64,000 bases of DNA, from the sequence record KY555144.1. One strand, written 5' to 3'. The translations under genes and the position numbers were made by a program. Each line of letters starts with the position of its first letter. Position 1 is the first letter of the stretch. The notes under the pieces were generated by a model. It made no database searches. It had not been told where the DNA came from and saw nothing but the letters and a program-made list of their open reading frames with translations. Positions 1-64,000 of this stretch are shown here, piece by piece.

Positions 1-2
1 GG

Positions 3-779
3 GCTCTGGGCGAAGTTTTGTGGGACTACTATGACTTGCATTATTTCAAGCGCAAGCGGTCCGAGTGGAAGTACCAAAGATTTGCTTTGGTTTATCAACA
101 ACTTGCCGACGCGGCCTCGGACACCTCCATCGCGTCCAAGTTTCAGACCTATGATCACCTGCCGCACCTGGAGCCGAAGGTGCTCAAGGCCCGGCTTGAC
201 GCGGGTCACGCCGACGAGCGCGGGCGGCCGATTCCGGACCGCAAGGAGCACTTCCGGCGGGTGGTGGTCAGCGTCGACTCGGCCAACAAGCCCGGCGCCC
301 GCAACGACTACAGCGTGGCCCAGGTCTGGGGGGAGACCCACGCCCGCAAGCACTACCTGATCTACCAGGAGCGCAAGAAGGTCGACATCACCGGCCTGAC
401 CGAGATGATCGAGCGGGTGGCCAAGCGCTACGAGGTCGACGCCATCCTGGTCGAAGACAAGGGCAACGGCACCGCCTACATCCAGGCGCGGGGCCAGACC
501 GACAACCAGCGGCGGCTCGCCCCGGCCCCGATCGAGGCGATTCAGGTCCCGAGCACCTATTCCAAGGAGTTCCGCTTCAACGAGATCGTCCCGATGATCG
601 AGGCCGGCGAGGTCTTCCTGCCGGGCAAGGCCCCGTGGCTCGACCTGCTGATCCGCGAAATCGGTCAGTTCCCCGAAGGCGCCCATGACGACCAAGTCGA
701 CGCCATGACGCAGTACCTCCGCTGGGCCAAGTCCAAGCGCACGCGGTTCGGCGCGCGCAAGGTCGGCTCGATGGGCTGA
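3..779 (+). CDS. terL: Terminase large subunit, C-terminal nuclease domain (5'-truncated)
   Basis: Frame open from window start; SVDSA...VEDKGNG and FPEGAHDDQVDAMTQ motifs of TerL RNase H-like domain. Confidence 0.93.
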   Translation, partial: ALGEVLWDYYDLHYFKRKRSEWKYQRFALVYQQLADAASDTSIASKFQTYDHLPHLEPKVLKARLDAGHADERGRPIPDRKEHFRRVVVSVDSANKPGARNDYSVAQVWGETHARKHYLIYQERKKVDITGLTEMIERVAKRYEVDAILVEDKGNGTAYIQARGQTDNQRRLAPAPIEAIQVPSTYSKEFRFNEIVPMIEAGEVFLPGKAPWLDLLIREIGQFPEGAHDDQVDAMTQYLRWAKSKRTRFGARKVGSMG

Positions 780-852
780 CGAGGCCCGTTAACCACGTTT
801 GTTAACCTCCGTCGGGGCCTTAACCCTAACACGGCGAGGGTTAACAGGTCCA

Positions 853-1010
853 GGGACCCTTCGAAATTAACCTTTCGGGGACCCTGGGAAATCATAAGGC
901 GGGGACCCTGGCCATTTTCCGGCTGGGGACCCTGGCAAATTCATCGCCGGGGACCCTCCGAAATTCATCCTCGGGGACCCTGGCGAATTAAAAGCCGGGG
1001 ACCCTGGCGA
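853..1010 (+). repeat. 7 copies of (G)GGGACCCT at exact 24-bp period
   Basis: Cores at 853, 877, 901, 925, 949, 973, 997. Confidence 0.95.
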
Positions 1011-1025
1011 ATCATGGAGCCGACG

Positions 1026-1217
1026 ATGGCCGGATTTCTCAACCTGATCCCGAACCTCGCGCCGTTCGCGCTTTGGGGCGTCCTCCTCTGGATCGCCGCC
1101 GAGGTGGTCTGGAGCGTCAGCCTCTGGGTCTACGGCCTGCGGACCCTGTTCAAGCTGCACCGCGACGATCTGGCCGAGGCGATCAGCTTCGAGCGGGCCT
1201 TGAGCCCCTTCGACTAG
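1026..1217 (+). CDS. Small membrane protein
   Basis: GGAG 6 nt before ATG 1026; hydrophobic N-half. Confidence 0.7.
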   Translation: MAGFLNLIPNLAPFALWGVLLWIAAEVVWSVSLWVYGLRTLFKLHRDDLAEAISFERALSPFD

Positions 1218-1236
1218 GCGCGGCCCGCCGACCTAA

Positions 1237-1260
1237 GTCACAGACTGTAGGTTTCGTGAC
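1237..1260. promoter_or_regulatory. GTCA-N16-TGAC palindromic site
   Basis: GTCACAG-N10-TCGTGAC; one of 8 related copies. Confidence 0.55.
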
Positions 1261-1300
1261 AAGGTAGGATATTCCACAGCGATTTCAAAGGCTTATCGCC

Positions 1301-1549
1301 ATGCCGATCCACCGTCTCTTCCACGATCTGACCGTCCGTATCGTCGTTTTGGGGTGGATTTATGCCAAAAAGCCCCGAAAAACCGCTTCAAAAGGGCATA
1401 ATTTTCAGCCCCATCCGCCGGCCCAGGCCGTCCAGTGGTACGGCGACGTGGTGCGTTCGTTCCTCGAATCGCTTGAGGCGCTCAAGCCGGCGCTCACGAA
1501 ACGCGGCTGGCGTCAAGCCCTCTCGATGCGCCGCCCGCCTAAGTCATAG
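1301..1549 (+). CDS. Hypothetical protein
   Basis: 82-aa ORF between two palindromic sites; weak codon signal. Confidence 0.4.
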   Translation: MPIHRLFHDLTVRIVVLGWIYAKKPRKTASKGHNFQPHPPAQAVQWYGDVVRSFLESLEALKPALTKRGWRQALSMRRPPKS

Positions 1550-1566
1550 ACCGTGGCCTTCGTGAC
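1543..1566. promoter_or_regulatory. GTCA-N16-TGAC palindromic site
   Basis: GTCATAG-N10-TCGTGAC. Confidence 0.55.
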
Positions 1567-1775
1567 AGGATCACGCTTCCGTTACCGGAGAACCCCTTGC
1601 CGCACCTGGGTTTCTGGCTCGCCGCCGGCTCGATAGCCCTGGCCTGGGCGATCGGGGCTCTGGCGCGGCTCCACCCCGGCCGCGCCAGCCCGCGCCGCCG
1701 GTATCGCTCGGCCAAAGCATCATATATGAGCCCTTAACCCCCCTAAGGTCTCATATATGCGACCTTACGGCCCTC

Positions 1776-1932
1776 TTGACGCCCTCGTGTTCCTCTGAAC
1801 GCGAGGGCGTTTTGACGTCGTCACATTTTCGACTTGACGCGGGAGCGTTTTGACGTCCGAGCGTTTTGACGCGGGCGCATTTTTGATTCGACGGGCGAGC
1901 GTTTTGACGTCCGAACGTTTTTCAACTTGACG
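1776..1932 (+). repeat. Cluster of 7 TTGACG, four as GCGTTTTGACG
   Basis: TTGACG at 1776, 1812, 1834, 1850, 1866, 1904, 1927. Confidence 0.85.
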
Positions 1933-1954
1933 TCGTTTCATTTACCGGGAGCCC

Positions 1955-2134
1955 GTTAAGGTTAACGCCGGTCACCGAGCCCTGGGGCGATTAACCACCA
2001 GAGCGTTAACCCTTCGCCCGTTAACCTATCGGTTGTTAAGGTTAACGCCCCGTTAGGGTTAACGCCGCTTAACCCTGCGCCCGTTAAGGTTAACGCGCCC
2101 CGGCCCAGGCGCCGCCCGGCCCTACCCGTTAACC
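1955..2134. repeat. Cluster of 12 TTAA (CtrA half-site-like)
   Basis: TTAA at 1956, 1962, 1991, 2006, 2021, 2036, 2042, 2059, 2069, 2084, 2090, 2129. Confidence 0.85.
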
Positions 2135-2158
2135 CTAACCGCCCGACCCCCGCGCCCA

Positions 2159-2200
2159 GGCCATACCCGGTAGGGCCTGACGGCCCTACCGGGTATGGCC
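2159..2200. repeat. Perfect 19-bp inverted repeat with 4-nt loop
   Basis: GGCCATACCCGGTAGGGCC-TGAC-GGCCCTACCGGGTATGGCC. Confidence 0.92.
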
Positions 2201-2204
2201 CCGC

Positions 2205-2433
2205 GCCCCGGCGGAGGCCAGGGACCGCCCCGGCGGAGGCCAGGGACCGCCCCGGCGGAGGCCAGGGACCGCCCCGGCGGAGGCCAGGGACCGCCCCGGC
2301 GGAGGCCAGGGACCGCCCCGGCGGAGGCCAGGGACCGCCCCGGCGGAGGCCAGGGACCGCCCCGGCGGAGGCCAGGGACCGCCCCGGCGGAGGCCAGGGA
2401 CCGCCCCGGCGGAGGCCAGGGACCGCCCCGGCG
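2205..2433 (+). repeat. Tandem repeat, 10 perfect 22-bp units plus a partial
   Basis: Unit GCCCCGGCGGAGGCCAGGGACC. Confidence 0.97.
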
Positions 2434-2448
2434 CTTTTTCGCGCCCCG

Positions 2449-2480
2449 TTTACCTTTTGTTAACTTCTGGCCTCTAGGGT
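2449..2480 (+). promoter_or_regulatory. CtrA-box promoter
   Basis: TTTA-N7-TTAAC then CTAGGGT at fixed spacing. Confidence 0.75.
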
Positions 2481-2528
2481 CGCCCTTGTCCCCGCCGCAC
2501 TCCCGCGCCGGGCAAGGAGCTTCCCGCC

Positions 2529-2714
2529 ATGGTCCCCGACTCGATCATGAACCCCCGCGACCACTTCCACCGCCTGCGCGAGGAAACCGCCCGCGCTCTG
2601 GTCGAGACGTTCGCCGAAACCGACCCCGGCGAGGACTACCGCGCCGAGGAAAAGGCCGGCGCGTGGGTTGTCGCCTATTACGACGCGGCGGGCGAATTCG
2701 TCGCCTATCTCTAG
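2529..2714 (+). CDS. Hypothetical early protein
   Basis: AAGGAG RBS; follows promoter. Confidence 0.75.
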   Translation: MVPDSIMNPRDHFHRLREETARALVETFAETDPGEDYRAEEKAGAWVVAYYDAAGEFVAYL

Positions 2715-2738
2715 CCGCCTTCGCCCCCTGGCGCCGCG

Positions 2739-2770
2739 TTAACGGTTTGTTAACATATCGGCGCCAGGGT
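2739..2770 (+). promoter_or_regulatory. CtrA-box promoter
   Basis: Perfect TTAA-CGGTTTG-TTAAC then CCAGGGT. Confidence 0.8.
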
Positions 2771-2813
2771 CGCCCTAGCCCGGCGCGTCGCCGCGCCTTC
2801 GGAGAAAAGCCCC

Positions 2814-3617
2814 ATGCTCTACACCCCCGCCGCTCGCCGCCTTCGCGCCTATCGCGAAACCGCCGCGAAGAACACCGAAATTCACGCCCGCCCGCATATG
2901 GCCGGCAACGTCGCCGGCTATAACGAATCGGTTTGGCCGACGACGGCGCTAGGCGTCGCCGCCAAGGCCGGCGCCTTCAAGCGCCCCGAAACCGCCGGCA
3001 ACTGGTCGGAAGATCGCAAAGCCTATTACGCCCCCGCGTGGCCGGCCGGCTGGCGCGTGCTGGGCACGGCCGAAGAGGTCTGCCGCAAGGAAGGATCGCG
3101 CCGGGTGGAACATTCGGGATGGTACACGACGCCCGACGACTACAGCGCCACTCTTTCGGGCTATGTGCTGCAAATCCCCGCCCGCGACGGGGTCGCCCAA
3201 TACGTCGCCGGGACCGCTCATAGCGAGTTTGACGGGGTCACCGTCTACCCCTCGCGCCGTTTCGACAACCCGCTAGACGCGGCGAGCGCCGCCGACCAAA
3301 TCGCCGAACGCGACGCCGAAGAGGAACGCGAATATCAAAGCGCGTGGCAAGCGGGCGTGCGCTTCGCCGAACTGGGCGCCGAGGTCAAGGAGGCCCGCGC
3401 CGAAGCCCTGGCGATCCTTGGCGAGCGTCGCAAGGTCAAGGGGCTGGAAACCCCCGCCTTGTGCGGCGCGATCCGGGCGCAAGTCGAGTCCTTGCTGGAG
3501 AAGATCGAAGAGGCCCGCGCCAAGCGCGACGCCCTGGCGCAAGGCAATGACCCCGGCCTCATGTTCTACCCCTCGCCGCGTCTGGTCGCGGCCTTCAATG
3601 AGGGGGCGGGGCTTTGA
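2814..3617 (+). CDS. Hypothetical early protein
   Basis: GGAG RBS; GC3-rich codons; 267 aa. Confidence 0.8.
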   Translation: MLYTPAARRLRAYRETAAKNTEIHARPHMAGNVAGYNESVWPTTALGVAAKAGAFKRPETAGNWSEDRKAYYAPAWPAGWRVLGTAEEVCRKEGSRRVEHSGWYTTPDDYSATLSGYVLQIPARDGVAQYVAGTAHSEFDGVTVYPSRRFDNPLDAASAADQIAERDAEEEREYQSAWQAGVRFAELGAEVKEARAEALAILGERRKVKGLETPALCGAIRAQVESLLEKIEEARAKRDALAQGNDPGLMFYPSPRLVAAFNEGAGL

Positions 3618-3823
3618 GGGTCGCCCGCGATAGCTTCGCCGTGTTCTGGTCGCGCCCTGGCCAGAAATGGGGGTTTCACGCCGACATGAAACGGGCGCTT
3701 TACCCAACCCCCAAGGCCGCCGCCGACGCCTTCCGCGTCATGTTCCCGCGTGACGTGGTTCGGAGCGTCCGCGACGCTTCCGGCCGCTTCCTGGCCTTCA
3801 AGGAGTCCGCCCCGTGCGCCTGA
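3614..3823 (+). CDS. Hypothetical protein (start uncertain)
   Basis: Overlap-coupled to neighbours. Confidence 0.6.
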   Translation: MRVARDSFAVFWSRPGQKWGFHADMKRALYPTPKAAADAFRVMFPRDVVRSVRDASGRFLAFKESAPCA

Positions 3824-4095
3824 TCAGCTACAACGTCAACGGAACCGGTTTCAAGGGCGGCTCCGCCCCGCCCGCCCCATGCCCTGGCCTCGCCGGACAC
3901 GCCGACGAGGCGGGGCTATGGGTTCCCGACCGTGAGACGGTCGCCGCGCTTCTCCCCCGGCGCTGGCGCCACGCCTTCGCCCGCGCGGCGTTTTGGTATG
4001 ACGCCCGCGACAACAAAAAGCCTTGCCGCGCCGACCTCTACGACGCGCGCGGCCGGTACCTGACTCAGGTCTGGGCGCATCCGGTTTTCGCCTGA
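3814..4095 (+). CDS. Hypothetical protein
   Basis: AAGGAG before GTG. Confidence 0.7.
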   Translation: MRLISYNVNGTGFKGGSAPPAPCPGLAGHADEAGLWVPDRETVAALLPRRWRHAFARAAFWYDARDNKKPCRADLYDARGRYLTQVWAHPVFA

Positions 4096-4099
4096 TCGG

Positions 4100-4128
4100 A
4101 CGCCCCGGAAAAATTTCCGGGGCGTTTA
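4100..4128 (+). terminator. Hairpin/terminator
   Basis: ACGCCCCGGAAA-AA-TTTCCGGGGCGT followed by TTT. Confidence 0.6.
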
Positions 4129-4188
4129 CCTTTTGTTAACCTCTGGCCTCTAGGGTGACTTTCGCCGCCGGGCAATCCCGCCCGCCGG
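4125..4188 (+). promoter_or_regulatory. CtrA-box promoter plus leader hairpin (60-bp repeat, copy 1)
   Basis: TTTA-N7-TTAAC, CTAGGGT, CGGG-CAAT-CCCG; 4129-4188 identical to 5534-5593. Confidence 0.8.
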
Positions 4189-4214
4189 ACCCTCTTTCAA
4201 GGATTGCTCCCGTC

Positions 4215-5258
4215 ATGACCTCTCATGCCATGGTCGCGCACCGTTGGGCGCAGGACGACGAGAACGGCCGCACCGCGCGCGGCTTCAACATGTATTTCGA
4301 GCGCTACGGGCGCGGCGCCGACCGCGTCAACGTGATTTTCTCCTACGGGACTCACTTCCCGGCCGCCGCCTTCGTGACCGACGCGCACGGCCGCCGCGTC
4401 GCTCTGGTCACCACGCGGACTCGGAGCATTTCGACCGCTAAGCACATGTCGCACATTCGCCGGGCGATCCGTGGCCCTTATTTCAACGTCCCGGACGTGT
4501 CGCGGATGCACAAGCCGGGCGGCGCGGGCGACTTCCACGGGGACAACCTGCGCGCCTATATCGAGAGCGCCGCCGGCCTCGCCGCCAAGGCCAAGCGCGC
4601 CCGCGTCAACGGCCCTTGGCTGCTTTCGCAGGCCCGCGACGTGCTCGCCGAAGCCCAACGCTACGCCGACGCCTTCAAGCTGAAAACCAAGGTTCCGCCC
4701 TTGGAAGACGTCGCCGGCGCATGGGCGAAGATGACGGCCGCCAAGGCGCGGGCCGAAGCCAAGGCCCGCAAGGAGGCCGAAAAGCGCGCCCGCGAGGCCC
4801 GCGAAGCCGAACGCCTCGCCGACGCCGAAGCCTTCGCCGGGTGGATGCGCGGCGAGCGCCAGAGCGCCCCGTTTAGCTACCGGGTGCGCGATGACGGGAC
4901 CGTCTATCTTCGCCGCTTCCGGGGCGTGGTCCGCGACCTGCGCAGCCAAGAGCGCGACGGCTCGCGCGTCGATGAACTGCAAACCTCGCAAGGCGCGGCC
5001 GTGCCGTGGGAACACGCGGTCAAGGCCTTCCGGTTCATCAAGCTTTGCCGCGAACGCGGCGAGGGCTTCCACCGTAACGGCCGGGTGATTCGCGTCGGTC
5101 ACTTCCAAGTCGATTCGATCGCCCCCAATGGCGACATGGTCGCCGGGTGTCACCGGTTCGCGTGGGATGAAATCGAACGCCTCGCCAGGGCCGAAGGGGT
5201 TTTCGACCTCCCCGCCGCCGCCGACGCCGTCGAAACCCGGCAAGCCGAACCGGCCTAA
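4215..5258 (+). CDS. Hypothetical early protein with coiled-coil segment
   Basis: ATG 4215 after AAGGA; strong codon bias. Confidence 0.8.
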   Translation: MTSHAMVAHRWAQDDENGRTARGFNMYFERYGRGADRVNVIFSYGTHFPAAAFVTDAHGRRVALVTTRTRSISTAKHMSHIRRAIRGPYFNVPDVSRMHKPGGAGDFHGDNLRAYIESAAGLAAKAKRARVNGPWLLSQARDVLAEAQRYADAFKLKTKVPPLEDVAGAWAKMTAAKARAEAKARKEAEKRAREAREAERLADAEAFAGWMRGERQSAPFSYRVRDDGTVYLRRFRGVVRDLRSQERDGSRVDELQTSQGAAVPWEHAVKAFRFIKLCRERGEGFHRNGRVIRVGHFQVDSIAPNGDMVAGCHRFAWDEIERLARAEGVFDLPAAADAVETRQAEPA

Positions 5259-5268
5259 GCCCGCCCTC

Positions 5269-5295
5269 CAGCGCCCCGGCTTCCCGCCGGGGCGC
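5269..5295 (+). terminator. GC hairpin after gene
   Basis: GCGCCCCGGC-N5-GCCGGGGCGC; near-identical copy at about 5491-5516. Confidence 0.55.
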
Positions 5296-5315
5296 GCCCT
5301 TCGAAAGGTCCGCCC

Positions 5316-5483
5316 ATGAAACCCGTCATTGTTCTGGAACTCGACCAAGCCAGCGCGGACGCCGTAAGCGAAGCCCTCGCCCATGTCTGGCGCGAGGTTT
5401 TCGACAAGAGCCGCACCGGCGCGGCCGGCAAGCTTCGCGCCGTGCTGGATCGCCTCAACACGGTGACCCCCGCCAAGCGCTAG
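5316..5483 (+). CDS. Small hypothetical protein (55 aa, not in ORF track)
   Basis: AAAGG RBS; MKPVIVLELDQ...TPAKR. Confidence 0.7.
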   Translation: MKPVIVLELDQASADAVSEALAHVWREVFDKSRTGAAGKLRAVLDRLNTVTPAKR

Positions 5484-5529
5484 ACCCTCCAGCGCCCCGG
5501 CTCCCCGCCGGGGCGCTTTCGTGTACGCG

Positions 5530-5593
5530 GTAACCTTTTGTTAACCTCTGGCCTCTAGGGTGACTTTCGCCGCCGGGCAATCCCGCCCGCCGG
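5530..5593 (+). promoter_or_regulatory. CtrA-box promoter plus leader hairpin (60-bp repeat, copy 2)
   Basis: GTAA-N7-TTAAC, CTAGGGT, CGGG-CAAT-CCCG. Confidence 0.8.
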
Positions 5594-5614
5594 CCTCGCT
5601 TAGGACCCGCTCAA

Positions 5615-5914
5615 ATGGCCCTTTTCGTCGTCGCTATTGACCCCGCCCTCATCCCCTCCGCCGCCGGTTTCGTCGTCGCCTCCCCCTACGGGTGCGGCAA
5701 GTGGCGCGCGTGCGTCGGGAGCGAGGCGGACATGATCACGCTTCGCGACAAGATGCGCCGGGCGCACCCGACCCCGGAAGGCTACAGCGTCCAGCCCCTG
5801 GCGCAATTCCTGGCCTATCTGGAGACGGTCGGGGCTAATCCTTATGACCAGTACCGCGCCCGCGACGCCGCCGCGCGCATCCTTGACACCCTGACAACGC
5901 ACCTCGCCGCCTAA
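5615..5914 (+). CDS. Hypothetical early protein
   Basis: Follows promoter; AGGA RBS. Confidence 0.75.
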   Translation: MALFVVAIDPALIPSAAGFVVASPYGCGKWRACVGSEADMITLRDKMRRAHPTPEGYSVQPLAQFLAYLETVGANPYDQYRARDAAARILDTLTTHLAA

Positions 5915-5964
5915 CCCCTCAAAGCCCCCGGCCGCGCCGGGGGCGCCTCTCTGGAGCAAAGACC

Positions 5965-6276
5965 ATGCAAACCCGTCTCATCGTCGTGCGCGCGCCGACC
6001 GCCGCCGAACTCGCCGACCCGTCCAGCCGCGCGGGCGGCGCCGAAGTCGTCTTTGAGCGCGCCGACCGCGAGGGCCGCACGCGGCTTGTGTTCGCCTCCT
6101 ACTGCTACGGCTCATATCAGCAATGGGGCGAAACCGTCGACGTGCTCGGCGACAACGTCGAGGCCGCCACCCTCTGGGCGCGCGGCATGGCCCGCGTTCA
6201 TGACCTCATCCAAGAGGACCCGGACGACGACGAGGGCGACGACGCCCCGGCCGAAGACGACGACGGGGAGGCGTGA
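5965..6276 (+). CDS. Hypothetical protein, acidic C-terminus
   Basis: GGAG RBS. Confidence 0.75.
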   Translation: MQTRLIVVRAPTAAELADPSSRAGGAEVVFERADREGRTRLVFASYCYGSYQQWGETVDVLGDNVEAATLWARGMARVHDLIQEDPDDDEGDDAPAEDDDGEA

Positions 6277-6279
6277 GCC

Positions 6280-6702
6280 ATGCGAACCACGAAAGCCCAA
6301 CGCTTCGCCGCCGTCGCCTTTGACGCCCTGGCCAAGGCCCTAAGCGAAGAGCCCCGCCGCGTCGTCTCCCGCGTGACCAAATGGGAGGGGGCGGGCCATA
6401 GCTTCGCCAACCTGCAACGCGATTATGAGCGTTACGGCCCCGGCCGCCGCTCATGGTTCGGCCGCGACGAAATGCGGTTCTTTGGGACGCGCCTAGAGGC
6501 CGCCCCGCTGGACTTTCCCGCCCTTCGCGTCACCCTCTTTCTGACCTCCGAAACCCCGCCCGGCGCCGGCCGGGTCTGGACCCTTCGCGCCTATCTCTGG
6601 GACTCGGCCGATATCGAGACTTTGACGCGCGGCGACGAAACCGACGCGGCGACCGCGCAAGCCGCCTTTGACCTGCTTTGGCCGATCCTTTCCGGCCGGT
6701 AA
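6280..6702 (+). CDS. Hypothetical protein
   Basis: GGAGG RBS. Confidence 0.75.
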   Translation: MRTTKAQRFAAVAFDALAKALSEEPRRVVSRVTKWEGAGHSFANLQRDYERYGPGRRSWFGRDEMRFFGTRLEAAPLDFPALRVTLFLTSETPPGAGRVWTLRAYLWDSADIETLTRGDETDAATAQAAFDLLWPILSGR

Positions 6703-6757
6703 CCTTTTGTTAACTTCTGGCCTCTAGGGTGTCTTTGCGGCCGGGCAATCCCGCCCG
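6699..6757 (+). promoter_or_regulatory. CtrA-box promoter plus leader hairpin
   Basis: GTAA-N7-TTAAC, CTAGGGT, CGGG-CAAT-CCCG. Confidence 0.8.
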
Positions 6758-6782
6758 GTCCGCTCGCCAAGGATCGCACCGC

Positions 6783-7055
6783 ATGACCCGCGCGCAAGCC
6801 CTCGCCGACATGAACGCCCTCCCCGGTATCATCGCCTCCTTTGATCGCGAGACGGGCGAATATCGCGTGACCCTCCGCTTTGGCCCGCTCCCCATGGGGC
6901 GTGGCGCGCAAGAGTGGATGCACGCCCGCCGCGAAGCCGTCGCCAGCTACAGCGACGACAAGGCCGACGCCCTGGCCACCGCCCGCGACATGTCCAAGCG
7001 TTGGGAGGCGATGAGCGCCCAAGAGCGTTCGCACCTCTATCACAACCCCGCCTAA
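6783..7055 (+). CDS. Hypothetical protein
   Basis: ATG 6783 after CTCGCCAAGGATCGCACC leader (repeated before 7121). Confidence 0.75.
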   Translation: MTRAQALADMNALPGIIASFDRETGEYRVTLRFGPLPMGRGAQEWMHARREAVASYSDDKADALATARDMSKRWEAMSAQERSHLYHNPA

Positions 7056-7120
7056 AGCCCTCGCCGCCCTGGCCACCGCCGGGGCGGCTCCCCTCAACCC
7101 CTCGCCAAGGATCGCACCCC

Positions 7121-7405
7121 ATGACCGCCCGCAAGCCCCTGACCAAGGAACAAAAGGCCCGCCGCCGCGCCACGCGCCGCGCCGCCCGCCTCACGTGGTC
7201 CGATGAGCGCCGCGCCCGCGAATTCGAGCGTCAAGCCCGCTTCTTCCTGATGATCGCCACCCGCGCCCAAGGCGCCGGCCAAGGCCAGGAAGCCGCCCGC
7301 CTCGCGACCGTCGCGCAGCGCAAGGTCACCAATTGGCGCATGGCGCAGGCCTGCGCCCGGATCAATGCGCTTGCGGTTCATCCGTGGGCGGGGGTCGCGG
7401 CCTAA
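7121..7405 (+). CDS. Hypothetical basic protein
   Basis: Same leader/RBS as 6783 gene. Confidence 0.75.
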   Translation: MTARKPLTKEQKARRRATRRAARLTWSDERRAREFERQARFFLMIATRAQGAGQGQEAARLATVAQRKVTNWRMAQACARINALAVHPWAGVAA

Positions 7406-7590
7406 TGCCCCGCCGCGTCCGCTACATGCCGTCCGACGCTCTGGACCTCGCCGACGCGCTCGGCGAGGGGCTGGACCTCGTCGCCACCCTGAGCGAGGCC
7501 CGCCGCGCCGGCGCCCCGTTCGCCGACACCCTCGCCGCCCTAGAGGACTGGGCGCTTAACAATCGCCACCTGATCGAAGAGGACGCCTAA
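7405..7590 (+). CDS. Hypothetical protein
   Basis: TAATG overlap. Confidence 0.65.
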   Translation: MPRRVRYMPSDALDLADALGEGLDLVATLSEARRAGAPFADTLAALEDWALNNRHLIEEDA

Positions 7591-7593
7591 CCC

Positions 7594-7794
7594 ATGCCCC
7601 GCCCCCTGAGCCCGCCCATGTCGCACCCTCACGCCCTGGCGCTGATCGCCCTCGCCGGGCGCGTGCTGGACCTGACCCGCCTGCACCCTGGCGATCAACG
7701 CAAGGCCGCGATTGACCTAATCGGCGACCTCTACGCCCTCGCCGACGACATCGACGCCGACCCCGCCGCCCTGACGCAACCGGAGGCCGCCTAA
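7594..7794 (+). CDS. Hypothetical protein
   Basis: GAGGA RBS; tight packing. Confidence 0.7.
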   Translation: MPRPLSPPMSHPHALALIALAGRVLDLTRLHPGDQRKAAIDLIGDLYALADDIDADPAALTQPEAA

Positions 7795-7797
7795 GCC

Positions 7798-8382
7798 ATG
7801 ACCGCCACCCGCTACCGCCTCCCGAACATGGCCGCCTATGGCAAGGGGCTTTCCGACTCGCTTTATGCGGCGTCGGAAGTCGTCGCCCGCGCCATCCCGG
7901 CCGAAACCTCCGCCACCGGGCCGGCCGCGCTGGAAAACCTCCGCTCGGCCCTGATCACCTACAGCGCCGGGGCGCATACGCCCAAGGCCCCGGACTCGGT
8001 CCTGGCGACTCTGCTCTGGGTTGTCGAAATGGCGCAAGAGCGCGCCACCGACTCCGATTTCAACACCGCCCGCGAGGCGCTGGATGAACACGACGCGCTA
8101 GGCTTTGTCACCGATTGGCTAGAGGCGCACGGGCTGGACGTCTCGCGCATCCGGGCCGCCGAACTCAACGCCGAAGCCCGCGCCCTTCTTGTGGAAGAGG
8201 CGGACGCCGAACAAGCCAAGCTGGACGCCTTGGAAGCCGCCGCCCTGGCCGAAGCGCCGGGCGACGTGATCACCGACGCCTTGCGCCCCTATCTGGGCGC
8301 CGCCCTGGCCGAAACCCACGCCGACGACGTGCTAGACGCCCTCACGCGCGCCGGCTTCCAAATCACCCGCAAGGAGGCCTAG
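7798..8382 (+). CDS. Hypothetical protein
   Basis: GGAGG RBS. Confidence 0.8.
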   Translation: MTATRYRLPNMAAYGKGLSDSLYAASEVVARAIPAETSATGPAALENLRSALITYSAGAHTPKAPDSVLATLLWVVEMAQERATDSDFNTAREALDEHDALGFVTDWLEAHGLDVSRIRAAELNAEARALLVEEADAEQAKLDALEAAALAEAPGDVITDALRPYLGAALAETHADDVLDALTRAGFQITRKEA

Positions 8383-8385
8383 ACC

Positions 8386-8874
8386 ATGGCTCGCGACGTG
8401 TCCCGCTTCGCCACCCCTGAAAAGATCATCGGGGGTTACCTCATGACCGCCCAACGCGACGGGGCCATGACTGAGGCCGCCGACGTCATCGCCACCCTAG
8501 AGGCGGCCGGCTATGTCATCGCCCGCCGCCGCGACGTCTACACCGACTCGGGGGTCAAGTTGGGCGACGCCCTGGCGGCGCTTTACGACGCCGTCCCGAA
8601 CTACGCCGTGCGCTCGCAACGGCTCGCCGACGCCCTGACCCCGGCGCGGGATTACGTCTATCAGCCCCGGTTCCGGGCCAAGCTGGACGCCGCGCCCGGC
8701 GCGCGCCTGACCGACTGCGAAACCGGCGCGTGCGTCTATTTCCAGCCGGGCGACGACGCCGAAGCCTTCCGCGCCCTCTTCGCCCCCTGGCTTCGCGACG
8801 ACGACGAGACGGGCGACGGAAAGGCCCTGGCGTCGATGATGAACGCCACGGCCGAAGAATACTTTTCCGGCTAA
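8386..8874 (+). CDS. Hypothetical protein
   Basis: AAGGAGG RBS. Confidence 0.8.
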   Translation: MARDVSRFATPEKIIGGYLMTAQRDGAMTEAADVIATLEAAGYVIARRRDVYTDSGVKLGDALAALYDAVPNYAVRSQRLADALTPARDYVYQPRFRAKLDAAPGARLTDCETGACVYFQPGDDAEAFRALFAPWLRDDDETGDGKALASMMNATAEEYFSG

Positions 8875-8898
8875 GTCATCATTCCTACCGTCTATGAC
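8875..8898. promoter_or_regulatory. GTCA-N16-TGAC palindromic site
   Basis: GTCATCA-N10-CTATGAC directly after TAA stop. Confidence 0.5.
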
Positions 8899-9055
8899 TT
8901 GTCACCGGCCGAACTCTTGCCCGGTGACAGTCTGGGCAAGTAAAGCTCACTCTGGATTTTATGACTTAGCGCAAAGGATTGAAATTGCTCGAAAAATTCC
9001 TCGAAGCCCATAAAGTCGTTTTCTGGCTGCTTTTGCTGGCCTGTTTGTGGCGCTT

Positions 9056-9112
9056 TTAACGCTTTGTTAACCCCTGGCCCTCTAGGGTCGAATTCCCGGC
9101 GCGGCAATCCCG
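9056..9112 (+). promoter_or_regulatory. CtrA-box promoter plus leader
   Basis: Perfect TTAA-CGCTTTG-TTAAC, CTAGGGT, GGCAATCCCG. Confidence 0.8.
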
Positions 9113-9141
9113 CCGCCCGGCCTTCCTTCGGAGCTTCCAAA

Positions 9142-9588
9142 ATGTTCGCTTCCGTGACCCTTCCCGCCCATGACGCCCAAGGCCTGAGCCTCGAAACCGT
9201 CCACATGGTTTTCGCCCGCGAACTGGCGCAACATTTCGAACACGTGATTTCCGCCCCCGTGGTCGAAAGCTGGCGCGACGAGGAAACCGGCGCCGACCAC
9301 GCGCAAGCCGCCGTTTGCTTCACCGTCTCGGCGACCCCGGCCGCGTGGGAAGCCAAGGGCGGGCGCCTCGCGCGCCGGCTGGAAAACCTCGCCGCGCGCT
9401 ATGCCGCCGACTGCGACGCCCCGGCCCTGACGGTCACCCATTGCGACGGGCTAACGGTCTATGTCGGCGCTCTGGAAGCCCTGGCGCGCCCCGCTCCGGT
9501 GCAAGGCCCGACCCGCGACGCGGACCCGGCTTTCCTCCCCCGCCAGCGTGAGGACAAGGCCGCCCGCTTCGATCGCCTGACCGCCTAG
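9142..9588 (+). CDS. Hypothetical early protein
   Basis: GGAG RBS before ATG 9142. Confidence 0.8.
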   Translation: MFASVTLPAHDAQGLSLETVHMVFARELAQHFEHVISAPVVESWRDEETGADHAQAAVCFTVSATPAAWEAKGGRLARRLENLAARYAADCDAPALTVTHCDGLTVYVGALEALARPAPVQGPTRDADPAFLPRQREDKAARFDRLTA

Positions 9589-9606
9589 CCCCTGGCCTCC
9601 CCCCTA

Positions 9607-9642
9607 GCGCACCGCCCCTAGAAAGGCGGTGCGCTTTTCTGT
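9607..9642 (+). terminator. Intrinsic terminator
   Basis: AGCGCACCGCC-CCTAGAAA-GGCGGTGCGCT followed by T-tract. Confidence 0.8.
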
Positions 9643-9731
9643 GTCTGTTTACTTGTTGTTAAGGAATAGCCTGCTAGTGTCCCCTTGTCGGCGGACGCAT
9701 CCCGCGCCCGCCCCTCTCTGGATCGCTCCCC

Positions 9732-10124
9732 ATGGCCCGCCCCTCTGACCTGCTCAACGTCAACGCCGCCCGCGTCCTGGCTTGCCTTGAGCCTATCGCC
9801 GCCGCCGCTAAGACGGCCCCGGCCGCCGACCGCGCCGCCCTTTCCTACCTGCTCGACGCTGGCGAGTATGTCGCCGCGTGGCGCCGCAACCTCACGGAAA
9901 CCGACCGCCGCAAGGCCTATGGCGCGGCCTGCGCCGCCGAAGCCCTGGCGCTCGCCAACGCCTATCAGCCCGCCACCCTGCAAGGCGGCGCCGTCCGCCG
10001 CGCTCTGGGCGCCTATGCCGCCGCCCTAAAGGTCCTGCTGGACGGGGAGCCGGTTAAGGCGGTCCGCGCCGCCGAAGGCGCGGCGCTTTCGGTCCGCGCT
10101 CGCTACGCCAACACCCGCCTTTAA
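9732..10124 (+). CDS. Hypothetical Ala-rich protein
   Basis: GGA RBS; codon bias. Confidence 0.75.
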   Translation: MARPSDLLNVNAARVLACLEPIAAAAKTAPAADRAALSYLLDAGEYVAAWRRNLTETDRRKAYGAACAAEALALANAYQPATLQGGAVRRALGAYAAALKVLLDGEPVKAVRAAEGAALSVRARYANTRL

Positions 10125-10152
10125 CCTCTTGTTAACACCCCCCGGCTATGGT
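10121..10152 (+). promoter_or_regulatory. CtrA-box promoter
   Basis: Perfect TTAA-CCTCTTG-TTAAC then GCTATGGT at the same spacing. Confidence 0.75.
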
Positions 10153-10178
10153 CGGGGGGTCGCAAGGAGACACCCGAC

Positions 10179-10373
10179 ATGACCCGCCCCGGCCCCGCCT
10201 CGCTCTTGACCCCGCAAGCCCGCTTCTCGTCGTCGCGCGTCCTGATCCTTCCGGGCGCGGCGCCTATGCCGATTCGCCAGCCGCGCGGCCTTAGCGCCGT
10301 CGAGTGCGTCGCCCTTGGCGTGACGCTGGGCGCGGCGCTCTACCTCGCCGCCCGCGTGTTCGGTCTGGTCTGA
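10179..10373 (+). CDS. Small protein with C-terminal TM helix
   Basis: AAGGAG RBS; hydrophobic tail. Confidence 0.75.
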   Translation: MTRPGPASLLTPQARFSSSRVLILPGAAPMPIRQPRGLSAVECVALGVTLGAALYLAARVFGLV

Positions 10374-10384
10374 CCAGACCCCCG

Positions 10385-10410
10385 CCCCGGCCCTACCGGT
10401 AGGGCCGGGG
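10385..10410. repeat. Perfect 26-bp palindrome
   Basis: CCCCGGCCCTACCGGTAGGGCCGGGG. Confidence 0.9.
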
Positions 10411-10819
10411 GTGTGTCCCATAATGAGACACCCCCCGCCACCTAGTATCTTTTTTGATTCGGAGGGACCCAAAGGCCCCCTACGTTAACCATTTTTCGCG
10501 GCGCCCCCCGGCGCCTACGGATCATTTTGAAAAATCGCGTTGACAAAACCAGCAATCAACGTCAAGGATCGCGACGTCGAGCAGCCCTGCCCGACACGGG
10601 CGGCCCGCCCCCCATTCGCCGCCCGACGGCCCCATCTCCGACGTCCACCGGGGGTGGGGCCTTTTCATTTTCCAGCCGGGGGACCCAAGGCCCCCTGGCT
10701 TTGTAAATCGGACCGCCAAAAGGTCCCTCCAAAAATTTTCAAAACCAGAAACGACCGGTTGACACTTCCAGACTTGGCTTCTAAGTGTTGCGCGACGACA
10801 CGCAATCGAGGAGCCCGTC

Positions 10820-11566
10820 ATGACCGACGACATCGCCGCCGCCACCCCGCTGACCAAGTTCACGCCCTACGACTGGCGCGGCTATATCGAGTTCCCGGCC
10901 ACGGTCGATCTGGCCAAGCTGGTTCAGGCCGTCTACGCCCGCTCGGTCCCCAAGGGCCTGGGCTTCCTCCACTTCGCCCCCGGCGATCTGGACGAGGGCC
11001 GCGTGACCACCGCCATCTATGACGCCCAGGAGCGCTTCACCGAGGCCGAAGCCCAGTCGGCGCTCGACTTCAACGGCGAGCCCCGCGACAGCCGTCACCG
11101 CTTCTTCGACTTCGACTATGTCGACGGCCGGGCGGTGAAGTTCAACCTCTACCGCGATCTCAACGACCGCCGCTTCTACAGCGAACTCGACTGGTACGAC
11201 CATTCCGAGTACGACGTCTTCGATCTGGTCGCCACCCTGCGCGACCTGTCCGATGCCGACACCAAGGCCTATCTTGACGCGGTCGCCGCCGCCAAGGCCC
11301 AGAAAAAGGCCGACGAGTTCGCCGCGACCGAAGCGCGCGCCCTCCTGCTGGTCCGCGCCCTGAAAAACGTCATGGGCGGCTCGGAGACCATCCCCCGCGA
11401 GGAGTTCTATCGCCGCTATGGCGGCAAGCCGAGCGTCATGTACGCCGCCGACGCCCAGGATCGCCCCTATTTCGACTACGCGTTCAACCGCGACCACACC
11501 ATTGTCACCGTCCGGCCGGACGAGGGCGGCGAGGCCCTCTACGCCCGCGACGCCGTCCCGGCCTGA
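10820..11566 (+). CDS. Hypothetical protein
   Basis: GAGGAG RBS; TTGACA promoter-like sequence at about 10759. Confidence 0.85.
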   Translation: MTDDIAAATPLTKFTPYDWRGYIEFPATVDLAKLVQAVYARSVPKGLGFLHFAPGDLDEGRVTTAIYDAQERFTEAEAQSALDFNGEPRDSRHRFFDFDYVDGRAVKFNLYRDLNDRRFYSELDWYDHSEYDVFDLVATLRDLSDADTKAYLDAVAAAKAQKKADEFAATEARALLLVRALKNVMGGSETIPREEFYRRYGGKPSVMYAADAQDRPYFDYAFNRDHTIVTVRPDEGGEALYARDAVPA

Positions 11567-11570
11567 TCCC

Positions 11571-11798
11571 ATGAGCGACGAACGCGGCCCCGGCCACACC
11601 AAGTTCTACGCCTCCGAGGACGGCAAGCACGTCATGCGCTGCCTGAACAACGACCCGGCCTGGGTCAGTCCGGTCGTCCATGACGAGGCCCCGCTGCCGG
11701 CCTGGAAGGTCGCCTCGATGTTGCAGGACGCCTATAATCTCGGTAAGCGCGAGCAGCAGGAGATCATCCGCCGCGCCATTGGAGCCTCTTCGAAATGA
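11571..11798 (+). CDS. Hypothetical protein
   Basis: ATG 11571; coupled to next gene. Confidence 0.7.
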   Translation: MSDERGPGHTKFYASEDGKHVMRCLNNDPAWVSPVVHDEAPLPAWKVASMLQDAYNLGKREQQEIIRRAIGASSK

Positions 11799-12469
11799 CC
11801 GACCTGACCCTTGGCGAGCGCTATGCGCGGGAGGCCCTGGCGCTCGCCCTGTTCGGCCAGCGCCGCACGTCCTCGTCGATCGGCGGCGCGCCAGCCTCGC
11901 TCTGGCACGAGATCGCGCCCCAGCAGCGGGAAAGCTGGCGCGAGCAGGCCGATCGCCTCGTCGCCGAGCAGGGCGGCGACGCCACGGCCGTCACCAAGGA
12001 CCAGAAGCGCAAGCTGGAGCGCTGGGAAGGCGAACTGCTCGCCCTGGCCAGCGGCCTGGACCCGGACGGCTATCACGACGCCAAGGACCACCGCGCCGAT
12101 CGCGACATCGCCTCCTATTACCAGGAGATGCAGCCCTACGACTACAAGCTCTCCAACGAGGTGCTGCTGAACGCCCACTCGCACGCCGACGCCCTGGGCC
12201 TGGACCTCCCGGCCTTTCCGACCGACTACTTCTCGCCCCAAGCGGTCGAGTCGGTCAGCCGGCGCGTCCTGACCGACTGGGAGGCCTGCATCATGGCCGT
12301 GTCGCAGAAAGACATCCCGCGCCGCTACGAGAACTACAAGTTCTCCGTCCCCTTCGCCTTCCGCTTCACCGAAGAAACCCTGACCCTCTTCAACGCCGTC
12401 ATTCCCCTGGGAACCGAGCGCGACGTCCCCAACCGCACGCCGGCCGACAACAAGAGGTACCCCGCCTGA
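11795..12469 (+). CDS. Hypothetical protein
   Basis: GGAG RBS; codon bias. Confidence 0.8.
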   Translation: MTDLTLGERYAREALALALFGQRRTSSSIGGAPASLWHEIAPQQRESWREQADRLVAEQGGDATAVTKDQKRKLERWEGELLALASGLDPDGYHDAKDHRADRDIASYYQEMQPYDYKLSNEVLLNAHSHADALGLDLPAFPTDYFSPQAVESVSRRVLTDWEACIMAVSQKDIPRRYENYKFSVPFAFRFTEETLTLFNAVIPLGTERDVPNRTPADNKRYPA

Positions 12470-12747
12470 TGCGCCGTCTCGCCATCCTCACCCTCACGGC
12501 CGCCGCGTTCGCCCTGACTGCCTGCGCCGAGCAGACCAAGGTGGACGATCAGGTCTACGCTAAGCTGGAGAACGGCTGCGTCGTCCACAAGATCGTCCGC
12601 CAGGAGAAGGGCAGCATGTTCGTCGAGGAGGTCTTCACCACCATCTGCCCAAACGGGGCGACCCGGACGGAGTGGGAGACCACCAAGATGGTCGGCAAGA
12701 CGGTGACCGTCGAAAAGCACGCCACCGAAACCCCGGCGACGCGCTAA
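12469..12747 (+). CDS. Predicted lipoprotein
   Basis: MRRLAILTLTAAAFALTA-C: signal peptide II with lipobox LTAC. Confidence 0.8.
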   Translation: MRRLAILTLTAAAFALTACAEQTKVDDQVYAKLENGCVVHKIVRQEKGSMFVEEVFTTICPNGATRTEWETTKMVGKTVTVEKHATETPATR

Positions 12748-13286
12748 TGACCGCCGCCCTGACCCTCTCGCGCCGCTTCACCCCTACCGATCTGGCCGGG
12801 GCGATGAAGATGGTCGCCCCTTACGGCATCCTGGCCGATCCCCGCGCCGCCAGCCTCGCCGCCTCCATGGGGATGGCCTCGGGCGACGCCCGGCACGAAG
12901 AGACCATCCTGGGCCTCAAGGTCCTGCTGTTCAAGAACGTCCCGGTCTGGACCGAGGCGGTGCTCGCCCTGACGGCCGAGCCGCCGGGGGAGGTCTTGCG
13001 TTTCCTGATTCTGGGGCGTAACGCCCACACCCGCTTCATCGCCCGCCGGGCCGAGGCCTGGGGCTGGCGCGAGCAGTACGACCCGATGTTCGCCACGCCC
13101 GAGAACTACTGCGCCCTGCGTGACCAGTTCCAGGCTGATTTTCCCGAGCGCCATTTTGGCGGGACCCACGGCTTGAACGCCAAGGGCCTCGCCGATCTCC
13201 TGGCCCGCGAGGACGTGCTGGACGTCCAGTTTCATGTCCCTCAGACTGAACCGGACGACCTTCTCCTGAAGGACTTCAACCCTTAG
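12747..13286 (+). CDS. Hypothetical protein
   Basis: TAATG overlap. Confidence 0.75.
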   Translation: MTAALTLSRRFTPTDLAGAMKMVAPYGILADPRAASLAASMGMASGDARHEETILGLKVLLFKNVPVWTEAVLALTAEPPGEVLRFLILGRNAHTRFIARRAEAWGWREQYDPMFATPENYCALRDQFQADFPERHFGGTHGLNAKGLADLLAREDVLDVQFHVPQTEPDDLLLKDFNP

Positions 13287-13293
13287 GCGTATC

Positions 13294-13668
13294 ATGAGCG
13301 TCAACTACTACATCGAGCGTAAAGCGCGCCATCCTCAGATCGGCCCCTGGGTGAAGGAGCTACACATCGGTCAGTGGGCCGACGGTCGCTTCCTCTTTCA
13401 GGGCGAGACCTTCCGAACCACGCGGGCGTGGCGCGACCATCTCCGGACCCTGACGGGCGACGAACGCATCGCCAGCGAGAACGGCGTGGTCATGACCCTG
13501 CGCGAGTTCTGGAACATGGTCGGCCAGACCCTGGCCAACGACACCACGCTCGACTACGCTCTGAACGTCGCCCAGGGCTTCGAGCAGTATAGCCTCGCGC
13601 GCGGCTTCCTGGAGGGACGCTACTGGATGGACGGCCCCTTCGCCTTCACCAGCAACGAGTTCCATTGA
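13294..13668 (+). CDS. Hypothetical protein
   Basis: Codon bias; tight packing. Confidence 0.75.
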   Translation: MSVNYYIERKARHPQIGPWVKELHIGQWADGRFLFQGETFRTTRAWRDHLRTLTGDERIASENGVVMTLREFWNMVGQTLANDTTLDYALNVAQGFEQYSLARGFLEGRYWMDGPFAFTSNEFH

Positions 13669-14093
13669 TGCCCGGATTTTTCGCCCGCCTGCTTTACCGG
13701 ATCGCCGGCGTCGCCCCGATTAACACGCCCAGGACCGCCGCCCTGGTCGCGGCGGTCTGGTGGACGACCCGGATGAACGTCGAGGCCGCCGTCGACCCTG
13801 GCACGAGCGACGCCGAAAAGCTCCAACTGGCCGACGCCTTCCAGGACGAGCTTTGCCGGCTGATCGACGGGTGCCTGGGGCGGATCGGCAAGCGTTCCGA
13901 GGGGCTGGCGATCGACTTTGACTACACGCCCGACCCGTTGCTGGCCGAGGCCCTGCGCAAGGCCGGCGTCTCGCGCAGCGTCTGGAGCGATCTGTGGCTC
14001 AACAAGACCCGCATGGTCGTCCAGTCCCACCAGATCAGCGTCAAGCCCGGACTGGCGGGCCAGCGCTACACCATCCCCATCGGAGAGGCCTGA
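13668..14093 (+). CDS. Hypothetical protein
   Basis: TGATG overlap. Confidence 0.75.
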   Translation: MPGFFARLLYRIAGVAPINTPRTAALVAAVWWTTRMNVEAAVDPGTSDAEKLQLADAFQDELCRLIDGCLGRIGKRSEGLAIDFDYTPDPLLAEALRKAGVSRSVWSDLWLNKTRMVVQSHQISVKPGLAGQRYTIPIGEA

Positions 14094-14395
14094 TGCCCTA
14101 CTACCGCAAGAAGCCCGTCGTGATCGAGGCCATCACCTTCGACGAACTCGTCGCCCACGGGATCGCCGAGTACAAGGCCGGGCGGGGGAACTACGTCAAC
14201 GGCATGCCCTGGTCGTTCGACTACAAGGGCCAGCGGATCACCCACGAGGACGACGACACCTATCTGATCCCGACTCTGGAGGGGACCATGACCTTCAGCC
14301 GAGGCGCGATGCTGATCACCGGGGTCCAGGGCGAAGTCTACCCGTGCGCGATGGACATCTTCGAAGCAACCTACGAGCGCGTGGAGGCCCCGTGA
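14093..14395 (+). CDS. Conserved phage protein (KKPVVIEA...IPTLEG...GEVYPC type)
   Basis: TGATG overlap; recognisable small phage protein pattern. Confidence 0.8.
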   Translation: MPYYRKKPVVIEAITFDELVAHGIAEYKAGRGNYVNGMPWSFDYKGQRITHEDDDTYLIPTLEGTMTFSRGAMLITGVQGEVYPCAMDIFEATYERVEAP

Positions 14396-14661
14396 GCAAG
14401 TCCCAGCCCAGCAAGGCCGAACTGATGGCGGTCGGCGAGCGCAAGCACGAGACCTGCCGCTACGGCCGCCTGACCGAGATGTGGACCACCAACCTCGTCA
14501 CCAACAAGGAGACGGCGGGCGTGGCGCCGCTCTGCACCTTCGATCCGCCCGGCGATCTCCCGCCGGCCCTCAAACGGGTCTGGGGTGGCATCATCGATCT
14601 TGATCGCGACTGCGCCGTCTGTCTCGCCCACCGCGAGGTCCCGCTGGAGCCGCTCCCGTGA
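14392..14661 (+). CDS. Hypothetical protein, Cys/His-containing
   Basis: GTGA overlap; GGAGG RBS. Confidence 0.7.
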   Translation: MSKSQPSKAELMAVGERKHETCRYGRLTEMWTTNLVTNKETAGVAPLCTFDPPGDLPPALKRVWGGIIDLDRDCAVCLAHREVPLEPLP

Positions 14662-14954
14662 GCAAGACCTGGGACCACCGCGTCTTCTGCCCTTGCGGCC
14701 ACAATGACGAGCACTATGGCGGCGATCCGGCCCTGGCCGGGTACTGGTACAAGAACGACGTCTGCCCCCGCTGCGCCACGCGCGGCGACCGCTGGCGCGT
14801 CTTCACCGTCCGCTGGGTCTCGAAGGCCAAGCTCTGGGCGCCGTGGACCTGGGGCCGGGGCTATTGGGAGGCCGACACTGGCGAGGCGCGCAAGCCCCTG
14901 ACCGAGGTCTGGCCGGTGCTCGCGGGCAAGGAGGCGATCCATGCCGAAATCTGA
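14658..14954 (+). CDS. Hypothetical Zn-ribbon protein
   Basis: CPCGH...CPRC. Confidence 0.7.
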   Translation: MSKTWDHRVFCPCGHNDEHYGGDPALAGYWYKNDVCPRCATRGDRWRVFTVRWVSKAKLWAPWTWGRGYWEADTGEARKPLTEVWPVLAGKEAIHAEI

Positions 14955-15342
14955 GGTCGACGGTGTCCTCGACGCGGCCTTCCCGCCGCTGGTCAAGGTC
15001 TGGACCTACGACAAGGCCCCGCGCTACCGCGCCAAGCGAGTCCTGCGCATGGAGCACCACGCCGCCCCAAGGACCATCTGGGTCGTCGGCCGGCGCCTGC
15101 CGCTTCCGTGGATCAACCTCTACTGGCCGCTGCGCTACTGGTATGTCGAGCCGGGCGAGAAGCCCGTCAAGCTCGCCGCCCAGTTCAGCACCCCCGAGGC
15201 CGCCGCCAAGTTCATCGCCACCCAGCCGGACTTCTTCCCTCACCGCCCGGCCGTGCGCCTGGATGATGTCCACTACTTCACCCAGCGGGGCGATCCGGCC
15301 ATCCTGGGCGAGCCCAAGCCCCGCAAGGAGCGTGTCTTTTGA
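14941..15342 (+). CDS. Hypothetical protein
   Basis: AAGGAGG RBS. Confidence 0.75.
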   Translation: MPKSEVDGVLDAAFPPLVKVWTYDKAPRYRAKRVLRMEHHAAPRTIWVVGRRLPLPWINLYWPLRYWYVEPGEKPVKLAAQFSTPEAAAKFIATQPDFFPHRPAVRLDDVHYFTQRGDPAILGEPKPRKERVF

Positions 15343-16004
15343 GCATCCGGATCGGCGAGCGCCACCTCGAATACACCACCGACAAGGTCTACTGGCTCCC
15401 GCGCGGCTATTCCAAGCGGAGCGGCCGGTACGTCTACCCGCACCACGGCTGGTCGTGGACCGAGTGGCGCTCGGAGGTCACCGACACCTACGAGACCCTG
15501 GAGCGCGCCCAGCAGGCGATCTCCGGCGGCTATCTCAAGGACATGATCAAATCCCAGGAGATCGTCGACATCGTCATCCTCCAGGTCCGCACGGTCCGGG
15601 AGATCGTCGAGGACCGCACCATCGTGGCCCATGACCTCGCCGGCAAGCCGCTCGACCGGGCCGAGCCGTCGGTGAACGCCCAGGGTCATGTCCTGGAGCC
15701 GGGCGTCTATGTCTTCCTCAACTATGACGGCGACGCGGACCCGTCCACCTATGCGGTCTATGGCAAGGTCCTGGCCATCCACGAGGACCGCGTCAGCCTG
15801 TGGGTGGTCAACGGAGCTTGGACCATGGTCCTGACCGCCGCCGACGGGACCTTGCGGGTCGCGCCCGAGAGCCACGGCCCCGCCGGGCGCGAGGTCTTCA
15901 TCCTCTATGCCGGCGAGCCGCCCAACCCCTTGACCGGGTCGGACTTCTACACCGACCAGTTCAACGCCTATCTCAAGTTGCGCGGCCTGGAAGACGCCGC
16001 CTGA
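15339..16004 (+). CDS. Hypothetical protein
   Basis: AAGGAG RBS; TTGA overlap. Confidence 0.75.
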   Translation: MSIRIGERHLEYTTDKVYWLPRGYSKRSGRYVYPHHGWSWTEWRSEVTDTYETLERAQQAISGGYLKDMIKSQEIVDIVILQVRTVREIVEDRTIVAHDLAGKPLDRAEPSVNAQGHVLEPGVYVFLNYDGDADPSTYAVYGKVLAIHEDRVSLWVVNGAWTMVLTAADGTLRVAPESHGPAGREVFILYAGEPPNPLTGSDFYTDQFNAYLKLRGLEDAA

Positions 16005-16012
16005 AGGACATC

Positions 16013-16624
16013 ATGACCGACTCGCCTCTTCACCCGACCGACCGCGCGATCCTCGACCTCCTCCAGGAGGAGGCCGCCGAGACCCTGCTGGAATTCGCCC
16101 CGGTGATCGGCCGGCTGGTCAAGATCGCCTCCAAGGTCAAGCGCTTCGGCAACGGGACCAACCCGTTCGATCCGGGCGCCAAGCCCAATCTCGAACTCCT
16201 GGAGGACGAGATCGGCGACCTGGAGGCCCTGGTCGACCTCCTGGCCGAGCGCGGTCTGATCTCGCGCGAGCGGATCGCCGCCCGCAAGGTCTGGAAGCGT
16301 GGCATGCTCAAGACCCACGGGACGCTGCCCGAGGACGCCTTCTCGGCCGAGAACCTCCCGCCCATGCGCGCTCCTGGACATGGTCTTGATCCGACCAACC
16401 CGATCGTCCAGGCCGCCAAAGCCGTGCGCAACGGCGGCTACACCGCCCTCTTTGGCGGTCACGCCCCGTCGGCCGAGCCGCCCGAGCCGGGCAAGCCGCT
16501 CTACATCCGCTTCATCGACAGCCAGTCGATCCATTCCAACCGCTTCCTGGCCTGGGAAGAACTGAGCCGCACCGACCGCCAGCGGTGGAACGACGCGGCC
16601 GAGGCCGGCAAGATCGCCCCGTAA
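16013..16624 (+). CDS. MazG-like nucleotide pyrophosphohydrolase domain protein
   Basis: LQEEAAE...LEDEIGDL acidic helix pair; AAGGA RBS. Confidence 0.6.
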   Translation: MTDSPLHPTDRAILDLLQEEAAETLLEFAPVIGRLVKIASKVKRFGNGTNPFDPGAKPNLELLEDEIGDLEALVDLLAERGLISRERIAARKVWKRGMLKTHGTLPEDAFSAENLPPMRAPGHGLDPTNPIVQAAKAVRNGGYTALFGGHAPSAEPPEPGKPLYIRFIDSQSIHSNRFLAWEELSRTDRQRWNDAAEAGKIAP

Positions 16625-16634
16625 CGAGGACCCC

Positions 16635-17204
16635 ATGACCCAGCTTCTCCCCGACACCCTCTATGTGACGTCCCAGGACCTGCCCGAGGGTCCCGTCTAC
16701 AGCGCCACGACCCAAGAAGGCCTGTCCGGCGCCGTGCGCTACACGCGGTTCGATCACGACCAGCATATCAAGGCCGCTCAAATGCTTCTGGCCGGCGCCA
16801 CGATCCACGAGGCCCACGGGCAGTACGGCATCGCCGCCGGCCTGAAGGCGGCCGTGACCGAGGCCGGCGTCAACATCGTCGGCGAGGCCTCCGACCTCCT
16901 CAAGGCCCAGGAACTGACGATCGCCCAGTTGCGCCGCCAGCACAACGACCTCCTGGTCGCCAACAACCACTATCTGGCCGACGCCCGTGCCGCGCGGGCC
17001 GGCGAACCGGCTCCGGACGCCTCACCCGAGGTCCTCGCCGCGATCCGGGCGATCGGCGTGGCTGATCTCCAGCGCAAGGCCAAGGACTACCTGGAGGACT
17101 ACGAGTACCGGGGCGAGTTCGGGACCTTCCAGCCCGGTCCGCAGGAACGGATCGTGCTCGACGATCTCCTGCAAGGCTTCCTGGCCCTGATCACCGAGGC
17201 CTGA
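16635..17204 (+). CDS. Hypothetical protein
   Basis: GAGGA RBS. Confidence 0.8.
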   Translation: MTQLLPDTLYVTSQDLPEGPVYSATTQEGLSGAVRYTRFDHDQHIKAAQMLLAGATIHEAHGQYGIAAGLKAAVTEAGVNIVGEASDLLKAQELTIAQLRRQHNDLLVANNHYLADARAARAGEPAPDASPEVLAAIRAIGVADLQRKAKDYLEDYEYRGEFGTFQPGPQERIVLDDLLQGFLALITEA

Positions 17205-17205
17205 C

Positions 17206-17436
17206 ATGGACGAAGCGGCCATCCGAGAGGAGTTCGAGCGCCGGATGTTGACGCTGATGCGCAACGCCCCGCCCGGCTATGTCCAAGCCGCGCTGGAACG
17301 CCGACCGGATGGACGCTACGTCCAGATGACCATCCAGCGCAACTACCGTCACTTCCGGATCGGCTTCGAGATGGGCTACATCGCCCGCGCCAAGGACGAC
17401 GCCCTGAAGGGCATGAAGAAGGGCTCCAAGCGGTGA
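17206..17436 (+). CDS. Hypothetical protein
   Basis: GAGG RBS. Confidence 0.7.
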   Translation: MDEAAIREEFERRMLTLMRNAPPGYVQAALERRPDGRYVQMTIQRNYRHFRIGFEMGYIARAKDDALKGMKKGSKR

Positions 17437-17651
17437 TCCCCTACGATCTGCGTCAGCAGCATGACGAGTGGGGTAACGCCGAGCACCTCCTGTCGCCGCT
17501 CGACGCGGGCAAGCTGCGCGACAACGACTGGCTCCGCGTCTCGGGCGATTGCGTCTGCGCGGTCTGTGGCAAGCTCTACTACGACCACCCGCCCGTCCTG
17601 GGCGCGCTCTGGCTCAACCGCATCTGCGATGGGAACTTGGTGAAGCTCTGA
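17433..17651 (+). CDS. Hypothetical Zn-binding protein
   Basis: CAVC...H...C; GTGA overlap. Confidence 0.7.
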   Translation: MIPYDLRQQHDEWGNAEHLLSPLDAGKLRDNDWLRVSGDCVCAVCGKLYYDHPPVLGALWLNRICDGNLVKL

Positions 17652-17818
17652 TGAAGGACGACAAGGGCCTCCCCATGGCCTTCACCCTGATCGGGGCGAT
17701 CGCCCTGATCATCATCCTGTCGACGATCTTCCTCGGAGTCGCGCGGCGCTATGGCTGGACCGAGCCGAAGCTGGACCTGAATCTGGACCCGCCCGAAACT
17801 GTGAGGCCCATTCGATGA
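17651..17818 (+). CDS. Small membrane protein
   Basis: TGATG overlap; one TM helix. Confidence 0.7.
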   Translation: MKDDKGLPMAFTLIGAIALIIILSTIFLGVARRYGWTEPKLDLNLDPPETVRPIR

Positions 17819-18021
17819 TCAATCCCGACGGCGTTCTGATCAAGACCTGGGAGGTCCACTGCCGGGCCTGCCAGGAGCCCTATTTGGGCATCCGGGGCGA
17901 CATGTCCCAGGCCCAGGCGGAGCTTCGCAAGATGGGCTGGCGCACGCGCGGCGGGCGCTGGGTCTGCGCGGTCTGCGAGCCGGGCGTGCCAATCGGCCAC
18001 CGGTGGACAGATGAGCCCTGA
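17815..18021 (+). CDS. Hypothetical Zn-ribbon protein
   Basis: CRAC...CAVC. Confidence 0.7.
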   Translation: MINPDGVLIKTWEVHCRACQEPYLGIRGDMSQAQAELRKMGWRTRGGRWVCAVCEPGVPIGHRWTDEP

Positions 18022-18112
18022 ATGACTTACCTGTCGTCCATATAGGGCCATTACGCCTTACCTGTAAGGCGCCCAGAAATGGGCTAGTCGCGGCTCCAAG
18101 CCCTCTGGAGGG

Positions 18113-18316
18113 CTACTTTTCCATGAATTTCCGCACCTGGAGGTAGCGCCCGAGCAGATCGTGGAGCACCTCGGCCTCCTTGAGCGTGATGATCTGCTCG
18201 CCGAGCGACGTCGGCCCCTCTAGGGCTACGAGGACCTGATCGTCGACGGCGTCCTCGACCGTGACGACGATCGGGTTGCCGAGTTCGTTGATGAAGGCCT
18301 TCTGAAGCTGTCGCAC
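18113..18316 (-). CDS. Hypothetical protein
   Basis: AAGGAG RBS on minus strand, downstream of the protease gene. Confidence 0.7.
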   Translation of the reverse strand: MRQLQKAFINELGNPIVVTVEDAVDDQVLVALEGPTSLGEQIITLKEAEVLHDLLGRYLQVRKFMEK

Positions 18317-18320
18317 GGTG

Positions 18321-19067
18321 CTACTCCTTGAGGTAGCCGGCGGCGATCGCCTCGGCCCTGGTGTCGGCTTTGCTCAGGACCGAATAGCCCCGCGCCTGGA
18401 TGAAACGGACGTCCTCGTAAAGCTGGACCTCCAGCTTGCCGTCGAGCGCGATGCGCCCCAGCCGGACGGGCGTGGCCACGAACGGCGCTGGCTCTCCGCC
18501 CTTCCAGACATTGATCTCGACCTCGCCGCGATCGGCCGTCGCCACCACCAGCGAGGCGTGGCCGCCGATCCAGTTGGGATTCCAGATTTCCAGCCACATC
18601 GTGTCGCCGCCCGCGCCGGCGTCGGCCAAGCGGCGCGCCAGCGTCAGGGCGTAGTCCTCGCAGTCGCCGCAGAAGGCGTTTTCGGCCCAAAAATCGCCCT
18701 GCTGGTACATCATGCGGTCGGAAGTGTACTGAAAAGTGCTCCTGAGCGCCTTGTCTTGCTCAAAAACCTCTGAAAATGCCAATTTTTGCCCCTTCCTGAC
18801 CTCGCAGAGGGGATTTTTGGCCCATTTTTCGCAGAAAACCCGCAGATCGGGGATCGCCACCGCCACTTCGCCGCCATAGGCGGGCGTCTCGCCGTCCGAG
18901 CCGCTGGATTTTGGGTCGGCGGGGCATTGGTGGTCGACGGCGGCCGGCGCGGTGACGAACGGGAGGTCCTGGCCCGGCGCGGCGAGGGAAAGAGCGTTCC
19001 AGGCGAACCCGCCCAGGGCGCCAAACAGGATCGTTGCGATCGCGACGACGACAAGCCAGAAACGCAT
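18321..19067 (-). CDS. Exported transglutaminase-like cysteine protease (BTLCP/LapG-like)
   Basis: N-terminal signal/TM; GDCEDYA and downstream HASLVV motifs. Confidence 0.8.
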   Translation of the reverse strand: MRFWLVVVAIATILFGALGGFAWNALSLAAPGQDLPFVTAPAAVDHQCPADPKSSGSDGETPAYGGEVAVAIPDLRVFCEKWAKNPLCEVRKGQKLAFSEVFEQDKALRSTFQYTSDRMMYQQGDFWAENAFCGDCEDYALTLARRLADAGAGGDTMWLEIWNPNWIGGHASLVVATADRGEVEINVWKGGEPAPFVATPVRLGRIALDGKLEVQLYEDVRFIQARGYSVLSKADTRAEAIAAGYLKE

Positions 19068-19132
19068 GATCGACACCCCTTAAGTGTCATTAACCATGAC
19101 ACAAGATGTCGTGAATCGCAACATTCGCGCAT

Positions 19133-19339
19133 AAGAAGAGCCCCGCCTGTCGTGATTCCAGGCGGGGCTCGTGCTGCTTAGGAGAAACAGAAGAGAAGAG
19201 GTCGATCCCTGGGTGGCGGATCAACCTCTCGACAGTTTACTTGAGCATACCGGTCTCCTTCCTTGGTCTGGACTGTCTGGCGGCCTTGAACGGCCCCTTG
19301 TGTAGATTTGAAGCTAAACCGGCAACGAAACGGCGTCAA
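19133..19339 (-). ncRNA. Candidate sRNA unit containing an MLK-stop minigene
   Basis: Minus-strand TTGACG-N15-TTTAGCTT; AAGGAG then ATG CTC AAG TAA (19258-19247); 12-bp terminator stem 19138-19170. Confidence 0.45.
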
Positions 19340-19370
19340 GACCTAAATGTGCTGATTCACGACTTCGAAT

Positions 19371-19386
19371 GTCGTGAATCTTGACA
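19371..19386 (+). promoter_or_regulatory. GTCGTGAATC-TTGACA promoter (portal operon)
   Basis: Exact motif; inverted copy at 19354-19363. Confidence 0.75.
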
Positions 19387-19494
19387 ACCGGGCGTTAACC
19401 ATGCCATTTTCCCGCCTACCTGCCCAACCGGTAGGGCCTCCAACGTCAACTTGGGGAGGATGCGTGCGTCCTCCCCTCCTTCTCCGGGCGCCGC

Positions 19495-21393
19495 ATGGCC
19501 GGTCAGACGCCGAACTCCCTGAACATCTCGCGGGTCGCCCGCGCGACCTCGCAGGCCATCTATCTGGTCACCCATCCTGAGTACCAGCACTGGCGCTCGG
19601 AGTGGACCAAGCTGCGCGACGTCCTGGCGGGTCAGCGCGAGATCAAGCGCAAGGGTGAGGCCTATCTGCCGGCCATGAAGGGCGCCGACAAGGACGACTA
19701 CAAAATCTACCTGGAGCGGGCGACCTTCTTCAACATGCTCGCCCAGACGCGCGATGGCATGACCGGCATGGTCTTCCGCCGCGACCCGTCGATCAAGAAC
19801 CTGCCGCCCAAGTTCAAGGACGCCGTGCGGCGCTTCGCCAAGGACGGCTCCTCGCACGCCACTTTCGCCAAGGCGGTCCTGTCGGACCAGTCGGGCATTG
19901 GCCGCTACGGCGTCCTGGTCGACGTCACCGATTCCCCGGTCCGCAACGCCCAGCCGTCGAGCTTCGCGGTCGGCTACGCGGCCGAAAACATCCTCGACTG
20001 GGACGAGGTGGTCGACACCGCCGGCTTCTATGTCCCCAGCCGCGTCCTGCTGCGCGAATTCGTCCGCGATCTGCGCTGGAAGAGCGACATCGAGCCCCTG
20101 ACCACCGCCAAGGCCCGCAAGGCGCGCGCCGAGGCCCTGGCCTCCGGCTCCTCGTCCAGCCCCCTGGTGCGCCAGACCGCCCGCACCCTGGGCGGCTACA
20201 GCTACATCACCGTCTATCGGGAACTGAAGCTCGAAGAGATCGAGTGGCCGTCCGGTGAGGTCAAGCCCGCCTACGTCCAGTACCTCTACGAAGAAGACCC
20301 CGAGTCGACCCCGATCGCCCGCCTCGTCCCCAACGTCCGGGGCGAGCCGCTCGACTTCATCCCCTTCAAGTTCTTCGGCGCCTCGGGCAACACCGCCGAC
20401 GTCGAAAAGCCGCCGCTGCTCGACATCTGCGACCTCAACCTGTCGCACTACCGCACCTACGCCGAACTCGAATACGGCCGCCTGTTCACCGCCCTGCCGG
20501 TCTATTACGCGCCGGGCACCGACAGCGAGGGCACCGGCGAATACCACATCGGCCCGAACATGGTCTGGGAAGTCCCGCAAGGTTCCGAGCCGGGCATCCT
20601 GGAATATACCGGCCAGGGCCTGAAGGCCCTCGAAACCGCCCTCAACGACAAGGAGCGGCAGATCGCCGCGATCGGCGGCCGGATGATGCCCGGCGCCTCC
20701 AAGTCGGTGTCGGAGAGTAACAACCAGACGACCCTTCGTGAGGCCAACGAGCAGTCGCTGCTCCTCAACATCATCCAGGCCTGCGAGGCGGGGATGACCG
20801 ACGTCGTCCGCTGGTGGCTGATGTGGCGCGACGTGCCGCTCGCCGAGACCGAGAACCTGCGCTACGAGATCAACACCGACTTCCTGTCGACGCCGATCGG
20901 CGCGCGCGAGATGCGGGCGATCCAGCTTATGGCCAACGACGGCCTGCTGCCCGACCCGGTCTTCTACGAGTACATGCGCAAGGCCGAGGTCATCACCTCG
21001 GACATGACCTTCGAGGAGTTCCAGGAACTGCGCGCCGATCCGGATTCGTTCATCAACAACCCGGACGCCCAGGCCCGCCAGCGCGGCTTCACCAACCGCA
21101 GCCAGGAACTCGAACAGACCCGCATGGCGCGCGAGGCCGACTTCACCCAGCAGAAGATCGACATCCAGGAGCGCGCCGTCGCCGTCCAGGAAGGTCACGC
21201 CGAAGTCGCCCACTCCGTCGGTTCGACCTCGGTTTCGGCCTCGCGCAAGCTGGGCGATCCCGAGCAGGCCAAGCCCGCGCAGGCCGAGGCCGCCCAGATC
21301 GCCAATCAGCGCCGTCAGATCAGCAACGCCGCCAAGACCCCGCCGGCGGCGCCGGGCGCTCCCCCCGCCCCGAACCCGAGGACCGCCCGATGA
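19495..21393 (+). CDS. Portal protein
   Basis: 632 aa, DUF4055-like portal pattern, position before head genes as in phiCbK-like phages. Confidence 0.85.
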   Translation: MAGQTPNSLNISRVARATSQAIYLVTHPEYQHWRSEWTKLRDVLAGQREIKRKGEAYLPAMKGADKDDYKIYLERATFFNMLAQTRDGMTGMVFRRDPSIKNLPPKFKDAVRRFAKDGSSHATFAKAVLSDQSGIGRYGVLVDVTDSPVRNAQPSSFAVGYAAENILDWDEVVDTAGFYVPSRVLLREFVRDLRWKSDIEPLTTAKARKARAEALASGSSSSPLVRQTARTLGGYSYITVYRELKLEEIEWPSGEVKPAYVQYLYEEDPESTPIARLVPNVRGEPLDFIPFKFFGASGNTADVEKPPLLDICDLNLSHYRTYAELEYGRLFTALPVYYAPGTDSEGTGEYHIGPNMVWEVPQGSEPGILEYTGQGLKALETALNDKERQIAAIGGRMMPGASKSVSESNNQTTLREANEQSLLLNIIQACEAGMTDVVRWWLMWRDVPLAETENLRYEINTDFLSTPIGAREMRAIQLMANDGLLPDPVFYEYMRKAEVITSDMTFEEFQELRADPDSFINNPDAQARQRGFTNRSQELEQTRMAREADFTQQKIDIQERAVAVQEGHAEVAHSVGSTSVSASRKLGDPEQAKPAQAEAAQIANQRRQISNAAKTPPAAPGAPPAPNPRTAR

Positions 21394-21716
21394 GCTACCT
21401 CCTGTCGCCCTACAAGGCCCCCGAGCCCGAAGTGGTCGCCGCCCACGCCAAGACCCTCCTGGCCCAGCAGGGCTACAGCGCCCGTGACGCGCTGATCGGG
21501 CGCTGCCAGGAAGCGAGCGTCGATCTGGCCCGCACCGCCGGTCTCAACGTCGCCGAGGCCGCCGAGGTCGGCGAGGAGATCGCCAACTTGCAGCGGCTGG
21601 TCGCCGAACTGACCGCCACCCAAGCCAAGCTGGAGGCCGAGGGCCGCAGCGCCTACGAAGCCGCCGCCCTCAACGCCGCGACGGCCGTCTATCTGTCGCG
21701 CGGCCTGACGCCGTAA
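21390..21716 (+). CDS. Hypothetical protein
   Basis: ATGA overlap with portal stop; GAGGA RBS. Confidence 0.75.
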   Translation: MSYLLSPYKAPEPEVVAAHAKTLLAQQGYSARDALIGRCQEASVDLARTAGLNVAEAAEVGEEIANLQRLVAELTATQAKLEAEGRSAYEAAALNAATAVYLSRGLTP

Positions 21717-21735
21717 CCCTAGCTTGTAGAGTAAC

Positions 21736-21915
21736 ATGCCCTCGCGCTACGATTCCCTTGAAGACCTGATGCACGACCTCGATCACGAGGGCATCGTGGA
21801 CGATGGCTTTGGCGAACTGGACGAGGAGGACCTGTCCCTTCTCGCCCCGCCGGGCAAGAAGACCGCGCCCGCGCCGGCCGCCAAGAAGCGGGGCCGCCCC
21901 AAGAAAGCGACCTGA
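21736..21915 (+). CDS. Small acidic/basic protein with AT-hook-like KKRGRPKK (59 aa, not in ORF track)
   Basis: Translated directly; TGATG coupling to next gene. Confidence 0.7.
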   Translation: MPSRYDSLEDLMHDLDHEGIVDDGFGELDEEDLSLLAPPGKKTAPAPAAKKRGRPKKAT

Positions 21916-22154
21916 TGCGCCACGCTTCCGCGCGCTGGAACGTCCTGACCGTCCGCCTGGACGACGTCGCCCACTGGGTCGACGAGGTCGACGTGACCAT
22001 CACCGATCTGGAGACGGGCGAGCACCCGCGCGGCGAGGACGGCGAGTTCCTCCCCATCCTGGCGGCGACCCCCGAAACCATCACCCTCTACAACGGCCAC
22101 GCCATCGCCGGCCGCTACGAGATCACCTCCAGCCTTGAGGCGCCCCGTGCCTGA
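21915..22154 (+). CDS. Hypothetical protein
   Basis: TGATG overlap. Confidence 0.7.
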   Translation: MRHASARWNVLTVRLDDVAHWVDEVDVTITDLETGEHPRGEDGEFLPILAATPETITLYNGHAIAGRYEITSSLEAPRA

Positions 22155-22320
22155 GACGACCCTGATCGGCGATCCGAACGCCGAGCGGACCATCGAGGTC
22201 CTGGCCATGCACCCCGACGAGGCCGCGAGCTTCGTTCCCACGCCCGAGCAGGCCGCCAAGATCGCGGCGGGCGACATGATCATCGGGATCATCCGCTACG
22301 GTCCGCCGCCAACGTCGTGA
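22147..22320 (+). CDS. Hypothetical protein
   Basis: GAGG before GTG 22147. Confidence 0.65.
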   Translation: MPETTLIGDPNAERTIEVLAMHPDEAASFVPTPEQAAKIAAGDMIIGIIRYGPPPTS

Positions 22321-22329
22321 ATCTTGACA
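22314..22329 (+). promoter_or_regulatory. GTCGTGAATC-TTGACA promoter
   Basis: Exact motif. Confidence 0.7.
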
Positions 22330-22380
22330 CGCCATGTCAGGTGTGATGACGTAGCCCTCGTTAACCACGAGGGCTTTTCC

Positions 22381-22638
22381 ATGACCACCGCCGTCGACAT
22401 CCAAGCCGCCGGGCACAACCTGATCGTCTACCTGACGGACATCTATGTCGAAGACGGCGAGGCCCAGGAGCGCGACTCCATCGAGTTCGTCCGCAAGGGC
22501 GCCAAGCGGACCTTCCACGTTCACCAGACCCGCGACCTCTATGTGACCGAGGTCCGCGACGCCGAGACCGATCTCAACGCCCTGATCGACGCCGGCGACG
22601 AGGCGGCGGCCCGCCAGTACATCGCCGAGGCGACTTAA
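22381..22638 (+). CDS. Hypothetical protein
   Basis: GAGG RBS. Confidence 0.75.
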   Translation: MTTAVDIQAAGHNLIVYLTDIYVEDGEAQERDSIEFVRKGAKRTFHVHQTRDLYVTEVRDAETDLNALIDAGDEAAARQYIAEAT

Positions 22639-22828
22639 GTTCATAGCGGCGCCGATTGCCCAGCGGGCGCATGCCGGACACGCGCTGGGAAACCAAATCG
22701 GCCGCGATGCGCGCGAGGGCTTTTTGATGCAGGCCTAGCGCGTCAACAGGTGGCGCCGGCTCCTGGGTTCCAGGGGTTCCTTTCAACCTGAATCGCGGCA
22801 AGTCCGGGCTCCTTTCCCAGAGGGCTCC

Positions 22829-23405
22829 ATGAGCGACGATTTCGACAAGCGTTTCGACGAGATGAAGGCGGCCCTGGACGGCATCGCTCCGGGCCAGCTT
22901 CGGCTCCCCTTCCCCGGATCGGCCTCGGCTTCGGCCGAGGAGTTGATCCGCCGCTTCTCGGCCCTCAATCCCGCCCCGGCCTTCGTGCTCGGGGCGGCCG
23001 TCAAGCTCTCGGACGCCCCGCCCGAGCCGCCGCTGCTGCGCGACGGCCACGCCGACGAGGTCTTCGTCGACCTGCCGTTCGACCACAAGACGGTGGCCGA
23101 CTGCAAGGCCAAGTTCGTCGACAGCCACAAGGTTCTCCAGGGCTTTTCGGGCGGTCGAGGAAGCGGCGCCCAAGATCACGATCCAGGTCTATCTCAAGAA
23201 CGGGCAGGTGCGCGAGTACGACGTCGACACCCAGGCCGCCGCCCGCGAGCACGCCTACGAGATCATCCAGACCGGCTATCGCGCCGTCGACGAGGCCGAC
23301 CCCACCGTCCTGACCCACTGGCCGCCGCACGAGATCAAGAAGGTCAAGATCAAGGCGCCCGCGCCGTGGACGACCCGCTTTTTCGACCGCGTGCGGGGCA
23401 CCTGA
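22829..23405 (+). pseudogene. Hypothetical gene split by an apparent +1 frameshift near 23140
   Basis: Codon-biased frame switches at CAGGGCT; removing one G gives VLQAFRAVEEAAPKITIQ through to the stop at 23405. Confidence 0.6.
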
Positions 23406-23641
23406 TGTCCACCGCGCTCGACGCCGTCCTCGCCCGGATCGAATCCGGCGAGCCCTTTACCTATGCCGGCCTGAGCGCGGTCAACGACGCGGCTGGCGGC
23501 GACGAATCGCGTGACCGGCTGGCCGACCGCACGATCCAGAAGTACCGCCGCAAGGGCTGGATCACCTTCACTCGCGAGGGCCGCTACGTGGTCTGGCGTC
23601 CGACGCCGGCCGGCGCCGCCCAGTTCAACCTCCAAGCTTAG
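23405..23641 (+). CDS. Hypothetical protein, possible winged helix
   Basis: TGATG overlap; ADRTIQKYRRKGWITFTREGRY resembles wHTH. Confidence 0.7.
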   Translation: MSTALDAVLARIESGEPFTYAGLSAVNDAAGGDESRDRLADRTIQKYRRKGWITFTREGRYVVWRPTPAGAAQFNLQA

Positions 23642-23651
23642 GAGCCCGTCC

Positions 23652-24035
23652 ATGTGCGTTGTTTCCGCCGTGATGGACTACGGCCGCCGGCAATGGCCCG
23701 ACCTGATGGGGCCGGGCGGTCCGACCATCGTGCCGGGCGTGGATCAGCCCTGGTTCGAGATCGTCTCGCCCGGCCTGCCGCCGGCCCCGGTCCATCCCCA
23801 GCCCAAGGTCCCGACCCGCGCCGAGATCGAGGCTTTCCGCCGGCTGGTCCAGGCCGCCAATGAATTCGACCAGCAGACCGGTCAGCCGCACTGCGAGGAC
23901 CCCGAGAAGATCAAGCTGCTCGACGCGATCAACAAGCTGGCCGATCGCCTCGACGCCATCGAAAAGCGTCTCGCCGCCCAGGACAGCGCCGACGCCGAGG
24001 ACGCGGCGGCGATCACCGCCTCGGTCAAGACGTGA
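23652..24035 (+). CDS. Hypothetical protein
   Basis: AGGAG RBS. Confidence 0.75.
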   Translation: MCVVSAVMDYGRRQWPDLMGPGGPTIVPGVDQPWFEIVSPGLPPAPVHPQPKVPTRAEIEAFRRLVQAANEFDQQTGQPHCEDPEKIKLLDAINKLADRLDAIEKRLAAQDSADAEDAAAITASVKT

Positions 24036-24277
24036 GCGTCTTCGATCTCCCGGCCGACGGCTTTGATCGCCGCAAGCCGCTCTACCGGGTCTTCAACATC
24101 GACGGCGAGAAGCAGTGGTGGACGGTGATCGCCGCCCTCAACGCGCCGGGCCGCCGCTGCACCAAGCAGGAGGCCATGGGCTGCGAGGACTACGTCGCCG
24201 CCCATGCCTGGGCCGAGCACTTCTGGAACTGTTACGCCGCCACGGGCAAGGCGACCATCTACGAGAGCACGCGATGA
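24032..24277 (+). CDS. Hypothetical protein
   Basis: GTGA overlap. Confidence 0.7.
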   Translation: MSVFDLPADGFDRRKPLYRVFNIDGEKQWWTVIAALNAPGRRCTKQEAMGCEDYVAAHAWAEHFWNCYAATGKATIYESTR

Positions 24278-24558
24278 AACTCACCGTCAGCGGTCAGGAC
24301 ATGAGCGGGACCGAGACCGTCTATCTGATGCTGGTCCCCCGCGTGGGCGTGCGCCTGGAGAGCGACAAGCCCGTCACCCTGACCTTCGATCCGCTGCCCG
24401 GCGCGGCCGGCGCCGTCAGGGTCGATCCCAAGACCCCCCTGACCCTGGCCGAGAACCCCAAGCCGAGCGAACTGCGGCTGCTGCCGGCCGGCGCCGAGCA
24501 GGTCTTCTACCTCAACGCCAATGGCCGCTGGATGGTGACCTTCCGGGAGGAGCCGTGA
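24274..24558 (+). CDS. Hypothetical protein
   Basis: ATGA overlap. Confidence 0.7.
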   Translation: MKLTVSGQDMSGTETVYLMLVPRVGVRLESDKPVTLTFDPLPGAAGAVRVDPKTPLTLAENPKPSELRLLPAGAEQVFYLNANGRWMVTFREEP

Positions 24559-24794
24559 AACCGGCCCAGCCCATGCCCAACGGCATGCCGTTCGGACGCG
24601 ACGGCTTTCCTCGCGTCGAGAAGATCGACGCGGTGCGCAACATCGTCACCTTCCATACCGGTGAGACGTCCCCGATCACCCGTTACCTCGCCGGCGGCGA
24701 GGAGGTCGGCAACCCGCTGCGCGCCCAGGTCATCGTCTGCGGCCCCTATCGCGGCAAGTGGCTGGTCATTCCGGTCGAGGAGGGTGACATTTGA
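24555..24794 (+). CDS. Hypothetical protein
   Basis: GGAGG RBS; GTGA overlap. Confidence 0.7.
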   Translation: MKPAQPMPNGMPFGRDGFPRVEKIDAVRNIVTFHTGETSPITRYLAGGEEVGNPLRAQVIVCGPYRGKWLVIPVEEGDI

Positions 24795-25030
24795 GCCGCC
24801 CCCGCAGCGTCACCGAAGTCCTCTGCGACGACTTCCGCGCCCTCCTGACCACGGGCTTCTACGTCACCGACGAGCATGGCGAGGTCCATGGGCCGGGCAC
24901 CCCGCTGGGCGATGCGGCCCTGGCGGCGACCAAGGCGTGGCGCGGCGATCTCTGGAAGGCCTTCCGCCCGATCGACGACAGCATGTGCCCGGTCCGCGTC
25001 CACGAGCGCGAAGCCGCCAAGCGTCCGTGA
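24791..25030 (+). CDS. Hypothetical protein
   Basis: GGAGG RBS; TTGA overlap. Confidence 0.7.
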   Translation: MSRPRSVTEVLCDDFRALLTTGFYVTDEHGEVHGPGTPLGDAALAATKAWRGDLWKAFRPIDDSMCPVRVHEREAAKRP

Positions 25031-25398
25031 CCCACCGTCCCTCGGCCTATCTCCGGACCCCGCCGATGCGCTATCCCGGCCCTTCCGGCTTCGATGAACG
25101 GCTGCACCGGGCCGACGGTCGCCCGACGCGGCTTTTGGTCGCGCCGCATCTGGCCTGGGCGCTCCACCAGCTACGGCGCTATGGTTCGCCGATCGACTGG
25201 CTCCTGCCGGTGACGCGCGAGGGCCTCGCCGCGCCGGGCGATCGTCCGTTCGGCCAGAAGACGGTGCGTCTCAAGCTCGGGCGCCGGAGGCTGACCCGCC
25301 TGGGCGACTATCTCGAATACATGCAGTTCGCGAGCGATGCAGACCTTGCAACCTACAAGCAGTGGCTGAAGGAGACGCCGATTTTTCCGGTGTCGTGA
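25027..25398 (+). CDS. Hypothetical protein
   Basis: GTGA overlap. Confidence 0.65.
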   Translation: MTHRPSAYLRTPPMRYPGPSGFDERLHRADGRPTRLLVAPHLAWALHQLRRYGSPIDWLLPVTREGLAAPGDRPFGQKTVRLKLGRRRLTRLGDYLEYMQFASDADLATYKQWLKETPIFPVS

Positions 25399-25407
25399 TT
25401 CTTGACA
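25392..25407 (+). promoter_or_regulatory. GTCGTGATTC-TTGACA promoter
   Basis: One-base variant that keeps GANTC. Confidence 0.7.
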
Positions 25408-25443
25408 CCCTATGTCGTCTGTGGTGACATCCGCTCGTTAACC

Positions 25444-25809
25444 ATGACGGGCTCCCCGATGATCCGCCTGACCAAATCCCAGCACTACACGAACACGGCG
25501 GAGAACGACCGTAGCTGGTATCTCGATCCGGGCCTGACCTTCGAGGTCCACGGCCTGCCGCCCGTCAAGCCGGAGCAGAAGATTGGCTACCCGGACGCCG
25601 GCGCCCTGGTCGTCCTTCATGGCGAGGCCCACTATGTCGACGAGGATGTCGAAACCATCCTCACCTTGATCAAGATCGCGCGGAACCCGCAGCGCTATCG
25701 ACTGGCGACGACCGAGGGGAAGCTGATCGCCCACGAGGACCTGATCTACCTCGGCTACTCGGACGGCTCGTTCGATTACGGCCTGATGGGCGAGGAGCGC
25801 TACCAGTGA
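25444..25809 (+). CDS. Hypothetical protein
   Basis: Follows promoter; codon bias. Confidence 0.7.
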   Translation: MTGSPMIRLTKSQHYTNTAENDRSWYLDPGLTFEVHGLPPVKPEQKIGYPDAGALVVLHGEAHYVDEDVETILTLIKIARNPQRYRLATTEGKLIAHEDLIYLGYSDGSFDYGLMGEERYQ

Positions 25810-26489
25810 TTGGCAACCTCATCGCTCAGCGCCAGCCCGAGGCGCTCGAACTGGCGCGCAAGATCGTCGACGGTCATGTCCTGACCGACAGCGGCCTGAC
25901 GACGATCCTCGCCCAGGCCCTGGTCGACGAGGCGGCGACCTACGAGGACCGGCGCCTCGCCTTCATGCACCCTTCGATCCTCTGCGCCAACGGTGAGTAT
26001 TACGACTTCACCGATCCGGACGCCTTTTCCTGGGACATCGAGGTGATCGCCGCTGGCCTGCGCGCCCCGCGCTTCACCGCCCAGACCCGCAGCCTGGGGA
26101 CCTATTCGATCCTCCAGCACTCGGTCCTGGCCAGCTACATCGTCCCCAAGGGCTTCGAACTGGAGGCCCTGCTGCACGACGCCCAGGAGAGCGTGCTCGG
26201 CGACAAGGCCACGCCGTTCAAAATCCTCCTGCCCGACTACAAGCACTACGAGGACGCGGCCGAGCGCGCCGTGCGGCGCAAGTACGGCCTGCCCGAGACG
26301 ATGTCGCGCGAGGTCAAGCACGCCGACGTCGTCATGCTCGCCACCGAGAAGCGGGACATCATGCCCAACCCCGAGGACGAGTGGGAAATGCTCAGGGATA
26401 TCAAGCCCTTGGACTTCCCGATCGAGGTTTGGGACGTCGAGCACGCCCGCAAGGTCTTCCTCGACCGCTTCGCCGATCTGACGGCCTGA
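25806..26489 (+). CDS. HD-domain 5'-deoxynucleotidase (YfbR-like)
   Basis: YSILQHS...LLHDAQE...GD...PFK...ADVVMLATEKRD. Confidence 0.85.
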   Translation: MIGNLIAQRQPEALELARKIVDGHVLTDSGLTTILAQALVDEAATYEDRRLAFMHPSILCANGEYYDFTDPDAFSWDIEVIAAGLRAPRFTAQTRSLGTYSILQHSVLASYIVPKGFELEALLHDAQESVLGDKATPFKILLPDYKHYEDAAERAVRRKYGLPETMSREVKHADVVMLATEKRDIMPNPEDEWEMLRDIKPLDFPIEVWDVEHARKVFLDRFADLTA

Positions 26490-26528
26490 CGTCCGCTCCT
26501 GACGTAGAACGATACGAGAACATCCGCT

Positions 26529-27053
26529 ATGCGCCATGTCACCCTCACCCTGGATGGTCCGATCGCTGTCGGCAAGTCGCGGCTGCTGCGCACCATCGCC
26601 TTCGCCCTGGAGAAGACCTATACGGGCAAGTTCGCCTTCACCGGCGACGTGGTCGACTGCGCGCCCCTGGCGGTCAACACCATCGAGCCGATGACCATCA
26701 CCGTGGTCGAGAAGACCGACGGCCGCGCCTATCCCGTGACCCAGGCCGCGCTCTTGAGCGCCGAGGCGGCGCGCGAACTGACCGCCGGCCTGACCAGCGA
26801 CGAACTCGTGGCCGAAATCTCCAAGGCCGTCGGCGCCGCCGCCCGCGCCGGCCTGAGCCGCGCGGTGATCGGCAAGGACATCGTGCGCGGGGTCTCCGAC
26901 TGGAACGGCGACGCCAACGACACCGTGATCGGCCGGGCCGCCAAGCAGGCCCGCGCCGCCGGCTACGCGGTCAAGAAGGGCATGGATGGCGACCTCGTCA
27001 TCGAGTGGAAGACCAAGGTCGCTCCGCCCTTCGCCGGCTATCTGGACCGCTGA
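26529..27053 (+). CDS. Hypothetical protein
   Basis: Codon bias. Confidence 0.75.
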   Translation: MRHVTLTLDGPIAVGKSRLLRTIAFALEKTYTGKFAFTGDVVDCAPLAVNTIEPMTITVVEKTDGRAYPVTQAALLSAEAARELTAGLTSDELVAEISKAVGAAARAGLSRAVIGKDIVRGVSDWNGDANDTVIGRAAKQARAAGYAVKKGMDGDLVIEWKTKVAPPFAGYLDR

Positions 27054-27057
27054 GCCG

Positions 27058-27261
27058 ATGTCGACCCGCATCCAGCCGCATGACCTTCGCCTCCAGTCGG
27101 CGATCGCCCACTTCCACGAGCGCAACCTGATGTGCCCGGAGCCGGACTGCGACTGGGGCGTGATCGAGACCGGGGAAGAGGACCCCGACACCTGCATCCC
27201 CATCACCAAGACCTGTCCGGTGTGCGCCGGCCGGGGCTTCCTGCCGAAGAAGGCCGCCTGA
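27058..27261 (+). CDS. Small Zn-finger protein
   Basis: CPEPDC...CPVCAGRG. Confidence 0.7.
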   Translation: MSTRIQPHDLRLQSAIAHFHERNLMCPEPDCDWGVIETGEEDPDTCIPITKTCPVCAGRGFLPKKAA

Positions 27262-28319
27262 TGACCGACGTCTACGCCCCCGATCTCTGCATCTACCATG
27301 GCAACTGCGCCGACGGGTTCACCGCCGCCTGGGCGGTCTACCGCCGTTTCGAGGGCGCGGTGCAGTTCCTGCCCGGCGTCTACGGCCGCCAGATCAGCGA
27401 CGACGTCGTGCTGGGCCGCCACGTCCTGCTGGTCGACTTCTCCTTCAAGAAGGAGGAGTTGAAGCGCATCGCCCAGATCGCCGCCTCGGTGACCATCATC
27501 GACCACCACAAGTCGGCGGCCGAGGACCTCAAGGACTTCATCGTCTCCGAGGCGCTGATGGACCTGACCCCGGCCGAATACGCCGAACTCTGCCATTTCG
27601 CCGGGCGCCTGCCGATCCGCGCTCTGTTCGACATGGATCGCTCGGGCGCGGGCATGACCTGGGACTTCTTCCACCGCGACACCCCGCGCATGAAGATCAT
27701 CGACTATGTCGAGGACCGCGACCTGTGGCGCTTCGACCAGGAAGGCTCGCGCGAGGTCTCGGCCTACATCTTCGCCCATGACTACCGCTTCGACAACTGG
27801 GACGCCCTGGCCGGCGAGATCGAGATCGACCTCCCGACGGTGATCGCCGCCGGCGCGGCGATCGAGAAGAAGCACCACAAGGACATCGGCGAGCTTCTGC
27901 GCCAGACCCAGCGCGAGATGATCATCGGCGGCTACCGCGTGCCGGTCGCCAACATGCCCTACACCCTGGCCAGCGACGCGGCCAACAAGATGGCCTCCAC
28001 CCCGCGCGCCGACGGCACCCTGCCGGCCTTCGCCGCCTGCTACTTCGACAACAACGCCGGCAAGCGGGCCTTCTCGCTGCGGGCGATCGACGGCGGCGCC
28101 GACGTCTCGCAGATCGCCAGTCAGTACGGCGGCGGCGGGCACGCCAAGGCCGCCGGCTTCTCGGCCGACCAGGGCTGGGAGGGCGAGGGCGACGAGGCCT
28201 ATGACGCGTGGCTGAAGACCAGGGTCGCCGCCAGCATCGCCGAACTGGAAGCCGGCAAGGGCATCCCCGGCGAACTGGTCGAGGCCGAGTTCGCCAAGCG
28301 CCGGGCGGGGACGGCGTGA
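27261..28319 (+). CDS. DHH/DHHA1 phosphoesterase with extra C-terminal helix
   Basis: YHGNCADG, LVDFS, IIDHHKSA, EDRDLW, GGGGHAKAAGF. Confidence 0.9.
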   Translation: MTDVYAPDLCIYHGNCADGFTAAWAVYRRFEGAVQFLPGVYGRQISDDVVLGRHVLLVDFSFKKEELKRIAQIAASVTIIDHHKSAAEDLKDFIVSEALMDLTPAEYAELCHFAGRLPIRALFDMDRSGAGMTWDFFHRDTPRMKIIDYVEDRDLWRFDQEGSREVSAYIFAHDYRFDNWDALAGEIEIDLPTVIAAGAAIEKKHHKDIGELLRQTQREMIIGGYRVPVANMPYTLASDAANKMASTPRADGTLPAFAACYFDNNAGKRAFSLRAIDGGADVSQIASQYGGGGHAKAAGFSADQGWEGEGDEAYDAWLKTRVAASIAELEAGKGIPGELVEAEFAKRRAGTA

Positions 28320-28492
28320 CCGAGACCCGCACCCGGATCGCCAAGGCCGTCCACACCCTCGTCAAGGTGCTGACCGCGCCCGACGTCCCGGACGAACTGA
28401 CCAAGAAGCTCGTCCTCGCCGATATCAAACGCGCCCGCTGGGAACTCCAGGAGATCGAGCGCATCTGCCAACAGGAGATCGCCGGTGGCTGA
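28316..28492 (+). CDS. Hypothetical protein
   Basis: GTGA overlap. Confidence 0.65.
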   Translation: MTETRTRIAKAVHTLVKVLTAPDVPDELTKKLVLADIKRARWELQEIERICQQEIAGG

Positions 28493-28961
28493 TCTGACGA
28501 TCAATCTCGACGCCCTGCCGGCTCCGCCCGAGCCGCCGGCCTACGATTTCCGGGACGATCACAACCTCGTCCCCCGCGCCCGGATAATCGCCGACGGCCT
28601 CCTGGCCGGCCGCCACATCCTCCACGGCGACGAGCACACCCTGGCGCGCGCCGTGATCGTGCTGCTGGAGGAGCGGGAGAAGAAGGCCAATTCGCCCTGC
28701 ACCTTGATCGTCGTCGAGGGCGTGGTCGAGCGCGATCGGCTGCAAAATCTGCTCGATCCGACCACCAAGGCCTTCCATGTCATCACCCCGATGCAGCGCG
28801 GCGAGGCCACGCGGGGCCGGCGCTATGCGGCGATCTTCGTCCGCTATCCCTCGGCCGCGTGGTTCGACGCCAAGAACGTCGAGACCCACCAGTTCCAGGC
28901 CTGGGAACGCGAGCACCTCTTTCCCCGCCTCCTCAAGGGCGGTCACTTCCAGCACATCTAG
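28485..28961 (+). CDS. Hypothetical protein
   Basis: AGGAG RBS. Confidence 0.75.
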   Translation: MADLTINLDALPAPPEPPAYDFRDDHNLVPRARIIADGLLAGRHILHGDEHTLARAVIVLLEEREKKANSPCTLIVVEGVVERDRLQNLLDPTTKAFHVITPMQRGEATRGRRYAAIFVRYPSAAWFDAKNVETHQFQAWEREHLFPRLLKGGHFQHI

Positions 28962-28967
28962 GACCCC

Positions 28968-29132
28968 ATGCAACAGCCCGAAACCATCACCGTCGACGTC
29001 CAGCCGGCCGAAGTCCCCGCGCCCAAGCCGCGCCCGCGCGCCAAGGTCCACGAGCCCCAGCGGTTCAACACCTTCAAGGCCGCCCTGTTCGGCACCACGT
29101 CCCTGATCCAGATCACCCGCTACGCCGGATGA
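28968..29132 (+). CDS. Small hypothetical protein (54 aa)
   Basis: AGGA RBS; ATGA overlap with next gene. Confidence 0.65.
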   Translation: MQQPETITVDVQPAEVPAPKPRPRAKVHEPQRFNTFKAALFGTTSLIQITRYAG

Positions 29133-29398
29133 ACCCCTCCCGCCGCCGCGCGATGCTGGCCCAGATCGAGACCTGCAAGCAGTCGAGCTTGGTCGTCGAG
29201 GAGGCGACCAAGCACTGGCGGCGCGATTATGAGGCCTATCACCACGTGATGGTCTCCGGGCAGGTGGGGCGCTATTCCGAGGAGGCCCTGAAGGCGCTTA
29301 CCCTTCAAGCCTCCGCCACCTACGAGGCGCTCTTGGACGCGCTCCGTGTACACGCCAATAACCTCGAACGCCTGCGTTCGCTGCGAGGCCATTTCTGA
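29129..29398 (+). CDS. Hypothetical protein
   Basis: ATGA and TGATG coupling on both sides. Confidence 0.65.
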   Translation: MNPSRRRAMLAQIETCKQSSLVVEEATKHWRRDYEAYHHVMVSGQVGRYSEEALKALTLQASATYEALLDALRVHANNLERLRSLRGHF

Positions 29399-29838
29399 TG
29401 CGCTACTACCTCGACACCGAGTTCAACGGCTTTGGCGGGGAACTGATCTCCCTGGCCCTGGTTCGCGAGGACGGCAAATGGCTGTACCTCGTCTATGAGA
29501 CGCCCAAGGTGATTGATCCGTGGGTCGCCGAGAACGTGATCCCGATCATTCACCTACCGGGCCTGCTGCCGATCCACGTCTCCCACGAGGCGGGCGCGGA
29601 ATTTCTCGCCCAGTTCCTGGCGGGCGACGACGCGGTCGAGATCATCACCGACTGGCCTGACGACATCCGCTATTTCTGTCAGGCGATCATCGCCGGACCC
29701 GGCATGCTCTCGCCTATGGTCCCGAATCTGAAGTTTTCCATGGTGCGGACCGACGCCTACCCGACCACCCTGCCGGGCGCGGTGCAGCACAATGCCGTCT
29801 GGGATGCGCGCGCCCTGCGCCACCTCATGCTCTCGTGA
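29398..29838 (+). CDS. DEDDh 3'-5' exonuclease
   Basis: YLDTEF...DWPDD...HNAVWDA. Confidence 0.85.
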   Translation: MRYYLDTEFNGFGGELISLALVREDGKWLYLVYETPKVIDPWVAENVIPIIHLPGLLPIHVSHEAGAEFLAQFLAGDDAVEIITDWPDDIRYFCQAIIAGPGMLSPMVPNLKFSMVRTDAYPTTLPGAVQHNAVWDARALRHLMLS

Positions 29839-30368
29839 GGCCCACGGCTCGGCGCCGGCGCAAGAAGCCGGCGCGCAACTTCCGGATGATGGCGGCGACC
29901 TCGACCACGAGCGTCGCCACCCACCGCACCTATCCGGGCAAGCTGATCGCCCCGGCGCCGGGCCACTGCCGCTGGTGTACTGGCCCCATCCTCAAACCGG
30001 ACGGCTCGATCAACCGCCGCAAGACCTTCTGCTCGCAGGTCTGCGTCTCCCACTACCTACTGCGCGCCGATCCCGCCGAGATGCGCCGCCACGTCTTCTT
30101 CCGCGACCAGGGAGTCTGCGCCGCTTGTAAAAAGAGATGGCTCTACCTTGACGATAGTGGCTGGCAGGCCGACCACATCGAGCCCCTCTTCCTGGCCTTC
30201 GGGGACCTCGCCTACTGGGAGCCGGAGAACGTCCAGGTCCTCTGCACCGACCCCTGCCACAAGCAGAAATCGGCCGACGACATGCGCAAATACGGCTTCG
30301 TCCTGAAGCTGACTCGCGAGCGCAAGCAGCCCGAAAAGCGGCGGCGGTTAGCCGAAAGACTATCTTGA
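29835..30368 (+). CDS. HNH endonuclease
   Basis: CAAC...DHIEP...ENVQVLC...CHKQKS plus N-terminal Zn knuckle. Confidence 0.85.
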   Translation: MRPTARRRRKKPARNFRMMAATSTTSVATHRTYPGKLIAPAPGHCRWCTGPILKPDGSINRRKTFCSQVCVSHYLLRADPAEMRRHVFFRDQGVCAACKKRWLYLDDSGWQADHIEPLFLAFGDLAYWEPENVQVLCTDPCHKQKSADDMRKYGFVLKLTRERKQPEKRRRLAERLS

Positions 30369-30382
30369 GTCAAGCGCGATCT

Positions 30383-30421
30383 GTCGTGAATCTTGACATT
30401 CGGCGAATTTTTTGCTAGGTT
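30383..30421 (+). promoter_or_regulatory. GTCGTGAATC-TTGACA-N15-GCTAGGTT promoter (capsid operon)
   Basis: Matches Caulobacter sigma73-type -35/-10. Confidence 0.85.
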
Positions 30422-30526
30422 CCCCAGCATCCCGATAGAGGTTGGCACATCCCGACGCCGCCAGCCGTCTCGCAACGCGACGGGTCGTCGCCCATACCAC
30501 GGGGTCCGTGGGTAGAGAGAAACTGT

Positions 30527-31318
30527 ATGCCTGTTCTGTCCTACGATACGCTCGACATGGTCCCCGAGGGCCTGCGCGAGTTCGCGAAGCAAGTCGACGG
30601 CAGCGAGAAGTTCCAAGTGAACGTCGTCAGCGCCGCGAAGATCGACGAGTTCCGCGACAACAACATCAAGATTTCGAAGGAGCGTGACGCGCTCCTGGAG
30701 AAGGTGGCCCGGCTGGAGCCGATCGTCGGAGAAGACCCGGACGCCTTCAGCGCCAAGCTGACGGAACTGCAAGCGATCGCCCAGCGCGTCGCCGACGGTG
30801 ACCTGAAGGAAGGCCGCGCCCTCGAAGAAGCGCTCCAGAAGCGCACCGAGGAGATGCGGAAGCAGTACGACGACCGTCTCCAGCAGACGGGCAAGGAACG
30901 GGCCGCGTGGCAGTCCAAGCACGATGAACTGGAGCGCCGGTTCAAGCAGTCGCTGGTCAGCAACGCGATCACCGCCGCCGCGATGGCGCAGGGCTCGGGT
31001 ATCGACCCGACCGCGATCACCGAGGTGGTTCGCTCGGGCCTGGACGTGTTCAAGGCCGACGATCAGGGCCGTCTGACCCCCTATGTGGGCGACGCTCCGC
31101 TCTACGGCGCCGACGGTGTCACGCCGATGACGCCGAAGGAATGGCTGCAAAAGCTGAAGGAGGAGAAGCCGTTCTTCTTCCTCAACAGCAGCGGCGGCGG
31201 GGCCGGCGGAGACAAGACCAAGACGGTTCACGGCGTCACGCCGGAGCGTCTGAAGGGCATGTCGGCGGCCGAGCGTCTGGCCATCGCCAATGGCGAGAAG
31301 TCGGCGCGGCTGCGCTAA
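30527..31318 (+). CDS. Probable capsid scaffolding protein
   Basis: Coiled coil, directly before MCP; Gly-rich linker and C-terminal helix. Confidence 0.75.
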   Translation: MPVLSYDTLDMVPEGLREFAKQVDGSEKFQVNVVSAAKIDEFRDNNIKISKERDALLEKVARLEPIVGEDPDAFSAKLTELQAIAQRVADGDLKEGRALEEALQKRTEEMRKQYDDRLQQTGKERAAWQSKHDELERRFKQSLVSNAITAAAMAQGSGIDPTAITEVVRSGLDVFKADDQGRLTPYVGDAPLYGADGVTPMTPKEWLQKLKEEKPFFFLNSSGGGAGGDKTKTVHGVTPERLKGMSAAERLAIANGEKSARLR

Positions 31319-31342
31319 GTCACGAAACCCTGGTTTCGTGAT
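31319..31342. promoter_or_regulatory. GTCA-N16-TGA palindromic site
   Basis: TAA-GTCACGA-N10-TCGTGAT. Confidence 0.55.
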
Positions 31343-31458
31343 CTGATCTAGGCCCCTCGGGGCGGAGTTGCCGGGCTCTCTTGCAAAAGCCCGGACCGAT
31401 TTCGCCCGCATGGGCCAGAGCTTGAGCGCCGATCCTGGCGATCGCTCGAACAAGTCAA

Positions 31459-31482
31459 GTCATGAAACCCTAGTTTCGTGAC
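31459..31482. promoter_or_regulatory. GTCA-N16-TGAC palindromic site
   Basis: GTCATGA-N10-TCGTGAC upstream of MCP. Confidence 0.55.
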
Positions 31483-31581
31483 AAGAGAATTCCCTCGGTG
31501 ACGGCCGGTCGACCGAGGGGCAGACCGAGACGGGGTCCGTCTCTCAACCAGACCGGTGCGAACACCAAGAGGAGCAAGCCA

Positions 31582-32517
31582 ATGGCTGCTGTGACCCTGC
31601 TGCAAGCGTCCGAAATGGCGCTCGGCAACGACGAAGTCAAGCGCGCCGCGATCATCGAACTTTTCGCGACGCCCGACATCCTGCGCGTGATCCCGTTCCT
31701 GGACATCCAGGGCGGCGCGTACACCTACCTGCAAGAAGGCCAGCTCTCGGGCGTCGCCTTCCGGGGTATCAACGAGTCCTACGACACGTCGACCGGCGTG
31801 ATCAACCCGCAAGTCGAGCGCCTGCGCATCGTCGGCGGTGACCTGGACGTCGACAAGTCCCTGCTGAAGACCCACGGCGCCAACGTGCGTTCGCAGCAGG
31901 AGCGCATGAAGGTCAAGGCCCTGAGCCTGTACCTCGCCGGCAAGATCATCAACGGCGACTCGGAAGCCGACCCCCGCGAGTTCGACGGTCTGCGCAAGCG
32001 CATCACCGGTTCGCAACTGTTCCCGGCCGGCGCGACCGCTGGCGGTGACGCCCTGTCGCTGGCCGTCCTGGACGAAGCCATCGACGCGGTCGACGGCGCC
32101 ACGCACCTGATCATGTCGAAGCGCATGCGTAACCTGCTCGCGCAGTCGGCCAACAACCCCAACGTCACCGGCTACGTGACCTGGGACAAGGACGAGTTCG
32201 GCATGCGCGTGATGCGCTACGCTGACCTGCCGATCCTGGTCACCGACTACGACGACAAGAACCAGCAGGTCATCGACTTCAACGAAGCCTGCCCTGGCGG
32301 CGGCTCGGCGGTCGGCACCTCGATCTACGTCGTCAACATCGGCGACGAAGGCGTGGTCGGCCTCCAGAACGGCGTCATGGAGATCGAAGACCTCGGCGAG
32401 ATCGACGCCAAGCCGGTTCTGCGCACCCGCGTTGAATGGCTGGTCTCGCTGGCCGTCCTGAGCGGTCGCTCCGCCGCTCGCGTCTGGGGCATCAAGAAGG
32501 CCGCCGTCACCCGCTAA
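31582..32517 (+). CDS. Major capsid protein
   Basis: AGGAG RBS; HK97-type MCP pattern (FRGINESY, NGDSEADPREFDGL); highly biased codons. Confidence 0.92.
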   Translation: MAAVTLLQASEMALGNDEVKRAAIIELFATPDILRVIPFLDIQGGAYTYLQEGQLSGVAFRGINESYDTSTGVINPQVERLRIVGGDLDVDKSLLKTHGANVRSQQERMKVKALSLYLAGKIINGDSEADPREFDGLRKRITGSQLFPAGATAGGDALSLAVLDEAIDAVDGATHLIMSKRMRNLLAQSANNPNVTGYVTWDKDEFGMRVMRYADLPILVTDYDDKNQQVIDFNEACPGGGSAVGTSIYVVNIGDEGVVGLQNGVMEIEDLGEIDAKPVLRTRVEWLVSLAVLSGRSAARVWGIKKAAVTR

Positions 32518-32594
32518 GGGTGATGGCTCAGGGGGCTCCTAGCCCCCTGACCTTCCTGGTCCTCTCCACCCCCATCTAAGCAGGAAATCCCCAG

Positions 32595-33041
32595 ATGGAA
32601 TCCAAGATTCGTCACCAGTACGACGCGCTCCTGGCGCTTCAGCCGGTCGGCACCGCTGCGGTGACCGCCGACGGCTCGTCGGTCAACGCCGTCGACATCT
32701 ACCGCATCGCCAACGGTCGCGGCGACGTCGCCGGCCGTTACGGCATCGGCTCGTTCGACATCGTGTTCTACTTCAAGGCGGCCACCACCGGCGGCGCGAC
32801 CCCGGAGACGTACACGATCAACGTCGTGACCACCGACGCCGCTGACGCCAACCCCGTGGTGCAGGAGACCTTCACGGTCGAAAGCAACATGATCGGCGAC
32901 CCCTACGTCCTGGCCTTCCACCCGGCTTCGCTGAAGCTGAAGGACGCCGACGCGGCCAAGGTGAAGCTGACCATCGACGTGGCCGGCACCGCGCCGTCGC
33001 TCGACTTCTACGCCTTCGTGGCCCCGCACTCGCACCAGTAA
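32595..33041 (+). CDS. Minor capsid/decoration protein
   Basis: Follows MCP; beta-rich 148 aa; strong codon bias. Confidence 0.7.
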   Translation: MESKIRHQYDALLALQPVGTAAVTADGSSVNAVDIYRIANGRGDVAGRYGIGSFDIVFYFKAATTGGATPETYTINVVTTDAADANPVVQETFTVESNMIGDPYVLAFHPASLKLKDADAAKVKLTIDVAGTAPSLDFYAFVAPHSHQ

Positions 33042-33076
33042 TGGGCGAGCCGGGTTCCCGGCGTTCGGTCAAAGTC

Positions 33077-33109
33077 AACCCCCGGACCCTGGTCCGGGGG
33101 TTTTCTTTT
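33077..33109 (+). terminator. Intrinsic terminator
   Basis: AACCCCGGACC-CT-GGTCCGGGGGTT then T-tract. Confidence 0.75.
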
Positions 33110-33129
33110 GGGCGATACGGCCCAGAAAT

Positions 33130-33145
33130 GTCGTGAATCTTGACA
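33130..33145 (+). promoter_or_regulatory. GTCGTGAATC-TTGACA promoter
   Basis: Exact motif. Confidence 0.75.
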
Positions 33146-33232
33146 CAAGGGCCGTTTCATGCCAGAAGTCAAGTCTCTTTTGAGCGCGGCATAGAAGGGC
33201 CGTGCCGGTCTCCCCCGAAACGGAAAATCCCC

Positions 33233-33619
33233 ATGAGCAACAAGAACCTCGTGCCCGTCTACTCGCCGGAAGGCAAGAAGGAACTGCACACCCGCCTGAA
33301 CGCCTACGACCTCGTCAATGGCGCCGGCTGGACCTGGAAGCCGGGCATCGAGACCACGCCGGCCGCGATCCCGCCCTACCGCGCTCCGGCCGTCGGCGCT
33401 GAACCGGCCCAAGCCGTGCTGGATCGCGCCGGTCACCGCAACGATCGCACCCTGACCGAAGTGGTCGGCGACGAAGCCGAGGCCGACGCTGATCTGGACG
33501 TCGCCGAGGACGAAGTCGTCGAGGACGCCGCTGACGAGGCTCCGGTCGCCGAAGAAGCCCCCGCCGCCCCTGCCGCCCCGGCGGCGCGCGGTCGTGGCCG
33601 TAAGCCCACGGCGGCCTAA
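33233..33619 (+). CDS. Acidic protein with RGRGRK tail
   Basis: ATG 33233; resembles the 47371 gene. Confidence 0.75.
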   Translation: MSNKNLVPVYSPEGKKELHTRLNAYDLVNGAGWTWKPGIETTPAAIPPYRAPAVGAEPAQAVLDRAGHRNDRTLTEVVGDEAEADADLDVAEDEVVEDAADEAPVAEEAPAAPAAPAARGRGRKPTAA

Positions 33620-33622
33620 GCC

Positions 33623-33904
33623 ATGGTGGAACTCGGCTACTTCAGCAAGACCTGGGTCGTGGACGTCACCTCGACCTCCGACGTCTTCCCCAACCCCGGC
33701 AACGGGCAGACCTTCATGCTGCGCGCCGACCGCAAGATTCACCTCGCGCGGTCGGTGGACAACAACGCCGAGGCCACCACGGGCGACTGCCTCCTCCTGG
33801 CCGACGAGCCCGCCAGCTTCGCTATGGAAGTCGGCGGCTCGATCGCCTTCATCCTGGCCGCCGGCGAGACCGACGGCAAAATCTTCATCACCCAGGTGAA
33901 CTAA
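33623..33904 (+). CDS. Hypothetical virion-associated protein
   Basis: In structural operon. Confidence 0.7.
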   Translation: MVELGYFSKTWVVDVTSTSDVFPNPGNGQTFMLRADRKIHLARSVDNNAEATTGDCLLLADEPASFAMEVGGSIAFILAAGETDGKIFITQVN

Positions 33905-33907
33905 GCC

Positions 33908-34300
33908 GTGGCGAACCAGTCCTACAAGCTGCACGACGTGATCATCGCCTACGTCAAGGCCAGCAACCCGGAACTCGGGCTGCTGACCGCCGCCCCGAAC
34001 CCGGACGGCACCGGCGTAGTCGAGCCCAACAGCGTCTTTGGCTACGGACGTCAACCCATCGCGTTTGGCACGACCGTGCGCATGACCGGCGTCGACGCCG
34101 GCAAGTCCTCGATCTCCAACACCGTGCCGATCGTCTTCGGCCCGACCGTCACCGAAGGCTGGCCGACGGTCACCCACTGGGGCGTGTTCGACGAGAACGG
34201 CGACCTGCTCGACTACGGCCCGCTGCCGGCGACCCGCACCCTGCCGGTCGGCGACTCGATCTCGTTCGGTGTGGGGGCGGTGCAACTCCGCTACGCCTAA
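33908..34300 (+). CDS. Virion structural/fibre-associated protein
   Basis: GYGRQPI...WPTVTHWGVFD...GDLL pattern of small siphophage fibre-base proteins. Confidence 0.7.
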   Translation: MANQSYKLHDVIIAYVKASNPELGLLTAAPNPDGTGVVEPNSVFGYGRQPIAFGTTVRMTGVDAGKSSISNTVPIVFGPTVTEGWPTVTHWGVFDENGDLLDYGPLPATRTLPVGDSISFGVGAVQLRYA

Positions 34301-34303
34301 GTC

Positions 34304-36247
34304 ATGGCCCGCGTCTGGACCGCACGCGCTGGCGCCCTGGTCCGCTCCGAAGCGGTCCTGGTCTCCAATCTCCAGCAGGCGACCGAGTTCGTCGGCGAGA
34401 TCGCGTTCGACGCCACCCTCAAGCCGTATTCGGGGCAGTCCTCCGCCATCGTCGCCGAGTTCGGCCTCGATGGCGACTCGGTCTGGTGGCCGGGCTATCC
34501 GGTCGCGTTCGATCCGCCGTTCCTGATCATCGGCGAGTTCGGACTGAGCCTGTCGAAGGGCGCCTCGTCGATCTTCCCGTTCGAGTTCGATCGGGGCATC
34601 GACGACAAGACCTCCCTGGTCCAGGCCCTGAACGACGCCGGCTACACGGGCGGCGGGGGCGGCACGCCCTTCGACGACAGCTTCGACATCGTCCTGAGCG
34701 ACGGTGACGAGGATGTCTCGCAAGGCGCCCTGGACCTCACCGGCCTGTCGGTCGGCGAGTCGATCGTCAATCTCGACGTCCTGCTCGGCAAGCTCATCCC
34801 GCCGATGCCGCCGGCCTTCCCGAACGGCACGCTGTCGATCAGCAACACCGCCGGCAACGACCCGCGACTGGCGAGCGGCTTCACCGACAATATCGGCTCG
34901 GGCCTGACGGCGGGGACCTCGGTCACCCGCATCACCGCCGCCGGCGTTTCGACCTTCGCCTTCAACGACGTCGGTCCGGGCAATGACGGCGTCCTCCAGG
35001 CCCTGCTCAACGGCGCGGTCGCCGCCACCCGCACCCTGACTGGCGCCGACGAGGGCAACTATTCGGGTCTGGTGATCGCCGACCAGAAGGACTACCCGAC
35101 CGACCGGCCGGGCTTCTGGAAGTCGATGGACGTCAGCCTCAACCTCCTGGCGGTCCCGGTCGGGGTCGACAAGATCAGGCTCAACCATACGGCGGCGGGC
35201 CAGACCAACGAGGTGGTGTTCATCCGCGACACCCTGACGGCGGTCCCGACTGTGAGCGCCGGCAGCGTCGTCCAGGAAAACGCCGGCACCCTGGCCTATT
35301 CGTCGGGCGTGCCCCATTATGGCACCGGCGCGACCCTGACGGTGGGCCTGTCGTTCAACAACCTCGCAGGGGAGACCTATTACGGCGGCACGGACCCGGT
35401 GACGATCTCCGGCTCCAATTCGATCATGTCGAACAAGACGCTGAGCTACGGCGCGATCGGGTTCACCACGCCATTCGCGCGCAACACCACCGCCGCCCAG
35501 GCGATCACCCCGCAGTCGGTCGCCATCGACGGCACCAACGTCCACACCTCGGGCGTGATCCAGGGCACGGCGCGCAACGTCAACGGGGCTTCGGCCACGG
35601 TGACCCTGTCCTCGACGGTGATCCTGGTCAAGCGCGGAACGGCGACCGGCAAGCTCGACGAGCTTTCGATCCCGGTTTCGGGCATGGGCTCGACGCCCAA
35701 CGGCCTCAACGCCACCCGCGTCGGACTGGGCGCGGGCGACACCCCGGCCGGCACGCCTCAGTCCTGGGACCAGACTGCCGCCCTGGCGACCCACGAAGCC
35801 GCCTGCGTGGCCGGGATCATCGGGCACAACACGACCAACTACGCCACCGGCTACCTCCCGCAGGGACCCAATCTCTCGGTGGGCCGGACCGGGGCGCAGT
35901 ACATCACCCTGTCGTTCAAGCGCGCCGCGCGCTCGACCTTCCGGATCGCGCTTTCTGGCTCCTACGCCGGCTGCTGGATCAAGCTGCCCGGCGTGTCGAC
36001 CGCCCAGCCCAACGCCCCGAACGGCTGGTGGAACGCGTTCCAGGCCTATGACGGCGCCGGCATCCCCGGCGAGGCGGGCGATCCGAACGCCGGCTGCGCC
36101 CTCGGGGCGGTCATGAACGGCGCCTCGGGCACGTTCCAGATCACCTTCGGTACGGAGTCCTCGACCAACGCGACCAACAACGAAATCCTGGTCCGCCTGA
36201 AGTTCAACTCCGGGCAGACGCTCACCGCGCTGTCGTTCACGAACTAA
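34304..36247 (+). CDS. Virion structural protein (beta-rich, T/G/S/N-rich)
   Basis: 647 aa in structural operon. Confidence 0.8.
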   Translation: MARVWTARAGALVRSEAVLVSNLQQATEFVGEIAFDATLKPYSGQSSAIVAEFGLDGDSVWWPGYPVAFDPPFLIIGEFGLSLSKGASSIFPFEFDRGIDDKTSLVQALNDAGYTGGGGGTPFDDSFDIVLSDGDEDVSQGALDLTGLSVGESIVNLDVLLGKLIPPMPPAFPNGTLSISNTAGNDPRLASGFTDNIGSGLTAGTSVTRITAAGVSTFAFNDVGPGNDGVLQALLNGAVAATRTLTGADEGNYSGLVIADQKDYPTDRPGFWKSMDVSLNLLAVPVGVDKIRLNHTAAGQTNEVVFIRDTLTAVPTVSAGSVVQENAGTLAYSSGVPHYGTGATLTVGLSFNNLAGETYYGGTDPVTISGSNSIMSNKTLSYGAIGFTTPFARNTTAAQAITPQSVAIDGTNVHTSGVIQGTARNVNGASATVTLSSTVILVKRGTATGKLDELSIPVSGMGSTPNGLNATRVGLGAGDTPAGTPQSWDQTAALATHEAACVAGIIGHNTTNYATGYLPQGPNLSVGRTGAQYITLSFKRAARSTFRIALSGSYAGCWIKLPGVSTAQPNAPNGWWNAFQAYDGAGIPGEAGDPNAGCALGAVMNGASGTFQITFGTESSTNATNNEILVRLKFNSGQTLTALSFTN

Positions 36248-36256
36248 GGGACGGCC

Positions 36257-36955
36257 ATGGCGATCAACAGCACTGAACTCGTCGACCGGCTGATCAAGCT
36301 GGTCGCCTTCGGGGTCACCAAGACCGGCAAGGCGTCCGACAAGTCCGGCTCGAACGAATCGATCCCTTCCCCGACCGTGGTGTTCCCCGAGAACATCTGG
36401 AACGAGAAGGGCCTGCTCCCGGCCCTGCCGCCGGCCGCTGACACGCCTCAGGTCAAGGTCTATTCGGGCGCCACGCGCATCCGGGCGACCGCCGACCCGA
36501 CCGCCCAGCCCAACGAGACGTGGCTGGCGACCTCGACCTTCGGGACGCCGTCGACGCGGCTGACCAACTTCATCGCGCCCTCGGTGGGCGGCTCGGGCTA
36601 CGCGGCCCGCGTCTTCATCGGGGACCCCAACACCGGCCCGGCGGCCCGTATCTTCCCCGACACCACGGGCGAGGAATGGACCTTCGACTATATCGCCGGC
36701 GTCCTCAACTTCCCGACCGCCGTGCCGGGCTCCAAGACCGCCACGATCGGCACGGGGTCCGTCAGCATCGCGACCAACGGCATCTATCTCGAACTCTACC
36801 GCTACATCGGGGCCACCGGCGGCGGCGGAGGCGGGGTCGACCCCGGCAGTCTCGGCACCATGGCCTACCAGGACGCCGACGCAGTCGACATCACCGGAGG
36901 CGACATCAGCAACGTCGTCTTCACCAACGTCACCATCGACGGTGGAACCTTCTAA
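36257..36955 (+). CDS. Virion structural/fibre protein
   Basis: C-terminal LGTMAYQDADAVDITGG fibre-type motif. Confidence 0.75.
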   Translation: MAINSTELVDRLIKLVAFGVTKTGKASDKSGSNESIPSPTVVFPENIWNEKGLLPALPPAADTPQVKVYSGATRIRATADPTAQPNETWLATSTFGTPSTRLTNFIAPSVGGSGYAARVFIGDPNTGPAARIFPDTTGEEWTFDYIAGVLNFPTAVPGSKTATIGTGSVSIATNGIYLELYRYIGATGGGGGGVDPGSLGTMAYQDADAVDITGGDISNVVFTNVTIDGGTF

Positions 36956-36974
36956 CCCCCAGGAGCCCTGAACC

Positions 36975-37391
36975 ATGGCCTCTCTCGTCTACAACTCCAT
37001 GCTGCACGATCTGGTCAATGGCGACATCGCCTTTGACACCGACACCTTCAAGGTGATGCTGGTGACCTCGGCCTACACGCCGAACAAGGACACCCACACC
37101 CGCAAGAACCAAGTCACCAACGAGGTGACCGGCGCGGGCTACACCGCCGGCGGTCAGACCTCGGCCGTGACCATCACGCCCGACACCGCCAACGACCGCG
37201 AGGACCTGTCCTTCGCCACGGTCACCTGGACCAGCGCCACCATCACCGCCCGCGCGGCCGTGATCTACAAGGACACCGGCACGGCCACGACCTCGCCGCT
37301 GATCGCCTATGTCGACTTCGGCACGGACGTGTCGTCGACCAACGCGAACTTCGCCGTGTCGTTCTCGTCGCCGCTGCGCTTCCAGAACTAA
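36975..37391 (+). CDS. Virion structural protein
   Basis: AGGAG RBS; FKVMLV...YTAGG...ITARAAVIY...IAYVDFG pattern. Confidence 0.75.
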   Translation: MASLVYNSMLHDLVNGDIAFDTDTFKVMLVTSAYTPNKDTHTRKNQVTNEVTGAGYTAGGQTSAVTITPDTANDREDLSFATVTWTSATITARAAVIYKDTGTATTSPLIAYVDFGTDVSSTNANFAVSFSSPLRFQN

Positions 37392-37398
37392 GCCCTAA

Positions 37399-37422
37399 GT
37401 CACGATCCCATAGGATCGTGAC
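37399..37422. promoter_or_regulatory. GTCA-N16-TGAC palindromic site
   Basis: AAGTCACGA-N10-TCGTGACTT. Confidence 0.55.
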
Positions 37423-37465
37423 TTAGTCCGCCTCCTCGTCTCCGCCGCCTCAAGGGTCCTTCGCG

Positions 37466-40400
37466 TTGGTCGATATCGTCGCCGGCACGCCTGTGTCCGT
37501 CTCCTATTCGGGGGCGTCGACGACCTATGTCGCGGCGGAAACGGGCCAGATGACCGTCCACCTGTGGGGCGGCGCCGGCGCGGGCGGCTACTATTCCAAC
37601 GGCTCGGGCGCCGCCAACAAGTATGGTGGCGCGGGCGGTTACGCCCTTGTCAGCTTCCTGGTCAAGGAAGGCGATGTTCTGACCCTTGAGGTCGGGCAAG
37701 GCGGGCAGGCCGCCACCGGCTCGGGAACCACCGCCACGGCGGGTGGCAATGGCGGCTGGCCCGATGGCGGCTACGGCGGCAAGTCCACCAACGCCTATAT
37801 CGGGTTTGGCGGTGGCGGCGGCTCGACCCGCCTCTACCGCAATGGTGAACTGGTCGCCGTCGCGGGCGGCGGGGGCGGCGCGACCGGCCTCTACAACGGC
37901 GGCAACGGCGGCGGCGTGCTTGGCTTGGCCTCGGCCGACGCCAACTCCGGCGCGGGCGGCACCCAGAGCGTGGGCGGCACCGCCGGCTCGGGCACCCTGG
38001 CGATCCAGACCGGTCTCGGGTTCCAGGGCGGTCGCGGCGGCGCGACCGCCTCGACCGCGCATGCCTATGCTGGCGGCGGCGGTGGCGGCGGCCTCTATGG
38101 CGGTGCCTCCAACGGCGGCGGATCGCTGGCCGGTGGCTCGGGCGGCGGCGGCTCGGGCTATCTCAATCAAAATCTCCTCTACTCCGGACGCCTACAGGCC
38201 GCGCGCGCCGATACGAGTGGCGTGCCGTTCGATGTCGCCGGCATCCGCCCCGCCGGTGTCGCCGAGGGCGGCACGGGTCCGACGGTGGCGAGCACGGGCT
38301 GGGGCTCGATCACGCCCGGCGGCGACGGCTTCGCCTATCTCGCCCTGACCTCGGTGGCCTCGGCCCCGTCCTTCCCGACTTCGGGCACCACCACGCTCGC
38401 CTACAGTGGCGCGCGGCAGACCTACACCGTCACCCAGCTTTCGACCGTCGACATCGAGATGTGGGGCGCGGGTGGTGGTGGCGGCTTCTACACCACCGGC
38501 GGGGCTTCACCGCGCTATGGCGGGGCGGGCGGCTACACCAAGTTCACTAAGGTCCTGTTCCCCGGCGATATCGTCGAGATCGAGGTGGGTCAAGGCGGTC
38601 TGGCCCCGGACGGGGTCGGCGGCAATATCGGCGGCGCGGGCGGCTGGCCCAATGGCGGGGACGCGGGCCGTCCGTCCGCCAACGTCAACGCCTATATGGG
38701 CGGCGGTGGCGGCTCGACCAACATCTATGTCAATGGACGCCTGCTCGGCGTCGCCTCGGGCGGCGGCGGCGGCACCGGCCTCCTCAATGGCGGCAATGGC
38801 GGCGGCAAATGGGGTCTGGCCGACACCAACGGGGCGTCGGGCACGGCCGCCACCTGGGCGCGCGACAACAGCACCAGCACGGGTCTGGCGCGTGGCTTCC
38901 TGCTGCGCGGCGGTCACGGCTCGCCGAACGAAACCCGCGACATCGCCCACGCCAACGCGGGCGCGGGCGGCGGCGGCGGTTATTGGGGCGGCGGTGGCGC
39001 GCGCGGCAGCGTAGGGGCGGGCGGCGGCGGCTGCGGCTACATCAACGGCGATCTGACCTGGGACCGCTCCTATCAGTGGGGTACGCAAGGCACGGGTCAG
39101 CCCTATACGGGCGGCGCCTATACCGCTGGCGTGGGCGTGGGGGGCACCTGCGGCACTAGCGCCGGCACGACGACCAATGGCGGTGATGGTCAAATCGTCC
39201 TGACGGTGACGGCCGCCAGCACCGCGACCCTGCCGACCGACAAGAACGCCCTGACCTATAGTGGCGCGGTCCAGCACTATGTCGCCCCGTCCGCCGGCGT
39301 CATCGACCTGAAGATGTGGGGGTCTGGCGGCGGCTCGGGCGTGCGCACCTCGGGCACGCCCGGTCGTGGCGGCGGCGGCGGCTGCACGCTGGTCCCCTTC
39401 GTGCCGATCAAGGCGGGGGACATCATCACCTTCGCCGTGGGGCAAGGTGGTCGCGGCGCGGTCGACGCCAACTCCATTTCGCCCGGCGGCTGGCCCAACG
39501 GCGGCTATTCGGGTCCCTCGGCCTCGGCCGGTGGTGGCGGCGCCAGCCTGTTCTATGTCAATGGCGAGCTTGTCGCGGTCGCCGGTTCCGGCGCGGGCGC
39601 CGGTATCTCCAACGGCGGGTTCCCCGGTGGTTCGGCTTCGTGCGATCCCGGCTACGTTAACTTCACCTCCCACGGCGGCACCCAGACCACGGCGGGCTGG
39701 TGCCCCACGCGCGTGCTCGAAGGCACCACCTACGGCACCTACATGCTGGCCGGTGATGGCCAGATCGACGGCGTCGCTCCTGACAACGTCAACGTCAACA
39801 CTGGCGGCGGCGGCGGCGGCGGCTATTATGGCGGCGGCGGCAACGCCACCAACTCCAGCCGCTATTGGGGCGGCAACGGCGGCTCGGGCTATATCAACCC
39901 GAAGTACACCGGCACGATCACTGGCGCGTCGAGCGCGCTTGCCGCCAACAACACCGATCCTGACTATGTCGCCGGCGTCGGTGTCGCGGGTGTCGGCTCG
40001 ACGACCTATGCCAATCCCGTCACCAATGGCGGCGATGGTCGGATCGTCTTCACCTATGAAATCCCGCCCAATCTTGTCGAAAGCCTGACCACGGCGGTGC
40101 CGGTCGACGGAACGGTCAAGACCTACATCGTCGGCGCTGACGGTAACCTCGTGCTCGACCTGTGGGGCGGTGGCGGCGGCGCGGCGACCATGCTGGCCGG
40201 CGGGGGCAGTGAGCGCGGCGGCGGCGGCGGCTATACCGGGGGCACGATCCCGGTCACTGCCGGGCAGGTCATCCGGTTCTATAACGCGCGCGGCGGCGGC
40301 GGCGGCGTCTACACCAGTGGCACCGCCACGGCTCTGGTGGGCACCGGCGGCCCGAGCGGCTGGCCCGATGGCGGTCCTGGTGGCTATTATGCCGGTGCGG

Positions 40401-43400
40401 CGAGCCCGGCGCAGAACGGCATCCTGGCGGGCGCCGGTGGTGGCTCCTCGCGGGTCTATGTCGACGACCAATTGATCCTGCTGGCGGGCGGCGGCGGCGG
40501 CGGCGGCGATGGCGGCACCACCCGTACCCCTGGCGGCGGCGGCGGTCTGACCGGCGGCAATTCTGACGCACCTTCAGGTCAGAACCAAGGCGGCACGCAA
40601 ATTCGAGGCGGCGTCAACACGTCGCGTTCGACCGACACGGTCGCGGCGGGGGGCCTCTTCCGAGGCGGTTCGGGCTTCGCCACGGGCGGAGCCGCCAATG
40701 TCAGCAACGCCACGGCGGGCGGCGGCGGCGGCGGCGGTCTGTTCGGGGGCGCCGGTTCGGGCGGCTCTGTGATCTTTATCGGCGGCGCGGGCGGCTCGGC
40801 CTTTATCTTCGACGGGCTGATCGTTTCGAAATCCGACCCTTACCGCGCCGAGGTCATCGCCCAGATGACCTTCGAGACCGGCGGTGTCATCGACGACGGA
40901 CGCCTGCGCGAAATCCTCCCGGTCGACACGGTGCCGACGGCCGTCACTACCACGCCCAAGTACGGCGCCTATTGCGGCAACTATCCCGGCAGCGGTCACA
41001 CCACCATGACCGTGCCGGCCTTCGGCCTGCAAAACTTCACGATCGAGGCGTGGTTCAGCCCCAACTCGCTCGCCAGCGGCGTTCTCTTCGCCTACGGTAA
41101 CAGCGGGGTTGGCGGCTTCTCGCTGCACTATAACACCAATACCCTGACCCTGCGCCACAATGGCGATGCGGCCACCGACCTGACCTGGGCCGACACCGCC
41201 CGCGTCGCCAACGTCTGGGCGCACTATGCCGTCGTTCGCGACATGGCCGGCACCCGCGTCTATAAGGACGGCCGGCTGGTTCTGACCTATGTCAATTCGA
41301 TTGGCACTAGCTTCACGGCCACGCAACTGACCCTGGCCAACTATACGGGGGCCTCGGGCAACAGCACGCGCTTCGCTGGCCGGATCGATGAGTTCCGCGC
41401 CACCCTGGGCGCGTGCCGGTACGTCAAGCCCTTCACCCCGTCGTCTTTCGCGGCGACTTCGCCCTACATCCCGACCCTGACGTCCACCACCCAGGCTCCG
41501 CAGGGCTCGTCAGGCACCGCCGCCAACAATGGCTCGGCAAAATATATCGCCGGACGCGGCGTTGGAGCCCAGACGCGTTTTACGGCTGGTACCGCCCCGT
41601 CGGGCGGCGATGGGCAGATCAGCTACTTCCTCGGCACCTCGACCGTCACGGCGGCGGGACCGATCGGCACGGTCATCGTCTCGGGCCTGACCGACGCCGC
41701 CGCTGGCGCCTTCTATCCCCTGCCGCCCGTGGGCTCGGTCGTCGTCGAGCCCTATACCGGCGCGCGCGTCAACTATGAGGTCACCGAGGCCGTCGGCGCG
41801 CGGATCAAGGTCGAGATGTGGGGTGGCGGCGGCGGCGGCAGTTCGGCCAACAACACCCTGACCACCAACGGCGGCGGCGGCGGCGGCTACACCGTCATCG
41901 AACTCGACCTTGTCCAGGGTGACCGGATCACCGTCCAGACGCCGTCGGGCGGGGCGGGCGGCGTCAACGCCGGTAGTGGCTCGGCGATCAACCTCGGTGG
42001 TTATCCCGACGGCGGTGACGGTTATCGGCCGGCCTTCACGGCGCTCAACTGCGGCGGCGGCGGCTCGGCGCGCCTGTGGGCGCAAGGCAATCTGGCGGCC
42101 GTCGCCGGCGGCGGCGGCGGCGCGGCCTATGGCGGCGGCGGCTATGACTTCCCTGGTGGCGCGGGCGGCGGCAACCTCGGCGGCCCCGGCGCCTATGACG
42201 GCGTCAACGCCACCTTCCCGAACGGCGGCGGCACCCAGATCGCCGGCGGCGTCGGAACGGCCAATGGCGTCAACGGGACATCGCTGCAAGGCGGTCACGG
42301 CGGCACCGTTTCGGGGATCGCCAACAACGGTTGCGGCGGCGGCGGCGGCTATTATGGCGGCGGCGGCGGCGGCGCTTACAAATCGGGTGGCGGCGGCTCG
42401 GGCTATGTCAACACCGGTCTGCCGGGCTACCGCACGGGCTCCACCACGGGCGGCTCGGGCAACCTGCCGGCCGGCATGTCTTCGCCCAACTACGTCTCGG
42501 GCATCGGCGTCGGCTCGAATGGCAAGGGCGGGGCGTTCACCAACGGCGGTAACGGCCGGATCGTCATCTCGGTCATCACCCCGACGCCGGGCAACGCGTC
42601 GGGATCGATCGGCACCGTCAACGTCTCGGGTCTGGACAATTTCGGCCTGCTGATCGGCGTTCCGACCGGTCCGCTCGACACCATCGACGTCGTGGTTCCG
42701 GTCGGGGTGTCGGGCCAGCCCGGTTTCGCCGAAGGCCCGCTGACCACCATTGGCGTCGGTCCGGCCGAGACGATTCCCCAGGCCCAGGCCGTCGTCATCG
42801 TCCCGATCAACGATCAGACCTCGATCCTGATCGAGCCGCCGATCAACGCGCCACTGGAGGTCCCCGGAGACGGGATCGGCGAGCTTGACACGATCGTCGT
42901 CTCGCCGTTCGATTCGACCCAGACGGCGGGCGTCGCCTTCGACGCTGCGGACCTGCCGACCATCACCCTGGTCGCGCCCGAGGCCGACGCGGTTGAGATT
43001 CCGCCGGTCCTGACGTCGGGCGACATCGGCACGGTCATCGTCACCGCGACCGAGGCGACCACCCAGGTCATTCCGCCGGTCGAGACCAGCGGCGACATCG
43101 GCACCATCACCGTCGTGACGGTGACGGGTGAGGCGTCGTGGAACAACAACGTCTCGGCCTCGGGCGACATCGGCACGATCATCGTTACCGTGCCCGACGT
43201 CGCGGCCGTGGGCGACGATCTGGCCGAAGGGCTGATCGGCACGATCACGGTGATCGCGCCCGAGGGCGTGGCGCTCCAGGACGCCAATGTCGCGGCCGAC
43301 ATCGGCACCATCTCGGTCTATCCGATCGAAGGCGGTCAGCCGGGCGACGCGGTCGGCGACATCCCCTATATCCAGGTGGTCACGCCGGGCGCGACGGTCA

Positions 43401-45856
43401 ACGCCTCGTCGGGCGACGACATCTCGCTCTATGCCGATATCGGCACGATCTACGTCCTCCAGGTCTATGGCCAGGGCTTCTGGATTTCCGAGGACAATTA
43501 CGTCCACGCCCTGCCCGATCCGCTGATCGTCACCACCACCGCGCCGGAGGGCTCGGCGCGCGGCGACGTCCATATCGTCCAGCCGCTGCCGGCCATCGTC
43601 GTCACCGCGCCGGTCCCGGTCGCGGCGGGTAACGCCCAGGCCGACGCCTATACGGGCGACTTCATCATCCTGGTCGCGCCGCCGGTTCCGCAAACGGAAC
43701 TGAACGCGAACGTCAACGTCTCGATGCCGCCGCCGATCGTCATCAACGGCAATGACGCGGAAGCCTCGCTTGACCTGAGCGTGCCGTTCAGCGACACGGC
43801 GGTGTTCGTCACCGGCCCCGAGGCCCTGGGCCTGGGCTTCCACGGCGGCGAGATGGGGCCGCCGATCGTGGTCACCCCGCCGCAGGGTGGCCCGGAGATT
43901 TCGGTCGAAATCTTCGTCGATCCCGGCACGATCCTGGTGGAGGCCCCGCGCTTCCACTATATCCCCCCGATCACGGTGTTCCCGCCCGAAGGCGTGGCCC
44001 TCGACGCCAAGTCGGCCGAGGCCTCCGGTGATCTCGGCACCATCACCATCGGGGTCCCGACCGGCGGCTACCAAGCCAACGTCGCCATCAACCTGCCGCT
44101 GCCGACGATCTTCGTCAACGTCCCGCAGGTCATGGTCTTCGCCTCGGTCGCCGTGTCGGGCGACATCGGGACGATCATCCTCACCCCGCCGGCCGCCACC
44201 CTGACTGCCGGCGCGGACGCGGCCTTCACCCTGCCCGGCCCGATCGTCGTCACCGCGCCCGAGGCGACGGCGACGGCGGGCACGGCGGCGGCGACCTCCG
44301 GCGCCCTGACCACGATCACCCTGACCCCGCCCGAGGGTTCGGTCTCGACCGGCGCGGCGGCGGCGACCTCGGGCGCGATCGGCACGATCCTCGTCTCGCC
44401 GTTCGACGGCAGCGTCTTCATTTCCTATCCGGGCAATGCGTCGGGCGCGATCGGCACGATCGTCGTCACCCCGCCGGTCGCGACCGTCTCCAACGGCCGC
44501 AACCTGTCGATCGCCCTGCCCGGCCCGATCATCGTCACCCCGCCTGCGGCCCAGCCTCAGGCTGGCGCGGCGATCACCGGCGACATCGGCACGATCGTCG
44601 TCACCAACCCGGACGGCCAGGGCACCGGCGACACCGTGCTGGCCTCGGGCGCGATCGGCACGATCTTCGTCACCACCCCGGACGGTGCGGCGACCGGGCG
44701 GGGCCTGGGCACGGGCGCGATCGGTACGATCGTCGTCACCCCGCCAGTAGCGTCCCTGACCACCGGCGCCAACAAGACCGTCGCCCTTCCCGGTCCGATC
44801 GTCGTCACCCCGCCGGTCGGCGTGGGTCGTGTCCCCGCCGTCGGCGCGGGCGATCTGGCGACGATCACCATCACCAGCACGCCCGAGGCCACCCTGTCGG
44901 TGGGCCAGGGCATCGACGGCCAGATCGGCACGATCACGGTCACGCCGCCCGAGGCGCTGCCGCAGGGCTCGGTGTTCGTCGACCCGACCGACGAAATGGT
45001 CGTGCAGGTCCTGCCTCCGCAGGCCATCCTCTTCCGCGAGGCCACGGTCATCGTCGGCTTCCCGACGGTCTATCTGGTCGCGCCCGAGGCGATCACCTAT
45101 TCGCTGGCCGAATTCGCCTCGATCACCCTGCTGCCGCCGGACGCCTATGTCGACGTCCCGCTCCCGCTGGGCAAGAACCGCATCCGCTACCGCCGCAACA
45201 CCACCGCCGGCCGCGCCCCGGCCAGCCTGCGCCCCAACGAGATCGCCCTGAACGAGACCGATGGCCTGCTGTTCACGCGTGACGGCGCCGGCGCGGTCAA
45301 GGCCACCCCGCTGGGCTTCCTGACCGGCGCGGGCGTGCCGCCGCCGATCACCGACAACGGCAAGGTCCTGTCGGGCGGCCTGTCCTGGGAGACGCCGAAC
45401 ACCCGCTACCTCCTGCCGGTCCGCAACGCGCCGCCGGCCGGCGCGCGCATCGCCCTGGGCGAGGGCGTGGTGGGCGTCACGACCTTCACCCCGACGGTCG
45501 ACGTCACCTACACGCGCCCGTTCTTCGTGGCCAAGACCATCGACATCCAGGCGCTGTCGGTGGATGTGGTGGGCGCCGCCGCCGCTACGGCCGAACTGGG
45601 CCTGATCGGCTGGTCCCTGTCGGGCGTGCCCGGCGCGACCCTGGCGCTCGGTACGGTCAGCACCGCGACCACCGGCGTCAAGACGGCGACCGGCACGGCC
45701 GTGACCTTGACGCCGGGCTGGTACGCCTCCACCTTCAAGGTCACCGGCGCGGCGGGGGCGTCGTTCCGGGCTCCGACCGCACCGACGGCGATCGCGCCGG
45801 ACCTCACCGTGACGCCGGGCGCCCCGGCGCCGGTCATGGCAGACCTGGAGGCCTAA
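37466..45856 (+). CDS. Giant fibre/filament protein (Gly-rich domains, LamG-like lectin, beta-repeat shaft)
   Basis: 2796 aa; repeated WGGGGGG modules; FTIEAW...WAHYAVVR...IDEFR LamG-like segment; GDIGTIxVTxP repeats. Confidence 0.88.
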   Translation: MVDIVAGTPVSVSYSGASTTYVAAETGQMTVHLWGGAGAGGYYSNGSGAANKYGGAGGYALVSFLVKEGDVLTLEVGQGGQAATGSGTTATAGGNGGWPDGGYGGKSTNAYIGFGGGGGSTRLYRNGELVAVAGGGGGATGLYNGGNGGGVLGLASADANSGAGGTQSVGGTAGSGTLAIQTGLGFQGGRGGATASTAHAYAGGGGGGGLYGGASNGGGSLAGGSGGGGSGYLNQNLLYSGRLQAARADTSGVPFDVAGIRPAGVAEGGTGPTVASTGWGSITPGGDGFAYLALTSVASAPSFPTSGTTTLAYSGARQTYTVTQLSTVDIEMWGAGGGGGFYTTGGASPRYGGAGGYTKFTKVLFPGDIVEIEVGQGGLAPDGVGGNIGGAGGWPNGGDAGRPSANVNAYMGGGGGSTNIYVNGRLLGVASGGGGGTGLLNGGNGGGKWGLADTNGASGTAATWARDNSTSTGLARGFLLRGGHGSPNETRDIAHANAGAGGGGGYWGGGGARGSVGAGGGGCGYINGDLTWDRSYQWGTQGTGQPYTGGAYTAGVGVGGTCGTSAGTTTNGGDGQIVLTVTAASTATLPTDKNALTYSGAVQHYVAPSAGVIDLKMWGSGGGSGVRTSGTPGRGGGGGCTLVPFVPIKAGDIITFAVGQGGRGAVDANSISPGGWPNGGYSGPSASAGGGGASLFYVNGELVAVAGSGAGAGISNGGFPGGSASCDPGYVNFTSHGGTQTTAGWCPTRVLEGTTYGTYMLAGDGQIDGVAPDNVNVNTGGGGGGGYYGGGGNATNSSRYWGGNGGSGYINPKYTGTITGASSALAANNTDPDYVAGVGVAGVGSTTYANPVTNGGDGRIVFTYEIPPNLVESLTTAVPVDGTVKTYIVGADGNLVLDLWGGGGGAATMLAGGGSERGGGGGYTGGTIPVTAGQVIRFYNARGGGGGVYTSGTATALVGTGGPSGWPDGGPGGYYAGAASPAQNGILAGAGGGSSRVYVDDQLILLAGGGGGGGDGGTTRTPGGGGGLTGGNSDAPSGQNQGGTQIRGGVNTSRSTDTVAAGGLFRGGSGFATGGAANVSNATAGGGGGGGLFGGAGSGGSVIFIGGAGGSAFIFDGLIVSKSDPYRAEVIAQMTFETGGVIDDGRLREILPVDTVPTAVTTTPKYGAYCGNYPGSGHTTMTVPAFGLQNFTIEAWFSPNSLASGVLFAYGNSGVGGFSLHYNTNTLTLRHNGDAATDLTWADTARVANVWAHYAVVRDMAGTRVYKDGRLVLTYVNSIGTSFTATQLTLANYTGASGNSTRFAGRIDEFRATLGACRYVKPFTPSSFAATSPYIPTLTSTTQAPQGSSGTAANNGSAKYIAGRGVGAQTRFTAGTAPSGGDGQISYFLGTSTVTAAGPIGTVIVSGLTDAAAGAFYPLPPVGSVVVEPYTGARVNYEVTEAVGARIKVEMWGGGGGGSSANNTLTTNGGGGGGYTVIELDLVQGDRITVQTPSGGAGGVNAGSGSAINLGGYPDGGDGYRPAFTALNCGGGGSARLWAQGNLAAVAGGGGGAAYGGGGYDFPGGAGGGNLGGPGAYDGVNATFPNGGGTQIAGGVGTANGVNGTSLQGGHGGTVSGIANNGCGGGGGYYGGGGGGAYKSGGGGSGYVNTGLPGYRTGSTTGGSGNLPAGMSSPNYVSGIGVGSNGKGGAFTNGGNGRIVISVITPTPGNASGSIGTVNVSGLDNFGLLIGVPTGPLDTIDVVVPVGVSGQPGFAEGPLTTIGVGPAETIPQAQAVVIVPINDQTSILIEPPINAPLEVPGDGIGELDTIVVSPFDSTQTAGVAFDAADLPTITLVAPEADAVEIPPVLTSGDIGTVIVTATEATTQVIPPVETSGDIGTITVVTVTGEASWNNNVSASGDIGTIIVTVPDVAAVGDDLAEGLIGTITVIAPEGVALQDANVAADIGTISVYPIEGGQPGDAVGDIPYIQVVTPGATVNASSGDDISLYADIGTIYVLQVYGQGFWISEDNYVHALPDPLIVTTTAPEGSARGDVHIVQPLPAIVVTAPVPVAAGNAQADAYTGDFIILVAPPVPQTELNANVNVSMPPPIVINGNDAEASLDLSVPFSDTAVFVTGPEALGLGFHGGEMGPPIVVTPPQGGPEISVEIFVDPGTILVEAPRFHYIPPITVFPPEGVALDAKSAEASGDLGTITIGVPTGGYQANVAINLPLPTIFVNVPQVMVFASVAVSGDIGTIILTPPAATLTAGADAAFTLPGPIVVTAPEATATAGTAAATSGALTTITLTPPEGSVSTGAAAATSGAIGTILVSPFDGSVFISYPGNASGAIGTIVVTPPVATVSNGRNLSIALPGPIIVTPPAAQPQAGAAITGDIGTIVVTNPDGQGTGDTVLASGAIGTIFVTTPDGAATGRGLGTGAIGTIVVTPPVASLTTGANKTVALPGPIVVTPPVGVGRVPAVGAGDLATITITSTPEATLSVGQGIDGQIGTITVTPPEALPQGSVFVDPTDEMVVQVLPPQAILFREATVIVGFPTVYLVAPEAITYSLAEFASITLLPPDAYVDVPLPLGKNRIRYRRNTTAGRAPASLRPNEIALNETDGLLFTRDGAGAVKATPLGFLTGAGVPPPITDNGKVLSGGLSWETPNTRYLLPVRNAPPAGARIALGEGVVGVTTFTPTVDVTYTRPFFVAKTIDIQALSVDVVGAAAATAELGLIGWSLSGVPGATLALGTVSTATTGVKTATGTAVTLTPGWYASTFKVTGAAGASFRAPTAPTAIAPDLTVTPGAPAPVMADLEA

Positions 45857-45860
45857 GACC

Positions 45861-46529
45861 ATGCCGACCAACATCAACATGGCGCCGGACACCACCCTGC
45901 TGGCCGACATCCTCCTCAATGGCGGGGCTGGCGCGCCAGCGGACCTGGAGGATGGCGAACTCTATATCGACGAGGCGGGGCGCAAGCTCTATGTTGAGAC
46001 CGTGGTCGGCGTCCAGGCCATTCCGCTCGACGTCGGCTATGTCCCGCGCCGTCCCAGCGGCACGCCGCTCGATTACGTGGTCAACAAGACCGAGACCGGG
46101 GCCGAGTGGGGACCGCTGGAAGGCGGGGCCGGCGGCTCGCCGTTCGACGCGGCCGAGTTCCGCATCCCCGGCTTGGCTCCCACGGGCCTGGACACGGTTG
46201 CCATGCCCGGCGCCTCCGGAGGCCTGGGCCTGTTCGAGATGCCGATCCAGGACGTGCTCCTGAGCATCCGCGTACACGCCTCGGCGGGCGCGGGGTCCGT
46301 GACCGTGGCGCTCTATCCGTACAACGGCTCGCTCGGCTCGCTGATCTTCACCCAGACCCTGACCTTCGCCGCCCCCGAGGCCCAGGTCGTGCCCGTGTCC
46401 CAGCCCCTGACGCCGGGCGTCTACGCCTGGGTCTGGACCGGGACCGACGGCCTGACCCTCGACGCGATCAAGGGCTCGCTCCCGTGGGCGACGCGCGAGC
46501 AAACCCATCCCGTGGCGATGAAGTTCTAA
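45861..46529 (+). CDS. Fibre-associated protein
   Basis: N-terminal APADLEDGELYID attachment-type motif. Confidence 0.75.
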   Translation: MPTNINMAPDTTLLADILLNGGAGAPADLEDGELYIDEAGRKLYVETVVGVQAIPLDVGYVPRRPSGTPLDYVVNKTETGAEWGPLEGGAGGSPFDAAEFRIPGLAPTGLDTVAMPGASGGLGLFEMPIQDVLLSIRVHASAGAGSVTVALYPYNGSLGSLIFTQTLTFAAPEAQVVPVSQPLTPGVYAWVWTGTDGLTLDAIKGSLPWATREQTHPVAMKF

Positions 46530-46531
46530 CG

Positions 46532-47308
46532 ATGGCGATCCAGAACCCCCATTCCACCACGCCCGGCGCCATGCCGCACCTGACGCCCGGCGAGATCGGC
46601 GTCAACAAGGCCGACGACATCCTCTGGTTCCGCTCGCAGGGGCGCCGCGTGCCGATCATCCTGAGCGACCTTGACCGCGCCCCGCCGGCGGACGGCTATG
46701 TCGGCGCGCCCCTGACCCTGGTGGACGGCGCGCCGGCCTGGAACGTCAAGCTCTTGCCGTCCTCGATCGTCTCCGGCGCGGTCAAGGTCGATCTCCCGCC
46801 CGCCGCCGGGCTACACGCCGTGCCGAGCGTCCTGCTCCAGGGCCTGGGGGCCGATCGCGCCCTGGCGTCCAATGATCTGGACCTCACCCCCTTCTATGTC
46901 CGCTCCGACTCCATCACCCTGACCCATCTGGCCTTCAGCGTGCGCTCGGCGGGCGCGCCGGCCATGCGCGTGGGGATCGTCGATGCCTTCGGCGTCGTCC
47001 AGGCCGACATCCTGGTCGCCGCGCCGGTCGTGGGGGCCAATGTCGTGGCTCTCTCGCCGGTCCTGACCCTCCAGCGCGGCGTCTACCGCACCATCCTGGC
47101 GACGACCGGGGCGGTGACCGTGGGGATCGCCACGGGCGCGCGCATGGAGCAGGGCTGGGACATCATCGCCGACGCGCCGTCGTTCATCCGGGGCTACAGC
47201 GGCAGCAAGAACACCGGCGGCGGTATCGGGAGCCTACCGGCGCTGACCCCGCGCCGCGACCCCGCGCCGGGCCAGGATCACGCCGTCCTCCTGCGCTGGA
47301 CGGCGTGA
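46532..47308 (+). CDS. Fibre-associated protein
   Basis: N-terminal STTPGAMPHLTPGEIGVN motif; C-domain resembles end of the giant fibre. Confidence 0.75.
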   Translation: MAIQNPHSTTPGAMPHLTPGEIGVNKADDILWFRSQGRRVPIILSDLDRAPPADGYVGAPLTLVDGAPAWNVKLLPSSIVSGAVKVDLPPAAGLHAVPSVLLQGLGADRALASNDLDLTPFYVRSDSITLTHLAFSVRSAGAPAMRVGIVDAFGVVQADILVAAPVVGANVVALSPVLTLQRGVYRTILATTGAVTVGIATGARMEQGWDIIADAPSFIRGYSGSKNTGGGIGSLPALTPRRDPAPGQDHAVLLRWTA

Positions 47309-47340
47309 ATCTTGACACTCGGTCGAAATACGGTTAACCT
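47302..47340 (+). promoter_or_regulatory. GGCGTGAATC-TTGACA-N15-GTTAACCT promoter
   Basis: Motif variant. Confidence 0.7.
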
Positions 47341-47370
47341 GCGCGCTCATCTGGAGTTTCGAGCGCCATC

Positions 47371-47637
47371 ATGGCCGAGCTTGTCCGCATCTATCACCCC
47401 GAGACGAACGAGCCGTTCGACGTGATTCCGTCGACCGCTGAACGTCTGCGCCTGGGTCAAGGTCTGGACGGTCTGGTGTGGCTCTCGCAGCCCTTCTCCC
47501 GCGCCGCTGCCGAAGAGCCGGCGCCGGAAGCCCCCAAGGGGCGAGGTCGTAAGCGCGTCGCCGCGCCCGTCTCGGACGAAGCCGAAGACGATGGCTGGCG
47601 TGACGCGCCGACCGAGGACGCTTCCGAAGCCGCGTAA
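47371..47637 (+). CDS. Acidic protein with KGRGRKR motif
   Basis: GGAG RBS; resembles the 33233 gene. Confidence 0.75.
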   Translation: MAELVRIYHPETNEPFDVIPSTAERLRLGQGLDGLVWLSQPFSRAAAEEPAPEAPKGRGRKRVAAPVSDEAEDDGWRDAPTEDASEAA

Positions 47638-47681
47638 GGCGCTTCCCCGTCCACTCTGCTGAAATTCGGTCTCAGTCCCAT

Positions 47682-47757
47682 GTCGGTCTAGCTCATGGGG
47701 TAGAGCGGCGGTCTCCAAAACCGCGCGTGGCAGGTTCGAGTCCTGCGACCGGCGCCA
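47682..47757 (+). tRNA. tRNA-Trp(CCA)
   Basis: Cloverleaf; loop CT-CCA-AA; encoded CCA. Confidence 0.95.
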
Positions 47758-47762
47758 TTTCC

Positions 47763-47837
47763 GCGTCCATCGTATATGGGTTATTGCTTCGCGTTGCCAA
47801 CGCGACGAACCGGGTTCGAGTCCCGGTGGACGCTCCA
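47763..47837 (+). tRNA. tRNA-Gly(GCC)
   Basis: Loop TT-GCC-AA; U73; CCA. Confidence 0.95.
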
Positions 47838-47843
47838 ATCCAG

Positions 47844-47917
47844 GCGGATATAGCTCAAAGGGAGAGCTACTGCCTTCCAAGCAGAAGATGCGGGTTCGAG
47901 CCCCGCTATCCGCTCCA
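47844..47917 (+). tRNA. tRNA-Gly(TCC)
   Basis: Loop CT-TCC-AA; U73; CCA. Confidence 0.95.
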
Positions 47918-47938
47918 AAATTTTCTTCCACGACAAGC

Positions 47939-47967
47939 TTGACAGCCGTCGAGATTTGTGAGAGCCT
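47939..47967 (+). promoter_or_regulatory. Promoter of Glu/Asp tRNA unit
   Basis: TTGACA-N15-GAGAGCCT; twin of the 48735 promoter. Confidence 0.75.
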
Positions 47968-47976
47968 TCAACCATT

Positions 47977-48039
47977 ATGACGCACCTCCTGACCCGTTAC
48001 GAACGCGAGGCCACCGGCCTCGATACCACCACCGCCTAA
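47977..48039 (+). CDS. Putative leader peptide MTHLLTRYEREATGLDTTTA
   Basis: Near-leaderless ORF between promoter and tRNA-Glu/Asp; alternative hairpins. Confidence 0.5.
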   Translation: MTHLLTRYEREATGLDTTTA

Positions 48040-48073
48040 AAGCGGTTCTGGTAACCGAGGCCTTTTGTCATGT

Positions 48074-48151
48074 GGCCCGGTCGTCTAGCGGTTTGCAGGA
48101 TTCGTGACTTTCAATCACGAGAGCGGAGTTCGAGTCTCCGTCGGGCCTCCA
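48074..48151 (+). tRNA. tRNA-Glu(TTC)
   Basis: Loop CT-TTC-AA; CCA. Confidence 0.92.
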
Positions 48152-48174
48152 CCCCCAAAGCCTCCTCTGAGCTT

Positions 48175-48249
48175 GGTGCGTTCGTATATCGGTCAATACT
48201 CCGGATTGTCGATCCGGCAAGAGGGGTTCGATTCCCCTACGCACCGCCA
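48175..48249 (+). tRNA. tRNA-Asp(GTC)
   Basis: Loop TT-GTC-GA; G73; CCA. Confidence 0.95.
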
Positions 48250-48259
48250 GGGCTTTTCC

Positions 48260-48418
48260 ATGCCGCTCCAGTCGGGTTCGAGCGACGCCGTCGTCTCGCA
48301 CAACATCGCCAAGCTGATCGACGAGGGCTACTCCAGGGAGCAGGCCGTGGCGATCGCCCTCTCCCAGGCGCGCAAGCCGCGCCGTCCGAAGGTCTCGCGC
48401 GGCTCGCGCCGGCGCTGA
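48260..48418 (+). CDS. Small basic phage protein
   Basis: MPL..G.S...NI..L..EGY...QAVAIAL pattern; Arg-rich tail. Confidence 0.75.
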
Positions 48419-48489
48419 CCTCGCCTCGCTAAAGCACCCCCAGGTTCCCGGCCTCGTCGTGAGGCCGCCTGCGGTCGCGCGAGGCTTCC

Positions 48490-48714
48490 ATGACCTTTCT
48501 TGATCTTCGTTCGCAGTCGAGCGCCGTGCTCCTGCGCCATGTGTCTTCCCGATCCCCGATGGCGGAAGCGGCTCGCACCGAGTTGCTGACCCGAGGCCTC
48601 GTTCCGCTCCTCACGCGGCACAACGGCTGGCGCCTCGCCCCGAGCGAGCCCTTTCCGCAGCATCTCATCCCGCGCCCCGATCCGCTCGCGAGGTTCACGT
48701 GGCGGGCGGGATGA
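48490..48714 (+). CDS. Hypothetical protein
   Basis: GAGG RBS. Confidence 0.55.
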   Translation: MTFLDLRSQSSAVLLRHVSSRSPMAEAARTELLTRGLVPLLTRHNGWRLAPSEPFPQHLIPRPDPLARFTWRAG

Positions 48715-48734
48715 AGATTTTTCTCACGACGTGC

Positions 48735-48763
48735 TTGACATTCGTTTGAAGTTGTGAGAGCCT
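48735..48763 (+). promoter_or_regulatory. Promoter of Pro/Thr/Lys/Leu/His/Ala/Ser tRNA operon
   Basis: TTGACA-N15-GAGAGCCT. Confidence 0.8.
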
Positions 48764-48857
48764 ACCCAACGTCACGGATCACGACACTCCTCGGAGTGCA
48801 AAAGCGCGATCCTTCGTTATTCCCTGGACGCCAGCGGGCGTCCGTTCGAGAGCCATC

Positions 48858-48995
48858 ATGTTCGCCTTGTCGCATTACAGCCTGAGCACGAAAGCCGCCT
48901 CCCCGGCGTCGCTTTCGCTTGCCCTGCTGGCGACGGCCACGAAGCCCTCGACCAAGCCGACCACCTCGGCCTCGCACTCGACGGATCACCTCTAG
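48858..48995 (+). CDS. Putative attenuator leader peptide (45 aa; 41 residues are S/A/T/L/K/P/H)
   Basis: MFALSHYSLSTKAASPASLSLALLATATKPSTKPTTSASHSTDHL; composition equals downstream tRNA set. Confidence 0.8.
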   Translation: MFALSHYSLSTKAASPASLSLALLATATKPSTKPTTSASHSTDHL

Positions 48996-49071
48996 GGTAT
49001 CTCGTCTCGGGTGCGGGCCTTGGAGCCGCACCCGCTACCAACATCCTGTTGACCTAGCGCAAGGCGGCTCC
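48968..49071 (+). promoter_or_regulatory. Alternative helices of attenuator (A:B, B:C, C:D)
   Basis: 48968-81 pairs with 49007-19; 49008-16 with 49026-34; 49022-29 with 49064-71. Confidence 0.75.
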
Positions 49072-49097
49072 CAGCAAGGAGACCGCCTTTTCTTTTT
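49061..49097 (+). terminator. Attenuator intrinsic terminator
   Basis: AAGGCGGCTCC-CAGCAA-GGAG(A)CCGCCTT then TTCTTTTT, 13 nt before first tRNA. Confidence 0.85.
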
Positions 49098-49109
49098 CGC
49101 GTTGATCAT

Positions 49110-49185
49110 CGGGGTGTAGCTCAGTCGGTAGAGCGCTCGGTTCGGGACCGAGAGGCCGTGGGTTCGAGTCCCGCCACCCAGACCA
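49110..49185 (+). tRNA. tRNA-Pro(CGG)
   Basis: Loop TT-CGG-GA; C1-G72, A73. Confidence 0.93.
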
Positions 49186-49192
49186 ACGCCAT

Positions 49193-49267
49193 CGGGATGT
49201 AGCTCAGCGGTAGAGCGCGCGGCTGGGGGCCGCGAGGCCGCAGGTTCGAGACCTGCCACCCCGACCA
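49193..49267 (+). tRNA. tRNA-Pro(GGG)
   Basis: Loop CT-GGG-GG; C1-G72, A73. Confidence 0.92.
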
Positions 49268-49272
49268 ACAAT

Positions 49273-49345
49273 GCTGCTGCGCCTGGATCGGCGCCGGCCC
49301 CTTGGTATGGGGAAGTAGAAGGTTCAATTCCTTCCGGCAGCACCA
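49273..49345 (+). tRNA. tRNA-Thr(GGT)
   Basis: CCCC/GGGG stem, loop TT-GGT-AT; G1-C72, C2-G71. Confidence 0.75.
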
Positions 49346-49350
49346 ACAAT

Positions 49351-49420
49351 GCCGATGCCTCTAGGAGGACACGTCTTTCGTAATGACGTCAGGTGGGTGC
49401 GATCCCCACTTTCGGCTCCA
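49351..49420 (+). tRNA. tRNA-Thr(CGT), non-canonical
   Basis: Loop TT-CGT-AA with T.T closing pair; T-loop TGCGATC; short D-arm. Confidence 0.6.
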
Positions 49421-49455
49421 TCAAGATGATCAAGGAGAGATCAGACGAAACAAAT

Positions 49456-49542
49456 GGATGTGTCACCTCAGTGGCGAGAGGACCGGGCTCTTAATCCGGC
49501 AGCGAAAGCTCATCGTGGGTTCGAGTCCCACCACATCCTCCA
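49456..49542 (+). tRNA. tRNA-Lys(CTT) with long variable arm
   Basis: Loop CT-CTT-AA; 87 nt; U73. Confidence 0.85.
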
Positions 49543-49547
49543 ATAAT

Positions 49548-49637
49548 GCACGAGTGACCCGAGCGGCGAAGGGCGTCGACTTTTAATCGACTGGGCGTCC
49601 AGCCTCACCGAGGGTTCGAGTCCCTCCTCGTGCTCCA
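49548..49637 (+). tRNA. tRNA-Lys(TTT) with long variable arm
   Basis: Loop CT-TTT-AA; 90 nt; U73. Confidence 0.85.
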
Positions 49638-49643
49638 AGATGT

Positions 49644-49729
49644 GCGAAAGTGGCGGAACAAGGTAGACGCACCGGTCTCAGGTACCGGCGGCTTCGGTCA
49701 TGAGGGTTCGAGTCCCTCCTTTCGTACCA
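49644..49729 (+). tRNA. tRNA-Leu(CAG)
   Basis: Class II; loop CT-CAG-GT; A73. Confidence 0.95.
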
Positions 49730-49736
49730 ACGACAT

Positions 49737-49821
49737 GCCGGTCTGGCGGAAATGGCAGACGCAGTGGCTTCAAGTCCCACCGCCTTCGGGCGTCCCGGTT
49801 CGATGCCGGGGACCGGCACCA
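49737..49821 (+). tRNA. tRNA-Leu(CAA)
   Basis: Class II; loop TT-CAA-GT; A73. Confidence 0.9.
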
Positions 49822-49827
49822 CCATGA

Positions 49828-49915
49828 TGCGAAGTGGCGGAATTTGGTAGACGCACCGGCATGAGAGGCCGGCGCCCTTCGGGGCGTGAGGGTTCGAGTC
49901 CCTTCTTCGCGACCA
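49828..49915 (+). tRNA. tRNA-Leu(GAG)
   Basis: Class II; loop AT-GAG-AG; A73. Confidence 0.92.
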
Positions 49916-49928
49916 AAGACGAGATCAT

Positions 49929-50000
49929 GCCGGCCGGCGCAGGCGCGCGGGGGAGGTTGTGTCCCTCCTTGGCTCAGTTCGATACTGAGGGTCGGTTCCA
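49929..50000 (+). tRNA. tRNA-His(GTG)-like, non-canonical
   Basis: GCCGGCC/GGTCGGT acceptor (G1.U72); GGAGG/CCTCC stem with TT-GTG-TC loop; TTCGATA T-loop; CCA. Confidence 0.6.
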
Positions 50001-50005
50001 GTTAC

Positions 50006-50076
50006 GGGGTATGCGCAGGGCGCAGGCATCCTTTGCAAGGAAGTCGGGGTGGGTTCGAGTCCCACATACTCCACCA
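50006..50076 (+). tRNA. tRNA-Ala(TGC)
   Basis: G3.U70; loop TT-TGC-AA; A73. Confidence 0.88.
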
Positions 50077-50080
50077 ACAC

Positions 50081-50168
50081 GGTAGGTTGGCTGAGAGGCC
50101 GAAGGCGCCCGTTTCGAAAACGGGAGAACTGCAAGGTTCCGTGGGTTCGAATCCCACACCTACCTCCA
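50081..50168 (+). tRNA. tRNA-Ser(CGA)
   Basis: Class II; loop TT-CGA-AA. Confidence 0.93.
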
Positions 50169-50172
50169 ACAT

Positions 50173-50260
50173 GGATGTATGGCTGAGAGGCCGAAGGCGC
50201 CCGCTTGGAAAGCGGGTGAACCGCAAGGTTCCGTAGGTTCGAATCCTACTACATCCGCCA
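50173..50260 (+). tRNA. tRNA-Ser(GGA)
   Basis: Class II; loop TT-GGA-AA; G73. Confidence 0.95.
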
Positions 50261-50264
50261 ACAG

Positions 50265-50351
50265 GGTAGGTGGTTCCGGCCTGGGGCCGGACCCGGTTGC
50301 TAACCGGCCGGAGCCGCAAGGCTTGGGGTTCGATTCCTCCTCCTACCGCCA
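50265..50351 (+). tRNA. tRNA-Ser(GCT)
   Basis: Class II; loop TT-GCT-AA; G73. Confidence 0.88.
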
Positions 50352-50359
50352 CTTCGATG

Positions 50360-50616
50360 TTGACACCCGCGACGCGGCCTGTCATACGTCACGACAGAGC
50401 GAACACCCCCCGGCCGGGTTTGTTGTCATACCGGGTCGTCACGCCCCGTCGGGGCTCTAGTAGCTCTTCGTGTGGAGTTTTCCGCCTCCCTCCCAGACAA
50501 GGAGGCGGACCCAACCAACATCGCGATCTCCCGTGATCGTCGGCGACGGGCGCCGTCAGAGACCTTTGCCTGCGCGGCTCCGCTGCGGCCTCGGTCTCGT
50601 CCCGACCAAATTTTTT
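50360..50616 (+). ncRNA. Candidate structured ncRNA with own promoter
   Basis: TTGACA-N15-GTCATACG; multiple hairpins; no credible ORF; ends in T-run. Confidence 0.4.
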
Positions 50617-50627
50617 CGTCGTGGTGC

Positions 50628-50656
50628 TTGACACTGCGAAACTGTTCTGCTAGGGT
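50628..50656 (+). promoter_or_regulatory. Promoter of Tyr/Phe/Val/Ile/Gln/Asn/Arg tRNA operon
   Basis: TTGACA-N15-GCTAGGGT. Confidence 0.85.
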
Positions 50657-50663
50657 TCACGTC

Positions 50664-50762
50664 ATGAGCAAGACCTATCGTCAATTTGTGCGCCAGATTC
50701 AGGTCGTCCGGAATATCCGGGCGGGCCGCTCGCGCATGGCTGACGAAGGGTTCAGGGACTAG
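50664..50762 (+). CDS. Putative attenuator leader peptide (32 aa)
   Basis: MSKT-YRQFVRQIQVVRNIR-AGRSRMADEGFRD; 15 consecutive residues drawn only from downstream tRNA specificities. Confidence 0.82.
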   Translation: MSKTYRQFVRQIQVVRNIRAGRSRMADEGFRD

Positions 50763-50792
50763 GTCCCGCACCACGCTCAACCAGCTTTCGAG

Positions 50793-50830
50793 AGGCCCGC
50801 CTGGAAACCCCAGGCGGGCCTTTTTCTTTT
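50793..50830 (+). terminator. Attenuator intrinsic terminator
   Basis: AGGCCCGCCTGG-AAACC-CCAGGCGGGCCT then TTTTCTTTT; 5' arm can instead pair with 50720-50732. Confidence 0.9.
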
Positions 50831-50865
50831 CCCCCTTTCGATCACGGAGATCGCCAAACAGACAC

Positions 50866-50950
50866 GGATGCTTAAAGCTGGAGGGCTCCAGCCGGGGACT
50901 GTAAATCCCCTCTCTTCGGAGGAGTGGTTCGATCCCACAAGCATCCACCA
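50866..50950 (+). tRNA. tRNA-Tyr(GTA)
   Basis: Class II; loop CT-GTA-AA; A73. Confidence 0.9.
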
Positions 50951-50955
50951 ACCAC

Positions 50956-51031
50956 GGACTCGTAGCTCAGCAGGTAGAGCGCCGGCTTGAAACCCCGGAG
51001 GTCGGAGGTTCGATTCCTCCCGTTTCCACCA
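50956..51031 (+). tRNA. tRNA-Phe(GAA)
   Basis: Loop TT-GAA-AC. Confidence 0.92.
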
Positions 51032-51036
51032 ACAAC

Positions 51037-51112
51037 GCCCGATGAGCCAGATGGGAAGGCGCCGCCGTGACATGGCGGGATTGAGAAGGTTCGATTCCTT
51101 CATCAGGCACCA
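51037..51112 (+). tRNA. tRNA-Val(GAC)
   Basis: Loop GT-GAC-AT; A73. Confidence 0.9.
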
Positions 51113-51114
51113 AT

Positions 51115-51190
51115 GCAAGTGTAGCTCAGTCGGTAGAGCAGCGGACCGATAATCCGCCCGTCCCTGGTTCGAGTCCAGGCATTTGCACCA
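51115..51190 (+). tRNA. tRNA-Ile(GAT), C33 variant
   Basis: Loop CC-GAT-AA; A73. Confidence 0.85.
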
Positions 51191-51197
51191 ATTCTGA

Positions 51198-51272
51198 TGT
51201 GGCATAGCTCAGGGGTAGAGCGCGCGCTTGATAAGCGTGAGGTCGGGGGTTCGAAGCCCTCTGCCACTACCA
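51198..51272 (+). tRNA. tRNA-Ile(GAT)
   Basis: Loop TT-GAT-AA; A73. Confidence 0.9.
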
Positions 51273-51305
51273 GTTTCCAGGCCGGCGGAGATGCGCCGGA
51301 CCTGA

Positions 51306-51381
51306 TGGCGTTTAGCATAGTGGGAGTGCAGGGGTGTCACATACCTCGATCGAACTGGTTCGATTCCAGTAACGCCAACCA
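51306..51381 (+). tRNA. tRNA-Val(CAC)
   Basis: Loop GT-CAC-AT; A73. Confidence 0.88.
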
Positions 51382-51386
51382 AACGT

Positions 51387-51460
51387 TGAGGGTTCGTCTA
51401 ATGGTAGGACGGCTGGGTCTGGTCCAGCTAATCTAGGTTCGAGTCCTAGCCCCTCATCCA
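51387..51460 (+). tRNA. tRNA-Gln(CTG)
   Basis: Loop GT-CTG-GT. Confidence 0.9.
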
Positions 51461-51467
51461 AGTTTGT

Positions 51468-51541
51468 TCTCGGGTGGTCTAATGGTAAGACATCTGGTTT
51501 TGGTCCAGAGGATTGGGGTTCGATTCCTTGGCCGAGAACCA
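51468..51541 (+). tRNA. tRNA-Gln(TTG)
   Basis: Loop TT-TTG-GT. Confidence 0.9.
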
Positions 51542-51556
51542 ACTATTTGAGTTTAT

Positions 51557-51631
51557 TCCAGTCAATGCACAAGGTGTGCAGCGGCACTGTTAATGCCTGT
51601 GAGCCCGGTTCGATTCCGGGGTCTGGAGCCA
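51557..51631 (+). tRNA. tRNA-Asn(GTT)
   Basis: Loop CT-GTT-AA; G73. Confidence 0.9.
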
Positions 51632-51657
51632 ACACGTCGGCCTCGGCCGGCACATGC

Positions 51658-51740
51658 GCCCTGGTAACCGAGGGGGATTACGAATCCCTTAGTCGTAGCA
51701 GGAGTTGAAAAGGGTGGTTCGAATCCACTCCAGGGTGCCA
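51658..51740 (+). tRNA. tRNA-Arg(ACG)-like, lacking a normal D-arm
   Basis: Acceptor, anticodon (TT-ACG-AA) and T arms intact; about 8 nt in place of D-arm, about 23-nt variable region. Confidence 0.6.
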
Positions 51741-51747
51741 AATTCAT

Positions 51748-51830
51748 AGCGCGCAGGCCGAGCAGGATCATCGTCAGGCGTCGCCCTCCGAAGGCGAAGA
51801 GGCCCGGTTCGAGTCCGGGGCGCGCTGCCA
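51748..51830 (+). tRNA. tRNA-Arg(CCG) with enlarged D-loop
   Basis: Loop CT-CCG-AA; D-loop about 17 nt. Confidence 0.8.
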
Positions 51831-51833
51831 TCC

Positions 51834-51911
51834 GCGCGGGTAGCTCAATGGACCCAGAGCAGCCGTCTTCTACACGGTGGGTTGGGGGTTCGAATCCCTC
51901 CCCGTGCGCCA
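51834..51911 (+). tRNA. tRNA-Arg(TCT)
   Basis: Loop CT-TCT-AC; CCA. Confidence 0.92.
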
Positions 51912-51914
51912 AAC

Positions 51915-52232
51915 TTGACGGGCGATGCCGAATCGCTCAGCTTCCTGATCGGCTCTCGATGGGCCGCCACTGCACGCCACCGACGCCCTCCCGGTACAAG
52001 GAGGGGCGCACGTCGGCGACGTTCCAACCCAGTTCCGGACGATCTTCGAACGCGGCCTGCCGTGGAGGGGTGCTGGAAGGGCCGGGGTTGTGGGAACCGT
52101 CGAGCATCTCCTACATCCGGATTGGGCTTCCTGGGGGCTCCTCCGGTCAACCAGGGCCTGACCCGACCCCGGAGATGCGCCGCCTACGATCACCCAGGAC
52201 CGTCCTGGCGGTGGAAAGGGTCTGAAATTTTT
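51915..52232 (+). ncRNA. Candidate ~310-nt structured ncRNA after last tRNA
   Basis: Long-range stems such as GCATCTCC/GGAGATGC; no codon-biased ORF. Confidence 0.4.
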
Positions 52233-52246
52233 CTGGCGCTGATGTG

Positions 52247-52378
52247 TTGACACTCCTCGGAGGTTCGTCTAAAACCAGCAGCGTCAGAGCGGCGTTGGAC
52301 CACGAGGTCCGCCGCGAGCTTCTGCGTTGTCGTCAGGAACGGCCCGTCAGCAATCCCGCTGGCGGGTCGTTTCGTTTT
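52247..52378 (+). ncRNA. Candidate sRNA (promoter, hairpin, terminator)
   Basis: TTGACA-N15-TCTAAAAC; hairpin 52281-52327; terminator 52341-52378. Confidence 0.5.
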
Positions 52379-52414
52379 GGGCGCGATGCGACGTTCAGTC
52401 CAACCATGGGTAGT

Positions 52415-52453
52415 GTCATGAATCTTGACTTTCGGCGCTTATTCCGGTAGCTT
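52415..52453 (+). promoter_or_regulatory. GTCATGAATC-TTGACT-N15-GGTAGCTT promoter
   Basis: Motif variant. Confidence 0.7.
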
Positions 52454-52498
52454 TCCCGACATCAGCAAACGCTCACAAGTCGGGGACCGAGAGCCGTC

Positions 52499-52915
52499 AT
52501 GTCGCAAGACCACCACGGCTCGTCCTCGGGCCAAGAACGCATCTACCAGAAACTGGATGAGCTTGGCTCCATGCACGCGCGCACCCGTGAAGATATTGCC
52601 CGCATCCAGGAGATGATGCGAGCGGTCGGTTCGTCGCAGGAGCGAATCGAAAAGCGTCAGGACCATTTCGAGCGCGAAATCTGGCGCGAGATGGAAGATC
52701 GCGCCGCGCGCACGAGCGCCCAACTCGACGAAATCAAGAGCCACACCAACCTGCGCATCGAGGAGATCGAGGCCAAGGTCGACACGATCCGCGAGGAGCG
52801 GATCGCCGAAAAGGCCCAGTGGCGCGGCCCCGAGAAGGCCATCGCCGCCCTGGTCGCCGTCGCCGGGGCCATCGCCGCCTTCGCCACCATCCTCACTTTC
52901 CTGAAGGGACACTAG
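52499..52915 (+). CDS. Coiled-coil protein with C-terminal TM anchor
   Basis: Heptad-rich body; IAALVAVAGAIAAFATILTFL tail (XhlA/holin-like topology). Confidence 0.75.
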   Translation: MSQDHHGSSSGQERIYQKLDELGSMHARTREDIARIQEMMRAVGSSQERIEKRQDHFEREIWREMEDRAARTSAQLDEIKSHTNLRIEEIEAKVDTIREERIAEKAQWRGPEKAIAALVAVAGAIAAFATILTFLKGH

Positions 52916-52950
52916 GACTTATAGTCAAGCTTGGGTGCCTGCGGCCAGAA

Positions 52951-52966
52951 GTCGCGCTTCTTGACA
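52951..52966 (+). promoter_or_regulatory. GTCGCGCTTC-TTGACA promoter (degenerate, no GANTC)
   Basis: Motif variant. Confidence 0.5.
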
Positions 52967-53022
52967 CCCGATCTGGGCCGGCATAACCATAGGGCCATCA
53001 TTCCTGGGTGGAGTTTTCCCTA

Positions 53023-53229
53023 ATGGCTGTCGCGCTTACTGTCGTCTCGGTTGAGACCGAATCTACCATCCAAGGTGTTGACCCCGACGCGGCGCATGTC
53101 CGCCTGATCGAGGTCCTGCATACCGCCGCAGAAGCGGGTCTTGGGGAAATGACGTTGGAAGTCAAAGCGGAGATCGCGGCGCTGCTCCAGCAGGCGTCCG
53201 TGGAACTCTCCCACTGCCGGCCGGTGTAG
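53023..53229 (+). CDS. Hypothetical protein
   Basis: GGAG RBS. Confidence 0.6.
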   Translation: MAVALTVVSVETESTIQGVDPDAAHVRLIEVLHTAAEAGLGEMTLEVKAEIAALLQQASVELSHCRPV

Positions 53230-53263
53230 GGGTCCCGTAAATCGCCATCCCAGAGGGAGCGAC

Positions 53264-54130
53264 GTGTCCGAGTCTGCTGAGTTCAACCCGCTCGACCAAA
53301 ATCAGTTCCCTCCTCGCCTCACCAAGGCTGCTGCGCGACAGGCGCGGCGCCAGGAGCGCAGCCAGAAAAAGGACCCCACGGCCAACAAGCCGAACTACAA
53401 GGCGCTCGAAGCCAAGACCGAACGCCAACGGCGCTATATCCAGGCCCTCAAGGCCGGTGAAAGCGTCATCGCCATTGGTGGGGCCGGCACGGGGAAGACC
53501 TATATCCCGTCCCGGCTCTTCGCCAAGAAGCTGATCGAAGCGAAGATCGAACGCCTGATCATCGCCCGCGTCACCGCCTCGCGCCCCAAGCACGCCCTGG
53601 GCTTCCTGCCCGGCAAGCTGGAAGCCAAACTCGCCCCGTGGCTCGTCCCGGTGATCGAGGGCGTCAAGGCCGAGATGAACGCCCAGACCTACACGCAGTT
53701 GCAGGAGGCCGGCAAGATCGAGTTCGCCTCGTTCGAGCATATGCGGGGCCGGACCTTCGCCGAGTGCTGCGTCCTCCTCGACGAGGCGCAGAACGCCGAC
53801 TACAAGGACCTGAAGATGGTCCTGACCCGCTGGGGCGAGAACGCCCAATACGCGGTCACCGGCGACGTCGACCAGATCGACGTCGACGATTCGGGCCTGG
53901 AGACGGTCGTCGACATCGTCGAGACCCACGACATCCCGATCCACGTGATCGAGTTCACCGACGAGGACGTGGTCCGCTCGCCCATGGCCAAGGCCTGGGT
54001 CAAGGCGTTCTCCGCCCACGAGGGCAAGGACGGTCGGACGCGGCGCTTCCATCGCCCCACTGTCAGGAATCTTGACGTCCTGCCGGCTTTTATCGATAAT
54101 GGCCGAGTCACGAAACCCGTGGCGTCGTGA
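53264..54130 (+). CDS. phoH: PhoH-family ATPase
   Basis: GGAGTGKT, LGFLPG, MRGRTF, LDEAQN, TGDVDQID, DVVRS. Confidence 0.95.
   Translation: MSESAEFNPLDQNQFPPRLTKAAARQARRQERSQKKDPTANKPNYKALEAKTERQRRYIQALKAGESVIAIGGAGTGKTYIPSRLFAKKLIEAKIERLIIARVTASRPKHALGFLPGKLEAKLAPWLVPVIEGVKAEMNAQTYTQLQEAGKIEFASFEHMRGRTFAECCVLLDEAQNADYKDLKMVLTRWGENAQYAVTGDVDQIDVDDSGLETVVDIVETHDIPIHVIEFTDEDVVRSPMAKAWVKAFSAHEGKDGRTRRFHRPTVRNLDVLPAFIDNGRVTKPVAS
54062..54077 (+). promoter_or_regulatory. GTCAGGAATC-TTGACG promoter (neck operon)
   Basis: Motif variant inside phoH 3' end. Confidence 0.6.
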
Positions 54131-54131
54131 C
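54107..54131. promoter_or_regulatory. GTCA-N17-TGAC palindromic site
   Basis: GTCACGA-N11-TCGTGAC. Confidence 0.45.
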
Positions 54132-54147
54132 AAAGACGTAGCGCACC

Positions 54148-54669
54148 ATGGCCTTCACCTTCGTTGTTGAGACTGGCGCCGGAGACCCGGCCGCGAACTC
54201 GTACTGCGACGTGCAGTTCGCGGACGACTACATCTACGCCAATGTCTACGCCAACACCGCCTGGGACGCGCTGGATCAGGATGGCAAGGAACGCTTCCTG
54301 GTCCGGGCGTCCAAGTACCTCGACCGCACGATCGCCTGGGCCGGGGAGAAGGTCGACGAGGATTCCGGCCTGCGCTGGCCGCGCACCGGGGTCTACGACA
54401 TCGACGGCTTCCTGATCCCCAGCGACGCGATCCCGCAGCAACTCATGGAGGCCACCGCCGAGATGGCGGCGGCCCTCATGAACAACGACTGGACCTCGCC
54501 GCAGACCACGCGCGGCATGAAGGAAATCCAGGTCGACGTCATCGAACTGAAGTTCGACAGCGAAATCCAGCGCGGCTCCATGCCCGATATCGTCATGTCG
54601 ATCCTCGAAGGTCTGGGGGTCGTCAAGACCGGCACCCGTCCGGCCTTCAAGAAGATCATTCGCCACTAA
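54148..54669 (+). CDS. Head-tail adaptor (DnaT-like family)
   Basis: ANSYCDV...A...LDR...GLRWPR...IPQQL..ATAEMA pattern. Confidence 0.8.
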   Translation: MAFTFVVETGAGDPAANSYCDVQFADDYIYANVYANTAWDALDQDGKERFLVRASKYLDRTIAWAGEKVDEDSGLRWPRTGVYDIDGFLIPSDAIPQQLMEATAEMAAALMNNDWTSPQTTRGMKEIQVDVIELKFDSEIQRGSMPDIVMSILEGLGVVKTGTRPAFKKIIRH

Positions 54670-55061
54670 TGGCCCTCGAAGCCTTCATCCGTTCCCAGGT
54701 CGTCATCGCCTTCAACCAGCTTGACGACATTGCCAAGCGCTGGACCTACGTCCAACGCTCGGGCGATCCGGTGCGCGATGTCGAGAGCGGCGTGACCACC
54801 TATCCATCGACCGAGATCGTCATTCCCAAGGCGGTCAAGGTGCGGTTCAAGAAGGACGAGAAGGACGCCCACGGCCAGACCCTGGTGGGCGAGAAGGTCC
54901 TGTTCCCCCGCGTCTTCCTGCCGGGCGACTTCGAGACCGCGACCTCCGACTATCTCGTCGATCAGAACGACATCATCTGGGAGATCATCAGCGACCTGGG
55001 CGACCCGGCCTCGGCGCTGGCGATGTTCCAGGTCCGCAGCACGCGGAAGAAGACCCCGTGA
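54669..55061 (+). CDS. Head closure/neck protein
   Basis: TAATG overlap; synteny. Confidence 0.7.
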   Translation: MALEAFIRSQVVIAFNQLDDIAKRWTYVQRSGDPVRDVESGVTTYPSTEIVIPKAVKVRFKKDEKDAHGQTLVGEKVLFPRVFLPGDFETATSDYLVDQNDIIWEIISDLGDPASALAMFQVRSTRKKTP

Positions 55062-55531
55062 AGTCGGGCGGAGCCAAGCTCAGCTTCTACACCGACGGGA
55101 ACCTGGAGGCGGCGTTCAAGCGCTTCTTCGCCACCGCCGAGAAGCGCTATGACGAGCGGGCCGATCGCCTGCTGATCAAGCTGAACGAACTGATCCTGGC
55201 CCGCACCCCGGTGTGGGAAGGCGACACCATCCACAACTGGCGCTGGTCGACGCGCGCCCCGGACATGCGCCACGAGGCCCCGCTCGACAATGGCGATCCG
55301 GGCCGCACGAGCGAGATGGACCTGGGCCAGGAGCCGCGCCGCCGCGTTAACGAGACGCGCCCCCGCCAGTCGCTGGCCGGCGCCCTGCGCGCCAAGGAGC
55401 CGATCGACATCTATCTGACCAACACCGCCGAGAGCGCGGTCGATCTCGAATACGGCCTGCTCCCGACCAGGGCGCAGAGCCGAAACAAGATGGGGATGGT
55501 CCGAATCTCGATTAAAGAGGTGTTCGGATGA
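55058..55531 (+). CDS. Neck protein (HK97 gp10-like)
   Basis: RTPVWEG...NW...YLTN...LEYG. Confidence 0.75.
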   Translation: MKSGGAKLSFYTDGNLEAAFKRFFATAEKRYDERADRLLIKLNELILARTPVWEGDTIHNWRWSTRAPDMRHEAPLDNGDPGRTSEMDLGQEPRRRVNETRPRQSLAGALRAKEPIDIYLTNTAESAVDLEYGLLPTRAQSRNKMGMVRISIKEVFG

Positions 55532-55602
55532 TCCCCGCCTTCATCATCCTGCCGCGCGTCTATCTCGCCGCGTGGCTGTCGTTTTGGCTGGGAGAGGACT
55601 GA
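55528..55602 (+). CDS. 24-aa hydrophobic micro-protein
   Basis: MIPAFIILPRVYLAAWLSFWLGED; GAGG RBS; ATGA and TGATG coupling. Confidence 0.55.
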   Translation: MIPAFIILPRVYLAAWLSFWLGED

Positions 55603-56057
55603 TGCTCGAACACGACATGCTCCGGCAAGTCCTGGAGCAGCAGGCCGTCGCCGCCGCCCCGACGATCGGGCTGAAGCTGAACTTCGACAACTCCGAATTC
55701 GTCCAGCCCAAGGACGGTGCGCACTGGGCTGAGTTCTGGGTCCAGACGGGCAACACCGTGCCCTGCGAGGTCGCTGGCCCGCGCGGCTACGAAAAGACCT
55801 CGGGCCTGATCCAGTTCACGCTCAAGGCCCCCGAGGAAGAAGGCAACGGCGCGATCCTCAAGAAGGCCGGCGCGCTCAAGAAGGTCTTCAACCGCCGCCA
55901 ATGGGTCGTGCCGCCGGACGGCTATGTCACCCTCGACCCGATCTCGGTCCAGTCGCACGGCAAGCCGATCGACGGCTTCTATAATGTCGTGGTCTGGGCG
56001 ACCCTCTGGTTCCACCACCGCGATCCCGACGCCGACGATCGCTGGATTCGCGGTTGA
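55602..56057 (+). CDS. Tail terminator/completion protein
   Basis: GAGGA RBS; position before tail tube; DUF4128-like pattern. Confidence 0.75.
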   Translation: MLEHDMLRQVLEQQAVAAAPTIGLKLNFDNSEFVQPKDGAHWAEFWVQTGNTVPCEVAGPRGYEKTSGLIQFTLKAPEEEGNGAILKKAGALKKVFNRRQWVVPPDGYVTLDPISVQSHGKPIDGFYNVVVWATLWFHHRDPDADDRWIRG

Positions 56058-56080
56058 CCGCGTCTTTCACGCCGGCTAAG

Positions 56081-56119
56081 GTCGTGAATCTTGACATTTC
56101 CCAAAGTCTAGGGTAGGGT
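56081..56119 (+). promoter_or_regulatory. GTCGTGAATC-TTGACA-N15-GGTAGGGT promoter (tail operon)
   Basis: Exact motif. Confidence 0.8.
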
Positions 56120-56200
56120 CACCACACTTGCGATGCAGGGCCGGGTCGGCACGCTCGCTGACCCCCTTTTGTCACAAAACCGTGGATTGGTGACCTGCCC

Positions 56201-58033
56201 ATGGCTGCATCGTTCTTCGCCGACTCCAACCGCGCGCGGATGCGCTACATCAAGGAGAACAACGTTGTCTGGGGCGTGACCCCCGCCAGCGGCGTCTCCC
56301 GTGAACTGCGGTACACCGGCTCCACCGTCAACGCCCAGAAGGACACGACCCTCTCGGAAGAAATCCGTGCTGACCGCATGGTGTCCGAGATCGTCGAAGT
56401 CGCCGCGCGCACGACGGGCGAAATCAACATCGAATTCTCGGCCGGCTCGCACGACGACCTGCTGGAAGCCTTCATGTATGGCGCCTGGACGCGCCCGATG
56501 ACCTTCGACTCGGTCCAAGGCGTCTCGCTCGAATGGGCCGACACCGACACCCTGTACGTCAAGGGCAAGAACGTCACGCCCTACTTCTTCGCCGGCCGCC
56601 GCGTCCGCACCCAGGGCTTCATCAACGTCGCCAACAACGGCTACTGGCAGATCGACACGATCACCTTCAACGCCGGCGCCAACCGCACCGAGATCAACAT
56701 GTCGACGTCGACCGCTGTCGCTGAGCGCGGCACGGCCTACTCGGCGCTGTACGACGCCAACGACGTCATCGTGCTGAACAACACCGCCATCCGTGCTGGC
56801 ACCGCCGGCGAGGCGGCGTTCGACTCCAACGGCACCAACGCCTTCGCTGCGGCGATCGCGGCGGGCCAACTGTCGGTCGGCCAGAAGATTTTCGTCGAAG
56901 GCCTGGGCTTCGAGACCGGCACGGTCGTCCTGGCTGGTCTGCCGACCGCCGGAGCCCGCGTCCAGATCAGCGACGGCGTCAAGACGGTGCCCTTCCAGTT
57001 CGGCGGCTCGGCGGCTCAGCCGACCGTGGTCGTCGCCCTCGGCGCCGACGAGACGGAGACCGCCCAGAACCTCGCCGACGCGATCAACAAGCTGCGCGTG
57101 CGCAAGCAACTGGAAGTCGGGGCCTCGGCCGCGACCGGCACCGTGACCCTGCGCAACCTGCTGGTCACCGGCGGCTCGATCATCGAGACCGTGGCCGACG
57201 CCAATGTCACCGTGACCAACTTCTCGGGCGGCGACGCCTCGCTGCGCGGCGTGTTCACGATCGAAGCGCTGACCGACGACAAGATCACCGTCAACCCCGC
57301 GCCCGCGACCCTGGCCAACACGACGGCCAAGGTCAACATCAAGGGCTCGATGCTCCGCAACCCGTTCGACCCGGACGTGATCACGGCGCAGTCGTTCACC
57401 TTCGAGACCGGCTTCGAGGACGTCGACCAATACTACCTCGCCGACGGCATGCGGATCGGCACGGTCGCGCTGAACATCGCGGCCAACTCGATCCTGACGG
57501 GCTCGTTCGGTCTGCAAGGCCGCGCCTCGACCCGCCAGAACACCTCCAAGCTCGGCGAAGCGCCCTACACCGCGCTCCAGACGACCGCGACGCCCGTGGC
57601 CAACGCCACCGTCAACGTCGGCAAGATCGCGATGAACGGCGAAGAACTGTCGACCGCCGTGCAGTCGATCGCCATCAACGGCACGAACAACCTGCGTGAC
57701 CAGATGGCCGTGGGCTATAAGTTCCCCGCCGGCATCGGCGCGGGCCGCATGGAAATCTCCGGCTCGCTGGTCGCCTACTTCGCCGACGGCAACCTGTGGG
57801 ACAAGTTCATCAACCACGAGACCGTCTCGGTGAGCTTCCCGCTGACCGACGTGCTGGGCAACCACTACGAGTTCACGATCCCGGCGGCGAACTTCTCGAC
57901 CGACACCGTGAACCCGGCCGGCGGCAACCAGGACATCATGGAGAACCTGGAATACACCGCCAAGCGCGACCCGGTCACTGACTGCCAGTTCCAGATCGAC
58001 CGCTACTCCTCGATCTTCGCGAACACGAACTAA
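56201..58033 (+). CDS. Major tail tube protein with inserted domain
   Basis: SEEIRADRM...GEINIEFS...; GRMEISGSLVAYF; synteny. Confidence 0.88.
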   Translation: MAASFFADSNRARMRYIKENNVVWGVTPASGVSRELRYTGSTVNAQKDTTLSEEIRADRMVSEIVEVAARTTGEINIEFSAGSHDDLLEAFMYGAWTRPMTFDSVQGVSLEWADTDTLYVKGKNVTPYFFAGRRVRTQGFINVANNGYWQIDTITFNAGANRTEINMSTSTAVAERGTAYSALYDANDVIVLNNTAIRAGTAGEAAFDSNGTNAFAAAIAAGQLSVGQKIFVEGLGFETGTVVLAGLPTAGARVQISDGVKTVPFQFGGSAAQPTVVVALGADETETAQNLADAINKLRVRKQLEVGASAATGTVTLRNLLVTGGSIIETVADANVTVTNFSGGDASLRGVFTIEALTDDKITVNPAPATLANTTAKVNIKGSMLRNPFDPDVITAQSFTFETGFEDVDQYYLADGMRIGTVALNIAANSILTGSFGLQGRASTRQNTSKLGEAPYTALQTTATPVANATVNVGKIAMNGEELSTAVQSIAINGTNNLRDQMAVGYKFPAGIGAGRMEISGSLVAYFADGNLWDKFINHETVSVSFPLTDVLGNHYEFTIPAANFSTDTVNPAGGNQDIMENLEYTAKRDPVTDCQFQIDRYSSIFANTN

Positions 58034-58040
58034 GGGCTTA

Positions 58041-58064
58041 GTCACGATTCCCCCGAATCGTGAC
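58041..58064. promoter_or_regulatory. GTCA-N16-TGAC palindromic site
   Basis: GTCACGA-N10-TCGTGAC after tail tube gene. Confidence 0.55.
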
Positions 58065-58183
58065 AGCCCCACCCGCTTCCCCCGATAGACCAAAGTCCCC
58101 AGGACAGAAGTCTCAGCGCTGAGCAGGGCCGCCCGGAAATCGGGGCCGGGCGGCCCACCCTCCCCGATACGGAACCCCCGAAC

Positions 58184-58612
58184 ATGACCGACAAGATCAA
58201 GATCGACATGCTGGACCTCTTCTCGACCGATCGCGAGTCGGAAGAAGCGGGCGTCTGGATTTACCTGGACGAGGCCGAGCAGACCGGTTTCAAGATTCGC
58301 GCCCTGGGCGCCAAGGCGGTTCTCGACCTGCGCGAGGAACTGACCAAGAAGTACCAGTCTCTGATCCGCGCGGGCGGCAAGCTCCCGGACGAGAAGGTCG
58401 AGGAAATCAACCTGAAGGTCATCGCCGGCGGCGTGCTGGCGGACTGGAAGGGCATCATCGTCGGCGGCGAGGAAATCCCCTACAGCGCCGAGGCGGCCTA
58501 TACGGTCCTGAGCAACCCGAAGCTGGGCAAGATGTCCGCCTTCATCGCTCAGCACTCGATGGACGCCCAGAACTATCGCGACGACGCTCGTGAGGACGCC
58601 GCAAAAAACTAA
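58184..58612 (+). CDS. Tail assembly chaperone (G)
   Basis: Between tail tube and TMP; ends GCA AAA AAC TAA. Confidence 0.88.
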   Translation: MTDKIKIDMLDLFSTDRESEEAGVWIYLDEAEQTGFKIRALGAKAVLDLREELTKKYQSLIRAGGKLPDEKVEEINLKVIAGGVLADWKGIIVGGEEIPYSAEAAYTVLSNPKLGKMSAFIAQHSMDAQNYRDDAREDAAKN

Positions 58613-59079
58613 CGGCGGCTCTGGAGTTCACGCTCAGCCAGAAGCACGGGGGTAGCGGGCGCGTCAAGTCGGCGGCCCGCGCCCCCAATGCCGAATCGCC
58701 TGACGACTGGCTGGCGCGGATCAAGGCTCAGAACTCCGGCCCTCCGCCGAGCGCGGACGACGAGTTCGACCTGAACGCAGAGCCGAAGGGGATTGAGCCC
58801 TATCCGGACCTCCTGTGGGTCTGGGACGGTTTCTGGCGCCTCTCGAACAAACGCCCCAACGGCATGTCCGGCCCGATGCGGATTCCGACCTCGGAGATCG
58901 AGGCCTTCACCCGCATCCGGCGCTGGGACTACGCCAAGAGCAACGAATTCCTGTTCTACGTCGACATGATGGACGAGGTCTACATGGCCCACGTCGCCAA
59001 GGTCCTCGAAGAGCAGGAGCGCCAGCGAGAAACCGCCGCCAACAAGCCCCCGATCCACAATAAGCGGGGCCGCCGATAG
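58184..59079 (+). CDS. Tail assembly chaperone G-T, via -1 frameshift at A AAA AAC (58603-58609)
   Basis: -1 frame open from the slip site to 59079, containing LWVWDGFWRLSNKR. Confidence 0.85.
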
Positions 59080-59084
59080 GATCA

Positions 59085-62000
59085 ATGGACAGCGAAGCCC
59101 TCAAGCTTAAGATCGATTCCTCGCAAGCGCGTACCGACCTGGACGCGCTTGCGAAGTCCCTCGACCGCGCGTCCAAGGCCGCCGGCGCCATGCAGTCGAA
59201 CCTCGCCAAGGGGGTCGACAAATCCAACGAGGCCCTGTCGCGCGGGGCCAAGAACATCGAGAAGTTCGCCCGCGTCACGGCGGAACTCTCGAAGGTCAAG
59301 CTGTCGGGCGATCCCGCCAAGCAGTTGACCGAATTCGCCAACGCCGTCTCGGCCGTGGCGCGCGCGCGCGAGATCAGCGCCGCCAAGCTCAATGGCCTGT
59401 CGAAGTTCGTCCAGGTCGGCGCGGCTATCTCCAAGCTGCGGTTCACCGGCGAGTCCTTCTCGGGTCTGCACGCCCTGACCCAGGCGATGGACGAGGCCGG
59501 GCGCGCCCGCGCCGTCAGCGCCGCCAAGCTCAAGTCGTTCGTCGACTACATGGAAGTCGCCGCGCGCGCCTCGCGCCTGCGCTTCTCCTCCCAGACCTCC
59601 GAAGCCCTGAAGTCCCTGGCCAGCGCCATGGATGCGGTCGCGCGTTCGCGCGTGGTCAGCCCCCAGAAGCTGGCGGCCTTCAAGGAACTCTTCGCCACCC
59701 TGGCCACCGCCAAGGGCGTGCCGAACGCCGGCGCGATCGCCCGCGACCTCGACACCATCGCCGGGGCCGCCTCGCGCGCCGCCAAGGCCATGGCGGAACT
59801 CAAGGGCGCGCGCTCGGGCATGGGCTCGATGCGGGCCTCGGGCGGCTCCGGAGGCGGCGGAGGCATCGCTTCGGGCGCGTCCTCCAACGTCAAGCGCTTC
59901 AACGAGGAAGTCGCCAAGGTCAAGGGCCATACCGACAACGCCGCCAAGGGCGTCGACGGCCTGGGCAAGGGCCTGGGTTTCCTGACCGGCCGCTTCAACC
60001 TCTCCTATCAGGCGGGTACGCTGTTCTCGGCGCTGTTCTCGTCCTTCACCTTCGGCCAACTGGTCAAGGGCATCTACGACACCACGGTCTCGTTCCAGAA
60101 GCTGAACAAGGCCATGCTGTTCGTCACCGGCACCTATGCCGGAGCCCACAAGGCGACCCAGGACTTCATCGACATCTCGGTGCAACTGGGCGCGTCCGTC
60201 GAAGACAACGCCGACGCCTATTCGCGCTTCGCCATCTCGTCGGCCGCCGCCGGCCTGAAGCTGAACGACGTCAACAAAATCTACCGGTCCACCCAACTTG
60301 CCCTGACCGCCGTCGGCGCCAACAGCGAGCAGGTCGGCTACGCCTTCTACGGCCTGTCGCAGGCCATGGCGAAGGGCAAGATTTCGTCCGAAGAGTTCAA
60401 CCGTCAGATCGGCGAGCAAATCCCCGGCAACGCCCAGGCGGGCGCGCGCGCCCTGTCCAAGCTGACCGGGCAGCAGAAGTCGGTCGCCGACCTCTTTGAC
60501 GAGATGCGCAAGGGCACGCTCCAGTCCGCGCCGTTCCTGAAGGCCTGGGCCGACGAGATCAACCGCATGTTCGCCCCGCTGCTGCCGGAGGCCGAAAAGC
60601 GTCCTGACTTCCAACTGAACAAGCTGAAGACCGCCTTCTCCCTGTGGAAGGTGGAAGTGGGCCGGTCGCAGTTCATCGGCGCCCTGACCACCCAGTTCAA
60701 GAAGCTCTCGGACATGTTGATCGTGGTCGACGGGGACCACCAAGTCCTGACCGAGCGCGGGCGCAAGCTTGCCGAGTCGTTCGGCAAGGGACTGGCCCAG
60801 GCCGTCAACATCCTCGGCAACGCCCTGGCGTGGCTGGCGGACAACCTCGACAAGGTCGTCGCCGTGATCAAGGTGGTTGGCGCCCTGGCGATCGGCAACG
60901 AGTTCGCCAAGTGGGGCCGGCAGGTCGCGGCCTTCGCCGACAACATGCTGGGCGTCAAGCGGGCGATCGAGGAAGTCTCGGCCGCCGAGACCGCCGCCTC
61001 GGGCAAGCGCGCGGTGACCTCCAAGGCCGGGGCGGTCAACGCCGTCTCGACCGTGGCGTCCGATCGCATGGCGATGGCGACCAACCGCACCCGTAACGCG
61101 GTGATGGGCGGCACCTTCGTCGCCAATGCGGTGGCTCCGGCCGTGCGTCAGTCGCCGCAGTTCTCGCAACTCTCCTACCTGACCGGCAACCCGACCTCGC
61201 CCACGCGGGGCGCGCCGACGTTCGGCCGTCGCCAGCCCTATACCGGCACCATGACCTTCGACGCGCGCCCGACGGGCCGGGCCGGCGGCATGGGCGGCCT
61301 GTTCGCCGCCATGGGCTCGGGCGCGGCGACCGCCGCCACCGGAGCCTTCACGGGCCTGCGCAAGGCGCTCAACGTCCTGCCCGGCGTCGCCCTGGCGGGG
61401 GCCGTCGCCCTGGCGATCTTTGGCAACAGCATCACCAAGCTGAACGACAAGGCCGTCTCGTACAACAACATCGCCGCCGGCGCCCTGGGCACGGTGGGCG
61501 ACGAGATCGGCAACGGCATGACCGGGCTGATCAACGGCATCCGGGGCCTGTTCGGCGCCCAGCAGAAGGCCCAGGGCACCGGCGACTGGCTGGTGGACCT
61601 CTCGGCGACGCTGATCGTCTTCGGCAAGGCCATCTTCACCCTGGCGACCACGCTCGGTAAAATCCTCGGCACGCTGATGGCCAATGTCATCATCCCGTGG
61701 ATCGAATTGGGTCAGAAGCTGGCGTCGGGCGATCTGAAGGGCGCGGCGGCCAAGTCCGGTGAAGTCCTCATGGGTCAACTGGGCAAGGGTAACCGCGAGC
61801 GCTGGGCCGAACTGGGCAAGGAACTGGGCAAGGACTGGGGCAAGGCCCTGGACTACGCGGGCACGCGCCAGTCGATCGTCAACGGCGCCCTGAAGTCGGC
61901 GGCCGGCGACAGCGCCACCCCGCAGGGAGCCTCCGACAAATTGACCGAGGCGGCCCTGGCGCAGATGAAGGCCGCCGACCAGCAGGCCCTCGCCGCCGCC

Positions 62001-64000
62001 GACCTGAAGGACGCCACGGCGAACTTCAAGAAGGACCTGGAGCCGCTCAACTTCAACGACCTCTTCAAGCGCGCCTCGGCCCTGGCTGATGGCAGCTTCG
62101 CACGCACCGCCGCCGCGTCCAAGCCGGGCGGCGTGATGGCGCCGCCGGCCGTGGCGACCCAACAGACCGCCGCCACCATCAAGACCGTCATGGCCTCGAT
62201 GGGCGATCGCGTGTACGCGACGGCTGGTCAGCACCTCGGACAGACCGAGGCCAAGGATGCGGCGTCGCTGCAAGCCTACTTCAAGGCCAACGGCGTCACC
62301 ATCGACCCCAAGAAGCTCTCCTGGTGCGCGGCCTTCGTCAACGCGGTCCTGGCCCAGAACGGGCTCTCGGGCTCGGGCTCGCTGGCGGCTTCGTCCTTCA
62401 AGGACTATGGCGACGAGGTCTCGCGCACTGACGCCCGCAAGGGTGACATCGTCGTCCTCAAGCCCCAGGCGGCGGGCGCCACCGGTCACGTCGGCTTCCT
62501 CGACGGCTTCGACCGTCAAGGCAACGTGCGGGTGCTGGGCGGCAACCAAGGCGCGGCCGGTGGTGGCGGCGTCAACGTCTCGACCTTCGCCTCCAATCAG
62601 GTCGTCTCCTTCCGCCGCACGGGCAGCGGCGGGGCCTCCAACTTCCTGGGCGGCGGCATCACCGAGGCCCAGGGCGAAGAAGGCGGCTCGCGCTACGAGC
62701 GCCGGATGAACGCCTTCAAGGCGCTCGGGACGATCACCGGCCAAGCCTCGCCGGCCGCCGACGCCCTGGCCGACTACCAAGGCAACCTCGAAAAGCTGCG
62801 CGACATCATCGTCTCGGAAGAGAAGCTGATGAAGGACGTCGGAGGCGACGGCCAGTCGTTCTTCAACAAGACGAACCTGGAAGCCCTGGTCGCCGCCCAG
62901 AAGAAGTGGAACCGCTCGATCGTCGAGGCGCTCAACCCGATCGCCAAGGAAGCCCGGAGCCTCTCCGAGGCCAACGACGTCCTGCAACTGCGCGCCAAGG
63001 GCCTGTCGCAGGAAGCCGACTGGCAAGAGCGCCTGACCGAACTGCGCAACTCCGGCATCAATGTCGACCTGATGCAGGACGAGGCCAAGTGGACCCAGTA
63101 CCTGAACGAGTTGAAGAAGCAGGGCCTGGAGATCGACGTCAAGGCCCTGCAACTGAAGCCGGACGAACTGCGCTACCAGCAAGGCCGCGCCGAGGCGCTC
63201 CAGGCTGAACTCGACCTGACCAAGGCGCTGAATGACGCCAAGCTGGCGGGCATCGCCCGCACCGGCTCCAGCTACGACCGCACTCTGTCGGGCCTCGTCG
63301 CCGGCAAGGGCCGCGACGGCGAGACGCTCGATCAGACCCGCCAGCGTCTGGCGGGGTCGGTCGGCAGCGACGGCCGCAACGCGCTGGAGGCCCTGCAAGA
63401 GCAGGCCGGCGTGATGGAAGGCTCGCGCATGGCCGACGTCAAGGCCAGCATGCAGTCGCAGCTTGAGATCATGCGCGAGAGCGCGCGCCTCAACAACACC
63501 CAGCGCGGCATCTACGACGACTACCGCAACATCCTGGGCGAACTGCTGAACAAGCAGGGCGCCTCGCTGAAGGAACTGCTGGACTCGGCCGACGAGGAGA
63601 CCAAACGTCTCGCCCAGTCGTTCGTCCGCGCCAAGGCGGACTTTGAAAACCCGCCCGGCTTCCAGAAGTGGGCCGACTCCCTGGAACCGCTGGACAAGCG
63701 CCTCCAGGACATCAAGGCCAACTTCCTCGACAACTTCTCCGGCGGCATCACCGATGCGCTGCTGGGTGAGAAGGTCGACTGGAAGGCGATGCTGCACGAC
63801 ACCTTCAAGCAGATGCTGCGCGCCCAGGTCGATGAGGGTCTGAAGAGCCTCACCTACAAGCTGCTCGGCCAGGGTGGCGACCAGGGCGCGGCCCAAACCC
63901 CCGAAGCCCAGGCGCTGGTCTCGGCGGCCGATGTCCAATTGCAGGCCGGCAACAGCCTGCAACAAGCCGCCGCGAGCCTGATGCAGGCGGCTCAGACCAC
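59085..64000 (+). CDS. Tape measure protein (3'-truncated) with internal CHAP/NlpC-like domain
   Basis: MDSEALKLKIDS...; tape-measure domain about 60060-60620; WCAAFV...GHVGF...LGGNQ at about 62214-62618. Confidence 0.92.
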   Translation, partial: MDSEALKLKIDSSQARTDLDALAKSLDRASKAAGAMQSNLAKGVDKSNEALSRGAKNIEKFARVTAELSKVKLSGDPAKQLTEFANAVSAVARAREISAAKLNGLSKFVQVGAAISKLRFTGESFSGLHALTQAMDEAGRARAVSAAKLKSFVDYMEVAARASRLRFSSQTSEALKSLASAMDAVARSRVVSPQKLAAFKELFATLATAKGVPNAGAIARDLDTIAGAASRAAKAMAELKGARSGMGSMRASGGSGGGGGIASGASSNVKRFNEEVAKVKGHTDNAAKGVDGLGKGLGFLTGRFNLSYQAGTLFSALFSSFTFGQLVKGIYDTTVSFQKLNKAMLFVTGTYAGAHKATQDFIDISVQLGASVEDNADAYSRFAISSAAAGLKLNDVNKIYRSTQLALTAVGANSEQVGYAFYGLSQAMAKGKISSEEFNRQIGEQIPGNAQAGARALSKLTGQQKSVADLFDEMRKGTLQSAPFLKAWADEINRMFAPLLPEAEKRPDFQLNKLKTAFSLWKVEVGRSQFIGALTTQFKKLSDMLIVVDGDHQVLTERGRKLAESFGKGLAQAVNILGNALAWLADNLDKVVAVIKVVGALAIGNEFAKWGRQVAAFADNMLGVKRAIEEVSAAETAASGKRAVTSKAGAVNAVSTVASDRMAMATNRTRNAVMGGTFVANAVAPAVRQSPQFSQLSYLTGNPTSPTRGAPTFGRRQPYTGTMTFDARPTGRAGGMGGLFAAMGSGAATAATGAFTGLRKALNVLPGVALAGAVALAIFGNSITKLNDKAVSYNNIAAGALGTVGDEIGNGMTGLINGIRGLFGAQQKAQGTGDWLVDLSATLIVFGKAIFTLATTLGKILGTLMANVIIPWIELGQKLASGDLKGAAAKSGEVLMGQLGKGNRERWAELGKELGKDWGKALDYAGTRQSIVNGALKSAAGDSATPQGASDKLTEAALAQMKAADQQALAAADLKDATANFKKDLEPLNFNDLFKRASALADGSFARTAAASKPGGVMAPPAVATQQTAATIKTVMASMGDRVYATAGQHLGQTEAKDAASLQAYFKANGVTIDPKKLSWCAAFVNAVLAQNGLSGSGSLAASSFKDYGDEVSRTDARKGDIVVLKPQAAGATGHVGFLDGFDRQGNVRVLGGNQGAAGGGGVNVSTFASNQVVSFRRTGSGGASNFLGGGITEAQGEEGGSRYERRMNAFKALGTITGQASPAADALADYQGNLEKLRDIIVSEEKLMKDVGGDGQSFFNKTNLEALVAAQKKWNRSIVEALNPIAKEARSLSEANDVLQLRAKGLSQEADWQERLTELRNSGINVDLMQDEAKWTQYLNELKKQGLEIDVKALQLKPDELRYQQGRAEALQAELDLTKALNDAKLAGIARTGSSYDRTLSGLVAGKGRDGETLDQTRQRLAGSVGSDGRNALEALQEQAGVMEGSRMADVKASMQSQLEIMRESARLNNTQRGIYDDYRNILGELLNKQGASLKELLDSADEETKRLAQSFVRAKADFENPPGFQKWADSLEPLDKRLQDIKANFLDNFSGGITDALLGEKVDWKAMLHDTFKQMLRAQVDEGLKSLTYKLLGQGGDQGAAQTPEAQALVSAADVQLQAGNSLQQAAASLMQAAQT

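Follow-up and report, generated by a model that had tools for sequence, protein, structure and literature searches.

The twelve-gene tRNA operon of Caulobacter phage Ccr5, a phiCbK-like giant phage, is preceded by what its sequence indicates is very probably a ribosome-mediated transcription attenuator, in which operon output would be set by the decoding speed of codons that match the downstream tRNAs. The element lies in the window, a stretch of 64,000 nucleotides identical to bases 1-64000 of KY555144.1. A host-type promoter of conserved geometry, a short ORF whose codons match the tRNA genes behind it, and three mutually exclusive RNA helices follow one another, and this arrangement is conserved, with covariation, in related phages. 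The initial annotation had proposed a classic attenuator at this site; every defining sequence feature of that anatomy is present, with compensatory changes in 18 relatives.

Promoter and leader ORF

The leader begins with two elements in close succession.

50628-50656, + strand: host-type promoter, with -35 TTGACA at 50628-50633, a 17-nt spacer and -10 TAGGGT at 50651-50656
50664-50762, + strand: leader ORF of 32 codons followed by TAG, with the product MSKTYRQFVRQIQVVRNIRAGRSRMADEGFRD

A AAATTTTTT stretch lies upstream of the promoter (50608-50616), and the form CTTGACA-N17-TAGGKT is also found at other phage promoters in the window (30392 and 56090). The ORF, which the initial annotation had described as near-leaderless, is present as described, its start and in-frame stop falling between promoter and terminator; all 18 relatives carry an orthologous leader ORF of 31-32 codons. 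Only 7 nt separate the -10 element from the ATG at 50664. Because a host-type promoter stands so close to the start codon, the ORF is probably leaderless, and the transcript is predicted from the sequence to begin at the A of the ATG or 1 nt before it. Every lineage read preserves the order -35, 17-18 nt, -10, exactly 7 nt and ATG around spacers of differing sequence, and none of them has a Shine-Dalgarno sequence ahead of the leader ATG. In Caulobacter, leaderless mRNAs are translated as well as leadered ones (PMC4117421).

The downstream tRNA genes

Behind the leader lie the genes that it would control, four of which were assigned by reading their anticodons by eye.

50866-51911, + strand: the twelve controlled genes, identified by eye, with ARAGORN and Rfam, and from the annotation of relatives
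about 50866-50950, + strand: putative tRNA Tyr GTA
51557-51631, + strand: putative tRNA Asn GTT
about 51658-51740, + strand: putative tRNA Arg ACG
51748-51830, + strand: putative tRNA Arg CCG

The gene order is Tyr GTA, Phe GAA, Val GAC, Ile GAT, Ile GAT, Val CAC, Gln CTG, Gln TTG, Asn GTT, Arg ACG, Arg CCG and Arg TCT, so all seven specificities previously named (Tyr, Phe, Val, Ile, Gln, Asn and Arg) are found. ARAGORN and Rfam detect Phe GAA, Val GAC, both Ile GAT, Val CAC, Gln CTG, Gln TTG and Arg TCT. The other four of the twelve (Tyr GTA, Asn GTT, Arg ACG and Arg CCG) are putative tRNAs with non-canonical D arms or variable arms; the Rfam tRNA model misses them, and their orthologues were identified with relaxed ARAGORN settings and from the annotation of relatives. 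The first tRNA gene begins 35 nt after the T-run of the terminator. In every relative the seven specificities downstream of the leader are identical, so that none of them offers a natural case in which leader composition could be compared with a changed tRNA set.

Genomes of the phiCbK type are under-annotated in this region; most records lack the leaders as well as roughly one third of the tRNA genes. The phiCbK genome paper reported tRNAs as the sole RNA elements and called Thr and Tyr tRNAs absent (PMC3556154).

Leader codons match the downstream tRNAs

The match between leader and tRNA genes resides in one uninterrupted part of the ORF.

50676-50720, + strand: control stretch, codons 5-19, YRQFVRQIQVVRNIR, built from the seven-amino-acid set {Y,F,V,I,Q,N,R}

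These codons (TAT CGT CAA TTT GTG CGC CAG ATT CAG GTC GTC CGG AAT ATC CGG) read exactly as the initial annotation listed them and come only from the seven downstream specificities. With the amino-acid set fixed beforehand by the downstream tRNA genes, we scanned all six frames of the 64 kb (127,996 codons; set frequency 0.30). The control stretch is the longest run in the set, at 15 codons; the next longest have 9 and are mostly Arg runs. It had also been claimed that each isoacceptor is sampled. This holds for 10 of the 11 distinct downstream anticodons and fails for Arg-TCT, since the AGG codon near the ORF end that was assigned to it is not conserved, being CGG in phiCbK and Ccr10 and absent elsewhere. 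A or T occupies the third position in 6 of the 15, more than expected from phage genes, whose GC3 is 0.886 (P = 0.004). Over codons 20-32, in-set residues (4 of 13) are near the background of about 0.31, and the enrichment is thus confined to segment 1, the 5' arm of the first hairpin. Some features of the stretch count against the model, the missing Arg-TCT codon among them. Asn occurs in the Ccr5 leader only within codons 17-19, which fall in the loop of the first hairpin and in segment 2, and a ribosome stalled there would mask part of segment 2. An A/U-rich loop alone could give the in-set residues N, I, F and Y at codons 17-18.

The whole tRNA cluster consists of four sub-operons, three of which have a leader ORF of this kind ahead of them; the Trp/Gly block is without one. 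The ORF at 47371-47637 was considered as a Trp/Gly leader and rejected, because no terminator follows it and its product is an unremarkable conserved small protein. Of the two further leaders, leader a has an invariant E-x-E...D ahead of tRNA-Glu and tRNA-Asp, and the other stands before a larger block.

48858-48995: leader b, preceding 14 tRNAs (Pro, Thr, Lys, Leu, His, Ala, Ser)

Leader b contains 35 consecutive codons that are all drawn from {P,T,K,L,H,A,S}, its own downstream set, and its counterparts in Bajun, Gurke and Colossus have the same composition in very different sequences. A neighbouring unit, with a promoter at 52247 and a terminator at 52355-52378, specifies a short RNA without an ORF.

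Three mutually exclusive helices

Minimum-energy and truncated folds, together with a terminator scan, give the following elements.

50672-50712, + strand: segment 1, 5' arm of the 1:2 hairpin, coinciding with the control codons (minimum-energy fold)
50716-50752, + strand: segment 2, which forms the 3' arm of 1:2 and, with its initial 17 nt (50716-50732), also the 5' strand of the antiterminator
50755-50767, + strand: stop-codon hairpin GGGAC-UAG-GUCCC, with the leader stop in the loop (minimum-energy fold)
50789-50805, + strand: segment 3, which has two alternative partners, segment 2 (in antiterminator 2:3) and segment 4 (in the terminator)
50790-50830, + strand: intrinsic terminator 3:4, with core stem 50794-804 / 50810-820, loop AAACC and T-run 50821-830

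The initial annotation gave the 1:2 hairpin as GTCCGGA (50706-12) paired with TCCGGGC (50716-22). That pairing exists, and it is only the top of a much longer helix of about 31 pairs that encloses the whole control stretch (-39.8 kcal/mol for the hairpin alone). The 2:3 helix was located where it had been proposed, between GGCGGGCC-G-CTCG (50720-32) and CGAG-A-GGCCCGCC (50789-801), and it covaries in relatives; in the truncated fold its full extent is 50716-32 with 50789-805, and the duplex has -34 kcal/mol. The terminator, likewise at the proposed site, reads GGCCCGCCTGG (50794-804), CCAGGCGGGCC (50810-820) and then TTTTTCTTTT (50821-830), and the scan assigns it 15 pairs, 10 of them G-C; folding gives it -30.5 kcal/mol. 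Segment 2 does repeat the 3' arm of the terminator, with CCGGGCGGGCC (50717-27) agreeing at 10 of 11 bases, and the two structures are mutually exclusive. Over the whole window the motif CCRGGCGGGCC has three matches versus 1.04 expected, and all three lie in the leader, as segment 2, segment 3 (reverse complement) and segment 4. The minimum-energy fold has -84 kcal/mol (z = -5.2 versus shuffles).

Folding of the full transcript at equilibrium lets the terminator win at every ribosome position, and equilibrium folding with segment 4 included was for that reason set aside as an uninformative predictor of the switch. Before segment 4 is made, 2:3 is favoured even without a ribosome. When ribosome footprints are imposed at this stage, a ribosome stalled at codons 2-16 allows 2:3 to form, and one covering codons 17-26 prevents it. 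In these folding models the outcome of the switch is kinetic, not thermodynamic. Since thermodynamics does not decide it, the model requires 1:2 to be trapped kinetically, as in trp.

The same calculations bear on the opposite sign of control, in which efficient translation would open 1:2 and let 2:3 form, so that the tRNAs are switched on by good decoding and off by stalled or absent ribosomes. Equilibrium indeed favours 2:3 whenever segment 2 is uncovered, even with the ribosome at the stop codon, and in leader a the first hairpin is itself the antiterminator. We regard this inverted logic as extremely unlikely, however. In-set codons are restricted to segment 1, where a stall frees segment 2, and a ribosome on codons 17-26 blocks 2:3. 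Moreover, no obvious benefit would come from positive feedback on tRNA supply, and the stop-codon hairpin and rapid re-zipping of 1:2 fit termination after fast translation.

Conservation and covariation in relatives

The 18 relatives, whose hosts are Caulobacter and Brevundimonas, represent five lineages: Shapirovirus, Poindextervirus, Bertelyvirus, Colossusvirus and Brevundimonas phages. Across them, 87.7% of the alignment cells in 1:2 and 3:4 are paired, with 10 pairs changed on both sides. These compensatory changes are at alignment pairs 10/88, 23/76, 29/70, 47/55, 48/54 and 49/53 in 1:2 and at 142/158, 144/156, 145/155 and 146/154 in 3:4. For 2:3, 89.6% of the cells are paired, versus at most 58% in controls with the partner slid by 1-3 columns, and both sides changed at 5 of 16 pairs (53/147, 54/146, 56/144, 58/142 and 66/134). 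A three-way covariation is seen in CcrSC and BL9, in which segment 2 changes G to A, segment 3 C to T and segment 4 G to A. The energies of all three helices are maintained in 18 of 18 sequences; RNAalifold independently predicts the top of the 1:2 hairpin, and the terminator carries a rho-independent terminator annotation in phiCbK, Swift, Karma and Colossus. The stop codon lies in or beside a hairpin loop in every one of the 18, with stems that differ between relatives (GAGGG/CCCUC, GUGGGC/GCCCAC, CAGAU/AUCUG).

An alignment of orthologues had been suggested as a check on whether relatives with the same tRNA set conserve the control stretch. What they conserve is its composition rather than its sequence: none of the 10 distinct control peptides lacks any of the seven amino acids, and the positions of F, N, Q, R, V and I are interchanged among them. 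Minimal replacements stay within the seven-member set in 13 of 16 cases versus 23% expected (P about 1e-6); exchanges between chemically unrelated residues, such as F/N, V/R, I/N and V/F, are among them. Searches for further relatives gave only known isolates in an IMG/VR pattern scan, no match in a metagenome pattern scan, two unrelated loci in a PhoH-based metagenome scan and only close relatives in a protein search with leader b.

These patterns weigh on two other readings of the leader. According to one, the same attenuator reports general translation capacity (ribosome availability or 70S loading on leaderless RNA) instead of the supply of specific tRNAs, for example after host shut-off, and any delay in starting or finishing the ORF leads to read-through. 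A kinetic switch would suit this reading, as would leader b, whose stop codon sits at the apex of its first hairpin and whose ORF resembles a 45-codon timer; leaderless starts, in addition, depend on 70S ribosomes (PMC4117421). It nevertheless seems unlikely, as it leaves unexplained the match of each leader to its own arbitrary downstream set, the in-set replacements and the excess of rare wobble-read codons.

According to the other, the promoter-terminator unit is a gene of its own, whose product, a small RNA of about 165 nt, a 32-residue peptide or both, acts in trans, and the tRNAs come from constitutive leakage of the terminator or from upstream transcription. The neighbouring ORF-less unit offers a parallel, the leader ORF is annotated as a hypothetical protein in some records, and in Sinorhizobium the RNA from the terminated trp attenuator and its peptide are reported to act in trans (PMC7968998, PMC7298713). 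Yet 2:3, whose pairing is conserved with covariation, would be superfluous in an independent RNA that stops at the terminator, and the peptide evolves by chemically unrelated swaps within the tRNA set. Reading of the sequence between the terminator and tRNA-Tyr found no promoter-like site, which also speaks against this reading, and we judge it very unlikely. A role in trans could exist besides attenuation.

Proposed mechanism of attenuation

Attenuation that responds to the matching tRNAs is our preferred reading. The start of transcription, translation of the ORF, kinetic coupling and the physiological signal are steps that we infer, as follows. Host RNA polymerase would begin at or beside the ATG, and a 70S ribosome would load on the leaderless 5' end and translate codons 5-19. 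These require all seven amino acids of the set, frequently by way of rare codons read by wobble. If any in-set aminoacyl-tRNA is scarce, the ribosome would linger on segment 1 and leave segment 2 unpaired. The free segment 2 would then take the emerging segment 3, so that no terminator forms and the tRNA genes are transcribed. With fast decoding, the ribosome would cross segment 2 to the stop codon and 1:2 would re-form behind it, allowing 3:4 to pair and transcription to stop at about 50825-50830. The direction of control, in which slow decoding raises tRNA transcription, is suggested by analogy with the trp, his and ilv attenuators. tRNA supply would in this way come under negative feedback, the seven amino acids being combined by OR logic. 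The signal could be loss of host tRNAs, through infection or tRNA-cleaving defences, or a rise in demand.

More broadly, we consider it fairly likely that the phiCbK subfamily possesses a tRNA homeostat, in which test ORFs sample the encoded isoacceptors and slow decoding opens the terminator, so that the tRNAs are made only during shortage. The source of such a shortage could be host shut-off, tRNA-cleaving defence nucleases or the demand of late genes.

The purpose and regulation of phage tRNA genes are an open question. Proposals include codon-usage matching, replacement of a decaying host pool and escape from anticodon nucleases. An attenuator of this kind would show a phage measuring tRNA sufficiency directly and correcting it through feedback. 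The leader would also offer a compact natural sensor of charged tRNA that covers many isoacceptors at once, and the question is testable in a tractable system, C. crescentus NA1000/CB15 with phiCbK or Ccr5.

Comparison with known systems

Besides the classic trp and his cases, enterobacteria have multivalent attenuators, ilvL of ilvGMEDA (Ile-Leu-Val) and thrL of thr (Thr-Ile). Like these, the phage leader has a short ORF with control codons in segment 1, exclusive 1:2, 2:3 and 3:4 helices and an intrinsic terminator before the controlled genes, and it would sense more than one amino acid. The switch is kinetic in both, with a 2:3 stability about that of 1:2. Unlike ilvL and thrL, which have runs of one or two amino acids ahead of biosynthetic enzymes, the phage leader precedes tRNA genes and samples seven amino acids through 10 isoacceptors, mostly once or twice each. 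It also has a predicted leaderless start and a conserved stop-codon hairpin. If our reading is true, it would have the widest amino-acid repertoire of any known leader peptide, seven each in two leaders with complementary sets.

T-box riboswitches also sense tRNA status and choose between terminator and antiterminator. Unlike the phage leader, with its ORF and seven specificities, a T-box works without translation: it recognises a single uncharged tRNA by direct binding and is marked by its specifier loop and T-box motif. Rfam matches over the cluster were to tRNAs only; neither a T-box nor any other cis-regulatory family was detected at gathering score in 44000-56000, or at E <= 1 in 50600-52450. 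Sinorhizobium meliloti trpL (rnTrpL/peTrpL) shares the ribosome-dependent attenuator and the alphaproteobacterial setting, and its termination releases a stable small RNA; it differs in controlling trp biosynthesis and sensing Trp only (PMC7968998, PMC7298713).

We found no description of attenuators ahead of tRNA genes in the literature searched. E. coli pheV was considered as a precedent and rejected, since in K-12 the roughly 110 nt ahead of the gene hold promoters alone, with no Phe-codon ORF and no terminator. The small ORFs in the tRNA region of phage T5 are mostly unremarkable; T5.072 and T5.070 are leads. In E. coli pheST, the leader peptide pheM likewise stands before a gene of the translation apparatus, and charged-tRNA supply feeds back. 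A small leader CDS also lies upstream of Caulobacter trpS (PMC4117421). Unlike these two, in which a synthetase and one amino acid are concerned, the phage leader precedes the tRNA genes themselves. If true, it would be the first known attenuator controlling tRNA genes, extending leader-peptide attenuation from enzymes and synthetases to the tRNAs.

Leader c and its tRNA genes

Leader c (50628-50830), a promoter, leader ORF and terminator ahead of 12 tRNA genes, shows every feature by which leader-peptide attenuators are defined at the sequence level, and very probably attenuates the tRNA operon in a way that depends on translation. The initial annotation had read it as a classic attenuator with alternative 1:2, 2:3 and 3:4 helices; its elements all sit where it placed them, and covariation in 18 copies further supports this reading.

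The window is 100% identical to bases 1-64000 of the Ccr5 genome; Ccr5 is a phiCbK-like giant siphophage of Caulobacter. ARAGORN and Rfam place the tRNA cluster at 47682-51911 (+ strand). Relaxed ARAGORN and reading by eye added Thr GGT, Thr CGT, His GTG, Ser GCT, Tyr GTA, Asn GTT, Arg ACG and Arg CCG genes, none of which matches the Rfam tRNA model or is found by default ARAGORN. About one third of the cluster's tRNA genes depart from the canonical form, showing a long hairpin-like D arm or odd variable arms (49270-49425, 49925-50005, 50265-50351, 50866-50950, 51557-51631, 51640-51830). According to the phiCbK genome paper, there are no Thr or Tyr tRNAs (PMC3556154). The genes form four blocks, with the same partition in every relative examined:

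Block 1: Trp, Gly
Block 2, behind leader a: Glu, Asp
Block 3, behind leader b: Pro, Thr, Lys, Leu, His, Ala, Ser
Block 4, behind leader c: Tyr, Phe, Val, Ile, Gln, Asn, Arg

A leader was looked for at the Trp/Gly block and none was found. In Colossus-type and Brevundimonas phages (loci L006, L007, L008, L009, L010, L019, L020, L024), the gene for peptide deformylase, another translation-related gene adjoining the cluster, lies up to about 1.3 kb upstream of leader c.

The elements of leader c, with the promoter and ORF read from the sequence, are:

50628-50633, + strand: -35 element TTGACA, followed by a 17-nt spacer
50651-50656, + strand: -10 element TAGGGT
50664, + strand: ATG of the leader ORF, peptide MSKTYRQFVRQIQVVRNIRAGRSRMADEGFRD
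50672-50712 with 50716-50752: hairpin 1:2, long and imperfect, the 5' arm being the control stretch (fold)
50755-50767: hairpin with the stop codon in its loop (fold)
50716-50732 with 50789-50805: antiterminator 2:3 (fold cut before segment 4)
50790-50830: terminator 3:4 (terminator scan)

The promoter is similar to others of Ccr5, and its -10 element ends 7 nt upstream of the ATG. As had been proposed, codons 5-19 encode solely the seven amino acids of the 12 downstream genes. Scanned in all six frames (~128,000 codons), the window has no longer run of the set: this one has 15 codons, the next best 9; past codon 19, in-set residues fall to background. An A or T third base occurs in 6 of the 15 control codons, against 89% G+C at third positions in the genome's genes (P = 0.004). 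The claim that the stretch samples each isoacceptor holds, by wobble rules, for 10 of the 11 distinct downstream anticodons; Arg-TCT is unsampled, and the AGG codon suggested to serve it is not conserved among relatives.

Alternative structures and their conservation

Leader c folds with -84 kcal/mol (z = -5.2), and hairpin 1:2 alone has -39.8 kcal/mol. Three copies of the 11-mer CCRGGCGGGCC exist in 64 kb, and leader c holds them all, as segments 2 and 4 and, in reverse complement, segment 3. Segment 2 repeats the terminator's 3' arm, as the initial annotation had noted, and the 2:3 pairing does appear as an alternative to the terminator when the fold stops before segment 4.

Shapirovirus, Poindextervirus, Bertelyvirus, Colossusvirus and several Brevundimonas phages have a leader c that can be recognised from DNA similarity, and 18 distinct copies were read. 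Each has an ORF of 31-32 codons and the same seven tRNA specificities downstream. The distance from the -10 hexamer to the ATG is 7 nt in every copy, in spite of differences in the sequence around them, and this favours a leaderless start; leaderless mRNAs are translated efficiently in the host, Caulobacter (PMC4117421). The control stretch keeps its composition, but not its sequence:

Ccr5: YRQFVRQIQVVRNIR
RB23: YRQFVRQIQFVRVNR
Colossus: YRNNVRQIRVRQFNL
Gurke: YRQNVQNIRVVRFYR
Bajun: YRQNVQNIRVVRFNR

All seven amino acids are present in 10 of 10 distinct peptides. The ortholog alignment bears out the expected conservation in relatives with the same tRNA set: 13 of 16 minimal changes are in-set replacements, versus 23% expected from single-base neighbours (P about 1e-6), and many swap unrelated residues (F/N, V/R, I/N). 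In the 18-sequence alignment, 87.7% of cells are paired in the terminated state (1:2 plus 3:4), and 10 of its pairs are changed on both sides; antiterminator 2:3 has 89.6% paired and both-sided changes in 5 of 16 pairs, with slid controls at most 58%. One column links all three helices: in CcrSC and BL9, segment 2 changes G to A, segment 3 C to T and segment 4 G to A, with Bajun as intermediate. RNAalifold independently recovered the top of 1:2 and the terminator, and helix energies and the stop-codon hairpin are retained in 18 of 18 copies.

Between terminator c and tRNA-Tyr, many relatives carry a mini-ORF with a strong Shine-Dalgarno sequence, GGAG (L001 about 5008-5036; L003, L006, L007, L008, L009). 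It encodes MNNGG* in Rogue, BL57, Colossus and PW, MTGGD* in Gurke and Bambus, and MTGN* in RB23; Ccr5 has kept GGAGATCGCC and lost the mini-ORF.

Proposed switch

The RNA was folded with a 27-nt ribosome footprint placed at each codon. On the whole transcript the terminator is favoured at every ribosome position, which points to a kinetic switch, as in trp. Before segment 4 exists, 2:3 forms with the A site at codons 2-16 and is blocked when the ribosome occupies codons 17-26. The former suggests that a ribosome delayed on the control codons would leave segment 2, or at least the toehold 50725-50732, free, so that the antiterminator could form and give read-through. A ribosome running on would first cover segment 2 and, once at the stop codon, would stand inside the 2:3 loop while 1:2 re-zipped behind it, leading to termination. 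Without translation, termination would hinge on 1:2 forming first, which leaves no free toehold. We infer these steps. The model is weakest at codons 17-19, since these are located in the loop and segment 2.

Leaders a and b

Two further units lie in the same cluster:

47939-48068: leader a, promoter TTGACA at 47939
47977-48039: leader a ORF, 20 codons, peptide MTHLLTRYEREATGLDTTTA
48735-49097: leader b, promoter TTGACA at 48735
48858-48995: leader b ORF, 45 codons, peptide MFALSHYSLSTKAASPASLSLALLATATKPSTKPTTSASHSTDHL
48879-48983: leader b control run, 35 codons in a row that all specify P, T, K, L, H, A or S
49022-49029 with 49064-49071: leader b antiterminator candidate, GGAGCCGC with GCGGCTCC
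About 49061-49097: leader b terminator

The 14 genes behind the leader b terminator (Pro x2, Thr x2, Lys x2, Leu x3, His, Ala, Ser x3) have exactly these seven specificities, and the leader b run is the longest for that set in six frames of the window (35 vs 20). In the fold, alternative helices form a chain leading to the terminator, and the stop codon is at a hairpin apex. Distant blastn with leader b DNA did not find the Bajun, Gurke and Colossus orthologues, which are too diverged; their amino-acid composition is kept. In leader a, E-x-E...G-x-D is invariant in five lineages, with tRNA-Glu and tRNA-Asp downstream. Two CGAGGCC copies (48006-48012, and 48056-48062 followed by TTTTGT) compete for GGCCTCG at 48016-48022; the T-run is weak in some relatives.

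A function of the peptides themselves might have explained the composition of the leaders. The two large sets, of leaders b and c, are arbitrary and complementary, and peptide function is therefore ruled out as the cause.

Each of the three leaders has a small hairpin with the stop codon in its loop (leader c 50755-50767, with equivalents in 18 relatives; leader b 48986-49000; leader a 48030-48047), and the hairpin stem shows covariation between lineages. The hairpin might serve as a pause signal, as a scaffold joining segments 2 and 3, or in the control of ribosome release.

A further promoter at 52247 (TTGACA, TAAAAC, AAATTTTT upstream) is of the tRNA-leader subclass. About 95 nt lacking a start codon follow, then a terminator (CCCGC-TG-GCGGG, 52355-52366, with a T-rich tail), at a place equivalent to an annotated terminator in phiCbK; the unit, 52247-52378, probably specifies a small RNA. 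The gene at 52499 is served by a second promoter, at 52424, that belongs to the recurrent Ccr5 motif GTCGTGAATCTTGACA (19380, 22323, 25401, 30392, 33139, 47311, 52424, 54071, 56090), which differs from AAATTTTT-N11-13-CTTGACA, a form confined to the tRNA leaders and 52247. The two motifs may represent different temporal classes.

Comparison with known systems

Our literature search turned up no attenuator described upstream of tRNA genes, and the phiCbK genome paper mentions none (PMC3556154). E. coli pheV was considered as a precedent among tRNA genes and dropped, its sequence having no attenuator. In phage T5 (NC_005859.1, locus L028, minus strand), T5.072 (9618-9893), which immediately precedes tRNA-Tyr, Glu, Trp and Phe, contains SWEGWEGEIEWLYFYDVE, with 3 Trp, 5 Glu, 2 Tyr and 1 Phe in 18 residues; T5.070 (8628-8756, minus strand; 42 aa, 6 Cys) immediately precedes tRNA-Cys. 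These may be codon-matched ORFs in other tRNA-rich phages, or coincidences. Judged from sequence, what appears new in leader c is the class of regulated gene, the predicted sensing of seven amino acids, the probable leaderless start and the phage origin, together with a set of such units inside one tRNA cluster. Leader c is not a T-box, as Rfam matches nothing but tRNAs in the region. Its mode of action would be that of the multivalent leader-peptide attenuators, such as ilv and thr, and, like pheST, it would act on the translation apparatus.
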